A DNA stretch of 64,000 nucleotides from Rhodothermales bacterium. Its GTDB lineage: Bacteria > Bacteroidota > Rhodothermia > Rhodothermales > Bin80. The translations under genes were made by a program, and so were the position numbers. Shown piece by piece: positions 1 to 64,000 of the stretch. Numbering within the stretch: position 1 is the first letter of the stretch; every line of letters begins with the position of its first letter. The DNA is taken from the NCBI GenBank assembly GCA_958296045.1, contig CATQHT010000001.1, positions 965,395 to 1,029,394 on the forward strand, written 5' to 3'. The notes below the pieces were generated by a model. The model was not told the DNA's origin, made no database searches, and saw nothing but the letters and a program-made list of their open reading frames with translations.

Positions 1-1
1 T

Positions 2-817
2 CGGGCCATTGACGGTAGGTACTATTTCCATGGTGGGCTGGTAAACCGGAACTCTGTGGCTGAGGCGCTGGACCGCATTGCGCAGCGGGTAGAGTATCGA
101 GATGCCGCATCACAGGACCGCAACGTGATTCAGGACATCTTTGAGCAGTCGTTTCACCACAGAGCCTTTACCGGGCGTTCCGGGACCTTTTTCAAGTATG
201 AGGGGCTGGGAAGCATTTACTGGCACATCGTGTCCAAGCTGCTGTTGGCTGTACAGGAGGTGTATTTCCGGGGCGTGGATGAGGTCGGCGAATCTGCGAT
301 GCTGGAGGAGTTGGCCAGGCTCTACTATGGCTTGCGCGCGGGCCTTGGGGATCACAAGAGCCCGGAGGAGTACGGTGCTTTCCCTACCGACCCATATTCT
401 CATACGCCTGCCCATATGGGTGCGCAGCAGCCCGGGATGACGGGCCAAGTCAAAGAAGACATAATAGGGCGTTGGAATGAGCTTGGCGTACGAGTCCGCA
501 GCGGACGCCTCTCGTTTACTGGCGCATTGCTCAGGAGGCGCGAATTTCTGCGGGAGCCCGCACGATTCACGTATTACAACACTGATAGCAAGCGCTGCGA
601 AATTCGTTTGCCTGCCGGTGCGATTGGCTTCACGTATGCCCAGGTGCCTGTCATCTATCGTCTGGATGAAAGGCCGCGCCTTCGCGTCTGTTACCGTTCT
701 GGTTCGAAGCGGGACTGCAGCGAGCTCAGTCTGTCGGCCAAAGACAGCCGTGCGGTTTTCCACCGCACGGGTGAGGTGGCGCAGATTCATGTCCACCTCG
801 AGCCTCGCTACCGGTGA
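2..817 (+). CDS. conserved hypothetical protein, C-terminal part (5' end outside window)
   Basis: The frame is open from nt 2, with no stop upstream of the listed GTG at 56. Its TGA (815-817) overlaps the GTG start of the GH16 gene (GTGA), suggesting co-transcription. I did not recognise a family. Confidence 0.5.
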   Translation, partial: RAIDGRYYFHGGLVNRNSVAEALDRIAQRVEYRDAASQDRNVIQDIFEQSFHHRAFTGRSGTFFKYEGLGSIYWHIVSKLLLAVQEVYFRGVDEVGESAMLEELARLYYGLRAGLGDHKSPEEYGAFPTDPYSHTPAHMGAQQPGMTGQVKEDIIGRWNELGVRVRSGRLSFTGALLRRREFLREPARFTYYNTDSKRCEIRLPAGAIGFTYAQVPVIYRLDERPRLRVCYRSGSKRDCSELSLSAKDSRAVFHRTGEVAQIHVHLEPRYR

Positions 818-1617
818 GCTGGGCCGCGTTCGCACTGCTGCTATTGCTGGTGGGCACGTATGGCGCGTGCACCAATTCACCCGAGCCGTCGGCGTGGGAG
901 CTGGTTTGGTCGGACGAGTTTGATTATACCGGCCTTCCCGACAGCGCTACCTGGGGCTATGCCACAGGAGGCCATGGATGGGGCAATCAGGAGCTGCAGC
1001 ATTATACAGCGGCCAGAGCAGAGAACGCCTTCGCGCGCGATGGCCACCTGCTGATTACCGCACGGCAGGAATCATTTGGTGAGCGCGCATTCACGTCTGC
1101 CCGTATAATTACGCGTGGGCGCAAAGACATCCATTACGGCAGGATAGAGGTCCGGGCGAGGGTACCCAGCGCGCGTGGCACATGGCCTGCCATCTGGCTT
1201 ATGCCTGCCGACTGGACCTTTGCCCAGGGAGGATGGCCGGATGTCGGTGAGATTGACATTATGGAGCATGTCGGCCATGACCCGGGCATGATTCACTCAT
1301 CGGCCCATTCCAAGCGTTACCAGTGGCAGGCAGGCACCCAGAAGACGGCTGCGGTGCAGGTGCCTGATGCAGCCGAGGAGTTTCATACGTACATCCTTGA
1401 GTGGTCACCTGATGTCATTAGGACGTTTGTGGACGACACGCCGATCCTGACGTACGAGAACGAAGGCACGGGTCCCGCTGCGTGGCCATATGACAAGCCG
1501 TTCTATCTGATTCTCAACGTAGCAGTAGGTGGTGCTTGGGGCGGCGTCGTGGATACCACCGCCTTCCCGCAGGTTATGGTAGTCGATTTTGTACGAGTGT
1601 ACCGGCGATCAGACTAG
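814..1617 (+). CDS. glycoside hydrolase family 16 (laminarinase/beta-glucanase type), lipoprotein
   Basis: Lipobox-like signal LLLLLVGTYGAC. GH16 blocks WSDEFDY, TWPAIWLMP and the catalytic ExDxxE motif as GEIDIMEH. Confidence 0.9.
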   Translation: MSWAAFALLLLLVGTYGACTNSPEPSAWELVWSDEFDYTGLPDSATWGYATGGHGWGNQELQHYTAARAENAFARDGHLLITARQESFGERAFTSARIITRGRKDIHYGRIEVRARVPSARGTWPAIWLMPADWTFAQGGWPDVGEIDIMEHVGHDPGMIHSSAHSKRYQWQAGTQKTAAVQVPDAAEEFHTYILEWSPDVIRTFVDDTPILTYENEGTGPAAWPYDKPFYLILNVAVGGAWGGVVDTTAFPQVMVVDFVRVYRRSD

Positions 1618-1852
1618 AACGTCGAGTAGCTCGGAAAAGCGCATCCAAAGCCATGTCCGCAATCGATGCGGACCAGTCGCGACCGGTAGGGTGCAGGCGT
1701 AGACGGAAATTCTCACCTGCGAACGATTCAGTGTGGCGTCTGTCAGTCTTACCATGTGGGCGACATCGAGCAGTGGTAAACCTACCGAATAGGTAACTTG
1801 CGACTTGGGCCTGCCCTGTTGTCTATTACTGTCCAACTGCCAGAGCTGCACC

Positions 1853-3994
1853 ATGAAGCGTCTATCATCACTGTGCATCCTGCTCCTTGTTATGCCTACC
1901 GGGCTTGTATGGGCTCAGGCTGGCCCGCCCCTCGGCAGTGACTTCATCCTCTTTCGCAATGGAGCCAACCAGAGTATCCCTGTGGTAGGCGGGACCGAAG
2001 AGGCCGACCCTGCAGATCCTAGCGAGGTATCGCTGCGCTACGATTATGGAGAGTTTGCCTATCTCGCCTTCTCCTGGCAACCGGACGTGGGTGTCGATAT
2101 GTCTGGCAACTTAGCAGGCAGCGACATTCTTCACCTCCGGCTCAAGGTGGACCCTGCCAATGCGGGCCAGGACAGCACTTTTCTGATGCTTGAGGACAAG
2201 TCTTCCGGTCAGCCCGACGACCTGCCTATGCGTCTGGTATGGCAAATCCCGGACAGCTTGAAAGACGGCGCCTGGCACGCACTGGATATCCCGTTGCCTC
2301 CAGAGACGTGTGCGAATCTGGCCAGTGCCCGGGGCACGCTGGGGCTAGCCGATCACTGGTGGTATAGCGGTAGCTGGTCGGACTCCACACAGCGCGTTGG
2401 CGACTACGACGACCTGTGCGGTGCGACGACGAACAATCCAATGTATTGGAAGGAGTTTGAGTGGTCAAATGTCCGGTCCCTGGGCGTCTTCTGGGACCAT
2501 GCCTCTGGAGGCGGCAGCATCTGGGTGGATGATGTATACATTGGTCAACAAGGGCTCAACCTGTTTCCGGCGGATGAGGTGCCTCCCTCCATGACCGGGG
2601 TCACGGCAACAGCGCTCCCCCATGGCAATGAGATAGCATGGTCCCATATCGAGGACGTAGGCGCATACAAGGTATACGGCAGTAGCAACTACTTCACAGA
2701 TATCACCGCAGATGGCGTGTTCGATATGGGCAGGATTGTCGCAACAGGGATCGACACCAGCCTGACGCACTACTTGCAGCATGTGCACCCCATGTATGCT
2801 CCCAGCGGCTCCCACGCATTCATGCACAACCCGTACTACGCGGTAACGTCGCTCAGCCAATACGGAATTGAGAACAAGGATATCGGCGCCAGCCTAGTGG
2901 ACCCGCTCAACCTAAGCCTAGCCACCGGTCCTGTTGTGCTGCAGCTCACGGACGCGGAAGCCGACATGCTCCGGTCAGACTTCAGTGCTGGCAACGTGTC
3001 TGGGGCCGCATTTGACGACGGATGGCTGCCGTTCAAGATTAACCAGGACCGCTACAACGTGGTCGATACCCCAGAGCATCCCGAGAGCGATGACGACCTT
3101 TCTGGCACCTTCTGGGTGGGGTACACTCAAGAGAACGAGCTGTGGCTTTACGCGGAGATAAGGGACGAAGAGGTGGTTCTGCCCACCACGGGGGAGCCTG
3201 AGCGCTGGACCTATGATATCATAGAAATTGGCTGGACCAACTATGATGTACGCGATGACGGAGGCGATGTCATCTTCGGCACCCCGCACCAGGAGTTCAG
3301 GCGGGGCGAGTATGCGGACTACCAATTTCATTTAGGTGGTCAGGACGGCGGCGCATCTGCATTCGTCTCCGTGGATACGCCCTGGCGGGGTGAGGTGGCA
3401 GGGGGCGCCCTATACAGCGAATGGAAGGATGCATCGGACGTTCAGATAGGCTACAAGATTCTCGCCTACATTCCTCTCGATGCTATCCAATCCGTGAGCG
3501 ATGGAGATGTGGTGGTGGACCCTCCGGCCGCGGGCAGCGATCCGCGCATCGTCGCGATGATTATTGTGGTCAACGACCGTGACAACGGCGTCCGCCAGTC
3601 ACAGGTGCTGACATCGCTCAAGTACAACGCCGACGGCAACTGGTGGAACACACCGGCCCAGTGGGAAACCGTCAGCATGGCGCCGCGCACGTCCTACCCC
3701 ATTGCCACCGAGGCGGAAGTACCGGCGAGAGTTACCCTGGCACCCAACTATCCCAACCCCTTCAACCCGCAGACGACCATCGCTTTTGAACTTGCATCGA
3801 CGGAGCAGGTCACGTTGACCGTGCACGACGTGACCGGCCGAAACGTCTCCACCTTGCTCCGCAACCAGATCATGTACGCGGGCCACCACACAGCCCGTTT
3901 TGATGCCCAAGGGTTCGCATCTGGCATCTACATTTACTACCTTTCGACTGGGGCCGGTTTCAGGCAGGCTCGTCGAATGGTGCTTATCAGGTAG
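1853..3994 (+). CDS. secreted surface protein with T9SS C-terminal sorting domain (paralog A)
   Basis: Signal peptide MKRLSSLCILLLVMPTGLVWAQ. The C-terminus NYPNPFNPQTTIAFEL...GIYIYYL...MVLIR is a typical Por/T9SS CTD. It is roughly two-thirds identical by eye to the next gene over the N-terminal ~250 aa. The ORF track starts at TTG 1805; ATG 1853 fits the signal peptide better. Confidence 0.8.
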   Translation: MKRLSSLCILLLVMPTGLVWAQAGPPLGSDFILFRNGANQSIPVVGGTEEADPADPSEVSLRYDYGEFAYLAFSWQPDVGVDMSGNLAGSDILHLRLKVDPANAGQDSTFLMLEDKSSGQPDDLPMRLVWQIPDSLKDGAWHALDIPLPPETCANLASARGTLGLADHWWYSGSWSDSTQRVGDYDDLCGATTNNPMYWKEFEWSNVRSLGVFWDHASGGGSIWVDDVYIGQQGLNLFPADEVPPSMTGVTATALPHGNEIAWSHIEDVGAYKVYGSSNYFTDITADGVFDMGRIVATGIDTSLTHYLQHVHPMYAPSGSHAFMHNPYYAVTSLSQYGIENKDIGASLVDPLNLSLATGPVVLQLTDAEADMLRSDFSAGNVSGAAFDDGWLPFKINQDRYNVVDTPEHPESDDDLSGTFWVGYTQENELWLYAEIRDEEVVLPTTGEPERWTYDIIEIGWTNYDVRDDGGDVIFGTPHQEFRRGEYADYQFHLGGQDGGASAFVSVDTPWRGEVAGGALYSEWKDASDVQIGYKILAYIPLDAIQSVSDGDVVVDPPAAGSDPRIVAMIIVVNDRDNGVRQSQVLTSLKYNADGNWWNTPAQWETVSMAPRTSYPIATEAEVPARVTLAPNYPNPFNPQTTIAFELASTEQVTLTVHDVTGRNVSTLLRNQIMYAGHHTARFDAQGFASGIYIYYLSTGAGFRQARRMVLIR

Positions 3995-4157
3995 CACCTA
4001 CCGCAGATCGCATGGCTGAGGCTGCTGGGCTGGCTCTTCGGTGCGGGGTAGAATCGCTTGTTCGTGCGCTGGAACTTCCCGTGGCGGCTGTGCGTTTCTA
4101 ATCGCGCATGTGGTGAGTCTTTTTAACCAGCCCGTCTAACACTTGGACCGCGATACC

Positions 4158-6320
4158 ATGGTACGCTTCACCTTTTCGTTCATTGTACTCTTAGCGGCGC
4201 CAGCCAGTATTGCACTGGGTCAGGCAGGCCCTGCGCTGGGGGATGATTTCATCTTCTTCCGCAACGGCGCCAACGCGTCGCTGCCGCATGTCGCTGGCAA
4301 CCTGGAGGCAGACCCCCAGAATCCCGGCCAGTTTTCTATGCGCTATGACTATGGCGACTGGTCGTACCAGTTCTTTGGTTGGGACGCCGCCGTAGGCGTA
4401 GATATGACGGCCAACCTGAGTGACACTGATTCGCTGTTCCTGATGCTGAAGGTCGACCAGGCCAACACCAACGATAACACGTTCCTCTTGCTCGAGGACA
4501 AGACCAATGGTCAGCCCGATGATTTGCCGATGCGGCTAGTCTGGCGCATTCCGAACATGTATAAAGACGGCAACTGGCATGCGTTGGAGATACCCCTGCC
4601 GCCCGCGTTATGTGCAGATCTGGCCAGCGCTCGCGGAACCCTAGGGCTAGGAGACCACTGGTGGTATGGTGGCAGCTGGTCGAACGCGACGCAGCGCGTA
4701 GGCGACTACGACGACGAGTGCGGAGGCACGACGAACAATCCGCAATACTGGAAAGAATATGAATGGACCAATGTTCATTCGGTCGGAGTCTTCTGGGACC
4801 ACAATGCAGGTGGCGGCAGCATATGGGTGGACGATGTCTATATAGGACGCCAGGGCCTGGATCTCACCGTAGCTGACAACCCGGCGGCGGCGCTTTCTTC
4901 GGCGACGATTACGGCCATGTCGAGTGGTAACATGATATCATGGACGCACGATGCGGCCAGCGGCATCGGTGCATACAAGGTATATGGCACGGCTGTGGTT
5001 GACACCTCCGACCTGACAGGGCTGGACGCGACCATGTTCAATCAATTAGTGGAATTTGGAGCTCTCTCCTTTATGGGGCAAATTGGTGCATCAGCCAGCG
5101 ACCACAGCATAATGCACCACTTCGCATATCTGACGCCTGGCGCTGCGCAATTTAGCTCTTCGATCCCTTTCACATACGTGATAACCACGGTAAGTGAATT
5201 CGGCCTTGAGAACTATGATGGTTATATCGAGTACACTGAGAACGACATGATTGAGGAGGGGCCGTTCATAGGCCAGCTGACCGATGCTCAGACCTCTCTC
5301 CTGTTTACGAGTCTGACGTCTGGTAACGTCTCTGGCGACGGGTTTGGCGACGATTGGCCGGTATTCGAAATCAACATGAATCGTTTCAGCATTGCAGATG
5401 TGCCGACGCCGCCAGACAACGACGCCGACTTATCGGGCAAATTCTGGTTGGGATATTCCGAGGACAACGAGCTGTACTTGTATGCAGAGGTGATGGATGA
5501 CATCGTGGAGCTTCCGACCTCAGAGGATCCCGGAACTGCTCCATGGGAGTATGATGTGATCGAAATGGGGTGGGCCAACTATCAGCCGACAGATCTTTTC
5601 TTCGGGACCCACCACCAGAATATGGTACGCGGCGCAACGGCAGATTACCAGTTCCGTATCGGAGGTAAGGGCGATGGATCCCAGGCCTTTATCTGGGTGG
5701 ATCCGGGTGTTGGCGGTATTCCTACCGAAAGCGCTGCGGAGTTCTCGGTCCTCACCGATGGGAGCGGTACTGCTATCGGCTATGCCATTCTAGCGCTGAT
5801 TCCGCTGGATGGTATTCAGGATCCTGCGACGGGTGACGCGGTGGTGCTACCGCCGTTAGGACAGGAAATCGAGGGTCGCTCCATCGACATCGTGCTGAAT
5901 GACCGCGACAACGGTGCTCGCCAGTCCCAGATTCAATGGACTCTGAAATATATTGCGGATGGCCAGTGGTGGAATACACCGGCCCAGTGGGAGCCGATTT
6001 GGATGCTGGGCAATGACCAGTTTGTACTCAGTGCCGACCTCGAGCTTCCAGACGCATTCGAGTTGCAGCAAAACTATCCGAACCCGTTCAATCCGCAGAC
6101 GAACATCAGCTTCACGTTGCCGTCTGCGGAGCGCGTCACGCTGACGGTGCATGACTTGTTGGGAAGAACGGTGGCGACGGTGCTTAGCAGCCAGACTCTT
6201 GGCTCGGGTCGCCACACCTTCCAGTTTGACGCGCGAGGTCTGTCCTCAGGTATGTACGTGTACCGCCTCCAGGCTGGTGCAAACTTCACTCAGGCGAAGA
6301 GCATGGTGCTCATAAAGTAG
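4158..6320 (+). CDS. secreted surface protein with T9SS C-terminal sorting domain (paralog B)
   Basis: Signal peptide MVRFTFSFIVLLAAPASIALGQ. T9SS CTD NYPNPFNPQTNISFTL...GMYVYRL...MVLIK. It shares long blocks with paralog A (DDLPMRLVW, HWWY.GSWS..TQRVGDYDD.CG.TTNNP, GGGSIWVDDVYIG, VNDRDNG.RQSQ, WWNTPAQWE). Confidence 0.8.
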   Translation: MVRFTFSFIVLLAAPASIALGQAGPALGDDFIFFRNGANASLPHVAGNLEADPQNPGQFSMRYDYGDWSYQFFGWDAAVGVDMTANLSDTDSLFLMLKVDQANTNDNTFLLLEDKTNGQPDDLPMRLVWRIPNMYKDGNWHALEIPLPPALCADLASARGTLGLGDHWWYGGSWSNATQRVGDYDDECGGTTNNPQYWKEYEWTNVHSVGVFWDHNAGGGSIWVDDVYIGRQGLDLTVADNPAAALSSATITAMSSGNMISWTHDAASGIGAYKVYGTAVVDTSDLTGLDATMFNQLVEFGALSFMGQIGASASDHSIMHHFAYLTPGAAQFSSSIPFTYVITTVSEFGLENYDGYIEYTENDMIEEGPFIGQLTDAQTSLLFTSLTSGNVSGDGFGDDWPVFEINMNRFSIADVPTPPDNDADLSGKFWLGYSEDNELYLYAEVMDDIVELPTSEDPGTAPWEYDVIEMGWANYQPTDLFFGTHHQNMVRGATADYQFRIGGKGDGSQAFIWVDPGVGGIPTESAAEFSVLTDGSGTAIGYAILALIPLDGIQDPATGDAVVLPPLGQEIEGRSIDIVLNDRDNGARQSQIQWTLKYIADGQWWNTPAQWEPIWMLGNDQFVLSADLELPDAFELQQNYPNPFNPQTNISFTLPSAERVTLTVHDLLGRTVATVLSSQTLGSGRHTFQFDARGLSSGMYVYRLQAGANFTQAKSMVLIK

Positions 6321-6361
6321 AAGGATCAGGAGCGCGATAAAGCACGGGATACGCTGTACCT

Positions 6362-6402
6362 AAGAGCCCTGTTCATCCGTGGATGGGGCTCTTTGGCGTT
6401 TT
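6362..6402 (+). terminator. putative intrinsic terminator after the T9SS paralog pair
   Basis: An 8-bp stem AAGAGCCC (6362-6369) pairs with GGGCTCTT (6386-6393). An inner CATC/GATG helix extends it, and a T-rich tract TTGGCGTTTT follows. Confidence 0.45.
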
Positions 6403-6703
6403 GGAGCTATGCTGTCATTTAGTGTCCATCCGCAGTCAGGATGTTCTCCGTTCGTTCTCCTGGAACGGTACTGCTTGAAGTCGGTGAGATGCTCATCGTG
6501 CCCACCATGCCTGATGAATACTGTAGGCAACCGTTTCCGTGCCTCGCCCCCTACCCTATTCGGCGAACACATCCAAGGTTGCCGCGTCTCAAGACCAAAT
6601 GGGAGCCCTGGAATTACTGGCGCCAGCCGCAAGAAGTGCGGAGAAGGGATGATATTCGCGGGTGTATCTGATCACAGTTGAAGCAGCAGCAATATTTGTG
6701 CGC

Positions 6704-9694
6704 ATGACAATTCCATCAGTATTCGACGTTTGTCAGCCGCGCGAGGATGTGGTTAAAGCTAGGCTGCGTGAGGCGGACTTTGCCGCTGATCTGGCTCAGG
6801 TACTTCGAGGCAATGGCGGAGGCACGTACAGTGATGCGGGGCGCTTTTTTACGAACACGTATCCTACGGGCGGGTTGCGCAATGTTCTGACCAATGTCTG
6901 TAGCCGCCTAGGCGGCGCGGGGCACCATGTCGCAGCGGTGTTTCGCTTGGACACGACCTATGGCGGCGGGAAGACTCACGCACTCATTGCTCTTGTACAT
7001 GCCGCGAAAGGCATGCAGGGAGTACAGAATGTGCGCGATTTTATTGCGGACCCAGCACTCGTGCCGCGCGCACGAGTCCGCGTAGCTGCTTTCGACGGCG
7101 AAAACGCTGATCCAGCCAATGGCCGCGATATGGGTCAGGGAGTCCGTGCGCATACTCCTTGGGGGGAGTTAGCCATTCAGTTGGATGGGCTGCGTGGTTA
7201 CAGACGAGTCGAACGCAGCGACAAGGGAGGCCATGCCCCGGGTGCCGCGACGATGCGGGAGCTATTCGGTTCTGATCCCACCCTGATTCTCCTAGACGAG
7301 CTTGCTGTTTATGTACGCAAGGTGCAGCGCTTAGGCCAAGCTGCCGATCAGGTTACCGCGTTTCTTACGGCGTTGATCAAGGCGGTCGAAGGCGCGCCCA
7401 AGGCCGCTCTGGTATATACTTTAGCGGTAGGTAAAGACGGAAAAGCGCAGGATGCTTATAAGGAGGAAAACGAGCTTTTGGCGCTGCGCATGGCCGAGCT
7501 TGGCAAGGTGTCGGCACGAGCCGCCACGCTCTTGAATCCTACCAGAGAGGACGAGACGGTGCACGTTCTCAAGCGCCGCCTTTTCAGGTCTGTGGACGAA
7601 GAGTGCGTGGAGAAGGTCGTGGCGGCGTATTACAAAAGGTGGGATGCCAATTTACGGCAGCTGCCGCATAGCCTTTCGCTGGGGAAGGCGAAAGAAACAA
7701 TGCGGGAGACCTATCCTTTTCATCCCGAGTTGCTGAGTACCCTGACCGGAAAATTATCTACTCTAAGCAACTTTCAGCGGGTGCGTGGCATGCTGCGCCT
7801 TTTGGCTGGTACGATCGCACATTTGTGGCAGCAGCGTCCAGCCGATGCCACAGCGATTCATGTGCACCACATTGATGTAGGCTACCACCACATCCGCCAG
7901 GAGCTTACAACAAGGCTGGAGCAGAGTCGCTTTGATCCGGCGATAGATCACGACATCGGAATCAGCGGCACGGATGACGCATTAGCATCGTCGCTCGATC
8001 GCAGGTATCATGCACGTCAGCCGCCTGTGGCATCATATGTGGCGCGCACGATATTTATGCATACGCTGGCGTACCCGGACCGTTTGAGCGGCATTGCCGC
8101 GGACCATCTGATGTACAGCATTATTAGTCCAGGGCTGGATGTGGGTTACGCGGACCAAGCACGCACTCGCTTTACGCAGGAATCCGCATACCTCGATGAT
8201 CGGCCGGGAGTACCGCTGCGCTTTCAGGCCGAGGCCAACCTGAGCCAGATTATTCGGCGCGAAGCTGAACGTGTGGATGATGCGGAGGCCACTGCTCATC
8301 TGCGCGATCTGATCCGGGATACCTACAAGGCGGGGCCATTCAGAGGTGTATGCTTTCCAGGTGGTCCATACGACGTCCCCGACGACGCTTCCAAGAAGCC
8401 AGTGCTAGTGATTCTGCATTATGATGTCGGGGCGGTCGGTAGATCGGTGGAGACGGTTCCTTCCTTTGTTCAGCAGCTATACCAGCAAAAGGGGTCTGGT
8501 GGACAGTTCACCCGTGAGCTTCGCAACAACTTGGTGTTCGTGGTGGCAGATAAGGCGCAAAAGCCTCCGATGCATTGGCAGGTACGCCGCCATTTAGCTT
8601 TGCGCGCTCTCAGGAGTAAGGGGCGAATCAATGACTTTGAGCCGTACCAGCAGGAGAAGATTCGCGAGCTTGAAGGCAAGTCGGGCTTGGAGGCGGCTAC
8701 GGCTATTCAGCATTGCTATCGGCATGTGTTTTACCCGTCAGCTACGCCTTTGGAGCGGGCATCGGTGACGCTGGCGCACACGTCGATCGATCTCCCGTCT
8801 TCATCTGATCGTCCAGGAACCGGGCAGAAGATTGTTGCTCGGACTCTGAAGAATTTGAATAAGTTGCAAGAGGCTGGTGATCCGCCGCAGTCGCCGACAT
8901 TCGTTCGCGACAGGACACAGCTCAAGCTGGATGGCCGGATGACCACGGGAGCGCTGCGCGATGAGTTTCGCCGCAATCCTGTCCTCCCGATGCTGTTAAG
9001 CGAAGGGGTTTTTGAGGACTGCATACGACTGGGCATTAAGGAGGGCATTTTTGTTTATCGTGCGGGCGACCTTGTTGTAGGTCAAGGGGATCCTCCTATT
9101 GTCACTATTGACATAGATGCCCAGGCGGAGGTATTCACCGCTGAAAGCGCCAGGAGGCGGGGATTCTGGCCGCGAGAGGATGTGCCGCCAGAGCCGCCAG
9201 AGCCGCGGCCACCAGGGCCAGGGCCACCTCCAGGACCACCCGTCCGCAAGGCAATGGTTGTGAAGGAAGGCCTCCTGGAGGTTGCCCTCAGGGCTGCTTT
9301 CGAGGATGCACGGCACGAAAAGTTCGAGTCCATATGTAAGCTTACGCTGAACATCTATGACGCTCGAGATGGCTTCGCGTTGATGATGCAGGCGAAGCGC
9401 GTTACCGAGGCAACGCCGTCCATTGCTATCAAGGGTGAGTACGGGACCGACGACGGAAGCGTACTCAAAGTAGAATATGACGGCACTATGAGGGAGGCGG
9501 AACTCATTCGCGAGTTCTTGATGCGCCAGATTCGCTCCGCCAGGGAACACGATTTGCAGGTCACTATTTCGCTCCAATTCGCCAAGGATGTATCAGCAGC
9601 CAAGGATACCGCGGCCCACATTATCAAGAAGCTTACCCCGATCGGCGGGAGCATGGCGGAGGTCAGCGTGGAGCTACACCAGAGAGTGTCGTGA
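6704..9694 (+). CDS. DUF499-type P-loop ATPase (BrxC-like family), defence-associated
   Basis: N-terminus FDVCQPREDV...ADFAADLAQVLRG and P-loop context LDTTYGGGKTHALIALVHAAKG match what I know of DUF499. A Pro-rich linker PPEPPEPRPPGPGPPPGPP sits at ~9185-9245. The stop overlaps the next start (GTGA). ATG 6704 is preferred over the listed 6662 start. Confidence 0.8.
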   Translation: MTIPSVFDVCQPREDVVKARLREADFAADLAQVLRGNGGGTYSDAGRFFTNTYPTGGLRNVLTNVCSRLGGAGHHVAAVFRLDTTYGGGKTHALIALVHAAKGMQGVQNVRDFIADPALVPRARVRVAAFDGENADPANGRDMGQGVRAHTPWGELAIQLDGLRGYRRVERSDKGGHAPGAATMRELFGSDPTLILLDELAVYVRKVQRLGQAADQVTAFLTALIKAVEGAPKAALVYTLAVGKDGKAQDAYKEENELLALRMAELGKVSARAATLLNPTREDETVHVLKRRLFRSVDEECVEKVVAAYYKRWDANLRQLPHSLSLGKAKETMRETYPFHPELLSTLTGKLSTLSNFQRVRGMLRLLAGTIAHLWQQRPADATAIHVHHIDVGYHHIRQELTTRLEQSRFDPAIDHDIGISGTDDALASSLDRRYHARQPPVASYVARTIFMHTLAYPDRLSGIAADHLMYSIISPGLDVGYADQARTRFTQESAYLDDRPGVPLRFQAEANLSQIIRREAERVDDAEATAHLRDLIRDTYKAGPFRGVCFPGGPYDVPDDASKKPVLVILHYDVGAVGRSVETVPSFVQQLYQQKGSGGQFTRELRNNLVFVVADKAQKPPMHWQVRRHLALRALRSKGRINDFEPYQQEKIRELEGKSGLEAATAIQHCYRHVFYPSATPLERASVTLAHTSIDLPSSSDRPGTGQKIVARTLKNLNKLQEAGDPPQSPTFVRDRTQLKLDGRMTTGALRDEFRRNPVLPMLLSEGVFEDCIRLGIKEGIFVYRAGDLVVGQGDPPIVTIDIDAQAEVFTAESARRRGFWPREDVPPEPPEPRPPGPGPPPGPPVRKAMVVKEGLLEVALRAAFEDARHEKFESICKLTLNIYDARDGFALMMQAKRVTEATPSIAIKGEYGTDDGSVLKVEYDGTMREAELIREFLMRQIRSAREHDLQVTISLQFAKDVSAAKDTAAHIIKKLTPIGGSMAEVSVELHQRVS

Positions 9695-10167
9695 TCGAGT
9701 CAACCCCCGCAGAGGAGACCAGAGCGGCGCCGAAATATGAGTTGCGCGTGCACACTGCGGGCACGCGTACATTTGAGGTATGGCAGGTTTCATCACCTGC
9801 CACCCCGCTTATTACGAAGCCCGTGCGTATTGGGCGGCTCAAGGGGCGTAACCTTGATCTGGTAGAGCACCGCATCTTGCGAGCGCTGCAGGACGAAGGG
9901 ATCCGGTTTCAAGTTCAGAAAAAGAGTCGTACCTCGAGGGTTGAGCTATCGGAGCCACTGGCTGTGATGCTGGGGCTCTTGTTCAGGACTCTGGCACCAA
10001 TGCGCAGTCGAGCTAACATAATTGCTGTTACCAAGGGAATCGATACGATGGAGATGGTGGAAGCGGCATACTGGCTTGGGATGGCCATGCACCGCAGTCA
10101 CCCGAGGCGTGTCCTGATGGCGCTACGATGCATACTGACCCCACCAAAGAAGAAGAGAAATGGATGA
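9691..10167 (+). CDS. small hypothetical protein in the position of the accessory (DUF3780-like?) gene of DUF499/DUF1156 loci
   Basis: 158-aa ORF joined to both neighbours by 4-nt overlaps (GTGA 9691-9694, ATGA 10164-10167). It has a basic C-terminus PPKKKRNG. Family not verifiable by eye. Confidence 0.55.
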   Translation: MIESTPAEETRAAPKYELRVHTAGTRTFEVWQVSSPATPLITKPVRIGRLKGRNLDLVEHRILRALQDEGIRFQVQKKSRTSRVELSEPLAVMLGLLFRTLAPMRSRANIIAVTKGIDTMEMVEAAYWLGMAMHRSHPRRVLMALRCILTPPKKKRNG

Positions 10168-13104
10168 ATGAATTTGTCTTGTCCGATACGCGCCTGATTG
10201 AGCGCTGGCTGCCTATTGCAGCCTTGGGTGAGGAATCGGCACGGGAGCGCCGCTCCATGACGGCCCTCCCTCCAACGTACTACCTGCATGTCTGGTGGGC
10301 TCGAAGGCCGCTTGTGGCTTCGCGAGCTGCGCTGTTGGCCTCTGTCCTGCCAGCAGATGCGGATCGCGATCGCTTTATGCACATGCTTGGCATCCACGGT
10401 GATCCGGTCGGGGCGCGCATAAGGATCAACAAGGCTAGGCAGTTGGGCAAGCGATTCAAAGGGCAAGCATATCCGTATCGGCGCGCATTCACGTATGTGC
10501 CGACTGACTCAGATGCCAACTGGGTGTTTGAGAATCTGGGAGTGGAGTTGAGCGACATCTCGGCGCTTGATCCGACGGCAGGCGGTGGGAGCATCCCATT
10601 CGAGGCTAGGAGGTTGGGGATGTCAACGCTTGCTAACGATTTAAACCCGGTATCTGCCCTGATCATGGATGCGACCATCAACTGGCCGCTCAAATACGGC
10701 GATGCCGTGGTGCAGGAGTACAGTAATCTGGCAAATCGGTTCGTGCAGGCTCGAGAAGTACATTTGGCTCCACTGTTCCCGAGTGAGGCACTGGAAGACA
10801 CGATTGCTACCAACTACCTCTGGGCACACACGGTTATCTGTCCCTACTGCTCAGGTCTGGTGCCGCTGTCGCCGAATTGGCGGCTGAATTCCAGCGGAAT
10901 AGGGATTAGGCTAAGGCCGCACTTAGGATCAGGCCCAGGCAGTATGGACCGTGTATGCGCATTTGAGGTAGTGAACAACGAGACCGATCAATCCGCGGGC
11001 ACGGTCAAGCGCGGTGTGGGCACCTGCCCTTTTCCAGACTGCGAGCGCGTAATCAGCGGTAATATAATCAAGAGCCAGGCACAGGCTGGTAGGATGGGCG
11101 AACAGCTTTATGCCGTGATCACCAAGACGCGCATTAGAGTTACGTTGAAGTCGGGACGCCGGGGTAAGGACAAGTGGAAGCGTGGTTTTCGTGCGCCATG
11201 TCCAGAGGATGACAATAGCGCGGCGGTATCAGCTATGCTGGACCAGAAGCTGCCCGAATGGGAGGTGCGCGATATTGTGCCCAGCGAGCGATTTCCGTCT
11301 GATGGTAACGATCTTCGACCGATCACTTACGGCATGCCACTGTGGCGTGATCTCTTTTCCCCCCGTCAGTTGCTTTGCCATGGCACCAGCGTGGAGGTGT
11401 ACCGGGAGATGCTCTCAGCCGATCGCGCCCGGGGCACCCTCAGCGAGCTGCAGGAGGCCGCCTACGGGTACCTAGCCCTTGCCTTGGACAAGCTCTGTTA
11501 CTTCAACTCCCGTATGTGCGTGTGGAATTCGTACAGGAGTGTAATCGGCAACACGTTTGCACGGCACGACATACTCATTCAAGTGGTCCTATGTGGAGAT
11601 GGCCCCGTTGGTCGCCGGGATAGGCTACGACTGGGCTGTTCGTCAGACCGCCAAATGCATCAGGGAGCTGGTGGCCCTCATCCGCCCGAGTAGCAATGGG
11701 TCTCCGACCAGCGGAATGTTCGAGTCCGAGGCAGACGAGTCAAGTCGACTGACACCGGTCATCGTATCGTGTAAGAGTGGCGATAACCTGGACCATGTGG
11801 CAGACGGCAGCATCGACGTAATCGTGATGGACCCGCCCTACTACGACAACGTCATGTATGCGGAGCTTTCGGACTTCTTCTACGTCTGGCTCAAACGCAC
11901 CGCGGGATACGTATATCCCCTGCTCTTTCGCAGGCATCTGACGGACAAGGACAGCGAGGCGGTCGCCAACCCGGCCAGATTCGCTGGCCAGAAAGGCGCC
12001 CGCAAGCTCGCCAGCCAAGACTACCGAGAGCGGATGGCATCCATCTTCGCCGAATGTCACCGTACGCTCAAGGCAGACGGCATCATGACCGTCATGTTTA
12101 CACACAAGGCGAGTGGTGCATGGGATGCGTTGACTCAGGCATTGATGGAGGCGGGCTTCACCATCACCGCTTCTTGGCCGATCAACACAGAGGCAGCCTC
12201 GAGCCTGCACATACGGGACAAGGCGGCGGCTCGCAGCACGATTTTTCTTGTTTGCCGTCTGCGCAAGGCGCAGCAGGATGCCAGGGGGTACTACTGGGAA
12301 GATGTGGAGCCGCGCGTGAGCCAAGCGGTGCGCGACCGAATCAGTGATTTTCGTGAGGCGGGCATCGCAGGAGTGGACCTGTATTTGGCCTCGTTCGGGC
12401 CAGCGCTGGGAGAATTTTCTCGCCACTGGCCACTCAGAAGAGGAACACCCAAGAGTCCGCCACACGGAGATAAGAGCGCTGATGCAGATCCGTACGCAAC
12501 CACGCCGGATGATGCACTTCAAGCCGCCAGGCGCGAGGTAAAGCAGTGGCGCATGGACCAACTGCTGACATTGAAGGGCAAGGAGGAACTGGATTCGCCT
12601 ACGGCTTTCTATGTCCTGGCGTGGGATACCTTCCGGGCACCCAAATTCTCGTACGACGAAGCGCTCTTGCTAGCGCATGCCGTGGGTGCGAATCTGGACC
12701 GCGACGTGAAGGGGCGCACCGCCATTAAGCAAGGTAGCTACCTGGTCCTCCTTGACAGCAGTCAGCGTGCGCGCCGCGGCACGCTCGGGCCGCCTGACGG
12801 CAAGCGCGGCATGATAGACGCAATCCATCACGCCGCCAACGTCGCACGCACCACATCACTGTCCGACGCGAAAGAGCTGCTGCAGAAAGACGTCAACCTG
12901 CTCGAGGAACGCGGCTTTCAGGTCGCGCTGCAGGCAGTGCTGGAGGTGCTGCCGCCGTCAGCCAAATTCACGGGTATAGACCTTAAGGGCGCCCTGAAAT
13001 CGGCTGGCACCGACTTTGAAACGCTGCTTGATCTTGCCCGCCTTTACCTGCCAGAGGTGATACGCCGGCCCAAGCAGCTTAGGATGTTTGATGAAGTGAC
13101 ATGA
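10164..13104 (+). pseudogene. DUF1156-type Zn-ribbon adenine-specific DNA methyltransferase, interrupted by a +1 frameshift (two ORFs 10128-11693 and 11557-13104)
   Basis: N-terminal half: WWARRPLVASRAA (DUF1156 hallmark), AdoMet motif LDPTAGGGSIPFEARRLG, and Cys pairs CPYCSG / CPFPDC. C-terminal half, in another frame: catalytic VIVMDPPYYDN. The two ORFs overlap at 11557-11693. The sequence reads through sensibly (..GNTFARHD|YSFKWSYVEMAP..) if one nt near 11571 is removed. Confidence 0.8.
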
Positions 13105-16100
13105 GCAGGCTCAGAGACACGGAATGGGGGTATCAGTATACACCAGACAGCTGTGACATTATTCAAGAATTCTACGTCCCCGTGCTCAGGCGGGCACAGC
13201 TGTACCAGAGAACTGCTGGGTATTTCAGCGCCAAAGCACTGGCGCTGGCGGCAAGAGGCATCGAAGGACTAATAAAGAAAGACGGGCGCATGCAGCTCAT
13301 TGTCGGCTGTACACTGGAAAAGCGGGAGGTTGAGGCCATCCAGCGCGGCGAAGAGCTGCGCGCCTGCCTAGAGCGACGGGCAATACGGCTGCCACTTAAT
13401 CCCGGTGACAATTCCATGCACGGCGCGCTCGAACTGCTGTCGTGGATGGTGGCAAACCGATACCTCGAAGTCAAGGTCGCCGTGCCCTGTGACAGCCGAC
13501 GCCAGCCCGTGCCCGGCGACTTGTACCACGAAAAGACCGGCATCATCGCCGACAGTTACGGCGACATAATTGGCTGGACCGGGAGCCTCAATGAGACGGC
13601 AGCCGGCTGGGGGCACAACTGGGAGCGCATTAGTGTTTCAATCAGTTGGGAAGGCTGCAGAGAGCGCAAGCGGGTTCGAGAATTCCAGGCTGACTTTGAA
13701 AGGCAGTGGGCTGACCGGACATCTCACCTTCTGGTTATGGACATGCCGGAAGTCATGCGACGGGACCTGATGCGCTTTGAGCCCAAAAGTCACCTGCCTG
13801 ACCGCATCGATCCCAAGAAGACGTTGCGACTAGACCCGCAGGTAATCGCCAACTGGCGCGCAAAGGTTTGGGCATTCATCGGGCGGGCGCCCCGGATGCC
13901 CGCTGGCGGAAAGCACATGGGCGAAGAGACGTGTCCCATCACGCCATGGCCACACCAGAGCCTTGCATTCGGTCGCATGTACGATCACTGGCCCCCAAGA
14001 CTGCTAATCGCCGACGAAGTGGGGCTCGGAAAAACCATCCAGGCTGGACTGCTGCTGCGCCAAGCATGGCTGTCCCGACGCGCCCGCCGAATACTCATCC
14101 TTGCCCCAAAGGCCCTTCTTCGGCAGTGGCAGATTGAGTTGCGGGAAAAGTTCAACCTTAGCTGGCCCATCTACGACGGTTCACACCTGGTCTGGTACGA
14201 TCCACGCGGCGAACAGGCTGGCACAAGAAAGGCCGTCAGTCGCAACTCCTGGCACCAGGAACCCGCCGTGTTGGCATCCAGCCAACTTGTTCGGCGCAAG
14301 GACCGGGCTGAAGAGGTTTGCAACAACGCCACACCTTGGGACCTGATCGTACTTGACGAAGCACATCACGCGCGTCGACGTAGCGCCGGGTCCAAGCAAG
14401 AAGGCCCACCCAACCTGTTACTGGCGCTCATGCAAAAGCTGAAAGAGCGCTGCGAAGGTTTGGTACTACTTACGGCTACACCCATGCAGATAGCGCCTAT
14501 TGAGGTCTGGGACCTGCTCAACCTTCTGGGAATGCCACTTGAATGGAGTGAGGAGAGCTTTCTGAAGTTCTTCCGCAGCGCTAACTCAGATGATCCATCA
14601 CCCGAGTTGCTGATTGGCCTAGCCCCCCTCTTTAGAGCCGTAGAGCGGGAGTTTGGCAAGATGCAGGACGCTAATGCTCATGGTAACCATAAGGTGTCTC
14701 GTATCAGGGTTAGCAGAGTGCAGCGGGCACTGAGAGATACGGCCACCATCCCTACGAAGCGACTGAATGCTAAAGAAAGACAGGTTGCCTTGCAGGTGAT
14801 GTGTGCGAATACGCCGGTGCGCCGACTGATTTCGCGGCACACCAGGAAACTGCTTCGCTCCTATCACAAAGAGGGACGCATAGACTCGCCCATTGCCGAT
14901 CGTCAGGTCGAGGATAACTTTCTGGAGTTATCCAAAGGTGAGTCGCAACTGTATTCCATGGTAGAGCAATACATTCGCAGAGTCTACAAGCGAGCTACCG
15001 GGAAACACCGATCTGTAGTCGGACTGGTGATGGTCATCTACCGGCGCCGCCTCGCAAGCAGCCTTCGAGCGCTGCGCGAGACACTTGCCAAGCGGCAAGC
15101 ATCACTGGAAGCAGGCAAGTACCACGTTGTAGGAGATGATTTGTCTCATGTGGAGAGCGTTACGGAAGATGATCCAGATGGCCCAGACGAACTGGTAGCC
15201 ATGGAACACGATCCACTCCGATTTGAGGAAGTCAGCACCATCCGCGACTTACTGCATCATGTGGACTCCCTGCCTCCAGACACCAAAGCACGCGCGCTAT
15301 GCGCCACAATTACAGCGCTGCGCCAGGAGGATTACGAGCAGGTGATGGTGTTCACGCAGTACACCGATACCATGGACTTTCTGCGAGATGAATTGACCAC
15401 CTCGCTCACCCTGCGCATCATGTGCTTCTCGGGACGAGGAGGCGAAGTCCCTGACTTTGGTGGGTCCTGGCATACCATCAAGCGCGACGAGGCAAAGGAG
15501 AAATTCAGACGCTATGAAGCTGATGTGTTGCTTTGCACCGAGGCGGCCGCTGAGGGACTCAACTTTCAGTTCTGCGGTGCGCTCATCAATTACGACATGC
15601 CGTGGAATCCGATGAAGGTGGAACAGCGTATCGGGCGGATCGATCGTGTCGGACAAAAGCATCAAACAGTCAGAATCGTTAACCTTCTCTACAAGGGCAC
15701 CATTGAGTCCGATGTGTACATTGCACTCCGCTCCCGCATCAAGCTCTTCGAGGACATCGTAGGGCACCTGCAGCCGATCCTGTCAAGGGTTGCCCGCACA
15801 ATCGACAAGAGGGTGCTTGAAGGCGGGAAACCGGACGGTTTTGATGCTGAGGTATTTGCAGAGGAAGCAGAAGACCTACTCGATCTGGAGTCCATGACCG
15901 CTGCTCCTTTGAGCGTGCCCGAGCGTTTACCGTCGCCAGTCACGATGGATGACCTCGACCATATTCTTCGCATGCCCGAGCTGCTGCCAATGGGCTATGA
16001 GGTAAGGCGGCTTGGACCCCGCGAATACGATTTGAAGTATCCTGACGCGGAGCAACGGGTGCGGATTACTACGAATCCCCAGCACTATGAGCAGCATTCG

Positions 16101-16292
16101 GATAATGTGCAATTGTGGTCTCCCGGTAATCTGGCCTTTGACAATGCTGTTCGCGCAACCGAGAGGCCGAATGCTGACCCCACGTTCACCAGTCTGAGTG
16201 ACTTGCTCGAAGCCTACCGGAGCGAAGTATTCAGCACGCCGGCTGCTGGTGTCACGCCAATCGCGAACGGTCTGATTGCATCGACACTTTAG
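13101..16292 (+). CDS. PLD (HKD) nuclease-domain / SNF2-family helicase fusion protein
   Basis: Single HKD motif YHEKTGIIAD...WTGSLNETA in the N-terminal ~200 aa. SNF2 motifs follow: LIADEVGLGKTIQAG (I), LIVLDEAHHARR (II), LLLTATPMQ (III) and VEQRIGRIDRVGQ (VI). The ATGA overlap with the methylase gene is at 13101-13104. Confidence 0.85.
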   Translation: MSRLRDTEWGYQYTPDSCDIIQEFYVPVLRRAQLYQRTAGYFSAKALALAARGIEGLIKKDGRMQLIVGCTLEKREVEAIQRGEELRACLERRAIRLPLNPGDNSMHGALELLSWMVANRYLEVKVAVPCDSRRQPVPGDLYHEKTGIIADSYGDIIGWTGSLNETAAGWGHNWERISVSISWEGCRERKRVREFQADFERQWADRTSHLLVMDMPEVMRRDLMRFEPKSHLPDRIDPKKTLRLDPQVIANWRAKVWAFIGRAPRMPAGGKHMGEETCPITPWPHQSLAFGRMYDHWPPRLLIADEVGLGKTIQAGLLLRQAWLSRRARRILILAPKALLRQWQIELREKFNLSWPIYDGSHLVWYDPRGEQAGTRKAVSRNSWHQEPAVLASSQLVRRKDRAEEVCNNATPWDLIVLDEAHHARRRSAGSKQEGPPNLLLALMQKLKERCEGLVLLTATPMQIAPIEVWDLLNLLGMPLEWSEESFLKFFRSANSDDPSPELLIGLAPLFRAVEREFGKMQDANAHGNHKVSRIRVSRVQRALRDTATIPTKRLNAKERQVALQVMCANTPVRRLISRHTRKLLRSYHKEGRIDSPIADRQVEDNFLELSKGESQLYSMVEQYIRRVYKRATGKHRSVVGLVMVIYRRRLASSLRALRETLAKRQASLEAGKYHVVGDDLSHVESVTEDDPDGPDELVAMEHDPLRFEEVSTIRDLLHHVDSLPPDTKARALCATITALRQEDYEQVMVFTQYTDTMDFLRDELTTSLTLRIMCFSGRGGEVPDFGGSWHTIKRDEAKEKFRRYEADVLLCTEAAAEGLNFQFCGALINYDMPWNPMKVEQRIGRIDRVGQKHQTVRIVNLLYKGTIESDVYIALRSRIKLFEDIVGHLQPILSRVARTIDKRVLEGGKPDGFDAEVFAEEAEDLLDLESMTAAPLSVPERLPSPVTMDDLDHILRMPELLPMGYEVRRLGPREYDLKYPDAEQRVRITTNPQHYEQHSDNVQLWSPGNLAFDNAVRATERPNADPTFTSLSDLLEAYRSEVFSTPAAGVTPIANGLIASTL

Positions 16293-16386
16293 ATAATGAT
16301 GCACGCGGGGACTTGCCTGAAGCCGCATGCTCCGCTGCCATTGCCATCCCGGCTTGGCTTTACACAAATCTAACTGAGCTATACCC

Positions 16387-17676
16387 ATGATTTCGTTATT
16401 AGCCATTGCCGACGCTCATATCGGGCGTTATCCTTCTAGGGTACCGCGCGATCAGAAGGAATACTCCATCTCGGAAGTCTGGATGGAATCCATCGATTAT
16501 GCCATTGAGCATGGCGTCCATGCCGTTGTGCTTGCAGGCGACATCATCGACACCGCGAACAGGTACTTTGAAGCCTTCGGTCCCCTGCGCAGAGGGGTAA
16601 CCAAGCTCACTAACGCAGGCATCCCCGTATTCGCAGTCGCGGGTAACCATGACTACAATGTGCTGCCCCGCCTAGCCGACGACATGGGCCGAGAACGCTT
16701 CTGCCTCCTCGGGCGCGGTGGTAAATGGGAAACTGTCCCACTACAAGTCGATAGCCAGGTGGTAGCACAGATCGTGGGATGGTCCTTTCCCAGTGAAGAA
16801 TGCCGAACGTCACCGCTGGACACGTTTCCTGGAGTCTCTTCGGAGGAGCCCTTGATCGGCCTAATTCATGGTGACCTGGATGCCAGAGATTCCCATTATG
16901 CACCGCTCGCGCTGCCCGATCTGCAGCGGCAATCTGTAGCTGTGTGGATTCTCGGCCATATACATACATCCAGATACGTTGCCACCGGTGGCGTGCCCGT
17001 CCTGTACCCAGGTTCGCTGCAAGCGCTTGACCCAGGTGAACCTAGTGACCACGGACCATGGTTGGTGGAAATTGATGCGGGTGGGCACGTGGAAGCAAAG
17101 CAATTACCTATAGCCACGGTCCGGTACGTCACGTTAATCATAGATCTGACCGATGTCTCAAGTGAGTCCGAAGCTCAGTCGCTGATCACTGAGAAAGTTA
17201 CACTCGATTCGGATCGCCTCAGCCAGAACTATCCGTCACTGCGCCATGCCTCCTATCGCCTTACCCTGGTGGGTGCAACGCCCGCACACAGGGCGCTGTC
17301 GCTCACGGATTGGGCCAACATTGGATATCTGGATATCGAGCACGGCGACCTCCAAACCTCCGTGGATCGCGTGTTCGTGGAAACTGTGCCAGCCCGCAAC
17401 CTGAAGGACATCGCTCGGTTGAGCGATCCGCCTGCAATGGTCGCCGGATGGGTCCTCGAGTTGGATAACATGCAAGAAGATCTGGATCTCTCCCCCGATT
17501 GCCAAGACCTGCTTCAGCAGGCCACCGAAGAAGCCAACAAGGTCATTTCTCAGTCGAGATACCGGCAGTTGCAGGGGACCTCGATACATAGCAGCGACGT
17601 TGCCCGCCTGCTCGTCTCTAAGGGCAGACTCCTGGTTGACACCCTAATGGCTCAGAAAGACGATTCTCATGAGTAA
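16387..17676 (+). CDS. Mre11/SbcD-like calcineurin-type metallophosphoesterase (YhaO-like)
   Basis: Phosphoesterase motifs in canonical order: IADAHIG, LAGDIID, VAGNHDY, LIHGD, LGHIHT. An 8-nt overlap (ATGAGTAA) joins it to the downstream ATPase gene. Confidence 0.8.
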   Translation: MISLLAIADAHIGRYPSRVPRDQKEYSISEVWMESIDYAIEHGVHAVVLAGDIIDTANRYFEAFGPLRRGVTKLTNAGIPVFAVAGNHDYNVLPRLADDMGRERFCLLGRGGKWETVPLQVDSQVVAQIVGWSFPSEECRTSPLDTFPGVSSEEPLIGLIHGDLDARDSHYAPLALPDLQRQSVAVWILGHIHTSRYVATGGVPVLYPGSLQALDPGEPSDHGPWLVEIDAGGHVEAKQLPIATVRYVTLIIDLTDVSSESEAQSLITEKVTLDSDRLSQNYPSLRHASYRLTLVGATPAHRALSLTDWANIGYLDIEHGDLQTSVDRVFVETVPARNLKDIARLSDPPAMVAGWVLELDNMQEDLDLSPDCQDLLQQATEEANKVISQSRYRQLQGTSIHSSDVARLLVSKGRLLVDTLMAQKDDSHE

Positions 17677-20491
17677 ACGAATTGTATTCAAGAACATCTC
17701 AGTAGACCAGATGTACGGCCGGAGCTTTGGTAGCCTCGAGCTCAAAGCGCTAACAGAACATATCAACGTTGTACATGGAGTCAATGCATCGGGCAAGTCA
17801 ACGCTAGCGCAGGCGCTGCAATGCGTGATGCTGCTGCAAAATGCAAAGGCCATAAAGCCAAACGTAGACGCTACCCTCGAAACAGGCGACGGCCAATTGG
17901 ATGTGGAAGTCAGGAAATCAAGACGCTTTTGCCGCCTGAATGGCGAAGATATCCAGTGGAACCCGGAACTGATAAGGCCCAAGAGCTACCACATTTCGCT
18001 GCACGCCCTGTTGGGCGCCGAAGCGGGTGATAGCTCGTTCGCGGAGGAAATTATGAAGGAAGCCTCTGGAGGATTTGACGTCCGCAAAGCTGCAATGGAG
18101 CTCGCCTTTGAACAGCTCACCAGCAATTTGACCGCCGGGCACAATAGTGCCAAAAGAGTCAAGAACGCCTCCAACCGATTAAAGGAGGTCGACCGGAGAC
18201 AAAAGAAGCTGGCAAGCGACCGGAAACGGCTGGATCGGCTGCATGAAGAGCAACATACTGCTGCGTCAGCTGCGAACCACGTCAGCCTGTTCACTAAAGC
18301 CCTGGCATTTCACGAAGCACGACGCACGCATAAGGATGCTCGCCAAAGTGTCGAGGCCCTCCCCAAAGTGCTGCAAAAGGTTGACGTGGATCAGCTGCCT
18401 GACAAGCTGCAGAAGATTCGCGACGACATAACGCGCTTAGAGGCCGAGATAGCGCAGCGCGAGCGCGCGGCCACAGAGGCCATGCGACACATCAGCGCCA
18501 GTTCACTGCCCGAATCTGGACTGCCCGAGGGCTTCACGGAGAAAGTCAGCAAGGAGATACAGCGACTTGCGGACGTCGACGGCCGGATAGAGACCATAAC
18601 GGAATCTCTGGCGGAATTCAGGAGGAAAGCCGAAAAAGCCTGGCAGGGGCTTTCTGGCGGCGCAGATTCTCAGCAGAATGCTCCACAGTTCAACCGTAAA
18701 TCTGTGGAACGTCTCGGGTCCGTTATTCGCCGAGCATTTGACGCGGCAGCGGAGAAGGCAGCGCTTAGAGCGAAAGAAAAAGCGTTTCAGGTCGAAGGGG
18801 GTGAGGCGCTTGAGCAGACTGAGAAAACACTTCGTAGAGCACTAGAGTCTCTTGTTGATTGGCTTCGCGCACCGACACATACTCTAGGTAGGGGGCGCAT
18901 GGTCCGTGTTGTTTTGGGCATCGCGGCAACATTGTCTCTGGTAAGCGCGTGGCTTGCAGGCGTGGATACCGTGCGCGGGTGGCCAGGGATTGCAGCGGCC
19001 CTGCTTATCGCATTGGCCTACTACCGGCTCAGCATGGGCGAAAGAACGTATATGCGCCAGAAAGCGGAGGTAGAAAGCAAAATTGAGCGTCCAAGTCTGG
19101 ACCTGGAACTTCCAGCCACGTGGACAAACGACACCGTGGGAAAGCTGCTTGACGACGTGCTGGCTCGCCTTGCATCCATCAATGTTGACAAAAAGAAGCT
19201 CGACAGATTGACGTTCCTTACCGAGGATCGCGAATCTAAAGAGCCTGAGTGGCAGCGGGTACAGGAGGAAGTTCGTCGCATCGAGGAAGCAACCGGCCTT
19301 CAGGGACTCTCGGAAGAAACGCTATTTTACGTGATAGAGCGCATTCTCGACTTCCAGCGCGCCAAGGATGAGGTAAGCGGACTAGAAGCAAGACTTGCGA
19401 AAGCGCAGGGAATGCAGACGCGCCATTTGGCCTACATCAATGCTTCCTTAGCACCGTACGGTCTTGCCGAAGTCGATTCACCTGCGGAGGCCGCAGCGGC
19501 ATTGGAAGACCTCCGCACCGCCAGTCAGAAACTGCAGGGCCACCTCAAGGATCTCGCCGGCATTGAGCGTGAGAAAGAAGCCCTAACATCGCAGCGCGCG
19601 CGGCTAATCGCTAAGCGTCAGCAACTCTTTGCAGAGCTCGACCTGGATGACCAGGATCGCGAGTCCCTGAATGTGCTGGTTCGGCAGAACAAAAAACTAC
19701 GCATACGACGCGAAAAGCTGGGCGAGGCGAAGACACTGTTGGATGACAAGGAGCGCGTGCTTCGCCGATCCCCAGGGTATTCTGAGGACCTAAAGCGCGC
19801 GAACACCGCCGAGCTTGAGGCTGAACTGGAAACGTTTACGACTCTGGCCGCCAAGAAAGACGAAATTCAGCGCGAAATCACCGTGATCACCACCCAGGTG
19901 AAATCCTTGGAGGAAGGCAGTGCACTGGAGAAAGCTAAGGCTGAGTTGGATGAGGCACGGGCGAGATTAAGAATGGATCGTGACGCCAAAGTAGCCAATG
20001 CAGTTGGTGGTGTCCTGATCGAACAGCTCCTGACGTACATCCACGGGCAAGGCATGCCGAGGGTCTTCAGGAAGGCCAAGAATAATTTCCTGCTCGTCAC
20101 CAATGGGCGCTATGAGCTGCGCCTTAAAGGAAACGTGTTTCACGCATATGATACCGAACAGCGACGTACTCAGAATATCCAGGAGCTATCTAGTGCAACC
20201 CGCGTGCAGCTGCTGCTTTGTGTGAGGATCGCATTTGTGGAATCCCAGGAAACAGAATACCGGTTTCCGCTAACGCTGGATGAGGCCTTGGCGAATAGCG
20301 ACGATCAACGTGCTAGCACGGTGATAGAAACTATTGCGCGGCTCGCGATGCAGCGACAGGTGATCTACTTCACCGCGCAGGAAGACGAAGTTCAGAAATG
20401 GAAGAATCATGCAGGTGATGTGCCGGTCAAGTTGATTCGGCTGAACGCCTCAACTCCGGGTAGCGGCATATTCGCGGGCGCACAGACGTAG
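17669..20491 (+). CDS. Rad50/SbcC-like SMC-type ATPase with long coiled coils (YhaN-like)
   Basis: Walker A VHGVNASGKSTLAQAL at the N-terminus. About 700 aa of E/K/R/L/A/Q-rich sequence follows. The C-terminal signature-like ELSSATRVQLLL and Walker B PLTLDEALANSD complete a split ABC head. A central hydrophobic hairpin sits at ~aa 411-455. Confidence 0.8.
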   Translation: MSKRIVFKNISVDQMYGRSFGSLELKALTEHINVVHGVNASGKSTLAQALQCVMLLQNAKAIKPNVDATLETGDGQLDVEVRKSRRFCRLNGEDIQWNPELIRPKSYHISLHALLGAEAGDSSFAEEIMKEASGGFDVRKAAMELAFEQLTSNLTAGHNSAKRVKNASNRLKEVDRRQKKLASDRKRLDRLHEEQHTAASAANHVSLFTKALAFHEARRTHKDARQSVEALPKVLQKVDVDQLPDKLQKIRDDITRLEAEIAQRERAATEAMRHISASSLPESGLPEGFTEKVSKEIQRLADVDGRIETITESLAEFRRKAEKAWQGLSGGADSQQNAPQFNRKSVERLGSVIRRAFDAAAEKAALRAKEKAFQVEGGEALEQTEKTLRRALESLVDWLRAPTHTLGRGRMVRVVLGIAATLSLVSAWLAGVDTVRGWPGIAAALLIALAYYRLSMGERTYMRQKAEVESKIERPSLDLELPATWTNDTVGKLLDDVLARLASINVDKKKLDRLTFLTEDRESKEPEWQRVQEEVRRIEEATGLQGLSEETLFYVIERILDFQRAKDEVSGLEARLAKAQGMQTRHLAYINASLAPYGLAEVDSPAEAAAALEDLRTASQKLQGHLKDLAGIEREKEALTSQRARLIAKRQQLFAELDLDDQDRESLNVLVRQNKKLRIRREKLGEAKTLLDDKERVLRRSPGYSEDLKRANTAELEAELETFTTLAAKKDEIQREITVITTQVKSLEEGSALEKAKAELDEARARLRMDRDAKVANAVGGVLIEQLLTYIHGQGMPRVFRKAKNNFLLVTNGRYELRLKGNVFHAYDTEQRRTQNIQELSSATRVQLLLCVRIAFVESQETEYRFPLTLDEALANSDDQRASTVIETIARLAMQRQVIYFTAQEDEVQKWKNHAGDVPVKLIRLNASTPGSGIFAGAQT

Positions 20492-20775
20492 GTCTGGCGA
20501 TCTGACGTGGTATGTCCCGTATCGCAACGACGGGAATGTGTGGCGCAGGGCAAGAACCTGATAACTGCGTGGGGGATGGGGTAGACTTCCTACCATTTAA
20601 GCAAGGCCATTTCAGGGAAAAGTGGGGCTCAGAGGGCAATCGATTCATCCGTGACCGGTGGAAGCGGTCAAGGCGAAATGGAGTCGGGTAAATCGGGAGG
20701 CGTGGCGAGTAACCGGGTCGGTATATTGACGCGCAATGTCTGCAGTTGGAAAACTCGGCACCGGTCCACCGCTGA

Positions 20776-21036
20776 ATGACGCTGGTACTCACGCATGTAG
20801 GACTCAAACTGAAGACCATCCCCAACCACCAACACCTGCCCAAGCTCCAAAAGGCGTTTATGGATGCCAGGACCCAAATCCCAGAATCCCCCTCTAGCCC
20901 TCTTTCCACTAATTTTGGCCCACCCCCCGCCATCTTTGACCAACTGGTTCACAATGCGCACCACATTTCACTCAAGGGAGAATCCATGCACAAAACACAC
21001 GCCCTGCGGAGCATCAAACCCTACGACCTGGCATGA
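20776..21036 (+). pseudogene. decayed 3' remnant of an IS21-family istB-like ATPase gene (left copy)
   Basis: ..AIFDQLVHNAHHISLKGESMHK.. resembles the IstB C-terminal consensus (AILDRLvHnahri.LkGeSmRk). It is homologous to the better-preserved inverted copy at 22889-23280. Confidence 0.55.
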
Positions 21037-21137
21037 CACATACACATGTGTGCATAAGCCGATTTCGTGCCCCTGGCGCAAGACTTAGGGTGGCGCGCTT
21101 GAAGCCAGAATTGGTGGCGCAGTGGAGCGGAATAGGC
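20934..21137 (+). repeat. left arm of ~205-bp inverted repeat (IS end remnant)
   Basis: Aligns by eye at roughly 75-80% identity with the reverse complement of 22785-22990. Example: GCGCTTGAAGCCAGAATTGGTGGCGC versus GCGCTTGAAGCTGGAATTGGTGGCGC. Confidence 0.75.
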
Positions 21138-21242
21138 AGCGAGTACCTGCCAGTGAAGTTTGAGGTGGCCAACAGCAGAATTCCTTCAAAGCTGGCCCGA
21201 ATCTGGGACAACGCCGAGACGAACACATACCGGATTATCGAG

Positions 21243-22139
21243 ATGGACACACTGCCCTTAATCGCAGCCATGCAACTCGAAGGAGTCGGACCCAAGAAGT
21301 TGCTCAACGTTGTAGATGACTTGAGTGACGGGAAAAGTCAGTTCGCTAAAGTGGCCAATAGGCATTGGAGATGTTCCGTATATGCGGCTGACAGAGCTTG
21401 GGAACAGGCGCAGCGACTCTTGGAGATGTGCGAAAAACGAGATATCCTGCCGATAGCCTTTTCGAACCAAGACCAGTACCCTGAGCGGTTGCATGTGCTT
21501 CGGGTAGCGAATGGCAAAAATGGTGCCCGCGACGATAGACCGCCCGTCGTGTACGTCAAAGGGAACATTGATGCTGTGCACCGACCGAAACCCGTTGTGG
21601 CTATCGTGGGCACTAGGAAACCCACAGACCGGGGACATCGAAGTGCCTTTAAGCTTGGAAGAATCGCAGCCACTTATGGCGTGCCCGTCGTAAGCGGACT
21701 AGCGTACGGGTGTGATCAGCGCGCGCACGAAGGCTGTATAGAAAACAAAGGCACTGCCATAGCCGTGCTTGCACATGGGCTGGACACAATTTATCCGTCT
21801 AAAAACAAAGGGCTTGCTAAGGCAATTCTAGACATGGGGGGCTGCTGGATCAGCGAATTCCCCCCAGGAACGCCTGTGCAGAAGTGGAGCTTCGTGCAAC
21901 GCGACCGGCTTCAGAGTGCGCTTTCTGACGTTGTAGTTATCGCTCAGACCGGCGTTAAGGGTGGAACGCAACACACGATTCGCTTTGCCAGAGAGCAGGG
22001 AAGGCAGCTCGCCTGTGTTGTGCCCGAAGCAGAGGCTAACCATAGAGTCGAAGAAGGCAATCGTAAACTGCTGCAGGACAAGAACGTCGAGCGGCTGGCT
22101 GTGCCCCGAGACTTGAAACGAATGCTGGACAGGCTTTAG
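21243..22139 (+). CDS. DprA/Smf-like (SLOG/Rossmann) DNA-processing protein family member
   Basis: Core VAIVGTRKPTDRGHRSAFKLGRIAATYGVPVVSGLAYGCDQRAHEGCI and AVLAHGLDTIYPSKN match DprA blocks. An N-terminal HhH-like LIAAMQLEGVGPKKLLNVV is present. The listed start at 21033 lies inside the IS-derived repeat, so ATG 21243 (or GTG 21153) is preferred. Confidence 0.75.
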   Translation: MDTLPLIAAMQLEGVGPKKLLNVVDDLSDGKSQFAKVANRHWRCSVYAADRAWEQAQRLLEMCEKRDILPIAFSNQDQYPERLHVLRVANGKNGARDDRPPVVYVKGNIDAVHRPKPVVAIVGTRKPTDRGHRSAFKLGRIAATYGVPVVSGLAYGCDQRAHEGCIENKGTAIAVLAHGLDTIYPSKNKGLAKAILDMGGCWISEFPPGTPVQKWSFVQRDRLQSALSDVVVIAQTGVKGGTQHTIRFAREQGRQLACVVPEAEANHRVEEGNRKLLQDKNVERLAVPRDLKRMLDRL

Positions 22140-22213
22140 GCACGCGTGGGCGCAGCAAGTGTTGTGCCCCGAATGCTACTGCTTGATCGCGTGACCCATC
22201 CATCCCGAGGCAG

Positions 22214-22711
22214 ATGTTGCTTTTTGATTTTGATCAGGTTCTGGTGGACACCGAACCAATCTCGTACTTGCGAAGGGCCAGAGACTGGTCGACTTACAGG
22301 CGAGAGGTTACCAAGCTGCATCCTTGCGATGGCATCAATGCGCTCATTCTCACAGCGGCAGAGTTGGGGCACATGATGGCAATCGTGACCCAGAGTCCTA
22401 GTTTCGTGCCGAAGATATTCGTTCGGAAAGAACGCTGGCCGATCGACATCGTCGTGGGTTGGCACGACTTCAGGCGCCGCAAGCCGCACCCATTGTGCCT
22501 GCAACAAGCTATGAAACGCGCCCAAGCCCAGCCAAAGGCATGTTATCACATTGGTGATCTACCAGCCGATACGGCGGCCTCGAAGAATGCGGGCGTGTAT
22601 TCCATTGGCGCAGGTTGGGCCGCGATCGATCCCGCAGCGCTTCGCAGGTCACAGCCTGACTACTATTTTGAGACGGTAGAGCAACTGCACCGCTTTATCT
22701 CCGTCTTATAA
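22214..22711 (+). CDS. HAD-superfamily phosphatase/hydrolase
   Basis: HAD motif I LLFDFDQVLVDT (DxD), motif II IVTQSP and motif IV IGDLPADTAASKNAG. Confidence 0.75.
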   Translation: MLLFDFDQVLVDTEPISYLRRARDWSTYRREVTKLHPCDGINALILTAAELGHMMAIVTQSPSFVPKIFVRKERWPIDIVVGWHDFRRRKPHPLCLQQAMKRAQAQPKACYHIGDLPADTAASKNAGVYSIGAGWAAIDPAALRRSQPDYYFETVEQLHRFISVL

Positions 22712-22784
22712 GGCCTCTTGAAACACTAACCAGCCAACGTAAATCATCGGGTTGAAAAAGCTCGCGCGGTAGGGATAGGATATG

Positions 22785-22990
22785 TGTGCCTATTCCAATC
22801 AACAGCGCCACCAATTCCAGCTTCAAGCGCGTCACCCTACGTCTTGCATCAGGTGCACGACATCGGCTTCTGCACATATATGTATGTGTCATTCCTGATC
22901 GTAAGGCTTGATGCTCCGCGGGGCGTGTGTTGTGCGCATGGATGCACCCTTGAGCGAGATGCGGTACGCACGGTGAACCAGTCGGGCAAG
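22785..22990 (-). repeat. right arm of ~205-bp inverted repeat (IS end remnant)
   Basis: Reverse complement aligns with 20934-21137 (see left arm). Confidence 0.75.
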
Positions 22991-23280
22991 GATGGCATCG
23001 ACCAAGGTAGGATCTTCATTGATGTCGTGCCACTGTTCCACGGGGATATACGGACTTGGCTGGCCAAGATGGTGGATCGATTCCGGTATCGGTCGTCGAA
23101 CAGCTCCAGGAGGTAGCACTGTTACGTGACGCTCAATTCGCTGGTGCCCCAGTCGTTGGTGATCAGGACATCGATCCTTAACACCTTGCGCAGGAGATTC
23201 CGATAGGTGTCATCGGCGCGCACGAGGTGCATATCCTGCAGGAGTCGCGAAAGGTGGTGATATTGTGCTGAACACCCCAT
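22889..23280 (-). pseudogene. frameshifted remnant of IS21-family istB-like ATPase gene (right copy, C-terminal ~130 aa)
   Basis: Reading across frames on the minus strand gives ..RIDVLITNDWG.. (Walker B-like), LLELFDDRYRNRSTILASQ, then PVEQWHDINEDPTLVDAILARLVHRAYRISLKGASMR. This is the IstB order of motifs, interrupted by a stop and frameshifts. Confidence 0.6.
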
Positions 23281-23408
23281 ACATTCACCCACCTATGTGT
23301 CATCGAAGAGCAACCCTTAACTTGGTGCGGCCATGCGCTGGTCAGTGCATCGTTATCACGGGGATTGCATAAGCGTAAGAGGCCGTAGGTGTACTCTGTA
23401 ATTACATC

Positions 23409-26162
23409 ATGGGAGGGCATCGGTCCTCGTTATTCAGCTCTTTACCAATGACTACACGCTCAGAATTGGCATTTGCCGCCCTTGTAGGGACCTTCTCCGC
23501 TCTTGCTTTTGCTGGATGCGCGCTGGAGCTGGATCCGGTTGTTACGGCCAGCCTCCCCACTGATGCGGATCGCGTCTGGGTAGGGCCGGAATTCTATGCC
23601 AACCGGCTGATGGACTGGCAACTTAGCGAAGGTCGTATCGAGTACCTAGAAGGCAGAGCCGCGAAACCCATGCGTACCCTTCACCTGCTAACGCGGGCTC
23701 TGAGCGACGCACCAGGTGCCATGAACCTTGCTGTCCGCACCGGACCACTCGAGGCCGAAGGGCCGTCGCATCAGTACACGTGGACCGGATTCCTTGTGGG
23801 TGCAGGAGGCACGCATGTGGATTTCAGGATCAGCAGCTTGGTGCATCACTGGCCCGCAGAGGATGGCGGACTGATCTTCGCCATCGACGGCACCGGCCGC
23901 CTGGTCGCACGGGATAATGCCCACAATACATCGGCGAAGGGTCCGCGCGCGGATTTCACGGAAGGCGACTGGCCGCTACTAGAAGCTACCGAATCAGAAG
24001 GCTCGCTGCCCCCTTATAGCGATGTTACGTTAACACTGACAGCCGAGCCGCAGGGTGACGACGGCTACCACGTGACGTTGACCGCCATAGCCGACGGTAT
24101 CCCAGCGGCCTGGGCCCGGTACGAACGTCTGAAGTCGGAGCACTTCAGCGGGAATGTCGCGTTGGTCTCTCACAACAGCGCCCGTCAGGAAGGCGGCGGC
24201 TACTGGTTTCGGGACTGGAGCATAGAAGGCACCAAGGTGGAGCACCATCCCGATCGCGCTTTCGGGCCGATCATGAGCACCATGTACACCGTTAGCGACC
24301 ACGTGCTGAAGATGACGGCACAACTCGGACCCATTGGAGATCAGGATTCGAGGGAGGCTCGCTTGGAGATGGCGACTGGTGCAGCACCTCGCCAATGGGA
24401 GCAAGTGGCCTCTGGCATCATCGATCCGGCCAGCTTTACCGCCACCTTGAGAGTCGATGACTTTGTGTTGGAGGAAGACCGCCTATACAGGGTGGCCTAT
24501 GACTTGCGCGGGGCCCAAGGAAGGTCCGTAACCCACTACTATGAGGGCACCATCCGATACCCAAAGGTAGAAGACGATGAGTTTGTTTTGGCCTCACTGA
24601 ACTGTCAGAACATTTCCCAAGGTCGCGACCTGGTCTGGAATCACAGCACCATCTGGTATCCCCACAGTGAACTGACAAGTGCAGTGGCAACCCATGATCC
24701 CGACATGCTGTTCTTTGCTGGCGATCAAATCTATGAGAGTGGGCTGGCTGGCATCGTTCGTGAGCCACTGAAAAAAGCGCTACTCGATTACCAGTACCAC
24801 TGGTACCGCTTTATCTGGGCCTTCGGAGACCTGATGCGCGACCGTCCGACGGTCACGATTCCAGATGACCATGACGTGTATCACGGCAACATCTGGGGTG
24901 ACGGGGGCAAGAAGGCAGAAGGCAGCGCCCGCCCGTTGTCGGACAATGGCGGCTATATCATGGATGCCAGATTTGTCAATGCGGTACATCGCACCCAGCT
25001 CGCTCATTTGCCTGACCCTTATGATCCCACCCCTATCGATCAGGATATCTCGGTTTATTATACAAACCTTGATCTTGGTGGGATGAGCTTTGCTATCGTG
25101 GCGGACCGCATGTGGAAGTCAACGCCGCGCGAGGCCGTTCCCGAAGCCGAGGTGCGCAACGGTTGGCCAAAAAACCGCGACTACGACGCGACCACGGTCA
25201 CCGATGCAACGCTGTTGGGTGCACGTCAGTTGGCCTTTCTCGACGAATGGGCGCAGGACTTCGAAGATGACACCTGGATGAAGGTGATGCTTTCGCAGAC
25301 CTTGTTCAGCAACTTAGCGACGTTGCCGGAAGGCTCCTTTGATGACAGTGTCGTGCCACAGATGCGTTACGCCGAGCCCGGCGAATACATCAGCACCGAT
25401 CACATGGGTACGGACATGGATTCTAACGGATGGCCCCAAGCGGGTCGTAACCGGGCACTGCGCACCATCCGCAAAGGGTTCGCTTTCCATGTCGCAGGAG
25501 ACCAGCACCTGGGCAGCTTTGTACAGTACGGCATTGATGACTTCAACGATGGCGCTAACGCCTTCATTTCCCCAGCCATCGCGAATATCTGGCCTCGGCG
25601 ATGGTTTCCGCCAGAGCCTGGCGCCAACCGCGCCCCAGGTGCGCCCGCGTATACAGGAGAGTACCTTGATGGCTTCGGCAACCGGATGACCGTACACGCA
25701 GTGGCAAACCCCGTCAGGTCGCACATGGAGCCCGAAGCGTTGTACGATCGTGTTCCCGGATACGGCATCATCCGCTTCCGGCGCGCCGATCGCACCATCA
25801 CGTCGGAAGCCTGGCCCCGATGGGTGGATCCAATGGCCGAAGATGCGGCGCCGTATGACGGATGGCCCGTGGTAGTGACACAGGAAGACAACTACGCCCG
25901 CCAGGCAGCAGGTTACCTTCCGCGCTTGGAAATATCGGGCGCATTGGATCCGGTGGTACAGGTCCGCCATGCGGCCACGCAGGAGGTAGTATACACGCTG
26001 CGCATCAACGGTACTATCTATCGACCCAAGGTGTTCGACCCGGCGGCAGAGTACGATGTCATGATCACCGGTCGTGAGGGCGCTACGGCGCTGGTAGAGG
26101 GCATGCAGGTGACAGAGGATCAGGAGGCGGTGGTCAACGTGACATTCGCGTCGGAGCAGTGA
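23409..26162 (+). CDS. PhoD-like (alkaline phosphatase D family) metallophosphatase, lipoprotein
   Basis: Signal/lipobox ..AFAALVGTFSALAFAGCA. PhoD-type blocks MLFFAGDQIYE and TIPDDHDVYHGNIWG. An alternative start is ATG 23448. Confidence 0.7.
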   Translation: MGGHRSSLFSSLPMTTRSELAFAALVGTFSALAFAGCALELDPVVTASLPTDADRVWVGPEFYANRLMDWQLSEGRIEYLEGRAAKPMRTLHLLTRALSDAPGAMNLAVRTGPLEAEGPSHQYTWTGFLVGAGGTHVDFRISSLVHHWPAEDGGLIFAIDGTGRLVARDNAHNTSAKGPRADFTEGDWPLLEATESEGSLPPYSDVTLTLTAEPQGDDGYHVTLTAIADGIPAAWARYERLKSEHFSGNVALVSHNSARQEGGGYWFRDWSIEGTKVEHHPDRAFGPIMSTMYTVSDHVLKMTAQLGPIGDQDSREARLEMATGAAPRQWEQVASGIIDPASFTATLRVDDFVLEEDRLYRVAYDLRGAQGRSVTHYYEGTIRYPKVEDDEFVLASLNCQNISQGRDLVWNHSTIWYPHSELTSAVATHDPDMLFFAGDQIYESGLAGIVREPLKKALLDYQYHWYRFIWAFGDLMRDRPTVTIPDDHDVYHGNIWGDGGKKAEGSARPLSDNGGYIMDARFVNAVHRTQLAHLPDPYDPTPIDQDISVYYTNLDLGGMSFAIVADRMWKSTPREAVPEAEVRNGWPKNRDYDATTVTDATLLGARQLAFLDEWAQDFEDDTWMKVMLSQTLFSNLATLPEGSFDDSVVPQMRYAEPGEYISTDHMGTDMDSNGWPQAGRNRALRTIRKGFAFHVAGDQHLGSFVQYGIDDFNDGANAFISPAIANIWPRRWFPPEPGANRAPGAPAYTGEYLDGFGNRMTVHAVANPVRSHMEPEALYDRVPGYGIIRFRRADRTITSEAWPRWVDPMAEDAAPYDGWPVVVTQEDNYARQAAGYLPRLEISGALDPVVQVRHAATQEVVYTLRINGTIYRPKVFDPAAEYDVMITGREGATALVEGMQVTEDQEAVVNVTFASEQ

Positions 26163-26971
26163 TTCGCTCACGTCCTGGTTTCTGAAGCTCATGGCTTGTG
26201 GCTGGGGATCGCCGGCGGTATTTGCATGGTCGCTCTAAGATGTGATGAGAAAAGGCGCATTCGTTTGGAATCCTACAGCTTGCTCAGGCGATAGTGGTGC
26301 CCAGACCCCCAAGGCTGCATACCACCCACGCTAATGGTCGTCGCCTGATCTCACGACTCTAGTCATCAGCAACCGCACAGCACAGCACATACGTCTGGCA
26401 TTGGCGATGCCAAACCCACCTGCACTCGGGGGTAACACTGCCCAAACCCCTCGTCAATGAGGTGCACTGTGCGAAACTCCGATCCATGCCAAAGTTGCTG
26501 CGCATTTCCTTCTCGCATATCACAAGACGACAATCAAAGAAGAGGAGCTCCGCTGCTATGCACACCGTTGGGGGCGCTAGTCAGTGCTGCTGCCAGATGC
26601 CACTACTCGGCGTACGGATGCTTACGGCTGAGCCCATCGTCGGTACACGGCGGATGCGCTCGGCGCGCCACAATGGCTTTCGATCAGGTGTAGTCACGCC
26701 TGCTGACCGGCTGCCATGGCATAAGTATCTTCACTGACGGCAAATGCTTTGGTTACAATCAGGCGATCATCGTTGTCGGGCTGACACCGAGGGCCGGAAG
26801 GTCGTCCTTCGCTGCCTCAAAGTGTGATCCGAGAAGCCTTGAACAACAAGAACGAGCGATTGGCAGACCTGCTGAAGCGGAGGCGTTCGCATCCATCAGG
26901 GCCTGCTACGCGTCTGGACTGCCCCACAGCGGAGTCGGCGTGACGACACCTGAGGGATTTGTCCTTTACCA

Positions 26972-28567
26972 ATGACTCTTTCCATGCGGTATCTCTGCCT
27001 GCTCGGAACGCTTCTAGTCTCCTGCTCTGCCCTCGAGCGGAGGCCTCCGTTGAACGTGGTGGTCATTCTGGTGGACGACCTGGGATGGAGTGATACCGGT
27101 ATCTATGGAAGCACCTTCTACCAAACCCCAGACATTGACATTCTGGCTGGCAAAGGGATGCGGTGGACTGAATTCTATGCGACCAGCGGCGTCTGCTCGC
27201 CAACGCGCGCAAGCATCATGACGGGACGACATCCGGCTCGCCTGCAGATCACCAACTGGATAGGAGGAGAACAGCAAGGCCAGCTCAACCAGGCTCCCTA
27301 CCAGCGCCAGCTGCCAACAGAAGAGGTGACCATCGGTGAGGTCTTCCAAGATGCCGGATACGTCACCGCCTACATTGGTAAGTGGCACCTGGGAACGGAA
27401 GGCTTCATGCCAAAAGACCAGGGCTTTCACCACACTCATGCCGTTAACTTCGCTGGGCAGCCAGGGTCCTTTTTTGCGCCCTATAAGAATGCGCGCTTTC
27501 CGGCATCCAATGTGCCAGACCTGGCCGACGATCCAGATAGCACATACCTGACGGATCGGCTGACCGATGCAGCGCTGTCTTTCCTGTTCACCGCACAAGA
27601 CGATCCGTTTCTGCTGGTCCTGTCCCACTATGCAGTCCATACACCGCTGCAGGCCAAACCCCACTATGCCGCCTGGTTTGAAGGAACAGCGGACGACCAG
27701 GCCGCGGCCACTCTTGCGAGCACACCTGAGAGTCCCCTGCCCCGCTGGCTCAACAGCCCAGGGCCAATCCGGGATACGATGAGCACCGGACCCGCCTTTC
27801 GTCCTGACGGCACCGCCTATGGCATGACCCGGCAGCGGCACGACCATGCGGTCTATGCCGCTATGATTGCTTCTGTAGACGAGAGCGTCGGCCGCATCAA
27901 TGCCGCGCTGGAACACCTGGGCCTTGTCGACCACACCATCGTCGTTTTCACTTCCGACAATGGAGGTCTGAGCACGTTGTCAGACGGCCGCCGCTGGGCA
28001 CCCACGTCAAACCGGCCGCTGCGCGCGGGCAAAGGCTTTCTGTACGAAGGAGGTATTCGCATTCCGCTTATGATCCGTGATCCGCGTGGGCCGCGTGGCA
28101 AACTCATCACAGGATCAGCCTCCACCAATGACCTCTTACCGACCCTCGCGGGCCTGGCTGGCCTGGAACCGCCCACAGGCCTCGACGGGATGGATCTGTC
28201 GCGCGTCATCAGGCACAACGTCTGTCGAATCCCGCCTGATAAACTGCCCGGGCTCAGAGAATCTGATGTCCCGTCAGAATGCGTGAATAAGGAGATCGCG
28301 CTGCCGAAGCAGACGCTCTACTGGCACTTTCCGCACTACCATGGCTCTGGCAACCGGCCAAGCGGCGCGATTCGCGACGGCCATTATAAGCTCATAGAAT
28401 GGCTGGAAGATGGGAGCGTGGAGCTGTATGACCTCAGGCGTGACTTGAGCGAAAGCACTAATCTCGCTTCCGAACTGCCAGAGGTAGCTGCCAGACTGCA
28501 AGCAGACCTGCACCAGTGGCGGGCGGACACCCAGGTGCAAATGCCCACGCCCAATCCAGACTACTGA
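26972..28567 (+). CDS. sulfatase (arylsulfatase A family, formylglycine-dependent)
   Basis: NVVVILVDDLGWSD plus the C-x-P-x-R signature in GVCSPTRASIMTGRHP. N-terminal signal peptide present. Confidence 0.9.
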   Translation: MTLSMRYLCLLGTLLVSCSALERRPPLNVVVILVDDLGWSDTGIYGSTFYQTPDIDILAGKGMRWTEFYATSGVCSPTRASIMTGRHPARLQITNWIGGEQQGQLNQAPYQRQLPTEEVTIGEVFQDAGYVTAYIGKWHLGTEGFMPKDQGFHHTHAVNFAGQPGSFFAPYKNARFPASNVPDLADDPDSTYLTDRLTDAALSFLFTAQDDPFLLVLSHYAVHTPLQAKPHYAAWFEGTADDQAAATLASTPESPLPRWLNSPGPIRDTMSTGPAFRPDGTAYGMTRQRHDHAVYAAMIASVDESVGRINAALEHLGLVDHTIVVFTSDNGGLSTLSDGRRWAPTSNRPLRAGKGFLYEGGIRIPLMIRDPRGPRGKLITGSASTNDLLPTLAGLAGLEPPTGLDGMDLSRVIRHNVCRIPPDKLPGLRESDVPSECVNKEIALPKQTLYWHFPHYHGSGNRPSGAIRDGHYKLIEWLEDGSVELYDLRRDLSESTNLASELPEVAARLQADLHQWRADTQVQMPTPNPDY

Positions 28568-28589
28568 CCCTGGAGAGAAGCCACCGGAT

Positions 28590-30086
28590 TTACAAGTCGA
28601 CTCCGACCATCCGATAGCTTACAAAAGCGAGCTGCTGGCCATCCGGCGACCATGACGGCACATTGATGGTTCCCTGACCACCGAACAGCGTGGCAATAGC
28701 CTGAGGCTCGCCGCCTTCGGCCGCCATCATGCGCAACGTAACCTGCTTGTTGGGCGGATGCCCCTCTACCGTTCCATCATACGATAGGAATACCAGCCAG
28801 TGGCCATCAGGAGAAGGATGCGGAAACCAGTCCGCAAAGCTGTCATCAAACGTTAACTGCTCCAGGTTGGACCCATCCGGTGCCATGCGCCAGAGCTTCA
28901 TGGATCCCGTACGCTCAGAATTGAAGTAGATATAAGCGCCGTCAGGAGCGTAGTCTGGCCCATCATCCAACCCCGGAACGTCGGTCAGCCGGACCTCCTC
29001 GCCACCCGTGTACGGTATAACGTAAATATCAAAGTCACCGTCCCGCCGCGCCGTGTAGGCAAGCAACTCCCCGTCTGGAGACCAACCATGCCAATAGGAA
29101 GGTGCTTGCGTCGTGACCTGAACCGGGTCACCGCCACCAGCCGGGATCGTGTAGATCTGTGACCCCTCGTCACTGGGTGAATGACTGATTGCCATCATCG
29201 TGCCGTCTGGAGAAAAGCCGTGATCGTTATTGATCCGATCCGCTGAACCCGTCTCAATGAGTCGCACGATCTTGGAATCTATCTCAATAGAATATAACCT
29301 CCCATTCTGATTGTAAACCAGTGACTCACCGTCAGGTGACCAGTTGGGCGCTTCCATATGGGACCGTGAGCGGCGAATGATGCGCCGCTCTCCCGTGCCC
29401 GGATTGAGAACCTCCAGTGAGCTCTCCAACTCACGCTCTTCAGACATGCCAGGCACTATCAACTCCACATTCGTGAATACGGCGGCTTCCTGCACGGCTG
29501 CGTCATGCGCGCAAACCGCCAGACCCACATAGACCTCGTCTGGGAGCGGCACCACCACGTTGCCCACTACACGCATATCCTCCCTGCCACGAAGCAGGTA
29601 GAGCGTGTAAAGGCTATCCGTCCGCTCCAAGCGCAGTGTGGCTGGCGCGCGCACGCCCGACAGCACCTCGTACGTAGGCCCGCCTTTGAGCATGCGGTAC
29701 TGAAGGGCAATCAACCCATCGCCGTGCACCAACGCATCCACATAGGGACTGTCATCACGCAAGGTGGCGCGCACCATCCAACCCGCCTTTTTGAACATGT
29801 GCCCTCCGTCGTTCTCAAAATCGACATCCACCTGGGCCACGAAATCTCCTGCGGCGCGCCGCCAAACGTAGTAAAACTCATCCCGCTCCCCATCGATATC
29901 CGCGCCGCTGCCCGTGATGGTATACATCTCAGCAGCCGCTTCGTACGCCAGGCTGCCGCCCAGCCTGCTGCCACCCACATTGGTTTCTCCTTCGAACATC
30001 CCCCGATCCACCTTGGCGCACCCCATTAACTGGGTCGCAACGACGGCACATGCCAGCACAATTCCCAACAGAATTCTTTCAGACAT
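28590..30086 (-). CDS. TolB-like WD40/PD40 beta-propeller protein with N-terminal jelly-roll-like domain, lipoprotein
   Basis: Repeated PD40 units (SPDGESLVY, SPDGTMMAISH, SPDGELLAYTARRDGDFDIYV, YAPDGAYIYFNSERTG, SPDGHWLVF, SPDGQQLAFVS). Signal with Cys (LMGCA). Confidence 0.75.
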   Translation of the reverse strand: MSERILLGIVLACAVVATQLMGCAKVDRGMFEGETNVGGSRLGGSLAYEAAAEMYTITGSGADIDGERDEFYYVWRRAAGDFVAQVDVDFENDGGHMFKKAGWMVRATLRDDSPYVDALVHGDGLIALQYRMLKGGPTYEVLSGVRAPATLRLERTDSLYTLYLLRGREDMRVVGNVVVPLPDEVYVGLAVCAHDAAVQEAAVFTNVELIVPGMSEERELESSLEVLNPGTGERRIIRRSRSHMEAPNWSPDGESLVYNQNGRLYSIEIDSKIVRLIETGSADRINNDHGFSPDGTMMAISHSPSDEGSQIYTIPAGGGDPVQVTTQAPSYWHGWSPDGELLAYTARRDGDFDIYVIPYTGGEEVRLTDVPGLDDGPDYAPDGAYIYFNSERTGSMKLWRMAPDGSNLEQLTFDDSFADWFPHPSPDGHWLVFLSYDGTVEGHPPNKQVTLRMMAAEGGEPQAIATLFGGQGTINVPSWSPDGQQLAFVSYRMVGVDL

Positions 30087-30094
30087 CGCTAAGC

Positions 30095-30985
30095 TCAGAT
30101 GTAACGAAACGGATCTCCAGATGCCACATGGCTCACCCTAACTTCGGGAACGCGAGGGGTCAGCCACCGGGCCAGATATGCCATGCCAGGATCTTCGCTG
30201 AGCGCATGGCCAACCGCGATCAGGCCGCGAATCTGACCCGCCACCTTGCCATCACGCACATACTCGGTCGTTTCCCATTCGCGAACCTCGCCGACCACCA
30301 AGGCATCTACCTGGCGAAGAAGCTCAATCTGGCGCTGACCACCGACCGCGCCCACGAGCAGACCCACATCCCGGCACACAAGCTCTGGAGGCCCCATGAC
30401 GCGCACACGCTGCGAACCGAATAGGCGTTTCATCAACAGTGACAGGCGCGCCAGCGTAGTTTCTGGGATATGACATACATACGGCCGTTCTGGATCCGAG
30501 TACCCTGCCCATCCGAGTTGCTCGAGGACACCTATCAAGATGCCATCAGAGCTATGGGCATGCCAGTAGTCATGAAAACGCCAAACAACGATCCCATATT
30601 CCTCCAGCAACTGGCGCTTTGCACGATAGACCGGATCGCCCTGCAGCCATTCCGTCTCATCCAGATGGTTATAGAAGGTAGGTTCGTGCGTTATTATCAG
30701 GTTCGCTCCGCGCTGGACGGCGTTGGCAATCACATCCACCGTCGCCAGGAATGTCGTGACAATGCCGCGCACCTCCTGCATTGGGTCGCCTACCTTGACA
30801 GTGTCAACAGAAGAATCCCACGGCGCATCAGGAGCCGCCTCGATGCAGAGGTCGATCACATCCTGGATGGACCGTGCTCTGGGTACCACGATATTTGGCG
30901 CTACTACGAGGCCGGCCGCAGCAACCAGAAACTCACGACGGGAAGACATCAGCCGCATCCCAACAGTGGACGAAACAGAACCCAT
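30095..30985 (-). CDS. NIF3-like (DUF34) dinuclear-metal-centre family protein with Tat-type signal
   Basis: SRREFLVAAAGLVVA twin-arginine-like N-terminus. NIF3-like block GANLIITHEPTFYN and C-terminal metal-site region VGHALSEDPG. Confidence 0.55.
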   Translation of the reverse strand: MGSVSSTVGMRLMSSRREFLVAAAGLVVAPNIVVPRARSIQDVIDLCIEAAPDAPWDSSVDTVKVGDPMQEVRGIVTTFLATVDVIANAVQRGANLIITHEPTFYNHLDETEWLQGDPVYRAKRQLLEEYGIVVWRFHDYWHAHSSDGILIGVLEQLGWAGYSDPERPYVCHIPETTLARLSLLMKRLFGSQRVRVMGPPELVCRDVGLLVGAVGGQRQIELLRQVDALVVGEVREWETTEYVRDGKVAGQIRGLIAVGHALSEDPGMAYLARWLTPRVPEVRVSHVASGDPFRYI

Positions 30986-31042
30986 TGAACCTATTGCTGG
31001 CCGTTTTGGTCTAACTTTCGCGAATTACCTTTCCCAAGGATC

Positions 31043-32461
31043 ATGCCTCAATCCCTGCTACTATCGTGCCTCGGTCTGATTCTGGCCCCGCCTTGCATCT
31101 TGGCCGCCCAGGACGGCGCCTGGGTCAGCCTGGTCCTGGACTCCTCGCTTGATGGCTGGACCCGCCTGAACGGAGAGGCGGACTTCAGCCTTGAGGGGGA
31201 AACCATCACCGGCACTACCATGCATGGCACCCCCAACACGTTTCTGGCCACGGACCGCACGTATGGGGACTTTTCTTTACGCATGGAGGTCTGGGTCAAT
31301 TCAGGCATCAATTCAGGCATCCAGATACGAAGCGAAAGCCATCCCGACTACATGAACGGTCGTGTCCACGGATACCAGGTGGAGGTTGATCCCAGCGCCC
31401 GTGCATGGAGCGGCGGCATCTATGATGAGGCACGCCGCGGATGGCTCTACCCCATGATACTCAATCCGGCTTGTAGAGACGCCTTCAGGGTCGAAGAGTG
31501 GAACGAATACTACGTTGAGGCTATAGGTCCGCTCTTACGCACGTGGGTCAATGACATCCCGTGTGCGGCTCTGTATGACGACATGACCCTGGATGGGTTC
31601 ATCGCGCTGCAGGTCCATTCGGTCGGCAGCCCTAATGATGCGGGTAAGATAATCCAGTGGCGTGACATTCAGATCAGTGAAGGGACCATCGTGGCGCGGC
31701 CGTTCGATGACACCTATGTCGTTAACCTAGTACCCAACACGCTTTCGGCGCAGGAAGAAGCGCAGGGATGGACGCTGCTCTTTGATGGTGAGACCACTGA
31801 TGGATGGCGCGGCGCGGGCCGGGAGTCCTTTCCCGAGCGGGGCTGGAAGGTGGAGAATGGCGTGCTTATTGTGGAAGCTTCCGGGGGCGCCGAAGCGGCC
31901 TATGGCGGCGACATCGTGACCGAGGAGGAGTACACTCTGTTCGACTTCAGTATGGACTTCATGCTTTCTGAAGGGGCCAACAGCGGCATCAAGTACTTCA
32001 TCACCGAGAGTTACGGCAGCGACGCTTCTGCAATCGGGCTGGAATTTCAGCTGCTAGACGACGAGCGTCATCTGGATGCCGCCCGGGGGACGGCAGGCAA
32101 CCGAACCTTGGGAGCGCTTTATGATCTTATTCCGCCAGCAGACGGCAAGACCGTGCGAGGTCCGGGCAACTGGAACCGCGCACGTATCACGGTGTCAGGG
32201 GTGCATGTGCACGAACATGTTATGGGCAGTCGCATGCAACAGCACACCTTTGCCGGATCGCATGTGACCCACTGGCTCAATGACCGCATCGCCGTCGAGT
32301 ATGAGCGAGGCAATCAAGCGTTTGATGCGCTGGTTGCACGCAGCAAGTACGCGGTGTGGGAAGGCTTCGGGCACTGGCAGAGCGGACATATCCTATTGCA
32401 GGACCATGGCGACGAGGTCCACTTCCGAAGCATCAAGGTGCGTCGCCTCGACGCTCCTTAG
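31043..32461 (+). CDS. secreted protein with two DUF1080 (3-keto-disaccharide hydrolase-like) domains
   Basis: Signal peptide. Two copies of the DUF1080 pattern (LDGWTRLNGEADFSLEGETITG...NTFLATDRTYGDFSLRMEV...NSGIQIRS, and GWTLLFDGETTDGWRGAG...NSGIKYF...ILLQDHGDEVHFRSIKV). Confidence 0.8.
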   Translation: MPQSLLLSCLGLILAPPCILAAQDGAWVSLVLDSSLDGWTRLNGEADFSLEGETITGTTMHGTPNTFLATDRTYGDFSLRMEVWVNSGINSGIQIRSESHPDYMNGRVHGYQVEVDPSARAWSGGIYDEARRGWLYPMILNPACRDAFRVEEWNEYYVEAIGPLLRTWVNDIPCAALYDDMTLDGFIALQVHSVGSPNDAGKIIQWRDIQISEGTIVARPFDDTYVVNLVPNTLSAQEEAQGWTLLFDGETTDGWRGAGRESFPERGWKVENGVLIVEASGGAEAAYGGDIVTEEEYTLFDFSMDFMLSEGANSGIKYFITESYGSDASAIGLEFQLLDDERHLDAARGTAGNRTLGALYDLIPPADGKTVRGPGNWNRARITVSGVHVHEHVMGSRMQQHTFAGSHVTHWLNDRIAVEYERGNQAFDALVARSKYAVWEGFGHWQSGHILLQDHGDEVHFRSIKVRRLDAP

Positions 32462-33891
32462 TTGTCGGCGCGCCACTGCCCTGGGTGAAACGTCTGCAGC
32501 GATGCGCTGTGGGCTGCTGTGCGGCGTAACGCGGCGGCGCTGGACAGGTCCCCCATCGCCCAGGCCTGCACCAGCAAGTTACCAAGTGAGGTCGCTTCGG
32601 CCGGCCCAGCCACCACACGGCAACCGCATGCATCCGCAGTCCACTGATTAAGGAGCGCGTTGCGCGAGCCACCGCCAATGATGTGGAGTACCTCGATCGG
32701 GCAGCCGGTGAGCTGTTCCAGTGCGCTCAGCTCCTTGCCCACCGCGTGCGCTAGGCTCTTGAGGATCAGCCGCACCAGTGCTCCACGCCCCCTGGGGGGA
32801 GGCATGTCGTGCTCCAGGCAGTAACGATGTACGGTTTGCGGCATGTGGCTTCGCGCTGCAAACCGGGGATCGAACAGATCCAGTAGCGCCTTACTGTCAC
32901 CGGCGGCGACTGCTTCATTCATTAGCGTCGCGTAGTTGAAGCGCTGCCCAGCCGCGCGCCAGGTACGTTCACACTCCTGCAGCACCCATAGTCCGGTCAG
33001 ATTCCTGAGCAGGCGGATCGACCGGTTAAACCCAACCTCGTGCGTGAACCCGAGCGCGCGCGTTTGCGCACTGATCATCGGCCGATCCAACTCCACGCCC
33101 AGGATACCCCATGTCCCACTGCTCAGAAATGCCCATGTACCGCCGTCACTGCGGACCGGCGTGGCAGCCACCGCACATGCCGTGTCGTGTGAACATCCAG
33201 CCACGACCTCTATCGGGGAAGTCTCGATGGTTTGCTGGGCAGGACCCAGCCGCGTGCCGGAAGGCACCACCTGGGGCCAGGTCTCAGAGCGCAATCCCAA
33301 ATCATCCATAAGGGAACGCGCCCAAGTCATGGAATGCGGCGCAAAGAGCTGCGTCGTGCTCGCCGCTGAAACCTCGGCTATGGCTATCCCACTGAATCGG
33401 TAATTAAAATAGTCGGCGATAAGTAGGCGTGTTGCAGTCTTGTCGAAGTCTTCGGGCGTCAGCACTTGATCCGCCATCACCTGCCACAGCGTGTTGATCG
33501 CTTGCGGCTGCACGCCGGTTGCCGCAAATAGGGCCTCAGGATCGATGCGATAGGCGATCTCTTTGTCCATACCTTCCGTACGGGGGTCTCGGTAGCAGTG
33601 GGCCTGGCGGACAGGCCTGAAAGACTTATCCAGCGGCACGTAGTCCACACCCCACGAATCCACGCTAACGCTGCGAAGCTCTTGGTGAGCGCAGACTCGC
33701 TGCAAGGTGCTCCGAAGTTCCTGCCAGATCGCTTCCAGGTCCCAGTACAGGCGCGCTCCGCGCACCAATAGCGGCGTTGGAAAGCGATGCACCTCCTCTA
33801 GGGCCATGCGCTGCCCGGTGAGCGTCCCCACTACCGCACGGCAGCTGGATGCTCCAAGGTCAAAGGCCAAGTAGCTCGGCGAAGTGCTCAT
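32458..33891 (-). CDS. rhaB: rhamnulokinase (FGGY family)
   Basis: Collinear with E. coli RhaB as I recall it: AFDLGASSCR, EVHRFPT, DSWGVDYV, YRDPRTEG, CSHDTACAVAATP, LSSGTWGILG, LTGLWVLQE, HIIGGGSRNALLNQWTADACGCRVVAGPAEATSLGN. Confidence 0.85.
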   Translation of the reverse strand: MSTSPSYLAFDLGASSCRAVVGTLTGQRMALEEVHRFPTPLLVRGARLYWDLEAIWQELRSTLQRVCAHQELRSVSVDSWGVDYVPLDKSFRPVRQAHCYRDPRTEGMDKEIAYRIDPEALFAATGVQPQAINTLWQVMADQVLTPEDFDKTATRLLIADYFNYRFSGIAIAEVSAASTTQLFAPHSMTWARSLMDDLGLRSETWPQVVPSGTRLGPAQQTIETSPIEVVAGCSHDTACAVAATPVRSDGGTWAFLSSGTWGILGVELDRPMISAQTRALGFTHEVGFNRSIRLLRNLTGLWVLQECERTWRAAGQRFNYATLMNEAVAAGDSKALLDLFDPRFAARSHMPQTVHRYCLEHDMPPPRGRGALVRLILKSLAHAVGKELSALEQLTGCPIEVLHIIGGGSRNALLNQWTADACGCRVVAGPAEATSLGNLLVQAWAMGDLSSAAALRRTAAHSASLQTFHPGQWRADN

Positions 33892-34823
33892 CGGGTACGT
33901 CGTAAAAGGAGTGTGGATTGGTCGGTAGCTAGCAGTTCCCTACTCTTATCAGACCGGCGAAGGCACAAGAATTGCATTTGCGGCCACCAAGCAATGCTTC
34001 AGGAATTCCTGCCGGTTCACATAAACCACTGCCTATCCTAGACGTTGCCTGTATCTGCCCCGGTAGTGGTCCATCCTTAGTGGACACGTGGAAGTCCTTA
34101 GTACGCCTTTGTCAGGGACCAACCTCAGGTGCTCCAGCAATCCTGAATTGTCGTGCAGCTAGGCAATGTGTGGCCCATTCACTGGAGCGGTGAAGCACCC
34201 GTGTGACCCCGACGGCGAGCACGATGCGCGCGTCGCGCTCGCCAACCCCGTCCAGCTTGCGTCGGATTGGGCGCACAATTTCGTCGGAATAGGAAACTCT
34301 TGGGTAGACCCACCTAAGAGAATCGGATTGTCGTCGGATTTGCCTACGTGTGGCAGACTTCATGTCGATGCGATCTCCGCGGAGCTCACCTGATGGGGAC
34401 ACGGTTGGACGGTGCGTTATTGAGATTCACCAGCCTTCGTGGTTCTCTTGACCCTGATGCCTGCCTCTATGAAGCGAACCCGCACCATGCCGATCTTAGA
34501 GAATTTATACCCCGCGGGGCATTGCTGCGAAATGCTAACGTTTAGGAAGCAGAGCTGGAATATTCCGTATTGACGCAAGACTCGGGGCAGCGCGCTTGAA
34601 GCGGATCCGTTCGACCGTCGTCTATGCCTGTTCCTACCACCATATAGCAGCCGGGGACAATGCCAGACTCCAGCACAAAGGTAGCCACGCCAACGCAGTC
34701 AGAGCCATTAGCCGCTGTGCCCTACTGCCCGATCTTGCGCGGCAGCCTCGCGCTCGCGCACTCAGTGGGCTTGCAGCCACATGCCTGCCCCAGCGGAACA
34801 GGCTGGACCTGTGCTTGGCTCCC

Positions 34824-35462
34824 TTAGCGCACGAGCGCAAGTGAGGTGCACATGCTCAGCACGTCATCTAGGGCCTTGCGCTCTGCGCTATCGATCGAGA
34901 GGCGATACTTTACGCGCACAGCCACCACGCGCGCCGCGAACCAACACTTGTTGCGTTCTGGGATCCACTTAGCAGCGTCGTAGTGCCGCTTCTTATAACG
35001 GTTCAGATGAGGCTCCGCCAGCGTGAGGTTCAGTATATCTCCAGCAAAAGTCTTGCGCTCCTGCCTCGAACGGGCGCACAGCCCGCTGTCGTGCGCCTCT
35101 GATATAGCCACAATATGCTCAATGTCAGTGTAATACTTGGTTTCAAATCGCTCCCCCGTGTACGGGCTGAATATTGCGCCCAGTGAGGCAATGATGCTGT
35201 CCTCCACGCTCTGGCTGTACTCGTAATCCCCACGATCATAGGGAGCACACCGCTGCTCGGCTGCTAATGTCAGGCTCTTGAGCGCTTCCCGCACGCATGC
35301 CACCTCTTGGAGCGAATCACAGATCTGGCCTTGGCTGGGCATACTCCAGAGCCCCAGCGAGTAGATGGCTGCAAGAACTACCATGCGGAGCGAAAGAACC
35401 CGCGAGCTCCCGATGCGGTAGGGTACTGGGTGGTCCATGACTCGAATGTATCGTTGCCTCAC
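34824..35462 (-). CDS. secreted HNH/His-Me-finger nuclease-like protein (DUF1524-like)
   Basis: Signal-like VVLAAIYSLGLWSMPSQGQ. Block YTGERFETKYYTDIEHIVAISEAHDSG...NLTLAEPHLNRYKK resembles the DUF1524/GmrSD C-terminal nuclease motif. Confidence 0.5.
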   Translation of the reverse strand: MRQRYIRVMDHPVPYRIGSSRVLSLRMVVLAAIYSLGLWSMPSQGQICDSLQEVACVREALKSLTLAAEQRCAPYDRGDYEYSQSVEDSIIASLGAIFSPYTGERFETKYYTDIEHIVAISEAHDSGLCARSRQERKTFAGDILNLTLAEPHLNRYKKRHYDAAKWIPERNKCWFAARVVAVRVKYRLSIDSAERKALDDVLSMCTSLALVR

Positions 35463-36523
35463 ATATCTAGTATACAGCGGCAGACTGACACCCCTATGTC
35501 ACTTCAGGACAGCTTTTTTCTCTCCAGGCTAGTGGACCAGATTGCCTCAATAGAGGTTTAGCGTTTTCTCGGTACATGTGTTGGGGTCTGCATCTTAAGA
35601 GGGCGATCTCGTTGCGCGACATTGTCGGAGGCGCTATGCACCAATTCGGGAGGCCGGGTCATGGCACTGAAAATCCGGGGCACATCAGAAGCGATGTTGC
35701 TCTTGGTCGCACGATATGTGCATGAGGGTCCTTGCCAACTGCGTTTCTGGCGCCGCCAGCGTCCGTAATCGGCGCTGGAATGTCAGGTGCATGAAGGGGA
35801 CCGAAGACATAATGTAACCGTTCCACAGTGTGTGTTGAACGCAGGCCATGTACCGATCTTATGTCCTGACGGGCATCGCTCTGGGGCGCAACAATACTTG
35901 CATGCCGGATCACTCGAAGCAGCTCAACGCGCAGCCGTTGTCTACCTGCTGTTGGTAACCTGCAAGGCATAGACGTCGCCCATAACTGACTCTGAGATGT
36001 GCTAGAGTGCATACCTACGCACACCGCAGGAATTCGCGCGCTGCGGCCCCATCGGTGAACCAAGCGTGAGTGCTCCGCGACCTACCAGGCGCTGCTCCCA
36101 CCCGTAGAGACCTGCCGTACAAGCCCTTTGATACCACTGCTGAGCGCGAGACCTGTACCGAAGTGCCCAGGCACTTAAGTGATCTGTGTTCGTCTACCAC
36201 TAGTGTGCCTTGAGCACCCCATCGGGCCGCTACGCCAGCTGCCTTCGCCCAATAACCCCAGCAAGGTGCGCCGCCAACCGGATGCGCCTATCGTCCGTAA
36301 AACCCGGCATTCCTCGGCCAAGCGTCAGTACAGACACTCAAGAACATCCTGTGCGTCCCACCGGTCCGCGAAAATGCATTCCCATTTCTGAACCTCTAAA
36401 CTGGTACCGTCCACGCTTTGCTCAGCAGTTCGCAAGGGAACCATGCCGCGACGGATCGGCAGGGGTATCTTGTTGCCGGTGTTGTCTCCGACTCTGCGGG
36501 TCAACCGCTAACCAATACATCTG

Positions 36524-37513
36524 ATGCTCCGCCTTCGCTGGGGAATTCTGTCGACCGCCCGCATCGCCCGGCAGAAGGTCATCACCGCCATCCAGACAAG
36601 CGCTTCAGGCACCGTGACAGCCATTGCGTCCAGAAGCCGAGAGCGCGCCAGAGTAGTAGCCAAAAACGTTGGCATCGCAGCAACTACATGCACCTATAGC
36701 GAGCTCCTGGACCTTGAGCAAGTAGATGCTGTCTATATCCCACTTCCCAATCACCTACATGTGCCCTGGGCTATCGAAGCCCTCAAGGCGGGTAAGCACG
36801 TCCTTGTGGAAAAGCCGCTGGGCCTGTCCGCCAAGGATGCCTCCCGACTCGCCGAATGCGCTGCGGCTCATCTGGACCTTCTGGTGACAGAGGGCTTCAT
36901 GTACCGGCACCATCCGCAGTGGATACGCATCGGTGAACTTGTCGCCGAAGGCATGATTGGCGATGTCCGCACCGTGCACGTCATCTTCTCGTATTGTAAC
37001 ACGGATCCACGCAACATCCGCAACAGTGTGGCCATGGGAGGAGGTGCGCTGATGGACATCGGATGCTACGGGGTCTCGGTGGCACGCTTCCTGTTCCAGG
37101 CCGAACCCGTACGGGTGATCGCCACCATGCAATGCGATATGCACTTCAAAACCGATGTGCTCACTACGGGAATTCTGGAGTTCTGCAAAGGCCATGCCAT
37201 CTTCACGTGTGCAACGCAGGCACAACGAAATGAACGTGTAGAAGTGGTAGGAACGTCTGGCCGTATCACGGTGCCGACTCCATTTAACGTGTTGCCTGAT
37301 GCCCCCGCATTCATAGAAATTGTGGGCCAACGTGGAAGAGAGGTGCAACGGATCGAGCCAGCCAATCAATTCGCGCTGCAGGTTGACGCCTTCGCGCGCG
37401 CAGCAGCCAGCCGGGTCAATACCCAAGAGCCATTGCAAGAAGCGCTCAGGGGCATGCGCTGCCTCGATGCGCTTGCTAAGAGTGCACGTACCGGAGCATG
37501 GGTATCCCATTAG
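36524..37513 (+). CDS. Gfo/Idh/MocA-family NAD(P)-dependent oxidoreductase
   Basis: N-terminal Rossmann LRWGILSTARIARQKVI. Central ALKAGKHVLVEKPL block typical of the family. Confidence 0.85.
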   Translation: MLRLRWGILSTARIARQKVITAIQTSASGTVTAIASRSRERARVVAKNVGIAATTCTYSELLDLEQVDAVYIPLPNHLHVPWAIEALKAGKHVLVEKPLGLSAKDASRLAECAAAHLDLLVTEGFMYRHHPQWIRIGELVAEGMIGDVRTVHVIFSYCNTDPRNIRNSVAMGGGALMDIGCYGVSVARFLFQAEPVRVIATMQCDMHFKTDVLTTGILEFCKGHAIFTCATQAQRNERVEVVGTSGRITVPTPFNVLPDAPAFIEIVGQRGREVQRIEPANQFALQVDAFARAAASRVNTQEPLQEALRGMRCLDALAKSARTGAWVSH

Positions 37514-37609
37514 GAATACCAAAAGGGGTTGCAAGATCTGTCCTGCTCAGCAATCCGTACCTTATGTTCATCTGATCAGCCAACACTCCCACAGATTGCG
37601 CGCATACAA

Positions 37610-38713
37610 ATGAATCGTCGCCAGTGGCTGCTTGCGAGTGCAGCCGCGCCTCTCGCGCTCCGTCCGATCCTGGCGCGCGCCGCTAAGAAAGGGGTTCGCG
37701 CGGCGCCGGTCCGTCTGCACAGCAATGAGAATCCATACGGACCCTCTCCAGCTGCGCAGGAAGCGATGACCGCTGCCTTCGGTGAATCCAACCTGTATCC
37801 AAGCTCCAAGTACCGGGAGCTGGCATCGCTCATTGCCCAGCGAGAAGGCCTTACGCCTGACCATATCGTACTCGGTGCCGGTTCACACGAAGTGCTTCGC
37901 ATGGCAGCCATGGCTTATGGTCTGGCTGGCGGAGAGCTGGTTACGGCACATCCCACCTTTGAAGGGCTTGGGCGCTATGCTTCGCGTATTGGCACACACG
38001 TACACCAAGTTCCAGTCACCGGCGACTTGATCATGGACCTACCCAGGATGCAGCGGCGCATGACGCAGGCCGTGCAACTGGTGTTTGTGTGCAACCCCAA
38101 CAATCCCACGGGGACCATCACGCCCCACCAGGAACTTCTTCCATTTGTTGCAGAAGCCGCGAAGCGAGCTGTCGTCTTGGTCGATGAAGCCTACTTTGAG
38201 CTGGTTGCTGACCCGGCATTCGCCACCATGGTGCCACTCGTCAAAGAGGGGCGCAACGTAATCGTCTCGCGGACCTTTTCGAAAGTCTACGGGCTGGCAG
38301 GCCTCAGGGTCGGCTACGCGCTGGCACGCCCAGATATCGCCTCCCGACTGAGGGGATTTCGCACCGACAACAGCATTAGCATCATCGGGTTGCGCGCAGC
38401 GATTGCCGCCTACCAGGATCCAGCATTTGTCACATGGAGCCGCGACACGATAGCAGCTGAACGAGAGGCCATTGTTCGCAAACTCACTAACTGGGGGCAC
38501 CGTAGCGTCCCATCACAGACAAACTTCATCTTTTTCCACCTTGGACGGCCCATAGGTGCGTTTCAGGAGGCCATGGCGGCAAAGGGAATTCTCGTAGGTC
38601 GGCCGTTTCCCCCGTATATGGATTGGTGCCGCCTCAGTATCGGCACTCCAGAGAATATGCAGGCCTTCTCGGATGCATTTGAAGAGGTGATGAGCACGCC
38701 CTCTTCTGACTGA
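37610..38713 (+). CDS. class-II PLP aminotransferase (histidinol-phosphate aminotransferase-like) with Tat signal
   Basis: MNRRQWLLASAAAPLALRPILARAA twin-arginine signal. VRLHSNENPYGPSP, FVCNPNNPTG, VLVDEAYFE and SRTFSKVYGLAGLRVGY (PLP-lysine region) match HisC-type enzymes. Confidence 0.8.
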   Translation: MNRRQWLLASAAAPLALRPILARAAKKGVRAAPVRLHSNENPYGPSPAAQEAMTAAFGESNLYPSSKYRELASLIAQREGLTPDHIVLGAGSHEVLRMAAMAYGLAGGELVTAHPTFEGLGRYASRIGTHVHQVPVTGDLIMDLPRMQRRMTQAVQLVFVCNPNNPTGTITPHQELLPFVAEAAKRAVVLVDEAYFELVADPAFATMVPLVKEGRNVIVSRTFSKVYGLAGLRVGYALARPDIASRLRGFRTDNSISIIGLRAAIAAYQDPAFVTWSRDTIAAEREAIVRKLTNWGHRSVPSQTNFIFFHLGRPIGAFQEAMAAKGILVGRPFPPYMDWCRLSIGTPENMQAFSDAFEEVMSTPSSD

Positions 38714-38724
38714 TCCGTCGCACC

Positions 38725-39495
38725 TTGGCTGCACCGCCGCGCTTCCATAAGCCGTTGCAATTGCGCACTGCTGGCACCTTTGTCCTGGTTGCAGTGGCAC
38801 TAATGCTGGCTGCGCCTATACCCGACACCGGGTTCCGATTTGTGCGTGTCCGCTACGAAAGCCATCCCGGGTTGCGCCCCAATGCTTGGGCTACGGACTA
38901 TCCTACCGCCGAGCTCAACCTCCACGAAGCAATAGACCGTACCACCTTGCTGACGCTCGAGGGGGCACCCATCGTGCTGGATCTGACCGATCAACGCATC
39001 TTCGACTATCCTGTGCTGTACCTCACCGAGCCTGGCTACTGGCAGACCAGCGAAGAAGAGGTTGCAGCATTGCGCAAGTACCTCGACCGAGGTGGCTTTC
39101 TGATTATCGACGACTTTCACGACTATGGACGAGGCCGGTTCGGGCCACAATGGAACAACATGTACAACAACATCAAGCGTGTGTACCCCGAACGGGAACC
39201 CGTGGAGATGGATGCTGCGCACCCGATCTGGTCGATCTACTACGATATTGATCCCGATGCCGCCATTTCAACCAAGAACGGTTTTGGCCGCTGGGGCCGG
39301 GGCATGCGATTTGGGCCAATGGACGATGTGTACTATGGCATCACCGACAGTAAGGATCGCCTCACCATCGTGATCTGTTACAATCAGGACATCGGTGATG
39401 GCTGGGAATGGCCCGGCGGACGCAACCTGGGCACGGCATCCACGGTCAGCTTCCAGATGGCTATCAACTTCATTTTCTGGGCACTTACGCACTAA
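38725..39495 (+). CDS. DUF4159-like protein
   Basis: FRFVRVRYES...WATDYPTAELNL...YPVLYLTEPGYWQTSEEEVAALRKYLDRGGFLIIDDFH follows the DUF4159 pattern as I recall it. TTG start as listed. Confidence 0.6.
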   Translation: MAAPPRFHKPLQLRTAGTFVLVAVALMLAAPIPDTGFRFVRVRYESHPGLRPNAWATDYPTAELNLHEAIDRTTLLTLEGAPIVLDLTDQRIFDYPVLYLTEPGYWQTSEEEVAALRKYLDRGGFLIIDDFHDYGRGRFGPQWNNMYNNIKRVYPEREPVEMDAAHPIWSIYYDIDPDAAISTKNGFGRWGRGMRFGPMDDVYYGITDSKDRLTIVICYNQDIGDGWEWPGGRNLGTASTVSFQMAINFIFWALTH

Positions 39496-39538
39496 GGAGC
39501 GCAACCAACCCCGAGGGGTTATTCCACGACGATAAGAG

Positions 39539-40027
39539 TCACTGCCGACAGAATGGCAGGTCGTACGAGATCTGCCGGTAGTCTGCGAAGAGCGCTGGCA
39601 GCCTGTGCGTGCCCGGTGTCTGGCTCAGAAAGGCTTCGGCATGCCCGCCTCCGAAGTGCACATGTTTGGAATCCGTAAGAATCAAAAAATGGGGATCCGG
39701 CAAAGAAGCGGTGTCGACAAGGAGGTGATGTTACCCGGCAGCCTCCATTCTCACGCCCGCGGGCGCCACCCTCATACCCTCAAGCCCGAAAACTACCTTT
39801 ACATCGCCGCCGCTGAGCGGGTCTCCGTCTTCGGGCGGAATAGAGTACACGCGTGCGGCTTCAAGGGCAGCGGTACGCCCCTGAGTGTCCTCCGCCTCGC
39901 TAGGCTCAGGTGTGTCAGCCTCTGGACGGCAGGCGGCCGCCAACAGGAGCAGGGCTATAAGGAGGGTGAGCAAATGGCTGAGACTCGCTTGCAGGTTGGC
40001 TGCCGCACGGGTACATCTTTTGGGCAT
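39539..40027 (-). pseudogene. DUF4399-like lipoprotein gene with an in-frame TAA
   Basis: Lipoprotein signal LLIALLLLAAAC. The frame stays the same across TAA (39731-39733): ..MRVAPAGVRMEAAG*HHLLVDT...KHVHFGGGHAEAF..PGTH.. matches the DUF4399 pattern (vaPAG...GHHHLliD...HFGgGqTe..L.pG.H). The stop sits at the first His of that motif. 489 nt, a multiple of 3. Confidence 0.5.
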
Positions 40028-40115
40028 TCGCCTTGGGGTTCATTGCCGCGTGCGGTACAATCAGCGGCTATCCGCGTATATCCCGCGCACCTTTATGACC
40101 TGATGCGGCCCAATC

Positions 40116-40601
40116 TTGCCATTGACGTTTACCACGACCAGTCCCAACGACACACTGGCGCTAGGCGCCAGGATCGGCCGACTGCTTCCACCATGCGCAG
40201 TTATAGGCCTAGACGGCCCACTGGCGGCTGGTAAGACGTGGATGGCCAAGGGCATCGTGCAGGGTCTGGGGCCAATAGACACTACGATGATCAAGAGCCC
40301 AGCGTACAACCTTATCCATGAGTACCGGCTTGAGGCCAGTAGGGGTCGGGTCTATCATCTTGACTTTTACCGTCTGGAACACCTGTCCGACGCCGATAAG
40401 CACCTGTTCAGCGAGGTTTTGGAGGATCGACCGGCCATAAGCATTGTGGAGTGGGCGTCCAAATTCTTAGATCAGCTGGTGCCCGGTTACCTTTCGATTG
40501 TGCTTGCGAGATCCGGCACGCCTTCATGCAGGACTATTCAGATTAAGGCGGTCGGCGCGAGCTCCAACTATGAGGAGCTGCTCCAGCGGCTGGCTCGCTG
40601 A
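40116..40601 (+). CDS. tsaE: tRNA t6A37 biosynthesis ATPase TsaE
   Basis: LDGPLAAGKTWMAKGIVQGLG P-loop, SPAYNLIHEY and YHLDFYRLE are canonical YjeE/TsaE blocks. Confidence 0.85.
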   Translation: MPLTFTTTSPNDTLALGARIGRLLPPCAVIGLDGPLAAGKTWMAKGIVQGLGPIDTTMIKSPAYNLIHEYRLEASRGRVYHLDFYRLEHLSDADKHLFSEVLEDRPAISIVEWASKFLDQLVPGYLSIVLARSGTPSCRTIQIKAVGASSNYEELLQRLAR

Positions 40602-41275
40602 TGGCTACGCTATTCTTGGACACTTCGGGCCCCTGCTCTACGGTCGCTGTGATGCGTTCGGGGATGCTCAAGGGTGCCTCGGCGCTATTGGGCCGACCAG
40701 CGGCCCAGGTTCACAATCAGATAAGGTCCGTTCTGGCGTGCACCGGCATCGTGCTGTCAGCGGTGCGGGAGATCGTTGTCGTAACGGGTCCCGGGTCTTG
40801 GACAGGCTTGAATATCGGTGTTACGGCCGCCAAGACGCTAGCACAGATCCAAGGGGTGCCGGTTATTCCCGTGTCGTCGCTTGATACGCTTGTGGCTGGG
40901 CGAAAATGGCGTGAAGGCTCCGTCTGTGCGCTCTTGGGTGCTGGTCGCGGCCGCGCCTATCGGGCATGGTATCGTACAGACGCGACGGGCGACATCCGGC
41001 TGCGCCCGTGCGATGCGGACGCTGTGCCTGTCCCTATCCTGGAAAAGGAGGTGCTCCAAGCCAAGGGACTACCGCTCCTAGTAGAATATGGTAATGGTAC
41101 CACGGCGCGTGCGATGCAAGAGGCACATTGCGTGCACGCACATGCTTTCAGGCTTATGCCCGAGGCGATGGCGCTGGCCGCCGCCCATGTTTCGCCTGTA
41201 CAGGGCCAGGAGTTGCTCGAGCTCGCGCCTGCATATATGCAGCGTTCTATGGCCGAGCGGGACGCTACTCCGTAA
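40601..41275 (+). CDS. tsaB: tRNA t6A37 biosynthesis protein TsaB
   Basis: LFLDTSGP..TVAV N-terminus and VVVTGPGSWTGLNIGVTAAKTLA block typical of YeaZ/TsaB. The start overlaps the tsaE stop. Confidence 0.8.
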   Translation: MATLFLDTSGPCSTVAVMRSGMLKGASALLGRPAAQVHNQIRSVLACTGIVLSAVREIVVVTGPGSWTGLNIGVTAAKTLAQIQGVPVIPVSSLDTLVAGRKWREGSVCALLGAGRGRAYRAWYRTDATGDIRLRPCDADAVPVPILEKEVLQAKGLPLLVEYGNGTTARAMQEAHCVHAHAFRLMPEAMALAAAHVSPVQGQELLELAPAYMQRSMAERDATP

Positions 41276-41281
41276 GCAATC

Positions 41282-42295
41282 ATGTCCATGCTGGTCCTTG
41301 GAATAGATACCACCTGTGACGACACCAGCGCAGCAGTGGTTCGAAGCGGGCAGACCATCCTGTCCAACGTCATCGCATCGCAGTATGCTGCGCACGAAGC
41401 CTTTGGAGGCGTTGTGCCGATGATAGCCGCCAGGGAGCATGCGCGGCAAATCAGTTTTGTCATCCAAGCCGCACTAGATAAAGCCGAAGTCAGATTCAGC
41501 GACCTGGATGCGGTGGCCGTCTCCTGCGATCAAGGATTGCTTCTGGCGCTCGTGGTCGGCGTCTCCGCAGCGAAATCTGTTGCCTTAGCCTGCAACATTC
41601 CCTTGATTGGCATTCACCACCTAGAAGGCCACATCTGTTCTGTGTTGATGGGAGAGGGTCCCGGCCCGGCGTTTCCCTTCCTTTGTCTGACGGTAGCGGG
41701 CGGTCACACGCTCCTTGTGCGCGTAGAGGACCATGGGCAATATGAAGTGGTGGGAAGCACGCGGGACGATGCTGCTGGAGAAGCGCTTGACAAGATTGCC
41801 CGTAGGCTCGGGCTCGGCTACCCAGGTGGCGCGGCTATTGAGCGTGTGGCCGCCAATGGTGATGCCACGGCCTTCGCGCTGCCCCGCCCCATGATTCGCC
41901 AGAAGACGCTGGACTTCAGTTTCAGTGGCTTGAAGACGGCGGTTGTGCGAGTGATGGATGAGCACCCAGACTTGTGCGTAGCAGACCTCTGCGCCAGCTT
42001 TCAGCAGGCCGTGGTCGATACGCTGGTGATCAAAACCATGCGCGCGGCGCGCCAGACTAGCCTGACACGCATCGCGCTGGCTGGCGGTGTGGCCCTTAAC
42101 AGTCTGCTGCGCAAGACATTCAAGAAAGCCGCAGACCGCGCCGGATTACAAGCCTTTCTCGCCCCTCGGGCGTTATGCGCCGACAATGGAGCCATGGTGG
42201 CTGGCGCTGGATATTTCCTGTATCGAGAGCGCGGCGCGGATCCGCTCACTATTGAAACCCGTGCTAACGCCCCCCTTGGTCGCCTCTCGGTATAA
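41282..42295 (+). CDS. tsaD: tRNA N6-adenosine threonylcarbamoyltransferase TsaD
   Basis: VLGIDTTCDDTSAAVV, GIHHLEGHI, LTVAGGHT, DEAAGEALDKIARRLGLGYPGG, ALAGGVALN. Confidence 0.95.
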   Translation: MSMLVLGIDTTCDDTSAAVVRSGQTILSNVIASQYAAHEAFGGVVPMIAAREHARQISFVIQAALDKAEVRFSDLDAVAVSCDQGLLLALVVGVSAAKSVALACNIPLIGIHHLEGHICSVLMGEGPGPAFPFLCLTVAGGHTLLVRVEDHGQYEVVGSTRDDAAGEALDKIARRLGLGYPGGAAIERVAANGDATAFALPRPMIRQKTLDFSFSGLKTAVVRVMDEHPDLCVADLCASFQQAVVDTLVIKTMRAARQTSLTRIALAGGVALNSLLRKTFKKAADRAGLQAFLAPRALCADNGAMVAGAGYFLYRERGADPLTIETRANAPLGRLSV

Positions 42296-42317
42296 CTGGG
42301 ACTACGGGTCGCATTCC

Positions 42318-43808
42318 TCAGGGATGCGTTGCGGCGAAGTACGGCTTCAGATGCTGGTAAAGCGACGCAAATCGGCTGTGCAGTGCCTGGTATCTGATCT
42401 GATTGGCGCCAGGACGGGTCGGTTCCCCTGTACGCACGATACTCTGGCAGGCTGCAGAAACATCAGGCCACCAGCGCAGGCCTACGCTGGCGGCGATGGC
42501 CGCTCCGAGTGCAGCCCCTTCTGTGACGTTCGCAGGAATCAGGTCTACCCCCAGCACATCGGCCAGAATCTGGCGCCATACCTCGCTTTTGGCGCCGCCT
42601 CCCGAAAGGCGCAGCTCTACTGGTGGTGGCAGACCGGCCTCTTGTAAAAACGTCAGGTTATCTTTGAGACCGAATGCTACGCCTTCAAGGACGGCGCGCG
42701 TCAAATGGGCATACGTATGACGGCGAGTCAGCCCAACGAAAGAGCCGGTAGCATGGGGATCCGCATGCGGGGTGCGCTCACCGGTTAGGTAGGGCAAGAA
42801 CACCAGACCCTCGCTCCCGGGCGCGACACCATTCGCCAATGAAAAGATGCTATTATAGTTTTGGCCATCTGCCACCGTGTCGCGGTACCATGCAAGGCTT
42901 CCGGCGGCGGATAGCATCACGCCCATTATGTGCCATAATCGTGGCACCGCGTGTGGAAATGCGTGGGCTCGCCCCTGATGGGCTGTTCGCGGCTGAGCGC
43001 ATGGCGCAAAGACCACGCCGGAGGTCCCGAGCGTCAGCGCCCACGTTTGTGGTGTAACTGCACCCACTCCCACTGCCTGTGCAGCCTGGTCGCCTGCACC
43101 AGCGAAAATCGGCGTGCCCGCCACTAGCCCTGTCGCTTCTGCAGCAGGTCGGGTGACCGTCCCGGTCACTGCGGTGCCTTCATAGGTAGGAGGAAGCCAT
43201 CTTAAAGGAATCTCAAGTCTCTCAATTATTTCCTTCGACCAATCACGCTCCGCTAGGTCAAGCAGAAGCGTTCCACCAGCGCCGGCTTTGTCCGTGGCAT
43301 AGGTCCCGCTCAGGCAGTAGCGTATGTAGTCTTTAGGGAGAAGAATCTGGTGCACTTGGCGATACACATCGGGCTCATGGTCACGTACCCACAAGACTTT
43401 CGGCGCAGTAAACCCAGCAAATGCATCATTGCCAGTAATCTTTACTAGGCGTTCTAGGCCAATCAGTGCTCGTATTCGGTCGCATTGTGCCGTAGACCGT
43501 CCGTCATTCCAGAGCATAGCCGGGCGCAGCACTATTCCTCCTTTACCCAGCATCACTAGGCCATGCATCTGGCCCGTCAGGCTCACGCCAACGACCCATG
43601 CGGGGTGCGTACCGGAAGCCGCGAGTACGTCCTGAATACATGTCTGCGTCGCGTGCCACCAATCCTGGGGGTCTTGCTCACTCCAAAGGGGGTGCGGCAT
43701 CGAATGATCGTGCGGTGCTGATGCGGTGCCAGCCACCTTACCGTCATGGCGCAAAAGAAGTGCCTTCGAGGCGGTGGTGGAGACGTCAAGTCCTAGGATG
43801 TATGGCAT
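42318..43808 (-). CDS. xylB: xylulokinase (FGGY family)
   Basis: MPYILGLDVSTTASKALLL, TGQMHGLVML...LRPAMLWNDGRS, GAGDQAAQAVGVG, LSGGGAKSEVWRQILADV. The listed ORF (to 43991) has an implausible 61-aa leader, so ATG 43808 is preferred. Confidence 0.85.
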   Translation of the reverse strand: MPYILGLDVSTTASKALLLRHDGKVAGTASAPHDHSMPHPLWSEQDPQDWWHATQTCIQDVLAASGTHPAWVVGVSLTGQMHGLVMLGKGGIVLRPAMLWNDGRSTAQCDRIRALIGLERLVKITGNDAFAGFTAPKVLWVRDHEPDVYRQVHQILLPKDYIRYCLSGTYATDKAGAGGTLLLDLAERDWSKEIIERLEIPLRWLPPTYEGTAVTGTVTRPAAEATGLVAGTPIFAGAGDQAAQAVGVGAVTPQTWALTLGTSGVVFAPCAQPRTAHQGRAHAFPHAVPRLWHIMGVMLSAAGSLAWYRDTVADGQNYNSIFSLANGVAPGSEGLVFLPYLTGERTPHADPHATGSFVGLTRRHTYAHLTRAVLEGVAFGLKDNLTFLQEAGLPPPVELRLSGGGAKSEVWRQILADVLGVDLIPANVTEGAALGAAIAASVGLRWWPDVSAACQSIVRTGEPTRPGANQIRYQALHSRFASLYQHLKPYFAATHP

Positions 43809-43943
43809 AAGAGGGAGCACGACCATTTGAAGAGTCGTCAAATTTACGTCACGTACCGCTTCGCCCGGCAGCCGTTGCCGTTTACCAAGCGGCCGATTCC
43901 GTACCTTGCTGCTACCAGTTATTCGCAGTGTTTGCAGCTCTTC

Positions 43944-45443
43944 GTGTCGTCGAGTAATCCGTATTCGGCCCCTGGATATTCCGTACGCCAAAAGGCTGGG
44001 CTAATTCTAGGGCCGTTGTGGCTGGTCGCCTCGCAGGTGATCCCTGCGCCAGACGGGCTTAGCCTGGACGGGTGGACGACTGCTGGTATCGCCCTGTTCA
44101 TGGTGACCTGGTGGATTTCGGAGGCCATTCCGATTCCTGCCACCTCGCTATTACCGCTGGTGCTCTTCCCGCTCATGGGTGCTGGACCCATAGGAGAAAT
44201 CGCCGCTCCGTACGCGCACCAGCTCATTTTCCTGTTTGTTGGCGGGTTGCTGATCGCTACCGCCATGGTGCGCTGGAATCTGCACCGCCGTTTGGCCTTG
44301 CACATCATCCAGAAGGTGGGGACGAGTCCGCGGGCGCTGATTCTCGGATCTATGGTCGCCACCGCATTCTTGAGCATGTGGGTAAGCAACACGGCGACCG
44401 CGGTCATGATGCTTCCCGTCGCGCTTTCGGTGATTGCATTGGCGGAGGCATCGACCGACAAGTCCAAGCACCAGCGCTTCGCCCTCGTCCTGCTATTGTG
44501 CGTGGCCTATGGCGCCAACATTGGCGGCATGGGGACACTTATCGGCACTCCGCCCAACGCCTTTATGGCTGCCTTTTTTGAGAGCGAGTTTGGTGTTGAG
44601 ATCTCTTTTGCTCGCTGGCTGGTGGTGGGTGTACCGTTGGTGGCCATCGGAATCCCACTCACCTACCTAGCGCTGACCAGGGTGGTGTATCCGATTGATA
44701 TGACCACCATCGTGGGTACCGGAATTCTGATCGATGAGGAGATTGCTAAGGCTGGTCCCATCACTCGCGGCGAGCGGGTTACGGCTCTCGTTTTCTTGTG
44801 TACCGCGCTGCTGTGGATTACGCGGCCTCTTCTGGCGCCTCTGGTGCCTGGTCTGTCCGATTCCGGCATCGCGATGCTGGGTGGGTTGGCCCTGTTTGTT
44901 ATCCCTGTTGACCTTCGCAAAGGCCAGTTCGCTCATTCTTGGGAGGCCGCCAACAAGATGCCTTGGGGCACTATTCTTCTTTTTGGTGGTGGGCTCAGTC
45001 TAGCGGCGTCGATGTCCAGGACTGGGCTTGCCGACTGGATAGGCAACTCTCTGACATTCGTGGACCTACTCCCCACCTTGCTCGTGATTCTCGTTATTGC
45101 GGGTATCATAGTGTTTCTGACGGAGCTTACCAGTAACTCCGCTACCACGGCCACTTTCCTACCAATCCTTGCTGCATTGGCAATTGGCATGGGAGAGGAT
45201 CCGCGGCTTTTGGCTATTCCTGCGGTTCTGGCTGCTAGCTGTGCCTTTATGCTCCCGGTAGCCACCCCGCCCAATGCCATTGTCCATGGGAGCGAACGTG
45301 TTCCGATTGCTTCGATGGCCCGCGCTGGACTTGTGCTCAATGTAGTGTTTCTTATGCTTGTCACTGTCGTCGGCTACGTGCTGGCGGCATGGGTGTTTGG
45401 CATCCAGGTGGGTGTCATGCCGGGGTGGGCGGGTATGCCTTGA
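43944..45443 (+). CDS. DASS/SLC13-family sodium-coupled anion (di/tricarboxylate or sulfate) symporter
   Basis: Polytopic membrane protein with blocks MVTWWISEAIPIPATSLLPLVLFPL, MWVSNTATAVMMLP, GGMGTLIGTPPN and FMLPVATPPNAIV. The start is uncertain; GTG 43944 avoids overlap with xylB, while the listed ORF starts at 43827. Confidence 0.8.
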   Translation: MSSSNPYSAPGYSVRQKAGLILGPLWLVASQVIPAPDGLSLDGWTTAGIALFMVTWWISEAIPIPATSLLPLVLFPLMGAGPIGEIAAPYAHQLIFLFVGGLLIATAMVRWNLHRRLALHIIQKVGTSPRALILGSMVATAFLSMWVSNTATAVMMLPVALSVIALAEASTDKSKHQRFALVLLLCVAYGANIGGMGTLIGTPPNAFMAAFFESEFGVEISFARWLVVGVPLVAIGIPLTYLALTRVVYPIDMTTIVGTGILIDEEIAKAGPITRGERVTALVFLCTALLWITRPLLAPLVPGLSDSGIAMLGGLALFVIPVDLRKGQFAHSWEAANKMPWGTILLFGGGLSLAASMSRTGLADWIGNSLTFVDLLPTLLVILVIAGIIVFLTELTSNSATTATFLPILAALAIGMGEDPRLLAIPAVLAASCAFMLPVATPPNAIVHGSERVPIASMARAGLVLNVVFLMLVTVVGYVLAAWVFGIQVGVMPGWAGMP

Positions 45444-45872
45444 GGGTTGTGCCATCGCGGCGCACGGAATGTGCCAACTGTATTGAGTAGCATCGAGAAA
45501 TCAATCAGTGTACCGAAGGAGCACGGCTGGCTGGCTATGCAGTCGGCGGACTCCGTGCGCTATGCGGTCATTGGAGGCTCCCTGTTGAGCTGCCGCAGCG
45601 TAGGAGGATCCGCTGGAAGGACAATCTCGATGGTGGTGTGGACGTGTGTCGATTCCAAATCGGCCTCTCATCCAGAAAGGACTGTATTAGCCGTCAGCCT
45701 GGCAAGTGCTGCGGGCTAGGTCGTGGCGCGCAGTTTCGGCTGAATCGGCAGATATTGTCTTGCCCTCCGGCGTCACCCTGCCAAGGATCTGGCGAGATGA
45801 TTGCATGTGATTGGGGCCAGCCGTGTATTCTTTATAGGTACTTCACCATCTCTTGGATTCCGCGATTTGCGT

Positions 45873-47239
45873 ATGTCTAAGCTGCCTGCTCTTTCTGCTT
45901 CCAGCCGATGGTAGTTCTCACTGGCCGCAGCCATGATTCTCGGCGCTGCCGCCTGCGCCAGCATCCACATCAGCACAGATCCGCTTCCTCCCGGTGCGTC
46001 GAAGGTGGCCCAGGTTGAGGCTTAGTACGAAGAGGCTCTTGTCCAGACCCAGGAGCGGGCTCTTGGCAAGTTTAGTAATGCCGAGGTCCTAGAGGCCATG
46101 GTGGCGAAGTACCCACCCGACTGGTCGCAGGCCGTCACGTTGGGTTTGGGCGATGGCATTACGCGTGTTACCACGGTACTTGGCCCAGGTCAGCCTGCCA
46201 CCACCCATTCTCACAGCGAGCTCGGAGCTGTGCGGACGATTTCGGTGGACATCAATCCGCAGGATGAGGTGGTCGGTTCTCGGCTGCTGGAGTTCGTCAG
46301 TCCTGATTCCCTGGATCCCGATCGTTTCACGGACTACGTGCGTCAATGGTAGGATCGGGACTTTGGCGATCTACGAATGCTGATCAGCGAGTACAATATC
46401 GCCTATGAGGCCAAAATCTGTGAACGTTACACGCCCGGGGAGGGGTTTGAGCCGGTCGAACTGACTCTGAATGAAGTTTCGGGGGCAGGCAAGACGCACG
46501 GTACGATTTACTGCTGGGTGACCGACGTTGTTGAAGGTTGGATATGCGTAGACCCTCCGTACACGGGGGATGATCCGGGCGATGGCGAAGGGGAGTGCAC
46601 CTTAGCTTCGGTGGATATCTATATCACCTGTGTTGAATTCGATGACCCGGGCGGGGGCGATGGTGGGGGTGATGGTGGAGGGAGCGGCGGCGGGGGGGCG
46701 ACGACGGCGAAGATGAGGAGGAAGACTGTTCTTGCAGCGAAGCAGTCCCCTGCGCGATGGAGGCGGAATATGACTCGTTGAGCGTTGAGTTCACCATCGC
46801 CTGCGACTGGTTCACCCGGAATGGGGGATCGGATAATTTTTCTTGGCCGGAGCTGAACGGGTACTGGGCGGGTGGCAACGAAGGAACGCACAACCCGTGG
46901 GGGTATATCACCTCAGGTATTCCGGGGATGCTGGAGACTCTACGTGCCACCGCTCTGGCCGATACCTTCCTGAATATCAACTTGCTGCCGCTTTCTAGCG
47001 GCTATCGATGTCCCGTGGGGAATACTAATGTGGGAAGCAGTGCACCGACCAGAAGTCGGCATATGGCGGGCCGGGCCATCGATATATCTACCCGGCAGCT
47101 TTGGGAGAGTTTGTCCGAGTCTGAGTGGCGGGCGCGATACAACGCCCTTCGTGACCTTGCGTCCCTAGTCGGCTTCGATTATGAGGGCCTTACCTTTGAC
47201 ACGTATGGTGACCACCACCTCCACATTTCCATCGAGTAA
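45873..47239 (+). pseudogene. lipoprotein with C-terminal peptidase-M15-like domain, carrying three in-frame TAG codons and one frameshift
   Basis: One frame reads MSKLPALSASSRW*FSLAAAMILGAAACAS...VEA*YEE...(46098 ORF)...RQW*DRD...(46377 ORF)...GGGSGGGG. A shift inside G7 (46692-46698) then joins the 46757 ORF, whose SGYRCPVGN...SRHMAGRAIDI...GDHHLHISIE resembles Zn D,D-carboxypeptidase/peptidase M15 motifs. Confidence 0.6.
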
Positions 47240-47438
47240 TCCTGGGACGCCATGAGCGGCTTCCTTTTCTGCTTAATGCTGGGTATGGTATGGCCGCTTT
47301 CGGAGGTGGCTGCCCAACGGCCTCGAGTGCCATCTAGCGAGGAGGACATCGTAGCCGCCCTTCGGAGCACGGACATCAAGACCATAGACTTGGGGATAAG
47401 CGGCGCCATGCGTATTGGGCCTAAGGGCTGGCGAAAAT

Positions 47439-48731
47439 TTAACCTATCTGCCTAGTTGGCCGGTGGTCAATTTCGCCTGCACTCGTGGGTGCGCAACACC
47501 CCTGCGGATGCCGCTCACGAGCACGATTCTGTACACTCCCCAGACCTGCCACAGCATCCAACAGCGGATGCCGCTCAGCGTCCGGGTGAGCAGACACATG
47601 TTGCGCGTACGATAGGCTCGCCGCCCATCCATTAGGGCAAAGGCCCCGATACAACACGTTCAACGCCGCGTTAACGTCGCGGCACTGGGTCTTTCCGCAC
47701 GTGGCACAACGATGCTTCCTGTCAGCCAGGCGTAGCCTTTCCTCTGGCTTGTGATGGCAAGCGCTGCATCTCTGCGTTGTGTCGTTCGGCGGAACCAGCT
47801 CCACCTTGCCGCCAAGCAAAGCGGATTTGTACTTCAACAGCTGTACCAATTCGTACAGCCCTTGCGCGCGCATCGATCGGTTCAGCCCCGTCTTGCGGCT
47901 GCCACCGGCGCGTGTCATGCGTCCTACTTTCAGGTCTTCCAGAAACAGATTCGCGGATCGCTTGACGACGTCGGCCGCCACCTCGTGGCGGTACCCGCGG
48001 TTGCGTCTTACTACTCGCTCGGCCTCCTTGCGCCAAGCACCAAACCGCTTTCGGCGCAGACGCGTGCCTTTCTTCGTCTTAGCAGCCCGACGCTGCAAAG
48101 CGTCCCTGCGGGGCTCACTCTTTTTGATGGGCGCGTAGCTCTTTCCATCCGCCAGCGTCGCGATGGCCTTGCAGCCAAGGTCCACGGCCATCGGTGTGTC
48201 TGCGCAGCTGTTCTCTGGCGCCTCGGGGCGCTCGTACACGACTTGAATCGTGTATTCGGTACCCAGCGACGACCGCACGATGCGTACGAACTTGCAGCCG
48301 TAGCGCTTGATCAGCCCGCGCCTATCGGTGAAACGGACGTACCCGACGCCCTTGATGCGAACGCGATAGTCTTGGCGCCTGACGCGTTCGGGCTTTCGTG
48401 GCAGCCTGAAGCTCTTCACCAAGTCGCCGCTGAAACGCGGCGGGCGCGCATGGTGCTTATTGAAAAAGTGCTTGTAACCCTCCGCCACGCCCCTGATCAC
48501 AGAACGCTGCTCAGTCACGCCGAACTCGAGATTGCGCTCATCGGCGTTGCGGGCGGCCGTCCAGAGCTTCGTCAATGTGAAATAGCTCGGATGCTTCTCT
48601 GCTGCCTTGTGTGCGTTGCGGCATTGTTGGACCGCCCAGTTGCGGACCCACTTACCGTTAACGAACATCCGCCGCAGGCGGGCATAGCCCGCCTTCTTTG
48701 TATAGCAGCGGTATGTCTGGCTCAGTAGCAA
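47439..48731 (-). CDS. tnpB: TnpB/OrfB-family RuvC-like RNA-guided nuclease homolog
   Basis: RuvC-I MAVDLG, RuvC-II FLEDLK, Zn-finger CSACHHKP...HRCATCG and RuvC-III RDVNAALN in canonical order. The C-terminal ~70 aa run into the element terminus and are probably RNA-coding sequence read through. Confidence 0.85.
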   Translation of the reverse strand: MLLSQTYRCYTKKAGYARLRRMFVNGKWVRNWAVQQCRNAHKAAEKHPSYFTLTKLWTAARNADERNLEFGVTEQRSVIRGVAEGYKHFFNKHHARPPRFSGDLVKSFRLPRKPERVRRQDYRVRIKGVGYVRFTDRRGLIKRYGCKFVRIVRSSLGTEYTIQVVYERPEAPENSCADTPMAVDLGCKAIATLADGKSYAPIKKSEPRRDALQRRAAKTKKGTRLRRKRFGAWRKEAERVVRRNRGYRHEVAADVVKRSANLFLEDLKVGRMTRAGGSRKTGLNRSMRAQGLYELVQLLKYKSALLGGKVELVPPNDTTQRCSACHHKPEERLRLADRKHRCATCGKTQCRDVNAALNVLYRGLCPNGWAASLSYAQHVSAHPDAERHPLLDAVAGLGSVQNRARERHPQGCCAPTSAGEIDHRPTRQIG

Positions 48732-48733
48732 GG

Positions 48734-48928
48734 CTACGGGCGCTCTCGTGGGTCGGCTTTCAGGCGTGCAGTCTGGGCAGCCCGAATCCGCTTCGAGTAC
48801 GCAATCAGGGCTTCATCGACAACGGCTCGGCGCACGACGTCCGTGTACGGCGCCCCTTCGCGCAGGGCAAGACCGAAAGCAGCGTAAAGGGAGCTACGTG
48901 AATCGCAAAGAAGGACTATTTCCGACAT
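48734..48928 (-). CDS. small ORF upstream of tnpB (possible ribbon-helix-helix-like protein)
   Basis: 64-aa ORF ending 2 nt before the tnpB TTG start, inside the element. The short beta-strand-then-helices pattern (IVLLCDSRS / LYAAFGLALREG / TDVVRRAVVDEALIAY) is only suggestive. Confidence 0.3.
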   Translation of the reverse strand: MSEIVLLCDSRSSLYAAFGLALREGAPYTDVVRRAVVDEALIAYSKRIRAAQTARLKADPRERP

Positions 48929-49984
48929 TCAGGCAGGCGAGAGCGGTTATCGACGTGCATAGCATCTACGCAGTTACGGAGCCGATGGTTCCGGTCAGGA
49001 TAAGTTAATATTTCGCCAGCCCTAAGCAGTGGACGCCCACGATACGCCGCGCGATACTCTACGCACTAGAGAGTGAGATGCGACGGGACGAAGAGGCCAT
49101 TCGCGCGGGGGTGCAGCGCTTCACCGACGACAACTTGCAGGGACCCCTTTCACGCTTGGCGGCTGTTATGCAGGATCCTGCAGCGATTCCCTTGCTGGCG
49201 TTAACAGCGGACGCCACGCAGCGTGCCGCTCTGATTGCTTTCGGACGACAGGCTCTGCCCGACTTGATGCGCGTGGCTCGCGAGGAAGACTGTTTTTGAT
49301 TCAATAAAGGCTCTGATCATGTTACGTCAGATGGTGCAGGCGCGCGGTTTGGAATATTTCACTCCGCAGGAGCGGGCTCAGCTGAAGGCTGTTGGTGGCC
49401 TGTATCTGTCACCCAGCTCACCTACGAATCCGAAAATGTATTACGCCGCCGGGCTTCTACTGGTACTAGAGGATGCGGAGGCCCGTAGTTGGGTTGTGGG
49501 CCGGGGAAATGAGAGAGTACAGGACCTGCTGGACGGCGCGCCCCCGTTGCCATTACTGGGCAAGCCCCTGTCCGAGATTCTGGCTGGGTATCGCGAAATG
49601 TACGGCCACCACTGGGACCAATAGCTCTAGCCCTGCCCAATACCCATAAGGGACATCTTAACTCTTGAAGTCGCGCTGCTTACTATGGTGCCTGTCAGAG
49701 AATAACGCGTTTCGGGCGTCTGAGTACCTGGAGTAAGGTCGGAGGCTTGCTGGGGGCCCGATGGGGACGCTGGTCTCAGCGATGGGAGGGGTGACAGGTG
49801 AGCTGTGCGGCCATTTCTGACCCTCAACTAGGCTTCGTTCGCTCCTGGCGGCGTAGAGAGGAGGATACCGGAAGGTTGCAAAAATGCTCGACAGAAAGCT
49901 GTTGGTGGCAGTCCGCAATCGGTGCGTGCATTTCATCGATCTGACCTGCATTATGCTACACCCAATGCGAGCACAGCGAGTGCT

Positions 49985-50851
49985 ATGGGCTATTTCGCGT
50001 GGATATTCTTGACTTGTACGTTTCTGTTGGCTCAACCTTCGCCAGCGCAGCAGACGCCTGACCAGGCGGCCATCGCCGAGAAGCTGCGGAGCTCGGAGAT
50101 AGACATTATCCAGGAGGGTATCAGCGCTGTCAATCGTATCCCCCATTGGGAATGGACACCGGAGCTACGTGACGCGATACTCTATGCACTAGAGGCGGAG
50201 CACCGACGGGATCGCGAAGCTATGCAGGCTAAGGAGTATCGATTTGCTGACGAAAACTTGGCCATATCTTTGACAGATTTTGCGATGGTTATGCAAGCTC
50301 CTGCGGCCATTCCAATGCTGGTAACTCGATGCAGGCGGGATCATGACGCCTGGGCCGCGCTAGTGGCCTTCGGGCGCCAAGCCTTAAGCGAGGTAATACG
50401 GGTTGCACGAGATGAAGATGGCACGGGTTTTGATTTGGACATCAAGGACTGCATTATCGCGTTGCGCCAGATGGTGCAGGTAAAAGGTGTGGCGTATTTC
50501 ACGGCCGAGGAGCTTCGTGAGATAAAGGCGGTTGCTGCCTTGTACCTTGCGCCAGACACAAGTCCGTTGCGTCACGATTGGAGTGCGACCACACGGGAAA
50601 TAACCACTAACCATGCAGCCGGGCTGCCACTGGTCCTTGAAGATGCAGAGGCTCGCTCATGGGTCGTACGCCTGGCATCAGATAGAGCAGCAAGTGAGGC
50701 CTGGATCGGGTTTGAAGACTCGTTCGGAGGTGGAGTCTCGGCGACCTGGTCTCGGCGTGAACTAAGGAAGCTGTTGGATGGAGAAGAATTGCTGCCGCGT
50801 CCGGTGCCATTCTCAGAGTTCCTCAAGCACTGGAATGAGCGTTACAGGTAA
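49985..50851 (+). CDS. secreted repeat (HEAT-like?) protein, intact paralog of the disrupted gene at 47252-49624
   Basis: Signal MGYFAWIFLTCTFLLAQPSPAQ. Collinear similarity to the pseudogene pieces (ILYALE.E, AAIP.L, ALVAFGRQAL, VARDED, LRQMVQ, LVLEDAEARSWVV). Function unknown. Confidence 0.65.
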   Translation: MGYFAWIFLTCTFLLAQPSPAQQTPDQAAIAEKLRSSEIDIIQEGISAVNRIPHWEWTPELRDAILYALEAEHRRDREAMQAKEYRFADENLAISLTDFAMVMQAPAAIPMLVTRCRRDHDAWAALVAFGRQALSEVIRVARDEDGTGFDLDIKDCIIALRQMVQVKGVAYFTAEELREIKAVAALYLAPDTSPLRHDWSATTREITTNHAAGLPLVLEDAEARSWVVRLASDRAASEAWIGFEDSFGGGVSATWSRRELRKLLDGEELLPRPVPFSEFLKHWNERYR

Positions 50852-52816
50852 GGCACGAGCAGTCAATGGATTCTTGCCCGGTCGAGACCCCTGCCGTTCA
50901 TCCTATTGCATTCGTGCGCTATTTCTTGATAGCGGGTCCACACGTACTTTGGTATCCCACATCCTTGGTGACTGGCGGCCTGCAGGCTGTCGCTGGATCA
51001 CCCATGCGAAAGAGTTCGTAGAAAACTACTGGTATAGCGTGCACATCTATGGCGATCCCGCACTACGCTTGAGAGTGGTTATAGGCCAAGGGAGTGTGCA
51101 CATGAGGCATGCCTGCGCTACCATCCTGGGTGGTCATGGTTGGACTTCGCATAAGATCCTGGAGCAAAAAGCCCTTTGGTAATGAGTGAGACATTGCTTC
51201 GCCACTTTGCGCCCAGCGTTGCCCAGCTTCGCGCTGCTAAAGGCAGGCCTTTGATAGTCGCGGACCTCGAGGAAATTGACTTCTTCAAAGATGCAGGCAC
51301 CGATTACCCGTTTCGCAATAAAAACTTCGTGAGTCAAGAGGTTGATCGCGCCTGCAACTGCAGCATGTCGCTGCGTCCGCCCTACTCTGCTGAGTGGATG
51401 CAGAGTCTCTTTCGAATGGAAGCCGCCTTAAAGCACCCTGGCAAGAATATGCGGTTCGCCTGCCCGGTCCATGTGCGCACGGTAGCTGCGGACCTTCTGG
51501 GATGCGATTGACCGTAGCTGCACTGGCTGATCGGATCGCGTCAGGAAGAAGGATGGCTGGCACCACGCGCCTGCCTTGTGCGCAGCAGGGATACAGCCCA
51601 GCCCTTCAGGACTCCTCGCCCGCCGAAGCTTCAATCAGTGCATTCCTTGGGGCGGAGGTAAACCGCAGTGCGGACATGTGCCAACCGCTCTCCAGCATGC
51701 CGCGGCACCTCGCTACTGTGAGGATCAGACACGGCATCTCAATCGACCCGAGGCCGAAGACAAGTGCTCCCCGGGCGTCCCTTGTGACCACATCCTGGCG
51801 GGCATGGCTAAGCCTGTTGCTGGCGGTATTGACCCAAGAATTCCGGTGGCAGTTTCAACGGCCCAGCACCACAGTAAAACCGCACCGCAGAATTGATCGG
51901 TTCAGGAGTCAAAGCCGAACGGGAAAACGATATGGCCTCCCAACGCTCCAAATACAATCTCTGCGACATTCATGTCTTACGCGAACATAGCGGTCACTAA
52001 GCCGATCAATTCTTTGCGACGCCACGCATCAGCGAAGTTGCCTGTACGCGATCTATAGGCAAGCACAAGCCTACCACGTTTGCAATGGTGCGGCACTCTG
52101 GGGCGGTCCAACGCTCGTCCCTTTGCCCGACGCAAATGCCAGATAGGGTATTACCGCGATGCCCAACTGATATTGGTTAGACTGTCAGCACGCTGAGCCG
52201 CGCGCCCCTGCATTCAACGAGCGGAGACTGGGCAGCTCCGATCTGATTAGCCAAGGCCTTAATTGACAGTGCTCACTCAGCTGAGGCACGAATAGCCTGA
52301 ATCCCGCCGATGCCATGACGTAAGGGTAAACAATCACATCAGTCCGCAAGCCCCCTGTAGAGACCTCTGGACTCCGACGGACTTCTAATTTGCTCTTGTA
52401 AAGCGGCCGAGTCCAAGCTATATCGATCCGTTAAATGGCGTACTCCAACTGCACACTGGTCCAAACCTCTATCATCAGTAATGGAGCCGGCCCGTGCCCG
52501 TCAACATGGCGGCATGCCCAGCAATCATACTCCGTACCATCCGAATGCGAACCGATTCCAGATGGCCATAAGACCGTCGATCTCAATTCCGCTGACGCGT
52601 GTACCGTAGCTGATTCAATACCCGTCCAACAATAACTGGCAGCACGCCAGTCGTCGCATTACCATGAATGCACAGCACCTGTAGCGCTCGCGAATTCAAC
52701 CCGCATGCCAGACACCAAGCTCCCCCACCCCACAGTGACTGAAAACATCAGCGGAGCCGCACTCTGGGATGGCTGCGCGGTAACCTATGCGAAGAAAACA
52801 GACTCGCCAGCCGGTG

Positions 52817-52892
<76 letters not shown>

Positions 52893-52935
52893 ACCCCCGT
52901 ATACAGGTCGCCTATTTGCCGGTTCCATTATTTGC

Positions 52936-53997
52936 ATGCGCGAATGCTTCCACACCATAATTGTGGGATCTGGCTTGGCTGGTGCATTCAGCGCTTTGAC
53001 GCTCAGCAGATCCCGGCATGTGCTCCTGCTTGAGGCTCAAGAAAGACCCTCTGGCGCATCCCAGGTAGCTGCCGGCATCGTAAATCCGTTCGCTGGCCTG
53101 CGGAGCCGCCCGATGTGGCGGGGCCTTGAAGCCCTGGAGAGCCTGAATGCGCTGGTAAAAGAAGCTGGCGCGGAACATACCTACAACCGTTGTGGCGTGC
53201 TGCGCCCGTGCGCAGACGAAGATCAGGCCGAGGCAATGCGCGACATAGCACACAGGTACCCCCGCTTTGCGCGGTGGATTGCCGATGTTGCAGCGGAGGA
53301 AGCCTTCGCCGGTGTCACCGCGCCCGATGGTGCACTGCAACTCAACAGCGGCGGAATAGTCGACACCCCAGCCTTCATCAATGCCGTGCTCGCAGCCGCC
53401 GAGGATCGTGGGGCCACCTTAAAGACCGGTGCGGTAGTCACCTCGTGGAAGGCGACCACAAGTCAAGTGACTGTCTGGACCCGCAGCGGAGAGAGTTTTG
53501 CGGCGCAGCATGTGCTCCTATGCACCGGAAGCCGGTACCCGGCATTTGAGGCGCTACGAACACTGCATCTGCACTGCACCAAAGGCCAAGTAGTCCGTAC
53601 GGTGCGCCCGCCCGGATGCACACTAGCAATGCCCGTCACAGGCCGTGGGTACATAGTGCCCGTGAAGAATGGACTCCTCGTAGGTACAACCTATGAGCGG
53701 GGATACGCATCAGAGGCTCCGACAGCGACAGCCTCCCGCTACATCCTGCGCCAAGCGTCTGCCATGATGCCCGGACTGCAGCAAGCACAGGTAGTAGCGG
53801 CGGCCGCGGGCGTGCGGGTAGGCGTTCCCGGTACGCGCCTGCCGATGGTAGGACCCATATCAGAACGGGCGTGGATCTTTACAGGACTCGGATCCAAAGG
53901 GCTCCTCCTAGGCGCGGTTATCGCCCAACTGCTACCCTCATGGCTTTCGTCACCAGACACCATTCCGCCTGAACTTCGCGTCAGGTGGAGCAACTGA
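52936..53997 (+). CDS. FAD-dependent oxidoreductase (DAO family)
   Basis: N-terminal dinucleotide-binding motif TIIVGSGLAGAFSAL..LLLE. Size and C-terminal GLGSKGLLLG are typical of DAO-family enzymes. Confidence 0.75.
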   Translation: MRECFHTIIVGSGLAGAFSALTLSRSRHVLLLEAQERPSGASQVAAGIVNPFAGLRSRPMWRGLEALESLNALVKEAGAEHTYNRCGVLRPCADEDQAEAMRDIAHRYPRFARWIADVAAEEAFAGVTAPDGALQLNSGGIVDTPAFINAVLAAAEDRGATLKTGAVVTSWKATTSQVTVWTRSGESFAAQHVLLCTGSRYPAFEALRTLHLHCTKGQVVRTVRPPGCTLAMPVTGRGYIVPVKNGLLVGTTYERGYASEAPTATASRYILRQASAMMPGLQQAQVVAAAAGVRVGVPGTRLPMVGPISERAWIFTGLGSKGLLLGAVIAQLLPSWLSSPDTIPPELRVRWSN

Positions 53998-54118
53998 ATT
54001 CAAAGTAAATTGGCCGTGCAAGCCACTAACGTTCGAGCGCTTCACGTTACTTTTCGCTGCACAGCCTTGCCGATAGGTAAGACGGCCATTTCCTGTCACA
54101 CGTTACGCTCTGCCCAGT

Positions 54119-55198
54119 ATGATCCAGGTACTCACTTCCGACACCGCCGCTATCCTCGGCGAAGCCGCAGATGGATTGCTGTCGCACAAGTGCGCCACCA
54201 TCCCCCAGGAAAATCTGCACCTGCCCGGTCCCGGATTTGTAGACGACGTCTGGGGCGGCTCCGACCGCAACCCCAGGGTGCTGCGTGCCCTGCAGTCCCT
54301 ATTTGACAACGGACGCCTGCGAGGTACCGGTTACGTATCCATCCTACCAGTGGACCAGGGCATCGAGCATGCCGGCGGGGCATCGTTTGCGAAGAATCCG
54401 ATCTATTTCGACCCAGCCAACATCGTGCGCCTCGCCATCGAAGGGGGCTGCAATGCGGTCGCTTCGACCTACGGCGTGCTAGGAGCGGTAGCGCGCCAAT
54501 ATGCGCACAAGATTCCGTTCATCCTAAAACTCAACCACAACGAGCTGCTCTCCTATCCGAATACCTACGACCAGATCCCGTTCGCCAGCGTGCAGAACGC
54601 CTGGGACATGGGCTGCATAGGAGTCGGCGCCACCGTGTACTTCGGGTCGGAGGCTTCCAATAGGCAGATTCAAGAAGTTTCGGAAGCGTTCGCTGAGGCA
54701 CACGAGCTTGGTATGCTGACGATCCTGTGGTGCTACGTCCGCAACAGCGCATTCAAGATTGACGGGGTTAACCACGAAGCCTCCGCAGACCTTACCGGGC
54801 AGGCCAACCACCTGGGCGTCACCATCGAGGCCGACATCATTAAGCAGAAGCTGCCCACATCCAACGGAGGCTACGCTGCTCTGAACTACGGCGGATCCAG
54901 CTATGGCAAATTCGATGACCGGATCTATACGCGACTAAGCAGCGATCACCCCATTGACCGAACGCGCTACCAGGTGGCGAACTGCTACATGGGACGCTGC
55001 GGCCTTATTAATTCTGGAGGTGCCTCCGGTGCCAATGACATGCAACAGGCTGTAACGACCGCAGTGGTCAACAAGCGGGCCGGTGGTATGGGGCTGATCT
55101 CGGGGCGCAAAGCGTTCCAGAAGCCGATGGCAGAGGGTATAGGCATCCTCAACGCCATCCAGAACGTGTACCTGGACAAGTCGGTAACCATCGCGTAA
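54119..55198 (+). CDS. fbaB: class I fructose-bisphosphate aldolase (FbaB/DhnA type)
   Basis: Near-collinear with E. coli FbaB as I recall it: [96 protein letters not shown]. Confidence 0.95.
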
Positions 55199-55257
55199 TA
55201 GGCGCTCGCCAGCGGTGGCAGAACCCGCGTCATAATGCAGAGCGCCAATACGAACCC

Positions 55258-57093
55258 ATGATAGGCGAAGAGATTCCTACTGAGCTGGACGCAGGCACCG
55301 AACCGCCGGATCAGCCCACAACTGACGGTACAGTAGCATCAAACGAGGGGCGCCTCTTTGAGCGAGCAACGGCACATGCCCCCGGCTGGGCTACGGAAAT
55401 CGCCCGCAAATACCTGGGCGGCACCGTCAACCAGTTCATCTTGTACGGGAACGTCAGGGATCTTGTTTGTACCACCGGACCTGACGGACAACAGGACTAC
55501 AAAGAACTCGTAAGCTTCCTTACCGCCGAGCTATTTCAGACTCGCGACATCGTCGTGCTGTATGATCGGGCCGCGGGCATTCGGTTCGGAGACAATAACT
55601 CCCGTAACGTCTTCCGCACGTTTCTGCGCGCCTACGACGCGCGCAAAGGCACCACTTTTGCCAAGAGAGGCCCGGCAGACCCCTTCCGTGCACTGTCGCT
55701 GCTCGACAGCTTCGTCCGCATGGTGCTCGCTGACGGCAAAGGAGTAGCCTGCATCCTGGACTTTGCAGAAACCGTCATCCCCATGGCGGAAGCCGCCATG
55801 TACTCAGCCGAGGATCGCAACAGCATCGTGCTGCTGCAGCGTTGGGCGCACGACCAGTTCTTTTTGCGCAAAGATTTCACGGTGTGCCTGATTGCGGAGA
55901 ATCTCAGTGAACTCAATCAGCAGCATGTGCAGAGCCCATGGACCGCTGAGATCCTTATACCCATGCCTAACGCCGATGCCCGCCTGGCAATGGCCGAGTG
56001 GTACTGTACACCGTATCCTGGAGTGTTCGAAGTGAATTCGGAACTGCCCTTAGCGTCGCTGGCGCGCAACACGGCCGGCCTGAGCTTTATCCAGCTGCGC
56101 TCCATCCTGGCGGACACGATCCGTAACAAGATTCGGCTCACTTTCGATCAGCTCTTCGCAATGAAGAAAGAGCTGATCGAAGAAGCAGCCTTCGGCATGC
56201 TCGAGTTCGTGGAAACGGACTGGAACCTTGACATGGTGGCTGGCCACCGCGAAGCTAAGGTGCACCTGCGCCACGCAGCCATCGCTCTGCGCAAGGACCG
56301 CCAAGATGTCATGCCCATGGGCTACCTGGTGAGCGGCCCCGTCGGGACCGGCAAGACGTTTATGGTCACGTGCTTTGCTGGCGAGATCGGTATCCCGATG
56401 GTGAAGCTGAAGAATTTCCGGTCACAGTGGCAGGGGCAGACGGAAGGCAACCTGGAAAAGATTCTCAATCTGCTAGAGGCCATGCCTCCGGTAGCGGTGA
56501 TGATTGATGAGGCCGATGCCGCACTCGGCAACCGCAGCGCTCAAGGCGATTCGGGCGTGTCACAGCGGGTGTTCGGGCAAATTGCCGCATTTATGAGCAA
56601 CCCCAGCCATCGCGGTCGGATCATCTTTTTTCTCATCACCGCCCGTCCAGACCTGATGCCGATTGACCTTAAACGACAAGGCCGAGCGGAAGAACATATC
56701 GCGCTGTTCTATCCGTCCACCCGTGAGCTGCGCCTGGAATTGCTCCAAGTCATGATGAAGCGCACTGGCGTCGACATACCCATTGAGCAGGTGCCAGAAG
56801 CGCTCCTGAGTGGCGAGCGCACCTTCAGCGGTGCCGACATGGAAGCACTACTCACGCGTGCGAAGTTTCGGGCAGCAGCCTTAGGTACCGATGATTCCGG
56901 GGTGACACCAGAAATCCTGACCCACGTCGTGGACGACTTTATTCCTCCCTCGTACCCGCTCCAGGTCAGGCTGCAGACGATGGCTGCTGTCCTAGAAAGC
57001 ACCAGCCGCGACCTCCTACCCGAGCCGTACCGTAGTATGACGCGGCGTGAAGTAGTGGAGAAGGTGCGCGAACTCAAGCTTCTGGTCGACTAG
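55258..57093 (+). CDS. AAA+ family ATPase with a ~330-aa uncharacterised N-terminal region
   Basis: Walker A SGPVGTGKTFMV, Walker B VAVMIDEADAALG, and a C-terminal helical lid with SGADMEALL. Confidence 0.8.
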   Translation: MIGEEIPTELDAGTEPPDQPTTDGTVASNEGRLFERATAHAPGWATEIARKYLGGTVNQFILYGNVRDLVCTTGPDGQQDYKELVSFLTAELFQTRDIVVLYDRAAGIRFGDNNSRNVFRTFLRAYDARKGTTFAKRGPADPFRALSLLDSFVRMVLADGKGVACILDFAETVIPMAEAAMYSAEDRNSIVLLQRWAHDQFFLRKDFTVCLIAENLSELNQQHVQSPWTAEILIPMPNADARLAMAEWYCTPYPGVFEVNSELPLASLARNTAGLSFIQLRSILADTIRNKIRLTFDQLFAMKKELIEEAAFGMLEFVETDWNLDMVAGHREAKVHLRHAAIALRKDRQDVMPMGYLVSGPVGTGKTFMVTCFAGEIGIPMVKLKNFRSQWQGQTEGNLEKILNLLEAMPPVAVMIDEADAALGNRSAQGDSGVSQRVFGQIAAFMSNPSHRGRIIFFLITARPDLMPIDLKRQGRAEEHIALFYPSTRELRLELLQVMMKRTGVDIPIEQVPEALLSGERTFSGADMEALLTRAKFRAAALGTDDSGVTPEILTHVVDDFIPPSYPLQVRLQTMAAVLESTSRDLLPEPYRSMTRREVVEKVRELKLLVD

Positions 57094-57426
57094 GCCTGCA
57101 GCATACTGCACTACACAATGACCGAATCGATAGCAGCCGCGCTGCAACCTTCGGCAATGCGCACCCATTGTGCGCTGGTGATGTGCAAGACCTGCGAACA
57201 ACATAATTTCCCGCTTGGATCTACACGTTTGCGGGCTCTTGGTGCACGCTAAGAGCGGCGTCGTAGACGAATCGTCTACTGCGCATAAGGGCCTGATGCT
57301 CAAGTGGAGCTGGGAAGGCCCGATTTGCCTGCTGATGCCAGCGGGCGCTGCATATAACCGGTACGTTGATATTGTGCCTCCGTGCTCAGGACGCTTTGCC
57401 AGCCGCCTGTCAAAAGGATAACCCCT

Positions 57427-59217
57427 ATGCCGATGTTTCACCGATACGGCCGCATCCTGCCACTATTCTTCGTACTCCTGGCGGCCTTACCGCTTCTCGC
57501 GCGTGGTCAGGTGGACAGCGGCAACGAGATTCCCGAGGTCACCCGCACGTATGCGCTTATTAACGCCCGCGTGGTGCAGGCGCCCGGGCGCGTGCTCGAA
57601 CGGACCACCGTCATCGTGCGTGACGGACTTATCACGGCCGTCGGTACCGATGTCACCGTCCCCTTTGATGCCGAACGTATCGAAGCGGATTCGCTGACCA
57701 TCTACGCCGGATTCATTGATGCCCTGTCTCATGCGGGCATTCCTGCCCCGAAGGAGCAGCCGCGCCCAGAGCGGCCAGACAACCCAGGATTTCCACCCGA
57801 TGCAGAAGCCGGGATTCTGCCTGGCAGGGACGTGCGTTCGCTCTTAGAAGCGGACCACAAAAGCATTAAAGACCTTCGCCAGACCGGGTTTACGGCCGCA
57901 CATGTGGTGCCCAGAGGGCGAATGCTGCCGGGCATGGGTGCGATCATCCTTCTGAGTGACGGCTCGGTCAACGAGATGGTGTATACCGGAGAAACCTCGC
58001 TTTTTGCGCAGCTGGCGTCTGCCCGTAGGATGTATCCGGGCACAGATATGGCCGTGATTGCAAAGATGCGTCAGCTGTTCAGAGAGTCAGAACGCCGTAG
58101 CAGGCTCGAAAAGCTGTACGCGGACAACCCCGCCGGCATGCTACGACCCCAGTACGATCCGACCCATTATGCGCTCTTCCCGGTGCTTGAAGCAGACCGG
58201 CCCGTCTTCTTTCACACCGAAGATGCGCTGGATATCCACCGGGTGCTCTCGCTGCACCAAGAGCTGGGATTCAGCCTGGTACTTACCGGTGCTAATCAGA
58301 GCTTTGCTGTGACGGAAAAGCTGGCGGCAGCTGGCATTCCGGTGATGCTGACGCTGGACCTGCCCGAAGATAAGCGCGATAAGAAGAAGGACAAAGAAGG
58401 CGAGGACGACGAAGCGGAAGCGGATACCACCGCCGCCGCGCCTGCGACGGATACCGCCGGTGAGCTCCCTGAGGTCACAGAAAAGCCAGCGCATGATCCG
58501 AACCTGCGCGTGAAGGACTCCACCGATCTGGAAGCAGAAAAGAAGAATCTGGAGGCGCGACGTGACGCGCAGCGCCAGCGGTATCTGACCAACGCCGGGA
58601 TGCTGGCGAAGAATGGACTGACACTCGGATTCACGACATTGGACACCAAAGCGGCCGATGCGCTTCCCAACATCCGTACAATGGTGGAAAACGGGCTTTC
58701 GCAAGACGATGCGCTGGCTGCGCTTACCACCAATCCGGCCCAAGTGCTGGGCGTATCTGCAGCGATGGGCACCGTTGAGGCCGGAAAATTGGGTAACATG
58801 GTCGTAGCCGACGGCAACATCTTCGATAAGGAATCCAAGATTCGCTACGTATTCGTCGATGGCCGCAAGTACGAGGTGGAAGTGAAGAAGGAAGGCGCAA
58901 GCGATTCCACCGCGGCCGCAGCTGTAGCCGGGACGTGGACCTATACGGTCAAGACGCCAGAAGGCGAGATTAGCGGCACACTTACGATCGACGAGGATCT
59001 GTCAGGTACGATCTCCATGGATGTTATGCCAGAAGCGCTGGACATTGAGAACGCCTCCTTTGAAGATGGAGTCCTGACCTTCTCGTTTGATGTGGGGGGC
59101 ACCGAAATCGTGACCGTCACTGTTACAGTTGAGGGCGATGAGTTCGAGGGCGAGGCGACTACGTCTGATGGCCCCGTGCCCCTCTCCGGCAGCCGTGAAC
59201 CCGAAACCAATCTCTGA
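57427..59217 (+). CDS. amidohydrolase-superfamily protein (degenerate metal motif), secreted
   Basis: Signal MPMFHRYGRILPLFFVLLAALPLLARGQ. N-terminal beta-sandwich pattern ...VIVRDGLITAVG...IYAGFIDALSHAG (HxH replaced by LSH). K/D/E-rich insert DKRDKKKDKEGEDDEAEAD. C-terminal extra ~100-aa domain. Confidence 0.7.
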   Translation: MPMFHRYGRILPLFFVLLAALPLLARGQVDSGNEIPEVTRTYALINARVVQAPGRVLERTTVIVRDGLITAVGTDVTVPFDAERIEADSLTIYAGFIDALSHAGIPAPKEQPRPERPDNPGFPPDAEAGILPGRDVRSLLEADHKSIKDLRQTGFTAAHVVPRGRMLPGMGAIILLSDGSVNEMVYTGETSLFAQLASARRMYPGTDMAVIAKMRQLFRESERRSRLEKLYADNPAGMLRPQYDPTHYALFPVLEADRPVFFHTEDALDIHRVLSLHQELGFSLVLTGANQSFAVTEKLAAAGIPVMLTLDLPEDKRDKKKDKEGEDDEAEADTTAAAPATDTAGELPEVTEKPAHDPNLRVKDSTDLEAEKKNLEARRDAQRQRYLTNAGMLAKNGLTLGFTTLDTKAADALPNIRTMVENGLSQDDALAALTTNPAQVLGVSAAMGTVEAGKLGNMVVADGNIFDKESKIRYVFVDGRKYEVEVKKEGASDSTAAAAVAGTWTYTVKTPEGEISGTLTIDEDLSGTISMDVMPEALDIENASFEDGVLTFSFDVGGTEIVTVTVTVEGDEFEGEATTSDGPVPLSGSREPETNL

Positions 59218-59228
59218 CAGGATTTCTG

Positions 59229-60617
59229 ATGAAACACGCTTTAGTCATTATCGTCGTTGCGCTTGCGGCTGTTTGCCCGCCCGCTCAAGCACAGAACACG
59301 ACTCCGCGCGGCGATGTGCTGGTACGCGGCGGGACCTTGCTGACGGTGACAGGAGGAACGCTGGAAGACACCGATGTGCTTATCCGCGACGGCCGCATCC
59401 AAGAGATCGGACCCGGCATTGAGGCTCCAGATGGCATCAAGGTTATCGATGCTAAGGGGCAGTACGTGATGCCGGGCATCCTTGACGCACATTCGCATAT
59501 CGCTATCAGCAACGTCAATGAGTCTTCGGCACCGGTGACCGCCCAGGTATCCGTAGGCGATGTGCTCAACCCTTACAGCATTTCACTTTATCGGGCTTTG
59601 GCAGGTGGTGTGACCACCTCTCATGTGATGCACGGGTCGGCCAACGTGATAGGCGGGCAGAACGAGACCATCAAGCATCGCTGGGGGATCACCGATCCAG
59701 AAGGCCTTCGGATGGCAGGTGCCCCGCGGACCATCAAATTTGCACTTGGCGAAAACCCCACCCGGGTTCACGGACGGGGCACCAATATGCGGCCTGCATC
59801 GCGCATGGGGGTCGAATATGTGCTACGCGAAACGTTTAGCAAAGCGGTGCGCTACCAGGAATCCTGGGCCCGCTATGAAGAGGAAGCACGTCGCAACAGC
59901 CGCGCCGTACCTCCACCCTACAATGGGCAGCTGGAAGTGATGGCGGACATTCTAAGTGGAGACATCATCGTCAACTGCCACTCCTACCGGGCCGATGAGA
60001 TACTAATGCTCATGCGGGTCCTAGAGGATTTCGGTGTGGATCGTGTCACCTTTCAGCATGTCAACGAAGGCTTCAAGATTGCGCCTGAGCTGGCTGCGTT
60101 CGGATCGTCCGGGGCGGCGGCCTCCATCTTTGCAGACTGGTGGGCCTACAAGTTTGAGGTATACTACTCTACGGCCTACAATGCCGCCATCTTGACACGC
60201 AACGGAGTGCTTACGTCTATCAACTCGGACTCTGGGGAGCTTAACAGACACCTGTACCATGAAGCTGCTAAGTCCCAGAAATATGGTAGCCTGACTGATG
60301 ACGAGGCCTTGGCGCTTGTCACGATAAACCCCGCGCGGCAACTCGGCATCGAAGATCGGGTCGGCTCCATCGAGGTCGGCAAAGACGGCGACCTTGCGAT
60401 TTTTGACAAGCATCCGCTCTCGATCTACGCGGTTCCGCAGAAGACGATTGTTGACGGCATTACCTATTTCGATATCGACCGCGATGCCGACGATATGCGT
60501 CTTGCAGTGGATCCCGAGGCAAGCATAGATACCGTGATACTGCACGATCACTCTGATCACCACCGGTGCCTGCATGTGGGAAGCCTCGATCTGTACGGCT
60601 TGCTCGACAGCGAATAG
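59229..60617 (+). CDS. amidohydrolase (intact HxH metal site), secreted
   Basis: Signal peptide. VLIRDGRIQEIG...VMPGILDAHSHIAIS is the canonical amidohydrolase start. Later blocks HSYRADE and SINSDSG. Confidence 0.8.
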   Translation: MKHALVIIVVALAAVCPPAQAQNTTPRGDVLVRGGTLLTVTGGTLEDTDVLIRDGRIQEIGPGIEAPDGIKVIDAKGQYVMPGILDAHSHIAISNVNESSAPVTAQVSVGDVLNPYSISLYRALAGGVTTSHVMHGSANVIGGQNETIKHRWGITDPEGLRMAGAPRTIKFALGENPTRVHGRGTNMRPASRMGVEYVLRETFSKAVRYQESWARYEEEARRNSRAVPPPYNGQLEVMADILSGDIIVNCHSYRADEILMLMRVLEDFGVDRVTFQHVNEGFKIAPELAAFGSSGAAASIFADWWAYKFEVYYSTAYNAAILTRNGVLTSINSDSGELNRHLYHEAAKSQKYGSLTDDEALALVTINPARQLGIEDRVGSIEVGKDGDLAIFDKHPLSIYAVPQKTIVDGITYFDIDRDADDMRLAVDPEASIDTVILHDHSDHHRCLHVGSLDLYGLLDSE

Positions 60618-60641
60618 CGTTACCGCCCTCTGCCTTAAGCT

Positions 60642-61952
60642 ATGAAGATCATTCTCTCTCTTGTCCTCTGGGCAGCTGCTGTGGGGCCGACGGCCGTGCC
60701 GGATGAGCCGATAGCACTCACCAATGCCCGTATCATCACCGTAACAGGCGACACGCTTACCGACGCCACGCTGCTGATGCAGGCGGTCCGCATTGTGGCG
60801 CTAGGATCCAACGTCGACATCCCCGATGACACCCGCATCATCGACTGCAGTGGCCTTACCATCTATCCCGGCCTTATCGATACCGGTACGCAGCTGGGTC
60901 TCGTCGAGGTCAGCTCTCTCCCAGAAACCAGAGACGCGAGTGAGCTGGGTGACCTGTCGCCGCAGATGAAGGCACTGACCGCGGTCAACCCCAATGGCGT
61001 AGCTATCCCCGTTACTCGCGTCAGCGGCGTAACCACGGTGCTGACTGAACCTTCGGGCGGCATGCTGCCCGGACAGTCAGCGCTGATCAACCTGCATGGC
61101 TATACGCCGACACAGATGTATGCCGGGTTTTCGGCGATGACGCTGGCTTTTCCTTCGACAGGACGCAGGGGTCGGTTCGATCAGCGGTCTGACGAGGACA
61201 TCAAGAAAGCCACAGATCGGGCTCTGAAGAAGCTCAATGACACGTTTGATAGCGCCGAGCTTTACCATCGCATAGATTCCACGTACAGGGCGGACCCAGA
61301 GGAGGGGCGCAGGCCGGAGTATGTGCCGTCTATTGATGCCCTGCTTCCTGTCGTGCGATCTGAGCAGACGCTAATCATTCGCGTCAATGCGGCCAAAGAC
61401 ATCCTAGCAGCAGTTGACTGGGTCAAGGATCGGAAGCTGGAAAAAGTCATTTTCTCCGGCGTGGCCGAAGGATGGCGCGTGGCAGACAAAATTGCCGAAT
61501 CTGGAATACCATGCCTGGTGGGTCCGGTGCTTTCGATACCCACGCGTGACAGTGACCGCTACGACAAGGCGTACCGCAACGCGGCGTTGCTGCACGAAGC
61601 AGGCGTGAAGATAGCGCTGCGATCCGGCGAAACGGAAAATGCCCGTAACCTGCCGTACAACGCGGGTTTCGCGGCGGCCTATGGGCTGGGGGCGGGGGAA
61701 GCGCTGCGCGCCATCACGATTGTGCCGGCGCAACTCTTCGGTGTGGCGGATGAACGCGGCTCCCTCGAGGTTGGTAAAGAGGCAACCCTCTTTGTCACCG
61801 ATGGCGATCCGTTTGAAACGAAGACACAGGTGCACCATGTCTTCATCGGGGGATACGAAGTGCCCATGGAAAGCCGGCATACCCTCCTCTATGAGGAGTT
61901 TCTAATCCGCGAGCCTGGCCTTAAGAAGCACCGTCAGAACGACGACCAATAG
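60642..61952 (+). CDS. amidohydrolase-superfamily protein (degenerate metal motif), secreted
   Basis: Signal peptide. ...IYPGLIDTGTQLGLVE occupies the HxH position (no His). C-terminal ITIVPAQLFGVADERGSLEVGKEATLFV matches the family's C-terminal beta-sandwich return. Confidence 0.7.
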   Translation: MKIILSLVLWAAAVGPTAVPDEPIALTNARIITVTGDTLTDATLLMQAVRIVALGSNVDIPDDTRIIDCSGLTIYPGLIDTGTQLGLVEVSSLPETRDASELGDLSPQMKALTAVNPNGVAIPVTRVSGVTTVLTEPSGGMLPGQSALINLHGYTPTQMYAGFSAMTLAFPSTGRRGRFDQRSDEDIKKATDRALKKLNDTFDSAELYHRIDSTYRADPEEGRRPEYVPSIDALLPVVRSEQTLIIRVNAAKDILAAVDWVKDRKLEKVIFSGVAEGWRVADKIAESGIPCLVGPVLSIPTRDSDRYDKAYRNAALLHEAGVKIALRSGETENARNLPYNAGFAAAYGLGAGEALRAITIVPAQLFGVADERGSLEVGKEATLFVTDGDPFETKTQVHHVFIGGYEVPMESRHTLLYEEFLIREPGLKKHRQNDDQ

Positions 61953-62040
61953 AGCCACGGGTGGTCGCACAGAGCCAGAGAGCGGAAGCACCCGTGCCAC
62001 TGACTTGGGCGACCTTCGTGCATGCGCTGATGGTGAGTGC

Positions 62041-62856
62041 TCAGGAAGCTCTTTCCTCTTGTTTCGCTGCGTCCCAGTGGAGGTCCATCTCCGCCAAGCT
62101 CACATCGCGCAGCCTGCGCCCCTTCAGTCGATCCTCCATAAATGCGAAGCGCCGCTTGAATTTGGCATTGGCCGCGCGTAACGCATTCTCGGCATTTATG
62201 TCCGTGCGCCGCGCATAATTCACCAGAGCAAACAGTAGATCGCCAAACTCGTTTTCCCGATCATCTTGCGGCCCGCCCGACACCTCCCGAAATTCCTGGA
62301 CCTCTTCCTCCACCTTGGCCCAGGTGTCGGCTTCGGAGTCAAAGTCAAACCCGACGCCAGCCGCTTTCTCCTGCATACGATGGGCACTCAAGAGCGCAGG
62401 TAGGTGCGCTGGCACGCCGCCCAGCACGCGGCGCCCCTGGCGTTCTTTCTGCTTAATTTCTTCCCAGTTCGCCAGCACCTGATCGACGCCGTCAACCGAT
62501 TGCTCCCCATAGACATGTGGATGCCGGCGGACAAGCTTTTCGCAGGTTGCGTTCAGCAACTGCGACAGTGAAAACCTGCCCTCTTCTTCTGCCATGATGC
62601 TGTGAAACACAATCTGGAGTGCTAGATCCCCCAGCTCCTGCATCAGATCGTCATACCTGCCGCGCTCGATGGCGTCCACGGCTTCGTATGCCTCCTCAAT
62701 GATCAGATGCCTGACCGTCTCGTGTGTCTGGGCGCGATCCCACGGGCACTCTTTTCTCAGGCGTTGGACCACCTCGACGAGCGCTTCGAAGGCGTGGAGC
62801 GAAGGCTGGGTGGCGCGTTCTGCCGGATCAGGCGGCAATGTCATGGCAGTGGCCAA
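62041..62856 (-). CDS. mazG: nucleoside triphosphate pyrophosphohydrolase MazG
   Basis: Tandem MazG domains: LRKECPWDRAQTHETVRHLIIEEAYEAVDAIE, and a second EE..E...E.GDLLFALVN block. Confidence 0.9.
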   Translation of the reverse strand: MATAMTLPPDPAERATQPSLHAFEALVEVVQRLRKECPWDRAQTHETVRHLIIEEAYEAVDAIERGRYDDLMQELGDLALQIVFHSIMAEEEGRFSLSQLLNATCEKLVRRHPHVYGEQSVDGVDQVLANWEEIKQKERQGRRVLGGVPAHLPALLSAHRMQEKAAGVGFDFDSEADTWAKVEEEVQEFREVSGGPQDDRENEFGDLLFALVNYARRTDINAENALRAANAKFKRRFAFMEDRLKGRRLRDVSLAEMDLHWDAAKQEERAS

Positions 62857-63006
62857 AGTCTCAGGATTCCTAAACTAAGAGTTGATTGGCTGACAATACG
62901 CTGTCAGCGTTAAGCTGTAGTATAGGTACCGCCGCGCTCGTAAGCGTAGCCTTGTGCCGAAGGCACATCACAACGCCCTTAATACTCACATACCTGGAGG
63001 TACATC

Positions 63007-63660
63007 ATGTCACGAAGCGTAAACAAGGTTATCCTGCTTGGGAACCTCACACACGATCCCGAGGTTCGTACGATACCAAGCGGAGCGTTGCTGTGCAAGC
63101 TCCGGGTCGCTACCAACGAACGGTACAAGGACACTGCTGGCCAGTGGATTGAGCGTCCCACCTACCATTCGGTCATATTGTGGGAGAGACGGGCTGAGGT
63201 GGCTGAGCGTTATCTCAAGAGAGGCGACCGAATCTACATCGAAGGCTCGCTTCAGACTCGCAAGTACCAGGATCGAGACGGCAATGACCGCTGGAAGACG
63301 GAAGTGAAGGGCCGCGAGATGATCATGCTCGGCACCCGGGGCGGGCGTCGGGACTCCCAGCGGGATGGCGACAGCTTCGGTGGGCGCGGGTCGAGCGGCG
63401 ACTCCCGCACCGGTAGCAGCTGGGGCAGCGGGAGCCGCAGTTACGACGCTTCTGGAAGTCAGCGTTACCAGTCCGGTGACGCTGGGCAAGCGACAGAAGG
63501 TCCCGACCCAGCGGCCTCAGGCAAAGAGTCCGAGTACAGGGACAGTGGCACAGGAGGCCAAGCCCATTGGGACGATTCGACAACGGGCCCCGATGCCAAC
63601 GCCAGCACCGACCAAGCTTCGCCAGACGATGCAAACGCCGATACGGATCTTCCCTTCTAG
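63007..63660 (+). CDS. ssb: single-stranded DNA-binding protein
   Basis: OB-fold start VNKVILLGNLTHDPEVR..., YHSVILWERRAEVAERYLKRGDRIYIEGSLQTRKYQDRDG. Long G/S/D-rich tail ending in the acidic tip DTDLPF. Confidence 0.95.
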   Translation: MSRSVNKVILLGNLTHDPEVRTIPSGALLCKLRVATNERYKDTAGQWIERPTYHSVILWERRAEVAERYLKRGDRIYIEGSLQTRKYQDRDGNDRWKTEVKGREMIMLGTRGGRRDSQRDGDSFGGRGSSGDSRTGSSWGSGSRSYDASGSQRYQSGDAGQATEGPDPAASGKESEYRDSGTGGQAHWDDSTTGPDANASTDQASPDDANADTDLPF

Positions 63661-63832
63661 AGGTAGCCAATCGTGCGAGCCAAAGCTGGCATTAGGCTCG
63701 CTGCGACGACTGGCAGGCTTGGCGCCACTAACGCCAGACCACCCATGCAGTGGCTCTGAACCTCACCGCATCACGGCTGAACGGGCCGCATGCACTGGCC
63801 GCGCGGTGATTCAGCGCCAGAGGGTGCCTGAC

Positions 63833-64000
63833 CTACGTGCGGTCGCGGTACCGCGAGTAGCGAGAGCCGCCGCTGTTGCCGTTGCGCCCCTGCCAGCCAC
63901 CATACGAACTCTGGCGCTGGGACCGGCGCTGCTCGGCCTCATTGACACGGATCGTCCGACCCTGATGCTCCGACCCGTCAAGCTCGCGCTTGGCCGTGGC
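63833..64000 (-). CDS. RRM-type RNA-binding protein, C-terminal part (5' end outside window)
   Basis: Minus-strand read ..AKRELDGSEHQGRTIRVNEAEQRR.. is the RNP-type end of an RRM. An R/G/S/Y-rich tail follows, with TAG at 63833-63835. Too short to appear in the ORF track. Confidence 0.55.
   Translation of the reverse strand, partial: ATAKRELDGSEHQGRTIRVNEAEQRRSQRQSSYGGWQGRNGNSGGSRYSRYRDRT

Follow-up and report, generated by a model that had tools for sequence, protein, structure and literature searches.

A predicted DUF499-centred, BREX-related defence operon with DUF7680 in the DUF3780 slot and a frameshifted methylase gene

Positions 6704-16292 of the window (the whole 64,000-nucleotide stretch of DNA analysed here) hold what is predicted from sequence to be a four-gene anti-phage operon of a kind already described, namely the BREX-related, DUF499-centred, restriction-modification-like operon with an HKD-helicase known as the 'Type-2 BR' architecture. 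As a defence locus it is genuine and ordinary, a variant of something known and not a new system. Two features are distinctive in this locus: DUF7680 instead of DUF3780, and a frameshift in the methylase gene. Because of this frameshift the module may not be functional, and its function in this genome is doubtful; the system is either inactive or mis-sequenced at one base.

The plus-strand open reading frames lie at 6662/6704-9694, 9691-10167 and 13101-16292, with the interrupted methylase gene between the last two. The preliminary description claimed that four genes were chained by 4-nt start/stop overlaps, and the three overlaps read directly from the sequence are exactly those: GTGA at 9691-9694, ATGA at 10164-10167 and ATGA at 13101-13104. 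The window holds the compact form of the operon, without cargo between the gene pairs. Its features are as follows.

6321..6703, plus strand: upstream intergenic region, the presumed site of the operon promoter
6704..9694, plus strand: DUF499 AAA+ ATPase (ORC/Cdc6-like, BrxC-related), 996 aa, called from Pfam, PADLOC, NCBIfam and motifs
9691..10167, plus strand: small basic DUF7680 protein, 158 aa, pI 11 (Pfam PF24728, E 9.5e-37)
10164..11693, plus strand: N-terminal part of the methylase, read in the original frame up to a premature stop (Pfam DUF1156, E 6.7e-15; PADLOC HmaB, E 1.7e-34)
11571..11571, plus strand: approximate site of a 1-nt insertion giving a +1 frameshift (sequence; tblastn frame switch)
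11572..13104, plus strand: C-terminal part of the methylase, read in the +1 frame from an ORF that opens at 11557 (N6_N4_Mtase, E 4.4e-5; HmaB, E 1.2e-36)
13101..16292, plus strand: effector of 1063 aa, with an N-terminal single-HKD (PLD-family) nuclease, a Swi2/Snf2 helicase and a C-terminal extension

Scans of 6321-6703 for sigma-70 promoters and terminators gave nothing beyond shuffled expectation, the scan not covering Bacteroidota-type promoters. Immediately downstream of the operon, and in its orientation, come an SbcD-like/SbcC-like gene pair and DprA.

The proteins of the locus were searched with Pfam, PADLOC and NCBIfam HMMs. The domain calls made earlier, DUF499, DUF1156 and PLD-SNF2, have HMM support (E 3.3e-36, 6.7e-15 and 7e-104), every motif quoted for them is present in the sequence, and all the quoted catalytic motifs are intact across the operon, the frameshift aside. 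The ATPase, of which an identical 996-aa product is present in the protein collection, carries Walker A (GGGKT) and Walker B (LLDE) motifs, a Pro-rich linker ahead of its C-terminal domain and the segments TYGGGKTHALIAL, FDVCQPRED and FAADL. Besides Pfam DUF499 (E 3.3e-36) it matched PADLOC HmaC (E 3.2e-92), DUF499 (E 1.7e-42) and BrxC (E 3e-4), and it scored 209 bits against NCBIfam DUF499_antiphage, where the equivalog cutoff of 1200 is not reached.

The effector, whose gene shares the 4 nt ATGA with the end of the methylase gene, has its HKD motif HxK(x)4D...GSxN at residues 143-166 (HEKTGIIAD...GSLNET), followed by the SNF2 motifs GLGKT, DEAH, TATP and QRIGRIDR. NCBIfam phospholipD_antiphage matches it over residues 19-895 (E 7e-104), with 349 bits against an equivalog cutoff of 1100 that is not reached; in Pfam it matches SNF2-rel_dom (E 7e-19), Helicase_C (E 1e-18) and ResIII, as well as PLDc_2 over residues 124-203 at E 1.5e-4, under the gathering cutoff. 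PADLOC matches were to PbeA at the N-terminus, PLD_Helicase, BrxHI/II (E 2e-77), DrmD (E 1e-67) and HmaA, with a DrmA-like SNF2 similarity, and among solved structures RapA and other SNF2 ATPases come closest. Neither Pfam nor PADLOC detected a PD-(D/E)XK domain in the effector.

The methylase gene had been presented as one ORF carrying Cys pairs and MDPPYYDN; these motifs are there, along with WWARRPL and LDPTAGGGSIPFEA, but the gene is not a single ORF. The frame that opens at 10164 ends at 11693 and the half with DPPY lies in the +1 frame. The lesion, merely hinted at in the earlier wording of a 'repaired operon' and thus understated, is an extra base near 11571 (CAC GAC (A) TAC TCA), located by alignment to the intact 948-aa homolog L001, where ARHD is expected to run straight into YSFKW. 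By tblastn, residues 1-439 of the L001 methylase match in the original frame, the frame switches between HD and YSFKW, and the C-terminal fragment is 65% identical to residues 439-947. In the N-terminal fragment lie the DUF1156 helical domain, the SAM-binding motif I (DPTAGGGS) and, within the target-recognition insert, the Zn-binding pairs CPYC and CPFPDC; catalytic motif IV (DPPY) and the C-terminal region fall in the C-terminal fragment. The N6_N4_Mtase match of the latter (E 4.4e-5) falls under Pfam's gathering cutoff; the methylase also matched PADLOC PglXI (E 1.5e-17) and, on one fragment, mad2 (E 6.6e-5), and its two fragments scored 127 plus 93 bits against the NCBIfam equivalog, whose cutoff of 1000 is not reached.

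The small gene was noticed in the preliminary description, which missed that it encodes a defined Pfam family, DUF7680. The gene shares the 4 nt GTGA with the end of the ATPase gene. A protein search gave 2516 homologs, and the window locus belongs to a separate lineage with 529 species-level loci, in as many genomes, over many phyla. DUF7680 is basic throughout the family (median pI 11.07) and as conserved as the enzymes, which favours DNA binding or an adaptor function over a fast-evolving phage sensor. It is not mentioned in the searchable literature, and searches of the PDB by sequence and by fold returned no match. The small protein gave no match to PF12635 (DUF3780) at E<=10, and hhalign of the DUF7680 and DUF3780 profiles gave a probability of 0.2%, no detectable sequence homology; in predicted secondary structure, the AF2 models of both (pLDDT 87 for DUF7680) have the identical element order b-b-b-a-b-a-a-a-a. 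Across this widespread lineage the ATPase has DUF7680 as its obligate partner, in the slot held by DUF3780 in the archetype.

The family is built of two coupled gene pairs, ATPase with DUF7680 and methylase with nuclease-helicase, and the pair-wise coupling is conserved. Tight coupling is a trait of the family: of 78 related loci, 61 have a junction between the ATPase and the small gene that lies between -4 and +1 nt. In most relatives other defence systems occupy the slot between the pairs, and 46 of 62 loci carry embedded defence cargo (Septu, Nsn/Menshen, GmrSD-like, TIR). The genomic contexts of the lineage differ, with plasmids and transposase flanks, and the archetype is found on a Tn7-like element. 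It is possible, though we hold this only tentatively, that the DUF7680 loci form a third, undescribed DUF499-centred BREX-related lineage, with an ATPase and a methylase nearer to Type-1/Hma, the HKD nuclease of Type-2, a small basic partner that has the predicted topology of DUF3780 without detectable sequence homology to it, and a built-in docking slot for other defence systems between the pairs.

The preliminary description knew of no settled mechanism for what the ATPase and the small protein sense. [quoted passage not shown] The present locus shares the DUF499 ATPase, the DUF1156 methylase with Zn-finger insert and the N-terminal HKD-Swi2/Snf2 protein, but has DUF7680 in the DUF3780 slot. 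The archetype of Type-2 BR is the DUF499 / DUF3780 / DUF1156 / phospholipase D-like set that NCBI labels 'anti-phage-associated', and the link to genes so labelled had been drawn correctly. Two such loci, L088 on a Methylocystis heyeri plasmid and L091 in a Tn7-like element of Acinetobacter baumannii, are annotated in this way and match the present locus exactly in gene order. Their three large proteins are homologous to those of the present locus over most of their length, yet only 23-27% identical; the effector here extends some 140 aa further at the C-terminus, the ATPase and methylase score nearer to Type-1/Hma proteins, and all three proteins lie far under the equivalog cutoffs NF042962/3/4 (1200, 1000 and 1100 bits).

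A resemblance to Hma and MADS had also been suggested. The former holds, the locus matching HmaC (E 3.2e-92) and HmaB and sharing an SNF2 helicase-nuclease effector, and in Hma, as in relatives of the locus, the operon houses other defence systems such as Septu. Hma is Type-1 BR, the sister of Type-2 BR (PADLOC; Payne et al. 2021, PMC8565338). It differs in its nuclease, a C-terminal PD-(D/E)XK (NOV_C) where the present locus has an N-terminal HKD/PLD, in having three genes without the small one, the fourth gene here being DUF7680, and in gene order, helicase-methylase-ATPase in the one Type-1 locus compared (L090, a Methylomonas DH-1 plasmid) against ATPase-small-methylase-helicase. MADS (mad1-8) is not supported: only mad2 (E 6.6e-5) on a methylase fragment and generic mad3/mad8 ATPase matches on the unrelated SbcC-like neighbour were obtained. 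With Type 3 BREX (BrxC, PglXI, BrxHII, PglZ, BrxA, BrxF) the locus shares homologs of BrxC, PglXI and BrxHII in its ATPase, methylase and SNF2 helicase, an argument also made by Rakesh & Krishnan (PMC12839542), but it is without PglZ, BrxA and BrxB/F and has a dedicated HKD nuclease fused to the helicase; Pfam and PADLOC searches of 4-26 kb for BREX types 1-6 gave no match to PglZ, BrxA, BrxB or BrxL. DISARM class 1 (DrmA, DrmB, DrmC-PLD, DrmD-SNF2, DrmMI) likewise combines an SNF2 helicase, a PLD nuclease and an adenine methylase in one locus, whereas the present operon lacks DrmA/DrmB, has PLD and SNF2 fused and includes the DUF499 ATPase. Pfam and PADLOC found no DUF1998 gene at the locus, and the DrmD-like and DrmA-like similarities are confined to the effector.

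Whether the frameshift belongs to the organism or to the assembly is a near-balanced question. That it is genuine, the operon being a recently inactivated remnant in which modification and restriction are both lost while the other three genes have not decayed, has a little less than an even chance in our estimate. The extra base is outside any homopolymer or repeat, the other window genes checked are all full length, so that there is no general pattern of assembly errors, and the 80 related loci also show frame breaks (about 9 methylase, 7 ATPase and 3 helicase genes). Many of these frame-broken relatives are, however, long-read MAGs, in which breaks are often artefacts, and here the lesion is single, the ATPase, DUF7680 and PLD-SNF2 genes being intact over about 2200 codons with every motif kept. 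A sequencing or assembly error in an organism with an intact, functional four-gene system is given just short of even odds as well: removal of the one base restores an uninterrupted methylase of 979 aa, 65% identical end-to-end to its nearest intact homolog, the DNA comes from one large contig whose proteins are singletons, probably a MAG, and a broken methylase beside an intact nuclease would be an unstable state for a restriction-modification-like system. Such an error would nevertheless have struck a site that is no homopolymer, next to genes free of such errors. Very improbable is a deliberate split, by programmed frameshifting or into two polypeptides. A TTG at 11557 does open the downstream frame, but the insertion site lacks a slippery sequence, the methylase homologs are one continuous protein, and where other loci are frame-broken the positions differ from ~11571 and bear no relation to it.

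We regard as similarly far-fetched that the module is a housekeeping DNA-repair or chromatin-remodelling operon, acting with the adjoining same-strand SbcCD-like and DprA genes and not in defence. These neighbours occur in none of the 80 related loci, contexts vary and include plasmids and transposases, relatives hold embedded defence cargo and the spread over phyla is patchy. The explanation as a whole, a BR-type operon of the DUF7680 lineage with methylase-guided cleavage and a broken or mis-sequenced methylase, appears likely to us on these comparisons.

We infer a mechanism from the domains and from published work on the family, the roles given to the ATPase and DUF7680 being putative. The DUF1156 N6-adenine methylase would use its Zn-ribbon target-recognition insert to read a short motif, and would mark host DNA. 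The DUF499 ATPase and the translationally coupled basic DUF7680, made in fixed ratio, would load on or scan DNA and license the methylase-nuclease pair. Unmethylated motifs would set the SNF2 motor translocating along DNA, and the single-HKD domain would pair with a second copy to make one active site, so that cleavage would follow when two effector molecules meet. In relatives, other defence systems often sit in the slot between the pairs, which is empty in the present locus. The methylation self-mark with a translocating PLD nuclease put forward earlier matches the proposal in the literature for the family (PMC12839542). For Hma, the nuclease-helicase HmaA protects against T4, as tested in Halomonas meridiana (PMC11232893); in the same study HmaB and HmaC were dispensable for defence by over-expressed HmaA and HmaB gave T4 no restriction-modification-like protection, so that this logic is unproven even for the sister system. 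A preprint of September 2026 (bioRxiv 10.64898/2026.09.23.753747) describes MANTIS as 'widely distributed BREX-related', methylation-based and with two ATPases, under the title 'Dual ATPase-activated DNA hemimethylation and cleavage'. Its term counts include DUF499 (2), AAA+ (13), PLD (6), HKD (1) and helicase-nuclease (3), and Rakesh is cited; DUF1156, DUF3780, DUF7680, SNF2/Swi2 and Hma are absent from those counts. To judge by title and term counts, it probably gives the mechanism for the BR superfamily and fits the scheme proposed here.

As annotation, the locus is due the label of a DUF499-centred BREX-related (Type-2-BR-like) defence operon with disrupted methylase. Since DUF7680 occupies the DUF3780 slot, the lineage is missed by definitions that require DUF3780 and by the NCBIfam equivalog cutoffs. 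Should the lesion prove real, the most likely reason for the cell's survival is that cleavage needs the methylase subunit to recognise its target, as it does in Type I and Type III restriction-modification and in BREX; as a corollary of the third-lineage reading, a methylase-null allele would be tolerated since cleavage depends on the methylase. A natural methylase-broken allele beside an intact nuclease would offer a simple test of methylase-dependent restriction in this family.

Re-reading of the sequence confirmed the coupling proposed for the four + strand genes of the operon, with overlaps GTGA at 9691-9694, ATGA at 10164-10167 and ATGA at 13101-13104, and every peptide motif quoted in the preliminary description was found in the translations of the window. 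The methylase had been read as a single ORF, but the frame from 10164 stops at 11693 and the half containing the DPPY motif lies in the +1 frame.

Reading frames of the operon (ORF scan)
6662/6704-9694, + strand: ATPase
9691-10167, + strand: small protein
10128/10164-11693, + strand: N-terminal part of the methylase
11557-13104, + strand (+1 frame): DPPY-containing half of the methylase
13101-16292, + strand: PLD-SNF2 effector

GC content gave no distinction between the module and its flanks, and promoter and terminator scans gave no informative signal, the promoters sought being of sigma-70 type and those of Bacteroidota type lying outside the scope of the tool. ARAGORN called a 98-nt tRNA-Ala(cgc) at 10285-10382 (+), within the methylase coding sequence, which is almost certainly a false positive.

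Profile matches from Pfam, PADLOC and NCBIfam showed that the domain reading made from sequence alone was accurate. Gene 1 encodes a DUF499 AAA+ ATPase (Pfam E 3.3e-36) that matches PADLOC HmaC (E 3.2e-92) and, weakly, BrxC, and the product of gene 2 belongs to the Pfam family DUF7680 (E 9.5e-37). Gene 3 codes for a DUF1156-type N6-adenine methylase (DUF1156 E 6.7e-15) whose halves match PADLOC HmaB with E ~1e-34 and ~1e-36. The effector encoded by gene 4 carries one HKD motif at its N-terminus followed by a complete SNF2 helicase; its PLDc_2 match falls under Pfam's cutoff, residues 19-895 match the NCBIfam family “phospholipase D-like domain-containing anti-phage protein” (E 7e-104) and the N-terminal 430 residues match PADLOC PbeA. 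The catalytic motifs are intact. In sequence searches of the PDB the nearest solved structures to the effector were RapA and eukaryotic SNF2 remodellers, and no related structure was found for the ATPase or DUF7680.

The gene content had been thought reminiscent of Hma and MADS. PADLOC profile searches led us to reject membership in MADS, and likewise in BREX proper and DISARM. The closest description is that of Rakesh & Krishnan (NAR 2026, PMC12839542), who defined R-M-like “DUF499-centred BREX-related (BR)” systems. In their scheme the helicase of Type-1 BR, which is PADLOC's Hma, combines a TUDOR domain with a PD-(D/E)XK nuclease at its C-terminus, Type-2 BR has a helicase with an N-terminal HKD endonuclease and, in 98% of taxa, a standalone DUF3780 protein, and Type-3 BR has PglZ and an inactive STAND protein. 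The Type-2 architecture is the same as that of the window operon. Its archetype loci, on a Methylocystis plasmid and in an Acinetobacter Tn7-like element, keep the gene order of the window, and NCBI PGAP names their proteins “anti-phage-associated DUF499 / DUF3780 / DUF1156” and “phospholipase D-like domain-containing anti-phage protein”. However, the window proteins fall far under the NCBIfam equivalog cutoffs, identity of the three large proteins to those of the archetype is only 27%, 23% and 24%, and the small protein of the archetype is DUF3780 whereas that of the window is DUF7680. In small samples the ATPase and methylase of the DUF7680 lineage are nearer to Type-1/Hma than to the DUF3780 archetype, whereas its effector is nearer to the archetype PLD helicase. 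The accessible supplement text of PMC12839542 contains no accession or motif of the DUF7680-type loci. In the Acinetobacter baumannii locus (L091, plasmid pSSMA17_1) the archetype system comes immediately downstream of genes for Tn7-like transposition (TnsD, TnsE, a Mu transposase C-terminal domain-containing protein and an AAA family ATPase) and is apparently transposon cargo.

The small protein differs in family from that of the archetype. DUF7680 has 2516 homologs at E<=1e-3, forming 564 clusters at 50% identity, and the best 150 of these 564 were all DUF7680. PF12635 (DUF3780) gave no match to the window small protein even at E<=10, and alignment of the two profiles by hhalign in local, mact 0 and global modes was negative, with a probability of 0.2%. 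Predicted models of DUF7680 (pLDDT 87, pTM 0.81) and DUF3780 (pLDDT 80, pTM 0.72) nevertheless have a common element order of three strands, a helix, a strand and four helices, the DUF3780 model carrying one helix more. This order agrees with the published account of DUF3780, in which five helices back a four-stranded sheet (PMC12839542), and the element order of the models suggests that the two families likely share a fold. Median identity to the window is 54% for DUF7680, the three large proteins standing at 50%, 61% and 52%, so that its conservation is roughly level with that of the enzymes. As it is also very basic (median pI 11), DUF7680 more likely serves the ATPase as a DNA-binding or adaptor subunit than acts as a phage sensor under rapid evolution. 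Neither “DUF7680” nor “PF24728” is named in any paper of the literature searched.

A scan in which each species was represented by a single genome returned 529 loci spanning Rhodothermales, Gemmatimonadota, Acidobacteriota, Latescibacterota, Binatia, Verrucomicrobiota and Alpha- and Gammaproteobacteria, and the lineage is also present on Sinorhizobium, Aminobacter, Rhodococcus, cyanobacterial and haloarchaeal plasmids. The closest locus, in a Rhodothermales MAG (55-65% identity), is an equally compact four-gene set, with transposases and genes for haem biosynthesis on its flanks. Homologs are thus not confined to conserved core-genome contexts; genomic context varies among the related loci, which is what a mobile defence module should show, and the system behaves as part of defence islands. 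The genes surrounding the operon in the window are listed here.

Neighbours of the operon
1805-3994 and 4143-6320, + strand: two T9SS C-terminal sorting domain (Por_Secre_tail) proteins of ~725 aa, upstream
16387-17676, + strand: metallophosphatase (SbcD/Mre11-like), directly downstream
17669-20491, + strand: SMC/Rad50/SbcC-like ATPase of 940 aa, overlapping the SbcD-like gene by 8 nt
21033-22139, + strand: DprA-family protein, matching PADLOC ShosA (Shosta antitoxin) with E 1.5e-67

HAD hydrolase and PhoD-like genes also lie downstream on the operon strand. The T9SS proteins, taken with the Rhodothermales affiliation of the closest locus, suggest a Bacteroidota/Rhodothermota-like source organism. 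The SbcD/SbcC-like pair gave weak PADLOC matches to mad3, JetC and AriA, and may be either a housekeeping SbcCD or a defence pair of its own. The DprA-family protein scores 172 bits against TIGR00732 dprA, just under the cutoff, no ShosT (phosphoribosyltransferase) partner was seen beside it, and the gene is probably a housekeeping dprA. Because none of the SbcCD-like, DprA/“ShosA”, HAD and PhoD genes recurs beside the system in 80 related loci, we rejected them as parts of it.

Across these 80 loci the operon resolves into two pairs. The ATPase and DUF7680 genes adjoin in all of them, with junctions between -4 and +1 nt in 61 of 78, and the methylase and PLD-SNF2 genes adjoin likewise, this second pair in a few loci lying upstream on the opposite strand. 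From DUF7680 to methylase the spacing ranges from an overlap to nearly 10 kb. Between the DUF7680 gene (end ~10450 in the related loci) and the methylase, inserts of 0.7-9.8 kb are found in 46 of 62 loci (L005-L082 of the related loci), encoding NsnA/B/C (Menshen), Septu PtuA/PtuB, GmrSD-like (GmrSD_N), TIR, MBL-fold and AAA+PD-(D/E)XK proteins. This embedded defence cargo is almost all on the operon strand and both flanking pairs stay tightly coupled; the window holds the cargo-free form. The arrangement mirrors that of Hma, where 66.5% of operons contain inserted defence genes (PMC11232893). Small toxin-antitoxin pairs (PIN/VapC and antitoxin) were seen within operons on two cyanobacterial plasmids (L092, L084) and a Deinococcus plasmid (L087), at the small-protein/methylase junction or between methylase and helicase.

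The copy in the window has a broken methylase. Alignment to the intact 948-aa homolog of the nearest related locus placed the frame switch between ..FARHD and YSFKWSY.., where the DNA reads CAC GAC A TAC TCA with one extra base at ~11571; removal of this base restores an uninterrupted 979-aa methylase. The site is outside any homopolymer and, since the TsaE, TsaB, TsaD, sulfatase, FGGY kinase and symporter genes of the window span their Pfam models end to end, the lesion falls outside any general error pattern. The 1-nt insertion may be a real mutation or a single assembly error. Programmed frameshifting was rejected because frame breaks among the 80 related loci fall at scattered positions and in all three large genes. 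Some genomes hold two DUF7680-type copies (L022/L048 on contig CAXXVU020000002.1, L045/L063 on OZ240210.1, and L062/L064), and several copies in such genomes are fragmentary or frame-broken.

In Nuc/BfiI-type PLD nucleases a single HKD motif must dimerise. The single HKD of the effector would have to do the same, and cleavage should therefore need the convergence of two SNF2 motors. For the BR family an R-M-like scheme has been proposed in which the methylase guards self DNA and the helicase-nuclease restricts invaders (PMC12839542). The Hma helicase-nuclease alone protected E. coli against T4, HmaB and HmaC being dispensable in that over-expression setting (PMC11232893). A preprint of September 2026 entitled [quoted passage not shown] (10.64898/2026.09.23.753747) calls its system “widely distributed BREX-related”; by counts of its terms it refers to Type III, DUF499, AAA+, PLD, HKD and helicase-nuclease, with a citation of Rakesh, and judging by its title it probably defines the mechanism of the superfamily. 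A methylase-null allele would be tolerated if target recognition for cleavage sits in the methylase. Taken together, the operon is real and represents a variant within a family that has been described and annotated in databases before; the points of note are DUF7680 in place of DUF3780, a two-pair architecture with a cargo slot, and the methylase-null allele of the window.

Follow-up and report, generated by a model that had tools for sequence, protein, structure and literature searches.

The methyltransferase gene of a four-gene, BREX-related operon has probably been knocked out, and recently so, by a single surplus adenine at position 11571 of the window (the whole 64,000-nt stretch of Rhodothermales DNA analysed here), in which case the system would stand disarmed rather than restricting its own host. 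A genuine, evolutionarily recent knockout is the most likely reading; an indel introduced in assembly or consensus is the main alternative. That the lesion is real is something we infer; shown directly are where it lies, to which family the gene belongs, that the neighboring genes are intact and that relatives lack the split.

The operon extends from 6662 to 16292 and encodes, in order, a DUF499 ATPase, a DUF7680 protein, a DUF1156 methylase and an HKD(PLD)-SNF2 helicase (Table 1). Its genes are joined by 4-nt start/stop overlaps—GTGA where DUF7680 begins within the DUF499 stop, and ATGA where the methylase (10164–10167) and the helicase begin within the stops before them—and, judged by sequence, they form a translationally coupled unit with a predicted anti-phage function. 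The three genes besides the methylase all read as intact. The ATPase is matched by PADLOC HmaC (3.4e-92) and by NCBIfam DUF499_antiphage (1.1e-61, under the model's cut-off), and its residues 15–1002 align in one frame to homologues in most of 80 related loci; in most of these, too, DUF7680 adjoins DUF499. The PLD-SNF2 gene, intact as the original prediction had it, has an open frame, lines up over its full length with its homologues (residues 1–1039 in one frame with locus L001), matches NCBIfam phospholipD_antiphage (7e-104), and keeps the motifs HEK…D…GSLNET (HxK…D…GSxN), GLGKT and DEAH. A scan of the operon for promoters and terminators gave counts at shuffle expectation and was uninformative, and an Rfam search returned one tRNA only. 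SbcD/SbcC-like genes were considered as members of the system and rejected; their homologues adjoin none of the 80 related loci.

Table 1. Features of the operon and position of the lesion (window coordinates)
Feature	Position	Strand	Evidence
Predicted DUF499 AAA+ ATPase, HmaC-like, first operon gene, intact	6662..9694	+	Pfam DUF499 3.5e-36
Small standalone DUF7680 protein, 158 aa	9691..10167	+	Pfam DUF7680 9.5e-37
Predicted methylase, N-terminal part	10164..11693	+	Pfam DUF1156 6.7e-15; PADLOC HmaB 2e-34
Surplus A between GAC (Asp) and TAC (Tyr)	11571..11571	+	blastp, multiple alignment, homologue DNA
Predicted methylase, C-terminal part, frame +1	11572..13104	+	Pfam N6_N4_Mtase; HmaB 1.2e-36
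HKD(PLD) nuclease + SNF2/Swi2 helicase fusion, presumed effector, intact	13101..16292	+	Pfam PLDc_2, SNF2-rel_dom, Helicase_C

The methylase had been predicted to lie in two open reading frames, 10128–11693 and 11557–13104, the second shifted by +1 in frame and overlapping the first by 137 nt (11557–11693), with AdoMet motif I (DPTAGGGSIP) in the first and the catalytic DPPY in the second. The coordinates, the frames and the motifs are all as described, and the two frames match one DUF1156 methyltransferase gene (Pfam DUF1156 and N6_N4_Mtase; PADLOC HmaB); jointly they would encode a single HmaB-like N6-adenine methyltransferase. Its start is probably ATG 10164 rather than 10128, because homologues align only from about residue 14–20 of the 10128 ORF. 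The N-terminal part carries the DUF1156 domain, motif I, a motif II-like NDLNP and a Zn-finger insert; its authentic sequence stops at nt 11570, after which a tail of 40 codons (11571–11693) runs out of frame as far as a TAG. The C-terminal part contributes the remainder of the conserved insert, motif IV DPPY and a C-terminal helical region, its HmaB match covering profile positions 569–781 and its alignment reaching homologue residues 465–979. Possible internal starts for this part are TTG 11557, GTG 11593, ATG 11599 and ATG 11716; public gene calls give one protein of 509 aa from 10164 and another of 462 aa from ATG 11716. In the repaired protein, motif I falls at residue 136 and DPPY at 556, and the insert, with its CPYC…CPFPDC zinc finger, is nested between them in the MTase core. 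An AlphaFold2 model of the repaired methylase (31-sequence alignment) had a mean pLDDT of 48.8 and was unusable, and no solved structure matched the methylase by sequence.

Alignment to intact homologues places the indel precisely, and where the original prediction had it: one extra A, at 11571. In blastp against 40 full-length homologues, the N-terminal ORF can be followed as far as nt 11570 (residue 481, counting from 10128), and the match picks up in the downstream frame at nt 11572, on the adjacent subject residue (464|465, for example), with no residue lost. Subject residues are thus contiguous across the junction, and exactly one nucleotide must be surplus. The multiple alignment and the DNA of the homologues agree: 64 relatives have GAC or GAT followed directly by TTY or TAY, where the window has GAC-A-TAC. 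The motif so interrupted, RHD|[FY][AS]FxWS, is nearly invariant. The site is no homopolymer, as had been noted (local context CGACATACT), and contains no repeat tract (CACGACATACTC).

Homologues of the methylase are plentiful, more than 7000 matches in all, and the best 120 of these are single proteins of about 950–1220 aa, mostly about 980–990, in keeping with the contiguous protein of about 980 aa that had been expected. A natural division of the gene into two at this point does not occur among the relatives: the methylase is uninterrupted in 78 of the 80 related loci, and a split of the kind seen here is absent from all 80. Metagenome contigs contain at least 120 matches to the motif in frame and none to the motif with one extra base. 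The split, then, is not a feature of the family. The two interrupted genes are broken by other means, a TAA in locus L009 and a TGG-to-TAG nonsense change in locus L020, where the methylase is dead and DUF499, PLD-SNF2 and the other genes are intact. Elsewhere among the 80 loci, PLD-SNF2 is disrupted in six and DUF499 in four. Components are thus broken in other genomes, and decay of such systems is common. A GTDB scan found no relative closer than 65% identity, and six window proteins that were looked up are all singleton clusters from one 1.05-Mb contig, with no near-identical assembly.

Is the extra base in the organism, or only in its sequence? The lesion is either recent or an artefact, since no decay is detectable beyond the frameshift itself: the methylase has no further stops or indels over 1.5 kb, and it has lost nine of 319 strongly conserved columns (leave-one-out), which falls among the values for intact homologues and is, in proportion, below those of the window's own PLD-SNF2 (19/298) and DUF499 (25/270). 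An older frameshift, betrayed by relaxed constraint, was entertained and rejected. Invariant columns are lost more often in the C-half (17/208) than in the N-half (3/145), the C/N identity ratio has z=-2.5, and the excess divergence lies in the last ~230 residues, but some intact homologues (L073, L024 and L052 among them) are similarly asymmetric and the nine-in-319 count is unremarkable. Such a lack of decay fits a very recent mutation, and fits equally a gene that is whole in the organism (GAC TAC), with the extra A a consensus error and the system fully functional, a reading that we consider possible without thinking it probable. Both halves are perfectly open, every catalytic motif is kept, no more conserved columns are lost than in intact homologues, an isolated indel of 1 nt is how such errors classically show themselves, and the gene comes from a single assembly, on a 1.05-Mb contig that is probably long-read derived. 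Non-templated insertion of a single base outside repeats, moreover, is an uncommon spontaneous mutation. Long-read indel errors, however, concentrate in homopolymers, and this site is not one. Nor is the assembly ridden with indels: some 30 other genes across the window match their Pfam profiles from one end to the other without a frame break, and 15 six-base homopolymer runs all lie within intact genes. Real point knockouts of the same methylase, by independent inactivating substitutions, occur in two of the 80 loci, so that true inactivation is at least as frequent as error would be at the rate the window implies.

Might the split be functional instead? Naturally split methylases exist, M.AquI for example. 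Here, a regulated, low-level +1 shift might occur at GAC-A-UAC, or two polypeptides might assemble into an active methylase; if true, the modification arm of a BREX-related system would be throttled or modular, the two-piece version having a recognition part bearing the DUF1156 insert and a catalytic part that reassemble. Both halves are intact and conserved, a C-fragment begun at TTG 11557 would keep all the conserved residues, and the frame-0 codon after GAC is AUA. Yet AUA, at 7.6 per 1000 codons, is not notably rare, and the site has no stop, no slippery sequence, no means of re-pairing (the tRNA-Asp that reads GAC cannot pair with ACA), no homopolymer on which transcription might slip, and no SD-like element close by, the one AGGAG lying 17 nt before TTG 11557, at a distance of ~30 nt from the shift. 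Programmed frameshifting at a 'hungry' codon was rejected for these reasons and because the shift is not conserved, being absent both from the 80 genomic relatives and from the metagenomes. Counting against a functional split, too, are the place of the break, within a near-invariant motif and between motifs I and IV of one and the same Rossmann fold, and the 40-residue nonsense tail on the N-fragment. We regard a functional split of either sort as very improbable.

If the knockout is genuine, as we favor, ribosomes starting at ATG 10164 would make 469 authentic residues and 40 of junk before the stop at 11691–11693, a truncated product having AdoMet motif I and the zinc-finger insert and lacking the catalytic DPPY. 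The C-terminal 510 codons would be translated only from internal starts such as ATG 11716, 23 nt past that stop, whose product would be without ~48 conserved residues. A complete Rossmann-fold methylase could not then be made, and the modification arm would be null. Expression of the helicase-nuclease would fall as well, through the lost translational coupling and perhaps through Rho polarity along ~1.4 kb of mRNA left untranslated, a polar effect that we infer.

What a cell makes of a dead methylase beside a live nuclease depends on the logic of the system. By classical R-M reasoning, which the original prediction applied, the combination would be self-toxic, but the premise is weak for a DUF499-centered operon of the BREX-related/Hma kind. 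By the logic of BREX and of type I and III R-M systems, the methylase would be the site-recognition subunit of the restriction complex as well, and it is the only component here in which candidate DNA-recognition features were seen (the nested insert and its CPYC…CPFPDC zinc finger). Its loss would then most likely disarm the whole system, with no self-restriction, rather than set it upon the host. Analogies from related systems point that way: in E. coli BREX, deletion of the methylase (delta-brxX) ends both methylation and defense, and the strains are viable (PMC6326788); BREX defense needs binding of the methylase to DNA sites (PMC11842806); and the Halomonas helicase-nuclease HmaA, expressed alone, is not toxic (PMC11232893). 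Locus L020 argues the same way, its independent nonsense codon having left a dead methylase with an intact effector. The opposite reading, that the lesion is real, that self-restriction exerts pressure, and that it is tolerated only through silencing or polar inactivation of the effector or a methylase of the same specificity elsewhere, seems unlikely to us. A restriction-modification-like, self-protective role has been proposed for the methylase (NAR 2026, PMC12839542), the ATGA coupling means that the frameshift should lower translation of PLD-SNF2, and the excess of effector over methylase disruptions in the 80 loci (six against two) is a mild asymmetry, in small counts, of the kind that selection against losing the methylase first would leave. 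Against this, no second methyltransferase lies within the 64-kb window, L020 tolerates its dead methylase with all other genes intact, and neither methylase loss nor the effector alone proved toxic in the BREX and Hma experiments. The outcomes listed in the original prediction—a silent system, self DNA left unrestricted, or a sequencing error—were a reasonable set, and none of them can be chosen with certainty.

A frameshifted methylase in a known defense operon is commonplace in itself. If this one is real, nature has provided, here and in L020, BREX-related systems whose effector, an HKD-helicase, is intact and whose methylase is null; that such genotypes persist would support a need for the methylase in restriction no less than in modification, as in BREX and in type I and III systems.

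The lesion resembles those of inactivated R-M and BREX-like methyltransferase loci, in which a single-base indel kills the modification subunit and leaves the remaining genes open. In phase-variable mod genes the switching takes place at simple-sequence repeats; no repeat occurs at the lesion, and reversible switching is therefore not to be expected. In its parts the operon is best described as DUF499-centered and BREX-related, apparently both Hma-like and Type-2-BR-like. The helicase best matches BrxHI/HII and DrmD (2e-77 and 1e-67), the methylase C-half matches PglXI (1.5e-17) and the ATPase matches BrxC weakly, which recalls Type 3 BREX (BrxC, BrxXI/PglXI, BrxHII) and the SNF2 protein DrmD of class 1 DISARM. 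No protein of the operon or its neighborhood matches PglZ, however, and Pfam and PADLOC found no BrxA/B/F, BrxL, DrmA (DUF1998), DrmB (DUF499-like) or separate DrmC; the PLD domain that stands alone as DrmC in DISARM is here fused to the SNF2 helicase. By composition, therefore, the operon is neither BREX nor DISARM.

Hma (HmaA helicase, HmaB methylase, HmaC ATPase) comes closer. HmaC and HmaB are the best PADLOC matches of the ATPase and of both methylase halves, and many relatives have other defense genes embedded in the operon, as reported for hma. The helicase is where the two part: the HmaA studied in Halomonas meridiana has a C-terminal NOV_C/REase-type nuclease (PMC11232893) whereas the domain here is an N-terminal HKD/PLD, and HmaA (1.3e-58) is only its seventh-best PADLOC match, behind BrxH, PbeA, PLD_Helicase and DrmD among others. 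Type-2 BR (BREX-related; PMC12839542) offers the fullest likeness, with its DUF499 AAA+ ATPase, its small standalone protein, its DUF1156 N6-methyltransferase with a nested Zn-finger insert (frameshifted here), its helicase with a Swi2/Snf2 core and an N-terminal HKD endonuclease in place of the TUDOR domain, and the same gene order and operon structure. The difference lies in the small protein. Standalone DUF3780 belongs to the core locus of Type-2 BR, in 98% of taxa (PMC12839542); its position is occupied here by DUF7680, in which Pfam finds no DUF3780 even at E<=10, and of which the literature searched makes no mention. Scores against the NCBIfam 'antiphage' equivalogs fall far under their cut-offs (209/1200, 127/1000 and 349/1100), and point therefore to a divergent sister clade of Type-2 BR. 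The DUF7680-bearing operon recurs, at 59–65% identity, in metagenome-assembled genomes from many phyla, and we place the present one, by its predicted proteins, in a variant of the Type-2 BR architecture that carries DUF7680.

The two ORFs into which the DUF1156 methyltransferase gene is divided overlap by 137 nt, the second lying in frame +1 (table), and they part the enzyme between its motifs: the DUF1156 domain and AdoMet motif I (DPTAGGGSIP) are in the first, and the catalytic DPPY is in the second. When ...GNTFARHD (ending at 11570) is joined to YSFKWSYVEM... (starting at 11572), the repaired methylase has more than 7000 matches among 5.8 billion proteins, and the best 120 of these are single proteins of roughly 950–1220 aa (most about 980–990), nearly all with 98% query coverage and 62–65% identity. 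Blastp of both raw reading frames against 40 of the matches places the break: homology runs in frame 0 to residue 481 (nt 11570) and in frame +1 from nt 11572, and the subject residues that flank the break are adjacent. It falls between D and [FY] of a near-invariant motif, F-x-R-H-D-[FY]-[AS]-F-x-W-S-x-x-E-M-x-P-L. At this junction, 64 homologue DNAs have GAC/GAT followed without a gap by TTY/TAY; the window has GAC-A-TAC. Because the homologues are contiguous here in residues and codons alike, the lesion is one surplus A, at 11571, in non-repetitive sequence (CGACATACT). The original prediction had the site right: its coordinates, the separation of the motifs, the single extra nucleotide near 11571 in a DUF1156 methylase, and the absence of a homopolymer.

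Features of the operon, its genes identified with Pfam, PADLOC and NCBIfam, and of its surroundings
Feature	Position	Strand	Identification
DUF499 AAA+ ATPase	6662–9694	+	PADLOC HmaC, 3e-92
DUF7680 protein, 158 aa	9691–10167	+	Pfam
Split DUF1156 N6-adenine methyltransferase	ORFs 10128–11693 and 11557–13104	+	HmaB, matched by both halves, about 1e-35
N-terminal HKD/PLD nuclease with SNF2 helicase core (PLD-SNF2), 1063 aa	13101–16292	+	NCBIfam phospholipD_antiphage, 7e-104
SbcD/Mre11-like metallophosphoesterase (429 aa) and SbcC/Rad50-like ATPase (940 aa)	16387–20491		ATPase: weak PADLOC matches to mad3/mad8, JetC, AriA
DprA-family protein and small HAD hydrolase	21033–22711		DprA-family protein: strong PADLOC ShosA match, 1.5e-67
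Region of about 2.6 kb nearly free of long ORFs	33900–36520		
Sole long ORF of that region, 212 aa	34824–35462	−	N-terminal hydrophobic segment; GmrSD_C/DUF1524 nuclease domain
209-aa ORF (region 39605–40601)	39605–40234		No Pfam match
TnpB/IS605 OrfB gene	47439–48731	−	Cas12f-like TNB domain
tRNA gene, the only one in the window	52817–52890	−	

The methylase probably starts at ATG 10164, where start codon and upstream stop share an ATGA, rather than at 10128, since homologues do not align to the first 13–19 residues of the 10128 ORF; public annotation of the contig likewise begins the N-part at 10164. Translation from there would yield 469 authentic residues followed by 40 nonsense residues up to TAG 11691–11693, a product with motif I and the zinc-finger insert and lacking DPPY. 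The C-terminal part would be obtainable only via internal initiation. TTG 11557 has no usable SD, and the public annotation's start for this part, ATG 11716, lies 23 nt beyond the TAG stop and would give a product short of about 48 conserved residues. With motifs I and IV of one Rossmann fold on separate chains, methyltransferase activity is very unlikely. Expression of the helicase-nuclease should drop too—coupling being lost, possibly with Rho polarity—because ribosomes would halt 1.4 kb ahead of its ATGA-coupled start.

A scan of GTDB, one genome per species, returned 80 loci with methylases 59–65% identical to the window's. The reading frame is uninterrupted in 78, and none is frameshifted at the window's break. 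A degenerate DNA pattern of the motif, in which an additional base separates the Asp codon from the Phe/Tyr codon, had no match in 241 million metagenome records; the same pattern lacking that base had at least 120. Judged from these collections, the split is not a feature of the family. That the methylase is still made or active despite the frameshift, as a functional split or by recoding, we regard as highly improbable: the split lacks a counterpart in either collection, +1 re-pairing of tRNA-Asp is impossible (GAC to ACA), AUA, the codon that comes next in frame 0, occurs at 7.6 per 1000 in this genome and hence is not rare, and the break has neither a homopolymer nor a well-placed SD-like element. 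Programmed recoding has nothing in its favour. A consensus error in the deposited sequence is a possibility to be taken seriously, if a doubtful one. The 1.5 kb downstream of the break carry no further lesions and the catalytic motifs are all retained, as would be expected of an artefact, or of an event that is very recent; and the methylase has lost 9 of 319 strongly conserved columns (leave-one-out), no worse than intact homologues and proportionally fewer than the window's intact PLD-SNF2 (19/298) and DUF499 (25/270). But A11571 lies outside any homopolymer, 15 six-base homopolymer runs lie within intact genes, and about 30 other window genes cover the full length of their Pfam profiles without a further frame break. 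The same methylase, moreover, has been knocked out independently by base substitution in two of the 80 other genomes (L009, TAA; L020, TGG to TAG), and with PLD-SNF2 disrupted in six loci and DUF499 in four, decay of the system is evidently common. We think it probable that the methylase has suffered a real, recent knockout. The protein collection has the source assembly as one 1,054,277-bp contig from NCBI/ENA; since the 90% clusters of all window proteins looked up are singletons, it contains no sister genome or second assembly.

Would such a knockout harm its host? The original prediction took the nuclease-helicase to be intact, and it is: like DUF499 and DUF7680, it aligns with homologues contiguously in a single frame, and it keeps its nuclease (HEK-x5-D...GSLNET) and helicase (GLGKT, DEAH) motifs. 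The further suggestion, that a nuclease left active when its methylase is lost would be toxic to the cell itself, fits Type II R-M logic; for this BREX-related family it lacks support. E. coli strains deleted for the BREX methylase are viable, methylation and defence both being gone (PMC6326788); DNA-site binding by the methylase is described as required for BREX defence (PMC11842806); and a Halomonas HmaA helicase-nuclease, expressed alone, was not toxic (PMC11232893). Candidate DNA-recognition features were seen, within the operon, in the methylase only (zinc finger CPYC...CPFPDC), and Pfam and PADLOC scans of DUF499, DUF7680 and PLD-SNF2 found no recognizable DNA-binding domain. L020 has a dead methylase, through an independent nonsense mutation, in an otherwise intact system. 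By analogy, the lesion, if real, has most likely disarmed the system rather than caused autoimmunity. R-M-like self-restriction pressure, which presupposes a real lesion and takes no separate share beside the three readings already weighed, seems unlikely; across the 80 loci, disrupted effectors outnumber disrupted methylases about threefold, a mild asymmetry that lends it some small weight.

Elsewhere in the methylase, residues ~751–979 (window 12415–13101) are the most divergent of 199 aligned family members, at 62–64% identity to consensus against a mean of 85–91%, the catalytic core being normally conserved. Co-evolution specific to the lineage, or constraint that has begun to relax, could account for this. 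An apparent excess of divergence in the C-terminal half is limited to the last ~230 residues and shared by some intact proteins, and was dropped as evidence of the lesion's age.

The related loci vary in other ways. The stop in L020 (10001–12931) is a single in-frame TAG where a Trp codon is conserved (about aa 449), just 20 or so residues upstream from the break in the window, in an otherwise full-length methylase with DUF499 and PLD-SNF2 intact; that in L009 (10001–12946) is a single in-frame TAA at about aa 271, again in an otherwise full-length methylase, and DUF499 has a frame break as well. Truncation, insertions of 1.7–2.4 kb or frameshifts disrupt PLD-SNF2 (L002, L005, L014, L024, L050, L080) or DUF499 (L005, L007, L009, L078) in a sizeable minority. 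Three methylases (L034, L035, L058) are orphans, their partner genes absent within 10 kb. Many relatives, L018 (6710–9969) among them, have a three-gene cassette between their DUF7680 and methylase genes—a DUF262/GmrSD_N protein, an AAA_15/AAA_21 + DUF3696 ATPase and an unannotated 320-aa protein—and many of L003–L079 have spacing similar to that of L018; the window and L001 are without it. The cassette echoes the other defence genes reportedly hosted by hma operons. The hosts, metagenome-assembled genomes, include Rhodothermales, Longimicrobiales, Gamma- and Alphaproteobacteria, Acidobacteriota, Spirochaetia, Binatia, Latescibacterota, Chloroflexota and Poriferihabitaceae, and several of the names suggest sponge symbionts. 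Methylases 59–65% identical across such different phyla imply that the operon has probably undergone extensive horizontal transfer.

The SbcD/SbcC-like genes, which overlap by 8 nt, begin 94 nt after the operon; they are probably a separate module, because homologues adjoin none of the 80 loci. A small HAD hydrolase gene follows the DprA-family gene, beside which no ShosT-like partner was recognized; the locus may hold a Shosta-like system that is incomplete or a variant, and if so the region would be a defence island. Rfam has no match in 33900–36520. The 209-aa ORF overlaps a TsaE ORF (TTG 40116) by 119 nt in a different frame, and may be mis-called or a second frame anomaly. The tRNA gene is 4 kb from the TnpB gene.

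The four operon genes are co-directional and meet at GTGA, ATGA and ATGA, junctions characteristic of translationally coupled genes. The literature knows this architecture as the Hma system (PADLOC; PMC11232893) and, since a reclassification in 2026, as a 'Type-2 DUF499-centred BREX-related (BR) system', whose defining parts are DUF499, a DUF3780 protein that stands alone, a DUF1156 methylase carrying a nested insert for target recognition, and an HKD-helicase (PMC12839542). Whether a frameshift or a consensus error, such a defect in a defence operon of known type is ordinary; the novelty goes no further than the operon's belonging to a variant, with DUF7680, of a family described only recently, and DUF7680 is mentioned nowhere in the literature searched. 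The defining small protein of the published systems is DUF3780, whereas the window's is DUF7680, and the window operon proteins all score far under the NCBIfam equivalog cut-offs. We infer that the operon represents a divergent sister clade of Type-2 BR systems, rather than a textbook member.

What the first reader, a model, noticed from the sequence alone, without database searches (positions are those of the whole stretch)
16387..20491. Mre11/Rad50-like nuclease-ATPase pair directly appended (94-bp gap) to the methylase-helicase module
Seen: a metallophosphoesterase with all five Mre11/SbcD-type motifs and a 940-aa split-head ABC/SMC ATPase overlap by 8 nt (ATGAGTAA). They follow the PLD-SNF2 gene on the same strand after only 94 bp. 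Knowledge: the pair resembles B. subtilis YhaO/YhaN (SbcE/SbcF-type) DSB-processing proteins. SMC/Rad50-like ATPases paired with nucleases recur in defence systems (Lamassu, Wadjet, Gabija-like logic). Inference: the pair may be a second effector or DNA-end-sensing arm of a larger six-gene system rather than housekeeping repair. I do not know this particular combination as a described system.
Basis: partly seen in the sequence, partly recalled or inferred. Interest (0 to 1): 0.7.

Follow-up and report, generated by a model that had tools for sequence, protein, structure and literature searches.

The report
Core repair gene pair beside defence island
The Mre11/Rad50-like nuclease-ATPase pair is real, but it is a conserved chromosomal DNA-end-processing gene pair of this bacterial lineage, and a four-gene anti-phage module was inserted next to it, so the two do not form one six-gene system.

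Summary
Window 16387-17676 encodes a 429-aa Mre11/SbcD-fold nuclease with all five motifs. Window 17669-20491 encodes a 940-aa split-head SMC/Rad50-superfamily ATPase. The genes overlap by 8 nt and lie 94 nt after the PLD-SNF2 gene.

The six-gene-system interpretation is not supported, because the finding's own refutation criterion is met. Related Rhodothermales genomes keep the same backbone (T9SS protein, nuclease, ATPase, PhoD, sulfatase, PD40, NIF3) and have none of the upstream genes. Across 85 loci encoding the nuclease family, the ATPase follows directly in 81, and no DUF499, DUF7680 or DUF1156 gene lies within 10 kb. Across 80 loci of the upstream module (a complete Type-2 BREX-related, or Hma, system), none carries the pair.

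The pair matches the B. subtilis SbcE/SbcF (YhaN/YhaO) description: no zinc hook, and a conserved hydrophobic hairpin at the coiled-coil apex. The locus is a recurrent insertion site for IS clusters, DISARM and a DprA-like gene.

One residual lead remains. Two other independent SNF2+methylase modules abut this pair elsewhere, so a loose association is not excluded (about 10%).

The parts
16387..17676 (+). Mre11/SbcD-fold metallophosphoesterase nuclease (SbcF/YhaO-like), 429 aa. It has a catalytic domain, a capping domain and a C-terminal helical region.
17669..20491 (+). SMC/Rad50-superfamily ABC ATPase (SbcE/YhaN-like), 940 aa. Walker A is at nt 17777-17803, the signature at nt 20186-20209 and Walker B at nt 20267-20284.
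17669..17676 (+). 8-nt start/stop overlap (ATGAGTAA), implying translational coupling. Relatives typically overlap by 4 nt.
18893..19033 (+). Codons 409-455 encode two hydrophobic helices joined by a Pro-containing turn at the coiled-coil apex, where Rad50/SbcC carry the CxxC zinc hook. The feature is conserved in position in every family member examined.
16293..16386 (+). 94-nt gap between the PLD-SNF2 gene and the nuclease gene, which is the right-hand junction of the inserted island. No consensus promoter, terminator or significant fold was found.
6662..16292 (+). Context, not part of the pair: a complete Type-2 BREX-related / Hma module made of DUF499 ATPase, DUF7680, DUF1156 N6-MTase (split by a frameshift near 11569-11603) and HKD(PLD)-SNF2 helicase. 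It is absent from syntenic relatives.
1805..6320 (+). Conserved backbone upstream: two paralogous T9SS (Por_Secre_tail) proteins. In relatives they lie directly upstream of the nuclease gene.
20492..23408 (+). Second lineage-specific insertion between the ATPase and PhoD: a weak IstB/IS21-like fragment, a DprA-like (ShosA-like) gene at 21033-22139, and a HAD hydrolase at 22214-22711.
23409..32461 (.). Conserved backbone downstream: PhoD, sulfatase, PD40 (-), NIF3 (-) and 3-keto-disaccharide hydrolase, in the same order as in relatives.

Best explanation
The two genes encode a vertically inherited, chromosomal Mre11-Rad50-like DNA-end-processing complex of the SbcE/SbcF (YhaN/YhaO) type.

Shown: an Mre11-fold nuclease is translationally coupled to an SMC-superfamily ATPase that has long coiled coils.

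Inferred mechanism, by analogy with SbcCD/Mre11-Rad50: the ATPase head binds the nuclease dimer and DNA ends, and ATP hydrolysis licenses endo- and exonucleolytic end processing upstream of recombination. At the coiled-coil apex, a conserved hydrophobic helical hairpin replaces the zinc hook. It probably anchors or dimerises the complex, in the membrane or through a hydrophobic interface.

The adjacency to the methylase-helicase genes is a by-product. A self-contained four-gene Type-2 BREX-related (Hma) defence island was inserted into the intergenic region about 94 nt upstream of the nuclease gene. This locus repeatedly acquires insertions in this lineage. The pair may be read through transcriptionally from the island, but it is not a component of that system.
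For: (1) Synteny. tblastn shows PorA/B, nuclease, ATPase, PhoD, sulfatase, PD40, NIF3 and 3-keto hydrolase in the same order in L001-L005. The DUF499, DUF7680, MTase, PLD-SNF2, DprA-like and HAD proteins have no hit there (gene tables). L175 shows the island-free backbone with two Por genes.

(2) Forward survey. In 85 loci from at least 8 phyla, the ATPase lies directly downstream in 81, and the other 4 reach a contig end. Hits to DUF499, DUF7680 and MTase were 0/85.

(3) Reverse survey. All 80 DUF499 loci have DUF499, DUF7680, a single-ORF MTase and PLD-SNF2. Nuclease and ATPase hits were 0/80 by phmmer. By HMM the nuclease gave 0 hits and the ATPase one marginal hit (E 0.008). Thirty of these loci have at least 1.3 kb downstream of the helicase.

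(4) Hotspot behaviour. IS clusters lie between the two genes in L006 and upstream in L174. DISARM lies downstream in L020/L023. A Type ISP R-M lies nearby in L005.

(5) Repair-type neighbours elsewhere. AddA/UvrD-PD-(D/E)XK helicases occur in 7 of 85 loci. AddAB-like, MrfA/MrfB-like and TDP genes occur on haloarchaeal plasmids.

(6) Family features match the SbcE description (PMC2811018): no CxxC, a hydrophobic central domain with a conserved Pro, and an sbcD-like gene immediately upstream. PF13514 (AAA_27) is hit by 22 of 25 members.
Against: No experiment or expression data exists. The 94-nt gap has no recognisable terminator or promoter, so co-transcription with the island is possible.

The pair is more diverged from its closest relatives (54% and 42% identity) than the flanking housekeeping genes are (59-73%).

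Two further independent SNF2+N6-MTase modules abut this pair: DISARM in L020/L023, and an Eco57I-type MTase plus PLD-SNF2 on a Haloferax plasmid. By a rough guess of the base rate, not a measurement, this is more than expected by chance.

The family also occurs on haloarchaeal plasmids, so it is not strictly a core gene everywhere.

Direct sequence comparison with B. subtilis YhaN/YhaO was not possible. The window ATPase itself does not reach E 0.01 against PF13514.
Confidence: 0.82

Rival explanations
1. Six-gene system. The nuclease-ATPase pair is a dedicated second effector or DNA-end-sensing arm of the DUF499/DUF1156/PLD-SNF2 system and is co-inherited with it.
For: The genes share a strand, the gap is 94 nt, and no terminator was detected. 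SMC-like ATPase plus nuclease pairs do occur in defence systems, and there are weak PADLOC hits to mad3, JetC, LmuB and AriA.
Against: Co-occurrence is 0/85 and 0/80 in the two directions. Syntenic relatives lack the module. The module is complete on its own and has its own HKD nuclease. The main text of the BR survey has no occurrence of Mre11, SbcC, SbcD or calcineurin. The PADLOC hits score 17-39 bits and cover only the P-loop or coiled coil.
Confidence: 0.03
2. Loose functional partnership. The pair is a host end-processing complex that preferentially co-localises with SNF2+N6-methylase restriction-like systems (BR, DISARM, PLD-SNF2/Eco57I-MTase). It might, for example, resect or degrade DNA nicked or cut by them, as RecBCD does after classical restriction.
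For: There are three independent adjacencies among roughly 95 loci: this window, L020/L023 with DrmD (1008 bits) plus an Eco57I/MmeI-type MTase 178 nt after the ATPase, and the Haloferax plasmid with MTase and PLD-SNF2 about 2.3 kb upstream on the same strand.
Against: The three cases have different systems, different sides and different spacing. More than 90% of loci have no such neighbour. L020 and L023 represent one event. Haloarchaeal megaplasmids are rich in defence genes. The locus also collects IS elements and unrelated genes, which a plain insertion hotspot explains. No control family was measured.
Confidence: 0.1
3. Stand-alone defence or anti-plasmid system. The pair itself restricts foreign DNA, by Wadjet/Lamassu/SbcCD-like logic, and therefore sits in variable regions.
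For: The family has a patchy distribution across phyla, plasmid-borne copies in haloarchaea at 33-37% identity, faster divergence than neighbouring genes, and variable flanks.
Against: Synteny with housekeeping genes is stable across many Rhodothermales species (20 of the 85 loci carry PhoD). The recurrent neighbours are repair genes (AddA-like, MrfAB-like). The nuclease has no PADLOC model hit. The only experimental data on the family show DSB-repair and competence phenotypes (PMC2811018).
Confidence: 0.05

Closest known systems
Bacillus subtilis SbcE/SbcF (YhaN/YhaO) (Krishnamurthy et al. 2010, PMC2811018)
   Same: An SbcD/Mre11-like nuclease gene sits immediately upstream of an SMC-like ATPase of about 940-960 aa. 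The coiled coils are long, there is no CxxC hook, and a unique central domain has a hydrophobic first half and a conserved proline. PF13514 (AAA_27) is hit by 22 of 25 family members.
   Different: No direct sequence comparison to the Bacillus proteins was possible here. The window protein itself misses PF13514 at E 0.01. Most non-Rhodothermales members carry an extra C-terminal domain of about 230 aa. The host is a Rhodothermales (Bacteroidota/Rhodothermota-type) organism, not a Firmicute. There is no yhaM-like neighbour.
SbcCD / Mre11-Rad50
   Same: The nuclease has the Mre11 fold with all five phosphoesterase motifs. The ATPase is a split-head ABC protein with a coiled coil. The genes are adjacent and translationally coupled. 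Foldseek hits include 3tho, 6s6v, 7yzo and 7zr1.
   Different: A hydrophobic hairpin replaces the zinc hook. The gene order is nuclease then ATPase (in E. coli it is sbcD then sbcC, I believe; this is from memory). Sequence similarity of the ATPase is too low for any PDB phmmer hit.
Type-2 BREX-related (BR) system, also PADLOC Hma and the NCBIfam DUF499_antiphage / phospholipD_antiphage set (PMC12839542)
   Same: This describes the upstream module at 6662-16292: DUF499 ATPase, a small stand-alone gene, DUF1156 N6-MTase and an N-terminal HKD-Snf2 helicase, in the canonical order.
   Different: The nuclease-ATPase pair is not part of it (0/80 loci). The small gene scores as DUF7680 here, whereas the paper names DUF3780. 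The MTase is split by a frameshift in this window.
Lamassu (LmuB+LmuA), Wadjet (JetABCD), and Gabija/PARIS OLD-ABC systems
   Same: The general logic is an SMC- or ABC-type ATPase paired with a nuclease.
   Different: Only weak partial PADLOC hits were found (17-39 bits). There are no JetA/B/D, LmuA/C or TOPRIM partners. The nuclease is Mre11-type. The pair is conserved in housekeeping synteny.

Membership tests
SbcE/SbcF (YhaN/YhaO) family | SbcD/Mre11-like phosphoesterase encoded immediately upstream of the SMC-like ATPase | tested here: met
   the ATPase is directly downstream in 81 of 85 loci
SbcE/SbcF (YhaN/YhaO) family | SMC-like ATPase lacking the CxxC hook, with a central domain whose first half is hydrophobic and which contains a conserved proline (PMC2811018) | tested here: met
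   No central CxxC was found in about 75 family members, and every one has a hydrophobic segment (Kyte-Doolittle above 1.6) at about aa 400-470. A Pro is the majority residue in the turn. The AF2 model has helices at 407-429 and 435-472.
SbcE/SbcF (YhaN/YhaO) family | Sequence homology to the B. subtilis YhaN AAA domain (Pfam PF13514, AAA_27; the link of this model to YhaN is from memory) | tested here: inconclusive
   22 of 25 family members hit PF13514 (best E 3e-6), but the window protein does not at E 0.01.
SbcE/SbcF (YhaN/YhaO) family | Role in DSB repair or competence | not testable with these tools
   Only indirect evidence is available: AddA-like and MrfAB-like neighbours in some loci.
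Canonical Mre11-Rad50 / SbcCD | Mre11 fold with five phosphoesterase motifs | tested here: met
Canonical Mre11-Rad50 / SbcCD | Rad50/SbcC zinc hook (CxxC) at the coiled-coil apex | tested here: not met
   The window protein has no CxxC, and relatives have none in the central region.
Canonical Mre11-Rad50 / SbcCD | Rad50-type ABC head (Walker A, signature, Walker B, D-loop) | tested here: met
   The motifs are invariant. Foldseek hits the SMC superfamily including Rad50 and SbcC, but without specificity for Rad50 over other SMCs. The usual H-loop His position reads T-A-Q.
Type-2 BR / Hma defence system (as a component of it) | Conserved co-occurrence with DUF499, DUF1156-MTase and HKD-Snf2 | tested here: not met
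   0/80 BR loci carry the pair. 0/85 pair loci carry DUF499, DUF7680 or this MTase. Syntenic relatives lack the module.
Lamassu | LmuB SMC ATPase with LmuA effector (and LmuC) | tested here: not met
   LmuB hits score only 17 bits (E about 3e-4), and there is no LmuA- or LmuC-like gene.
Wadjet | JetA, JetB, JetC and JetD together | tested here: not met
   The JetC hit scores 32 bits over coiled coil only, and there are no JetA, JetB or JetD genes.

The most novel reading that the evidence does not exclude
The hook-less, hydrophobic-hairpin Mre11-Rad50-like pair is a preferred genomic and functional partner of SNF2-helicase/N6-methylase immunity modules (BR/Hma, DISARM, PLD-SNF2+Eco57I-MTase). 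It would act as the end-processing or degradation arm after those systems mark or nick foreign DNA. Three independent adjacencies in bacteria and a haloarchaeal plasmid would then be the first trace of this.
Probability: 0.1. Interest if true: 0.7.

Novelty: new member of a known kind. Interest (0 to 1): 0.25.

Why it matters
Guilt-by-association calls around defence islands are only as good as the synteny check. Here a plausible six-gene system dissolves into a core repair operon plus an inserted four-gene island.

The useful residue has two parts. First, the SbcE/SbcF-type complex, studied only in B. subtilis, is widespread: Rhodothermales, Planctomycetota, Gemmatimonadota, Chloroflexota, Myxococcota and haloarchaeal plasmids. 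Its hydrophobic apex hairpin in place of the zinc hook is strictly conserved, and that is a testable structural question. Second, this locus behaves as an insertion hotspot, with a small, unproven excess of SNF2+methylase neighbours.

Tried and rejected
- Looking up the window's own nuclease in the contig index found nothing on record.
- The word-indexed homologue search with the ATPase found only 10 proteins. Relatives were taken instead from the genes downstream of nuclease homologues.
- phmmer of the ATPase against PDB found no hits. Structure prediction and Foldseek were used instead.
- The sigma-70 promoter and terminator scan and RNA folding of the 94-nt gap found nothing above the shuffled background.
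- The Bacteroidota-type TAnnTTTG box is absent from the gap on the + strand and is not enriched in the window, at 16 matches against 12.8 expected. Many Rhodothermales relatives do have a TAtATTT box 25-35 nt upstream of the nuclease start, so the promoter question stays open.
- A search for direct or inverted repeats flanking the island gave only short chance-level matches. There is no integrase and no bordering tRNA.
- ARAGORN's 98-nt 'tRNA-Ala' at 10285-10382 lies inside the MTase ORF and is taken as a false positive.
- GC content does not distinguish the island.
- No third gene is conserved next to the pair across phyla.
Full report
**Observation**

They overlap by 8 nt, ATGAGTAA. They start 94 nt after the stop of the PLD-SNF2 gene at 13101-16292.

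The first protein is a calcineurin-like phosphoesterase (Pfam Metallophos). Its only PDB sequence relatives are Mre11 and SbcD. In an alignment of 20 homologues, the five Mre11 motifs are invariant or nearly so: D9-x-H11, G51-D52, G86-N87-H88-D89, H161 and G190-H191-x-H193. An AlphaFold model built from that alignment is confident (pLDDT 91.5, pTM 0.83). All 50 best Foldseek matches in the PDB are Mre11/SbcD structures, including full-length Mre11-Rad50 complexes.

The second protein has an N-terminal Walker A (GVNASGKST). Its C-terminal end carries the ABC signature (LSSATRVQ), Walker B (LDEAL) and a D-loop. All of these are invariant in 25 relatives. AAA_23 scores above its Pfam cut-off. The AlphaFold model (pLDDT 80) shows two head lobes joined by long helices. 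It matches Smc5/6, condensin, Rad50, MukB, JetC and SbcC.

**What lies upstream**

The region 6662-16292 encodes four genes:
- a DUF499 AAA+ ATPase (HmaC, NCBIfam DUF499_antiphage);
- a DUF7680 protein;
- a DUF1156 N6-methyltransferase (HmaB);
- an N-terminal PLD/HKD-SNF2 helicase (HmaA, NCBIfam phospholipD_antiphage).

This is the 'Type-2 BREX-related' system of a 2026 survey. That system consists of a DUF499 ATPase, a small stand-alone gene, a DUF1156 MTase and an HKD-Snf2 effector. It is self-contained and has its own nuclease (PMC12839542). The main text of that paper has no occurrence of Mre11, SbcC, SbcD or calcineurin.

**Synteny test**

The nuclease has full-length homologues at 54-36% identity in many genomes. 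The closest ones are Rhodothermales MAGs at 54% and 47% identity. There the gene order is T9SS (Por_Secre_tail) protein, nuclease, ATPase of about 930 aa, PhoD, sulfatase, PD40/Tricorn (-), NIF3 (-) and 3-keto-disaccharide hydrolase.

The window has the same genes in the same order:
- Por genes at 1805-6320;
- PhoD at 23409-26162;
- sulfatase at 26972-28567;
- PD40 at 28590-30086 (-);
- NIF3 at 30095-30985 (-);
- 3-keto hydrolase at 31043-32461.

tblastn of all window proteins against these loci finds every backbone protein at 38-73% identity. It finds none of DUF499, DUF7680, the MTase halves, PLD-SNF2, the DprA-like protein or the HAD protein. Another relative (L175, 44% identity) shows the whole backbone, including two Por paralogues, with no insert at all.

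So the Hma/BR module is a roughly 10-kb insertion between the Por gene and the nuclease gene. A second insertion of about 2.6 kb sits between the ATPase and PhoD. It carries a weak IstB-like fragment, a DprA-like gene and a HAD hydrolase.

**Two-way co-occurrence**

*Forward survey.* A pattern scan of 185,579 species genomes found 363 loci encoding relatives. I analysed the best 80, together with 5 metagenomic loci. These come from Rhodothermales, Planctomycetota, Gemmatimonadota, Chloroflexota/Thermomicrobiales, Myxococcota, Bradymonadales, Verrucomicrobiota, Fermentibacteria and Bacillota.
- The ATPase homologue lies directly downstream in 81 of 85 loci. The other four run into a contig end. 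The typical overlap is 4 nt.
- Hits to DUF499, DUF7680 or the MTase were 0 of 85.
- An SNF2 helicase hit occurred in 2 loci, L020 and L023.

*Reverse survey.* I took 80 metagenomic loci encoding DUF499 relatives at 46-55% identity.
- Wherever the contig is long enough, they show DUF499, DUF7680, a single-ORF MTase of about 985 aa and PLD-SNF2.
- None contains a nuclease or ATPase homologue by phmmer.
- With family HMMs, the nuclease gave 0 hits and the ATPase gave one marginal P-loop hit at E 0.008.
- Thirty of the loci have at least 1.3 kb downstream of a complete helicase gene, and 59 have at least 1.3 kb upstream.

The pair and the module are independent units.

**The locus as an insertion site**

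- In L006 (54% identity), an 8.9-kb cluster of Mutator, DDE and IS21/Mu-type transposases separates the nuclease gene from the ATPase gene.
- In L174, ISL3 and DDE transposases sit just upstream of the nuclease.
- In L001, Tn5-like transposases lie upstream of the Por genes.
- In L005/L009, a Type ISP/IIG R-M enzyme lies one gene further upstream.
- In L020/L023, a DISARM DrmD (1008 bits) and an Eco57I/MmeI-type methylase follow the ATPase after 178 nt.

Repeated, varied insertions at different positions around a conserved pair fit an integration hotspot.

**What the pair is**

Every ATPase examined (about 75) lacks a central CxxC zinc hook. Each has a strongly hydrophobic segment at a fixed distance from the N-terminus, about residues 400-470. 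In the window these are residues 409-455: two helices joined by a Pro-containing turn, at the apex of the predicted coiled coil.

This matches the published description of B. subtilis SbcE (YhaN). That description includes:
- closest similarity to SbcC;
- no CxxC;
- a unique central domain whose first half is hydrophobic, with a conserved proline;
- insolubility on overexpression;
- an sbcD-like gene (yhaO/sbcF) next to it;
- mutants that are DSB-sensitive and mildly impaired in transformation (PMC2811018).

PF13514 (AAA_27) is hit by 22 of 25 family members, although not by the window protein at E 0.01. I could not compare directly with the Bacillus sequences, so membership is probable but not proven.

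Most non-Rhodothermales members are about 1150 aa, because of an extra conserved C-terminal domain of about 230 aa that the window's clade lacks.

Neighbours elsewhere are lineage-specific housekeeping genes. The only recurrent DNA-related neighbour is an AddA-like UvrD-PD-(D/E)XK helicase-nuclease, found in 7 loci.

Full-length copies at 33-37% identity also sit on nine haloarchaeal plasmids. There they lie next to AddAB-like genes, MrfA/MrfB-like helicase-exonuclease and TDP genes, or primase/polymerase genes.

**Mechanism**

Shown: an Mre11-fold nuclease is translationally coupled to an SMC-superfamily ATPase. Inferred by analogy: the two form an SbcCD-like complex in which ATP binding and hydrolysis by the head gates nuclease access to DNA ends or hairpins, feeding recombinational repair. 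The hydrophobic hairpin plays the apex role of the zinc hook, either by membrane anchoring or by hydrophobic dimerisation.

**Residual lead**

Besides this window, two independent cases place an SNF2 helicase plus a large N6-methylase next to the pair. One is DISARM downstream in L020/L023. The other is an Eco57I-type MTase followed by a PLD-SNF2 helicase about 2.3 kb upstream, on the same strand, on Haloferax plasmid NZ_CP106967.

By a rough estimate this is more than a random locus would show. I did not measure the base rate; it is a guess. The systems, sides and spacings also differ. Megaplasmids are rich in defence genes. The locus collects unrelated inserts too. I rate a real association at about 10%.

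**What could not be settled**

The 94-nt gap has no consensus promoter, terminator or significant structure, so read-through from the island is possible. I could not check whether the genome has a separate canonical sbcCD, because only the window was available. The pair diverges faster than its neighbours, at 54% and 42% identity against 59-73%. That is common for coiled-coil proteins and is not diagnostic.

**Verdict**

The six-gene-system inference is not supported. The pair is a new, non-Firmicute member of the little-studied SbcE/SbcF kind, sitting beside an inserted Type-2 BR/Hma island.

Noticed in passing
window 10128-13104 (junction about 11569-11603): The DUF1156 N6-methyltransferase of the BR/Hma module is split into two overlapping ORFs of 521 and 515 aa. 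A homologue of 981 aa aligns at residues 1-482 in one frame and 464-978 in another, and all 49 complete relatives have a single ORF. This is either a real frameshift, meaning an inactivated methylase and possibly a decaying system, or an assembly error near short C/G runs.
   Followed up: partly
window 20492-23408: A roughly 2.6-kb insertion sits between the ATPase and PhoD and is absent from relatives. It holds a DprA-like gene (21033-22139) that scores higher on PADLOC ShosA (226 bits) than on TIGR00732 dprA (172 bits, below the 191 cut-off). It also holds a HAD hydrolase (22214-22711) and a weak IstB/IS21-like fragment (20776-21036). No ShosT-like partner was found.
   Followed up: partly
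window 18893-19033 (ATPase residues 409-455), and all relatives: A hydrophobic two-helix hairpin is conserved at a fixed position (about aa 400-470) in every family ATPase across at least 8 phyla. It takes the place of the Rad50/SbcC zinc hook and may be a membrane anchor or a dimerisation element.
   Followed up: partly
L008, L010, L028-L083 ATPases (alignment A3, columns about 1150-1400): Most family members carry an extra C-terminal domain of about 230 aa with conserved motifs (HLW..D, WGQL, GRG.PVDR) and no Pfam match. The window's Rhodothermales subclade has lost it.
   Followed up: no
L006 11279-20173; L174 485-9916: IS clusters (Mutator, DDE_Tnp_1, IS21/Mu-like, ISL3) are inserted between the nuclease and ATPase genes in L006, and directly upstream of the nuclease in L174. 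The operon is physically split in the closest relative.
   Followed up: partly
L020 8205-15275; L023 14193-21260: A DISARM-like DrmD (1008 bits) plus an Eco57I/MmeI-type methylase starts 178 nt after the ATPase stop in two related Rhodothermales MAGs.
   Followed up: partly
L171/L172 (Haloferax alexandrinus plasmid NZ_CP106967.1, 361421-375922): An Eco57I-type MTase (1291 aa) and a PLD-SNF2 helicase (PADLOC 'HKD+Snf2') lie about 2.3 kb upstream of a homologous nuclease-ATPase pair on the same strand, inside a defence-rich region that includes a CRISPR ring nuclease.
   Followed up: partly
L166-L171 (haloarchaeal plasmids): Full-length copies of the bacterial-type pair (33-37% identity) occur on nine haloarchaeal plasmids, which suggests inter-domain transfer. 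In two of them (Haloarcula, Natrinema) the pair follows a conserved 1285-aa ATP-binding protein and a 562-aa NrS-1-polymerase-HBD protein.
   Followed up: partly
L011-L030, L045: 25-35 nt upstream of the nuclease start: A conserved TAtATTT box, resembling the Bacteroidota -7 promoter element, precedes the nuclease gene in many Rhodothermales relatives. It is not present in the window's 94-nt gap.
   Followed up: partly
window 10285-10382: ARAGORN calls a 98-nt 'tRNA-Ala(cgc)' inside the methyltransferase ORF. This is probably a false positive.
   Followed up: no
window 1805-3994 and 4143-6320: Two tandem paralogous T9SS-sorted proteins of about 727 aa lie here. Some relatives have one copy and others two (L006, L175).
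   Followed up: no

Follow-up and report, generated by a model that had tools for sequence, protein, structure and literature searches.

A 1.6-kb TnpB-only element in the window (the whole 64,000-nucleotide stretch of Rhodothermales DNA that we analyzed) is a multi-copy non-autonomous transposon that interrupts a host gene, in support of the TnpB-only and non-autonomous character assigned to it by the initial annotation. Because its ends are inverted repeats and its insertion site is a constant CTWAG, the element is probably moved by a DDE transposase encoded elsewhere, as a cut-and-paste transposon that is mobilized in trans and carries TnpB as cargo; the transposase, the length of the target duplication, the boundaries of the RNA and the TAM are what we infer around this core. 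The features of the locus are collected in Table 1.

Table 1. Features of the TnpB element and of the host gene that it interrupts (window coordinates; right and left ends are named relative to tnpB).
Feature	Position	Strand	Evidence or remark
Host gene, 5' part	47252-47425	+	ORF list, frame restoration
CTAAG flank beyond the 3' end of tnpB (right end), target/duplication copy 1	47421-47425		CTTAG at the equivalent position of L181
Right-end TIR	47426-47443		19 nt with G47425; 17/18 identical in L181
Structured 3' region, putative omega-RNA scaffold	47426-47640	-	Extends over the C-terminal tail of the ORF, which is not conserved
Third copy of the terminal motif, internal	47469-47483		Pairs with the right-end TIR as last stem-loop; identical in L181
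tnpB, 430 aa, TTG start	47439-48731	-	Pfam, NCBIfam, alignment
Left-end non-coding region, ~270 bp	48732-49003	-	Longer than in relatives; holds a 64-aa ORF
Left-end TIR, upstream of tnpB	49004-49021		Repeat search, 18-mer scan
CTAAG flank, copy 2	49022-49026		Sequence, frame restoration
Host gene, 3' continuation	49027-49299	+	Cut short itself; paralog homology resumes in ORF 49319-49624
Uninterrupted paralog, empty-site proxy	49922-50851	+	Junction alignment

The two terminal inverted repeats (TIRs), GGCTGGCGAAAATTTAAC at the right end and GTTAATATTTCGCCAGCC at the left end, are complementary at 16 of 18 positions, as had been annotated, and a repeat search extended the arms to 28 nt with 86% complementarity (47421-47448 and 48999-49026). 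This pairing lies beyond chance in 64 kb: at up to three mismatches, the degenerate 18-mer occurs in the window at two sites only, both at the element ends, where 0.19 sites are expected, and none of 100 shuffles contained at least two sites. The ends can be written GG(G)CTGGCGAAA or GG(G)CTGGCGAAAWWTTAAC, and read on the TnpB strand the element terminates in CC. CTAAG directly adjoins both TIRs, again as first described, and since this pentamer almost equals its own reverse complement the element boundary can be read in several registers, namely an 18-nt TIR with a 5-bp repeat, a 19-nt TIR with a 3-bp TAA, or a 20-nt TIR with 1 bp; the 3-bp and 5-bp registers fit the window equally well. An IS630-type TA duplication was rejected, as TA stands on both sides in no register. 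The proposed pairing of a third motif copy with the right-end terminus was also recovered, with 47471-47483 matching 47424-47436 over 13 nt at 85%. At the left end neither strand forms a stable hairpin, and the folds are no better than those of shuffled sequences (z = +0.33 and +0.76).

IS200/IS605 elements have no TIRs, carry subterminal hairpins at both ends, make no target duplication and show a target motif only 5' of the left end. Since the left end of the window element has no hairpin, it departs from this anatomy, and its true TIRs further support the earlier view that it is unlike IS200/IS605. The label 'atypical' holds relative to IS605 and goes too far otherwise, as TIR-bounded TnpB elements, solo and trans-mobilized ones included, have already been described (PMC10691335).

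The host gene places the insertion precisely. Deleting 1601 bp (47426-49026) yields an ORF that is collinear with the paralog and gap-free across the junction (53% identity over 116 aa, E=2e-33), which bears out the frame restoration claimed at the outset and comes from a comparison of the filled site with the paralog as empty-site proxy; deletions of 1596 or 1599 bp break the host frame.

Additional copies of the element defined its target. Twenty-four protein variants with at least 90% identity, many of them truncated, lie on three contigs of one genome, and three further copies were found at different loci, of which P0054 and P0055 belong to the same genome and L181 to another sample. The junctions of P0054 and P0055 were read from read-through protein variants of the TnpB cluster, and the L181 junction contig was recovered by a search with the antisense-encoded peptide that spans the right end. 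These copies show the right end, with both flanks visible in the window copy only. The terminus is conserved among them: 17 of 18 positions are kept in L181, and it is preserved in P0054 and P0055 as judged from their read-through peptides. Similarity between L181 and the window begins exactly at the pentamer, the flanks being otherwise unrelated. At the right-end junction the window and L181 carry CTWAG, P0054 reads C-N-A-A-R and P0055 is only CTNAG-compatible, so that the pentamer stands at all four right-end junctions recovered. Within the terminal 13 nt, only the centre of the pentamer varies among the copies; on the TnpB strand the window has T there, L181 and P0054 have A, no other base occurs (n=3 determined), and in the window copy the centre is identical on both flanks.

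Judged from these junctions, the pentamer is a specific palindromic target, CTWAG, and not an arbitrary duplication. As its central base differs among copies and matches on both window flanks, it points to a target-derived duplication, which may be 5 bp or 3 bp long (C|TWA|G). The initial annotation had offered either a true 5-bp duplication with a DDE-type mobilizer in trans, or a target/TAM plus an identical cleavage pentamer at the element end; the DDE-in-trans alternative is the better supported of the two, with the amendments that the pentamer is not arbitrary and that the duplication may be 3 bp.

The other alternative is an IS200/IS605-type element of the IS1341 group that a Y1 TnpA would mobilize in trans in single-stranded form; in this case the left CTTAG would be target and TAM, the right CTTAG the element's own cleavage pentamer, and no duplication would arise. 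The window element shares with the IS1341 group its TnpB-only content, a right-end hairpin and a fixed short motif by the ends; TnpB is the usual cargo of the IS200/IS605 family, the constant right-junction pentamer in all copies fits an element-borne pentamer, and the 1601-bp removal is equally compatible with this register. We nevertheless consider it unlikely, because true TIRs run to the element tips, the left end forms no stable hairpin on either strand, the motif lies on both sides with a centre that alone varies yet matches on both window flanks, and close TnpB relatives occupy elements with variable 8-bp duplications. The score of 114 bits with the narrow NCBIfam 'exception' model IS200_TnpB, below its cut-off of 425, is weak evidence in the same direction.

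IS607 elements, which are moved by the serine recombinase TnpA, have no TIRs, make no duplication and share GG between ends and target; the window element differs in its TIRs and in the CC end on its TnpB strand, and its protein scores 70 bits with the narrow IS607_TnpB model of NCBIfam (cut-off 350). By a Crypton- or IS607-like logic, the 18-nt arms could be binding sites of a site-specific recombinase around a 5-bp crossover core, CTWAG, with a circular form recombining with CTWAG and leaving the core at both junctions. Joining the ends does give arm-core-arm symmetry, and the target is specific in four of four copies (P0055 only CTNAG-compatible). Tyrosine-recombinase-associated TnpBs with inverted repeats are on record, but those associations coincide with an inactivated TnpB (PMC10691335), whereas the window protein retains both its D/E/D residues and its zinc finger. 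A polymorphic core centre is moreover awkward for homology-dependent strand exchange, a recombinase gene is absent from the element and its relatives, and the relatives are DDE-type, which leaves a recombinase with little probability in our assessment.

The closest TnpB relatives (30-43% identity) reside in elements with IS1595-type TIRs and variable 8-bp duplications. TIRs of this type (GGGAATTATATAC...) were found at both ends in 28 of 83 related loci, flanked by varied AT-rich 8-bp duplications that are perfect in 16 of the 28 and match at 7 or more of the 8 positions in 20. At locus L001, an IS1595-family transposase (NF033547, 176.7 bits) and tnpB lie inside one outer TIR pair flanked by TATTTAAT, with an inner TIR pair that has no duplication; for the IS1595-type ends of the relatives, the same ends are therefore present on a transposase-bearing element. 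The IS1595-TnpB association spans many phyla of mostly uncultured bacteria. IS1595 is absent from the main text of PMC10691335 and from PMC13565253, and nothing relevant appeared in the titles and abstracts of papers on TnpB and IS1595.

The window TnpB is homologous to the proteins of these elements with ISNwi1-like ends (L001-L027 among others) and is nested in the same well-supported IS1595-type clade (NJ bootstrap 200/200). As in the relatives, where the stop codon lies in or near the right TIR, the tnpB stop codon (47439-47441) falls within the right-end TIR. The elements differ in their TIRs (GGGAATTATATAC in the relatives vs GGCTGGCGAAAWWTTAAC in the window), in their flanks (a variable AT-rich 8-bp duplication vs fixed CTWAG) and in the left end (~70-110 bp vs ~290 bp). 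Because the window TnpB lies inside the IS1595-type clade yet has other ends, the ends appear swapped; the comparison suggests that a TnpB/RNA core stayed conserved while the transposon ends around it were exchanged. No remnants of IS1595-type TIRs were found inside the window element.

A diverged IS1595-family transposase might still mobilize the element through a different TIR and with an atypically short, site-specific duplication. Such a transposase would agree with the nested position of TnpB and with two resemblances at the ends: GCGAAATATTAAC, the inner 13 nt of the TIR in the window element, agrees with GGGAATTATATAC at 9 of 13 positions, a weak match in AT-rich sequence, and the end taken with G47425 reads GGGCTG, which resembles the IS1016-group end consensus. 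The window element, however, shows neither of the features of the IS1595 family, the family TIRs and the 8-bp duplication; an 8-bp duplication was rejected, as GGCCTAAG and CTAAGCAG are not a direct repeat, while the relatives consistently have 8 bp. A search of the window for IS1595 homologues found none, and we regard continued IS1595 mobilization as unlikely. Tentatively, and with somewhat less than even confidence, we propose that an IS1595 (Merlin-like) TnpB/guide-RNA module moved onto a CTWAG-targeting chassis, on which the last stem of the scaffold was rebuilt via the third motif copy; the nuclease would thereby have gained a fixed TAM-capable motif beside the guide-matching flank.

In alignment, TnpB retains the RuvC residues D184/E265/D352 and the CxxC...CxxC zinc finger. 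It matches the Pfam domains OrfB_IS605 (PF01385) and Cas12f1-like_TNB (PF07282), and scores 178 bits with the NCBIfam model guided_TnpB (cut-off 100). The conserved core stops near residue 365 (~47634), ~210 bp from the element end, and the right-end 215 nt fold at -100.6 kcal/mol (z = -3.84) with the TIR paired, a value that none of 200 shuffles equalled. A CAGAAYCGT motif in this region is conserved and common to the relatives, and most of nine relatives' folds likewise pair the TIR region with a conserved upstream motif; RNAalifold on the right ends of 22 relatives returned a consensus of only 6 pairs at weak energy, a hint at most. An Rfam search of 47000-49500 returned no family. The structured 3' region is modeled as a putative omega-RNA scaffold with predicted boundaries. 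The 64-aa ORF of the left end (48734-48928) has no Pfam match and no homologue, the other genomic copies included, and does not resemble the 66-aa ORF in L001; it was therefore rejected as a regulator or transposase remnant and is probably spurious.

Elements of the IS1031 group make a TNA duplication. Together with ISL2 and IS630, IS1031 is one of the DDE families named for TnpB in a review (PMC13565253). Six DDE-associated TnpB branches with inverted repeats (DDE-1 to DDE-6) and solo TnpBs mobilized in trans were described by Altae-Tran et al. 2023 (PMC10691335). Those elements are likewise TIR-flanked and multi-copy, with solo copies thought to move in trans, and their TnpB 3' ends lie within ~250 bp of the transposon end, which the ~210 bp measured from the window core fits; the window element differs in that its nearest relatives carry IS1595-type ends. 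In the PHIS/IS5 superfamily (NuwaII group), the target is C|TNA|G and the duplication is undecidable between 3 and 5 bp (PMC4482050). The window element has in common with IS5/PHIS the short TIRs, the palindromic CTNAG-type target, the same 3- vs 5-bp ambiguity and a non-autonomous form, abundant in that superfamily, and differs in a centre limited to A and T in the three copies determined, in its RNA-guided nuclease cargo and in that no IS5-type transposase was seen. In Fanzor-bearing eukaryotic DDE transposons, a TnpB-family nuclease is also the cargo of a TIR/TSD transposon, and the guide-RNA scaffold is predicted to include the TIR (PMC10711439), whereas the window protein is a prokaryotic TnpB of ordinary size with no sign of eukaryotic or viral origin.

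In the DDE-in-trans reading that we favor, the element would comprise 47426-49021, or 47425-49022, as two TIRs around tnpB and a 3' structured RNA region. A DDE transposase from elsewhere in the genome would bind the TIRs and insert the element into the palindromic CTWAG, duplicating either the central TWA (C|TWA|G, an IS5/PIF-Harbinger-type signature) or all five bases, with TnpB acting as cargo and not as the transposase. The guide RNA would extend past the right end into the flank, the TIR itself building the last stem of the scaffold, and the fixed CTWAG beside the guide-matching flank could act as a TAM. The nuclease could then cleave sites that are empty or that the element has left, as TnpB does for IS605-type elements. 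No transposase with window-type TIRs was found, and the window holds no further copy of the 18-mer. A TIR scan of metagenome contigs gave 97 loci with one match each, about the number expected by chance, none of which had TnpB or an inverted partner that could plausibly bound an element. Viral contigs, scanned with the protein and with CTWAG plus TIR, yielded nothing relevant, and a plasmid collection gave no DNA match and only protein matches of at most 30% identity, of the ordinary IS605 type.

TIR-bounded DDE-associated and solo TnpBs have been known since 2023 (PMC10691335), and the window element adds one more. Such elements mean that an RNA-guided nuclease is a portable accessory for cut-and-paste DDE transposons as well as for the scarless IS605 and IS607 types, and that TnpB-only genes should not automatically be annotated as IS200/IS605. 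What the locus contributes is a case whose target is a fixed palindrome, CTWAG, from which follows the testable prediction that the TAM is the target motif of the transposase. If the transplant onto a CTWAG-targeting chassis is true, it would show from nature that a TnpB module can pass between unrelated DDE transposons, and would offer a tractable prokaryotic model for the origin of Fanzor-like guide RNAs embedded in TIR/TSD transposons.

The ends of the element are inverted, as the initial annotation had reported: the two terminal 18-mers are complementary at 16 of 18 positions, and a repeat search extended the arms to 28 nt with 86% complementarity. With up to 3 mismatches allowed, the degenerate 18-mer occurs in the 64 kb at these two sites only (chance expectation 0.19; no shuffle contained two). 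CTAAG lies directly at each terminal inverted repeat (TIR), and deleting 1601 bp, the element with one pentamer, rebuilds the host reading frame, both as originally described. The rebuilt ORF and the downstream uninterrupted paralog align gap-free across the junction (53% identity over 116 aa, E=2e-33); deletions of 1596 or 1599 bp broke the frame. Since CTAAG is nearly palindromic, three readings of the junction are possible: an 18-nt TIR plus a 5-bp repeat, a 19-nt TIR plus TAA, or a 20-nt TIR plus 1 bp. The interrupted host gene carries a second lesion, a stop followed by a separate ORF in which homology resumes (paralog residues 181-308 in the C-terminal half, matched at 38% identity), and is a pseudogene regardless of the insertion. 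The ORF directly upstream of it had no NCBIfam match and ends in …RHMAGRAIDIS…HHLHISIE, which we take to resemble zinc D-Ala-D-Ala carboxypeptidase/peptidase M15-like proteins.

Coordinates of features in the window and on related contigs
Feature	Location	Strand	Remark
ORF upstream of host gene	46757-47239		
Segment whose deletion restores the frame	47426-49026		
Right TIR (tnpB 3' side)	47426-47443		
tnpB	47439-48731	minus	430 aa; Pfam OrfB_IS605 and Cas12f1-like_TNB; NCBIfam guided_TnpB, 178 bits
Internal third motif	near 47469-47483		
GCGGATGCCGCTCA, two copies	47504-47517; 47564-47577		exact 14-nt direct repeat, 60 nt apart
Left end, TIR to tnpB start	48732-49003		
Left TIR	49004-49021		
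Host gene after insertion	49027-49624		ORF stop at 49299
ORF with resumed homology	49319-49624		
Paralog	49922-50851		
Transposase-plus-TnpB unit	L001:1236-3761		
Frameshifted transposase gene	L013:5220-6052		
Left-TIR-like sequence	L018:3588-3615		GCGCGCGAAAGTTAACTCCTGA
Region without likeness to element	L181:826-945		begins at equivalent of window 47776

Clustering at 90% identity places the window TnpB among 24 variants spread over three contigs of a single genome, and many of these are shortened to 211-378 aa; the element is therefore multi-copy and partly decaying. Both flanks are known for the window copy alone; the junctions of three further copies were obtained indirectly, from read-through or frameshifted protein variants and one contig. 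Variant P0054 continues past the stop codon to a C-terminus of ...QIGKFFASPKHGYNL, which back-translates to the TIR, C-N-A-A-R and then unrelated sequence, while the frameshifted P0055 ends ...VNFSPALRHRY..., that is, the TIR and CTN-AGR followed by different sequence, a junction compatible with CTNAG in which the peptide does not fix the central base. A search with the antisense-encoded peptide spanning the right end led to P0066 on L181, a contig of 945 bp that comes from a different sample and has 10 differences from the window over about 350 nt of element; the likeness starts exactly at the pentamer, which reads CTTAG where the window reads CTAAG, and the flanks are unrelated. Comparison with other copies, as the initial annotation had proposed, thus gives four independent insertions whose right junctions adjoin CTWAG (window, L181, P0054, and P0055 as CTNAG-compatible). 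Read on the TnpB strand, L181 and P0054 have A at the pentamer centre where the window has T; the two sides of the window copy agree at this base, and the eight terminal TIR bases next to the pentamer are invariant among copies. Among these junction sequences, a centre that varies between copies but agrees on both sides of one copy, next to an invariant tip, fits copying from a palindromic target, and fits a pentamer inherited with the element less well. L181 also loses its likeness to the element abruptly further inward; a deletion derivative, a further insertion or a chimeric assembly could explain this.

When the window TnpB is aligned with its ten best relatives, the invariant residues D184, E265 and D352 are present in it, as is the CxxC...CxxC zinc finger. 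The tnpB stop codon falls within the right TIR, and its final ~65 codons, without protein conservation, overlap a strongly structured 215-nt region (z = -3.84, no shuffle equally stable). The repeat search confirms that the internal third motif pairs with the terminus at 47426-47443, here the right TIR, and the predicted fold likewise joins the two. Each copy of GCGGATGCCGCTCA is predicted to supply one arm of a strong hairpin in this region, and the pair may mark an RNA stem-loop that was duplicated locally in the window lineage. No Rfam family matched in the element. From TIR to tnpB start the left end spans about 290 bp, against about 70-110 bp in relatives, and its extra sequence contains only a 64-aa ORF that we treated as a chance ORF: it had no Pfam match, and a search of 5.8 billion clusters gave no homologue, not even among the other copies.

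The next-best proteins share only 30-43% identity with the window TnpB. Profile-based scanning, with each species represented by one genome, yielded 80 loci, many from sponge-type and marine MAGs, and in the best-scoring ones tnpB lies between long TIRs of the form GGGAATTATATAC... Both TIRs were present in 28 of 83 loci examined, with 8-bp flanking direct repeats that were perfect in 16 and matched at 7 or more of 8 positions in 20. These repeats are varied and AT-rich (AAAGATTT, TAATCAAG, AAAAGAAA, ATAAAATA, AAATGTAA, ATTTCGAT and others), the footprint of staggered-cut DDE transposition and not of IS605 or IS607. At locus L001, a single outer TIR pair with TATTTAAT on its flanks encloses both an IS1595-family transposase (NF033547, 176.7 bits; Pfam Zn_ribbon_IS1595 and DDE_Tnp_IS1595) and tnpB; no duplication accompanies the inner pair, which bounds the transposase alone, so the 2.5-kb unit of transposase and TnpB moved whole. 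IS1595/ISNwi1-like TIRs with variable 8-bp duplications recur at loci L001, L002-L027, L032, L037, L049, L062 and L065, and the clade is broad (Rhodothermales, Arenicellales, Binatia, Bryobacterales, Dadabacteria, Hyphomonadaceae, Acidimicrobiia and other MAGs). At L013, TIRs of this type bound a TnpB-only element, and some 1.6 kb downstream of it is an IS1595-family transposase gene, apparently frameshifted, that shares 52-65% identity with its L001 counterpart; this gene is a candidate mobiliser in trans within that genome.

A neighbour-joining tree groups the window TnpB with L001/L002/L003/L005/L179/L180 (200/200 bootstrap); this group is nested in a larger IS1595-type set and splits from ordinary TnpBs at 200/200. 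The window element departs from these relatives in its TIRs, in its target, which is different and fixed, in the greater length of its left end, and in ~60 additional nt at the right end after the conserved CAGAAYCGT motif; no IS1595-type TIR remnant was found inside it. Judged from these comparisons, the simplest reading would be that the ends were swapped around TnpB in the window lineage. A diverged IS1595 transposase as mobiliser would require an atypical duplication length and seems improbable. In most of nine relatives folded, the right TIR region pairs with a conserved upstream segment, with weak covariation support; the window's third motif may be the counterpart of this feature, and the right-end hairpin is therefore not evidence for IS605-type transposition. 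At L018, a Rhodothermales MAG locus, the TnpB falls in the window TnpB's subclade, has an internal deletion and lacks IS1595-type ends; a sequence about 220 bp downstream resembles the inner window left TIR GCGAAATATTAACTTATCCTGA, possibly by chance.

The window element is thus probably a non-autonomous TIR transposon, inserted at CTWAG by a DDE transposase acting in trans, with TnpB as cargo. An IS605-like element, with the pentamer as TAM plus an element-borne cleavage site, is unlikely given the inverted termini, the lack of a left-end hairpin in fold predictions, the polymorphic pentamer centre and the DDE-type footprints of the TnpB relatives. Recombination at a CTWAG crossover core would accommodate the arm-core-arm symmetry, but TnpB is inactive in reported tyrosine-recombinase associations (PMC10691335), and we consider this equally unlikely. 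For the preferred DDE transposase, members of the IS5-related PHIS superfamily are published with a C|TNA|G target, where 3-bp and 5-bp duplications are likewise undecidable (PMC4482050), PIF/Harbinger elements make TTA/TAA duplications (PMC2213677), and DDE families reported with TnpB include the IS5-family groups ISL2 and IS1031 (PMC13565253); by this analogy an IS5/PHIS-type enzyme would be the leading, if tentative, candidate. As for IS605 TnpB and Fanzor (PMC10711439), the TnpB RNA would end at or just past the right TIR and draw its guide from the flank. Directly 5' of this guide-matching sequence in the empty site lies CTWAG, a possible TAM of TnpB.

Altae-Tran et al. 2023 (PMC10691335) described DDE-associated TnpBs in six branches, each with inverted terminal repeats, together with solo TnpBs that share the ends of DDE elements and are mobilised in trans, so the window element probably belongs to a known kind. 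Its description as atypical for IS200/IS605-type elements holds in that it has TIRs and no left-end hairpin, but it is probably not an aberrant IS605, and its kind was already described in 2023. IS1595 is absent from the main text of that paper and from a 2026 review (PMC13565253), and of nine papers containing both 'TnpB' and 'IS1595' none seemed relevant judging by title or abstract. The IS1595 association of the TnpB relatives is possibly new, as is the chassis switch, the exchange of ends, that we infer for the window lineage.
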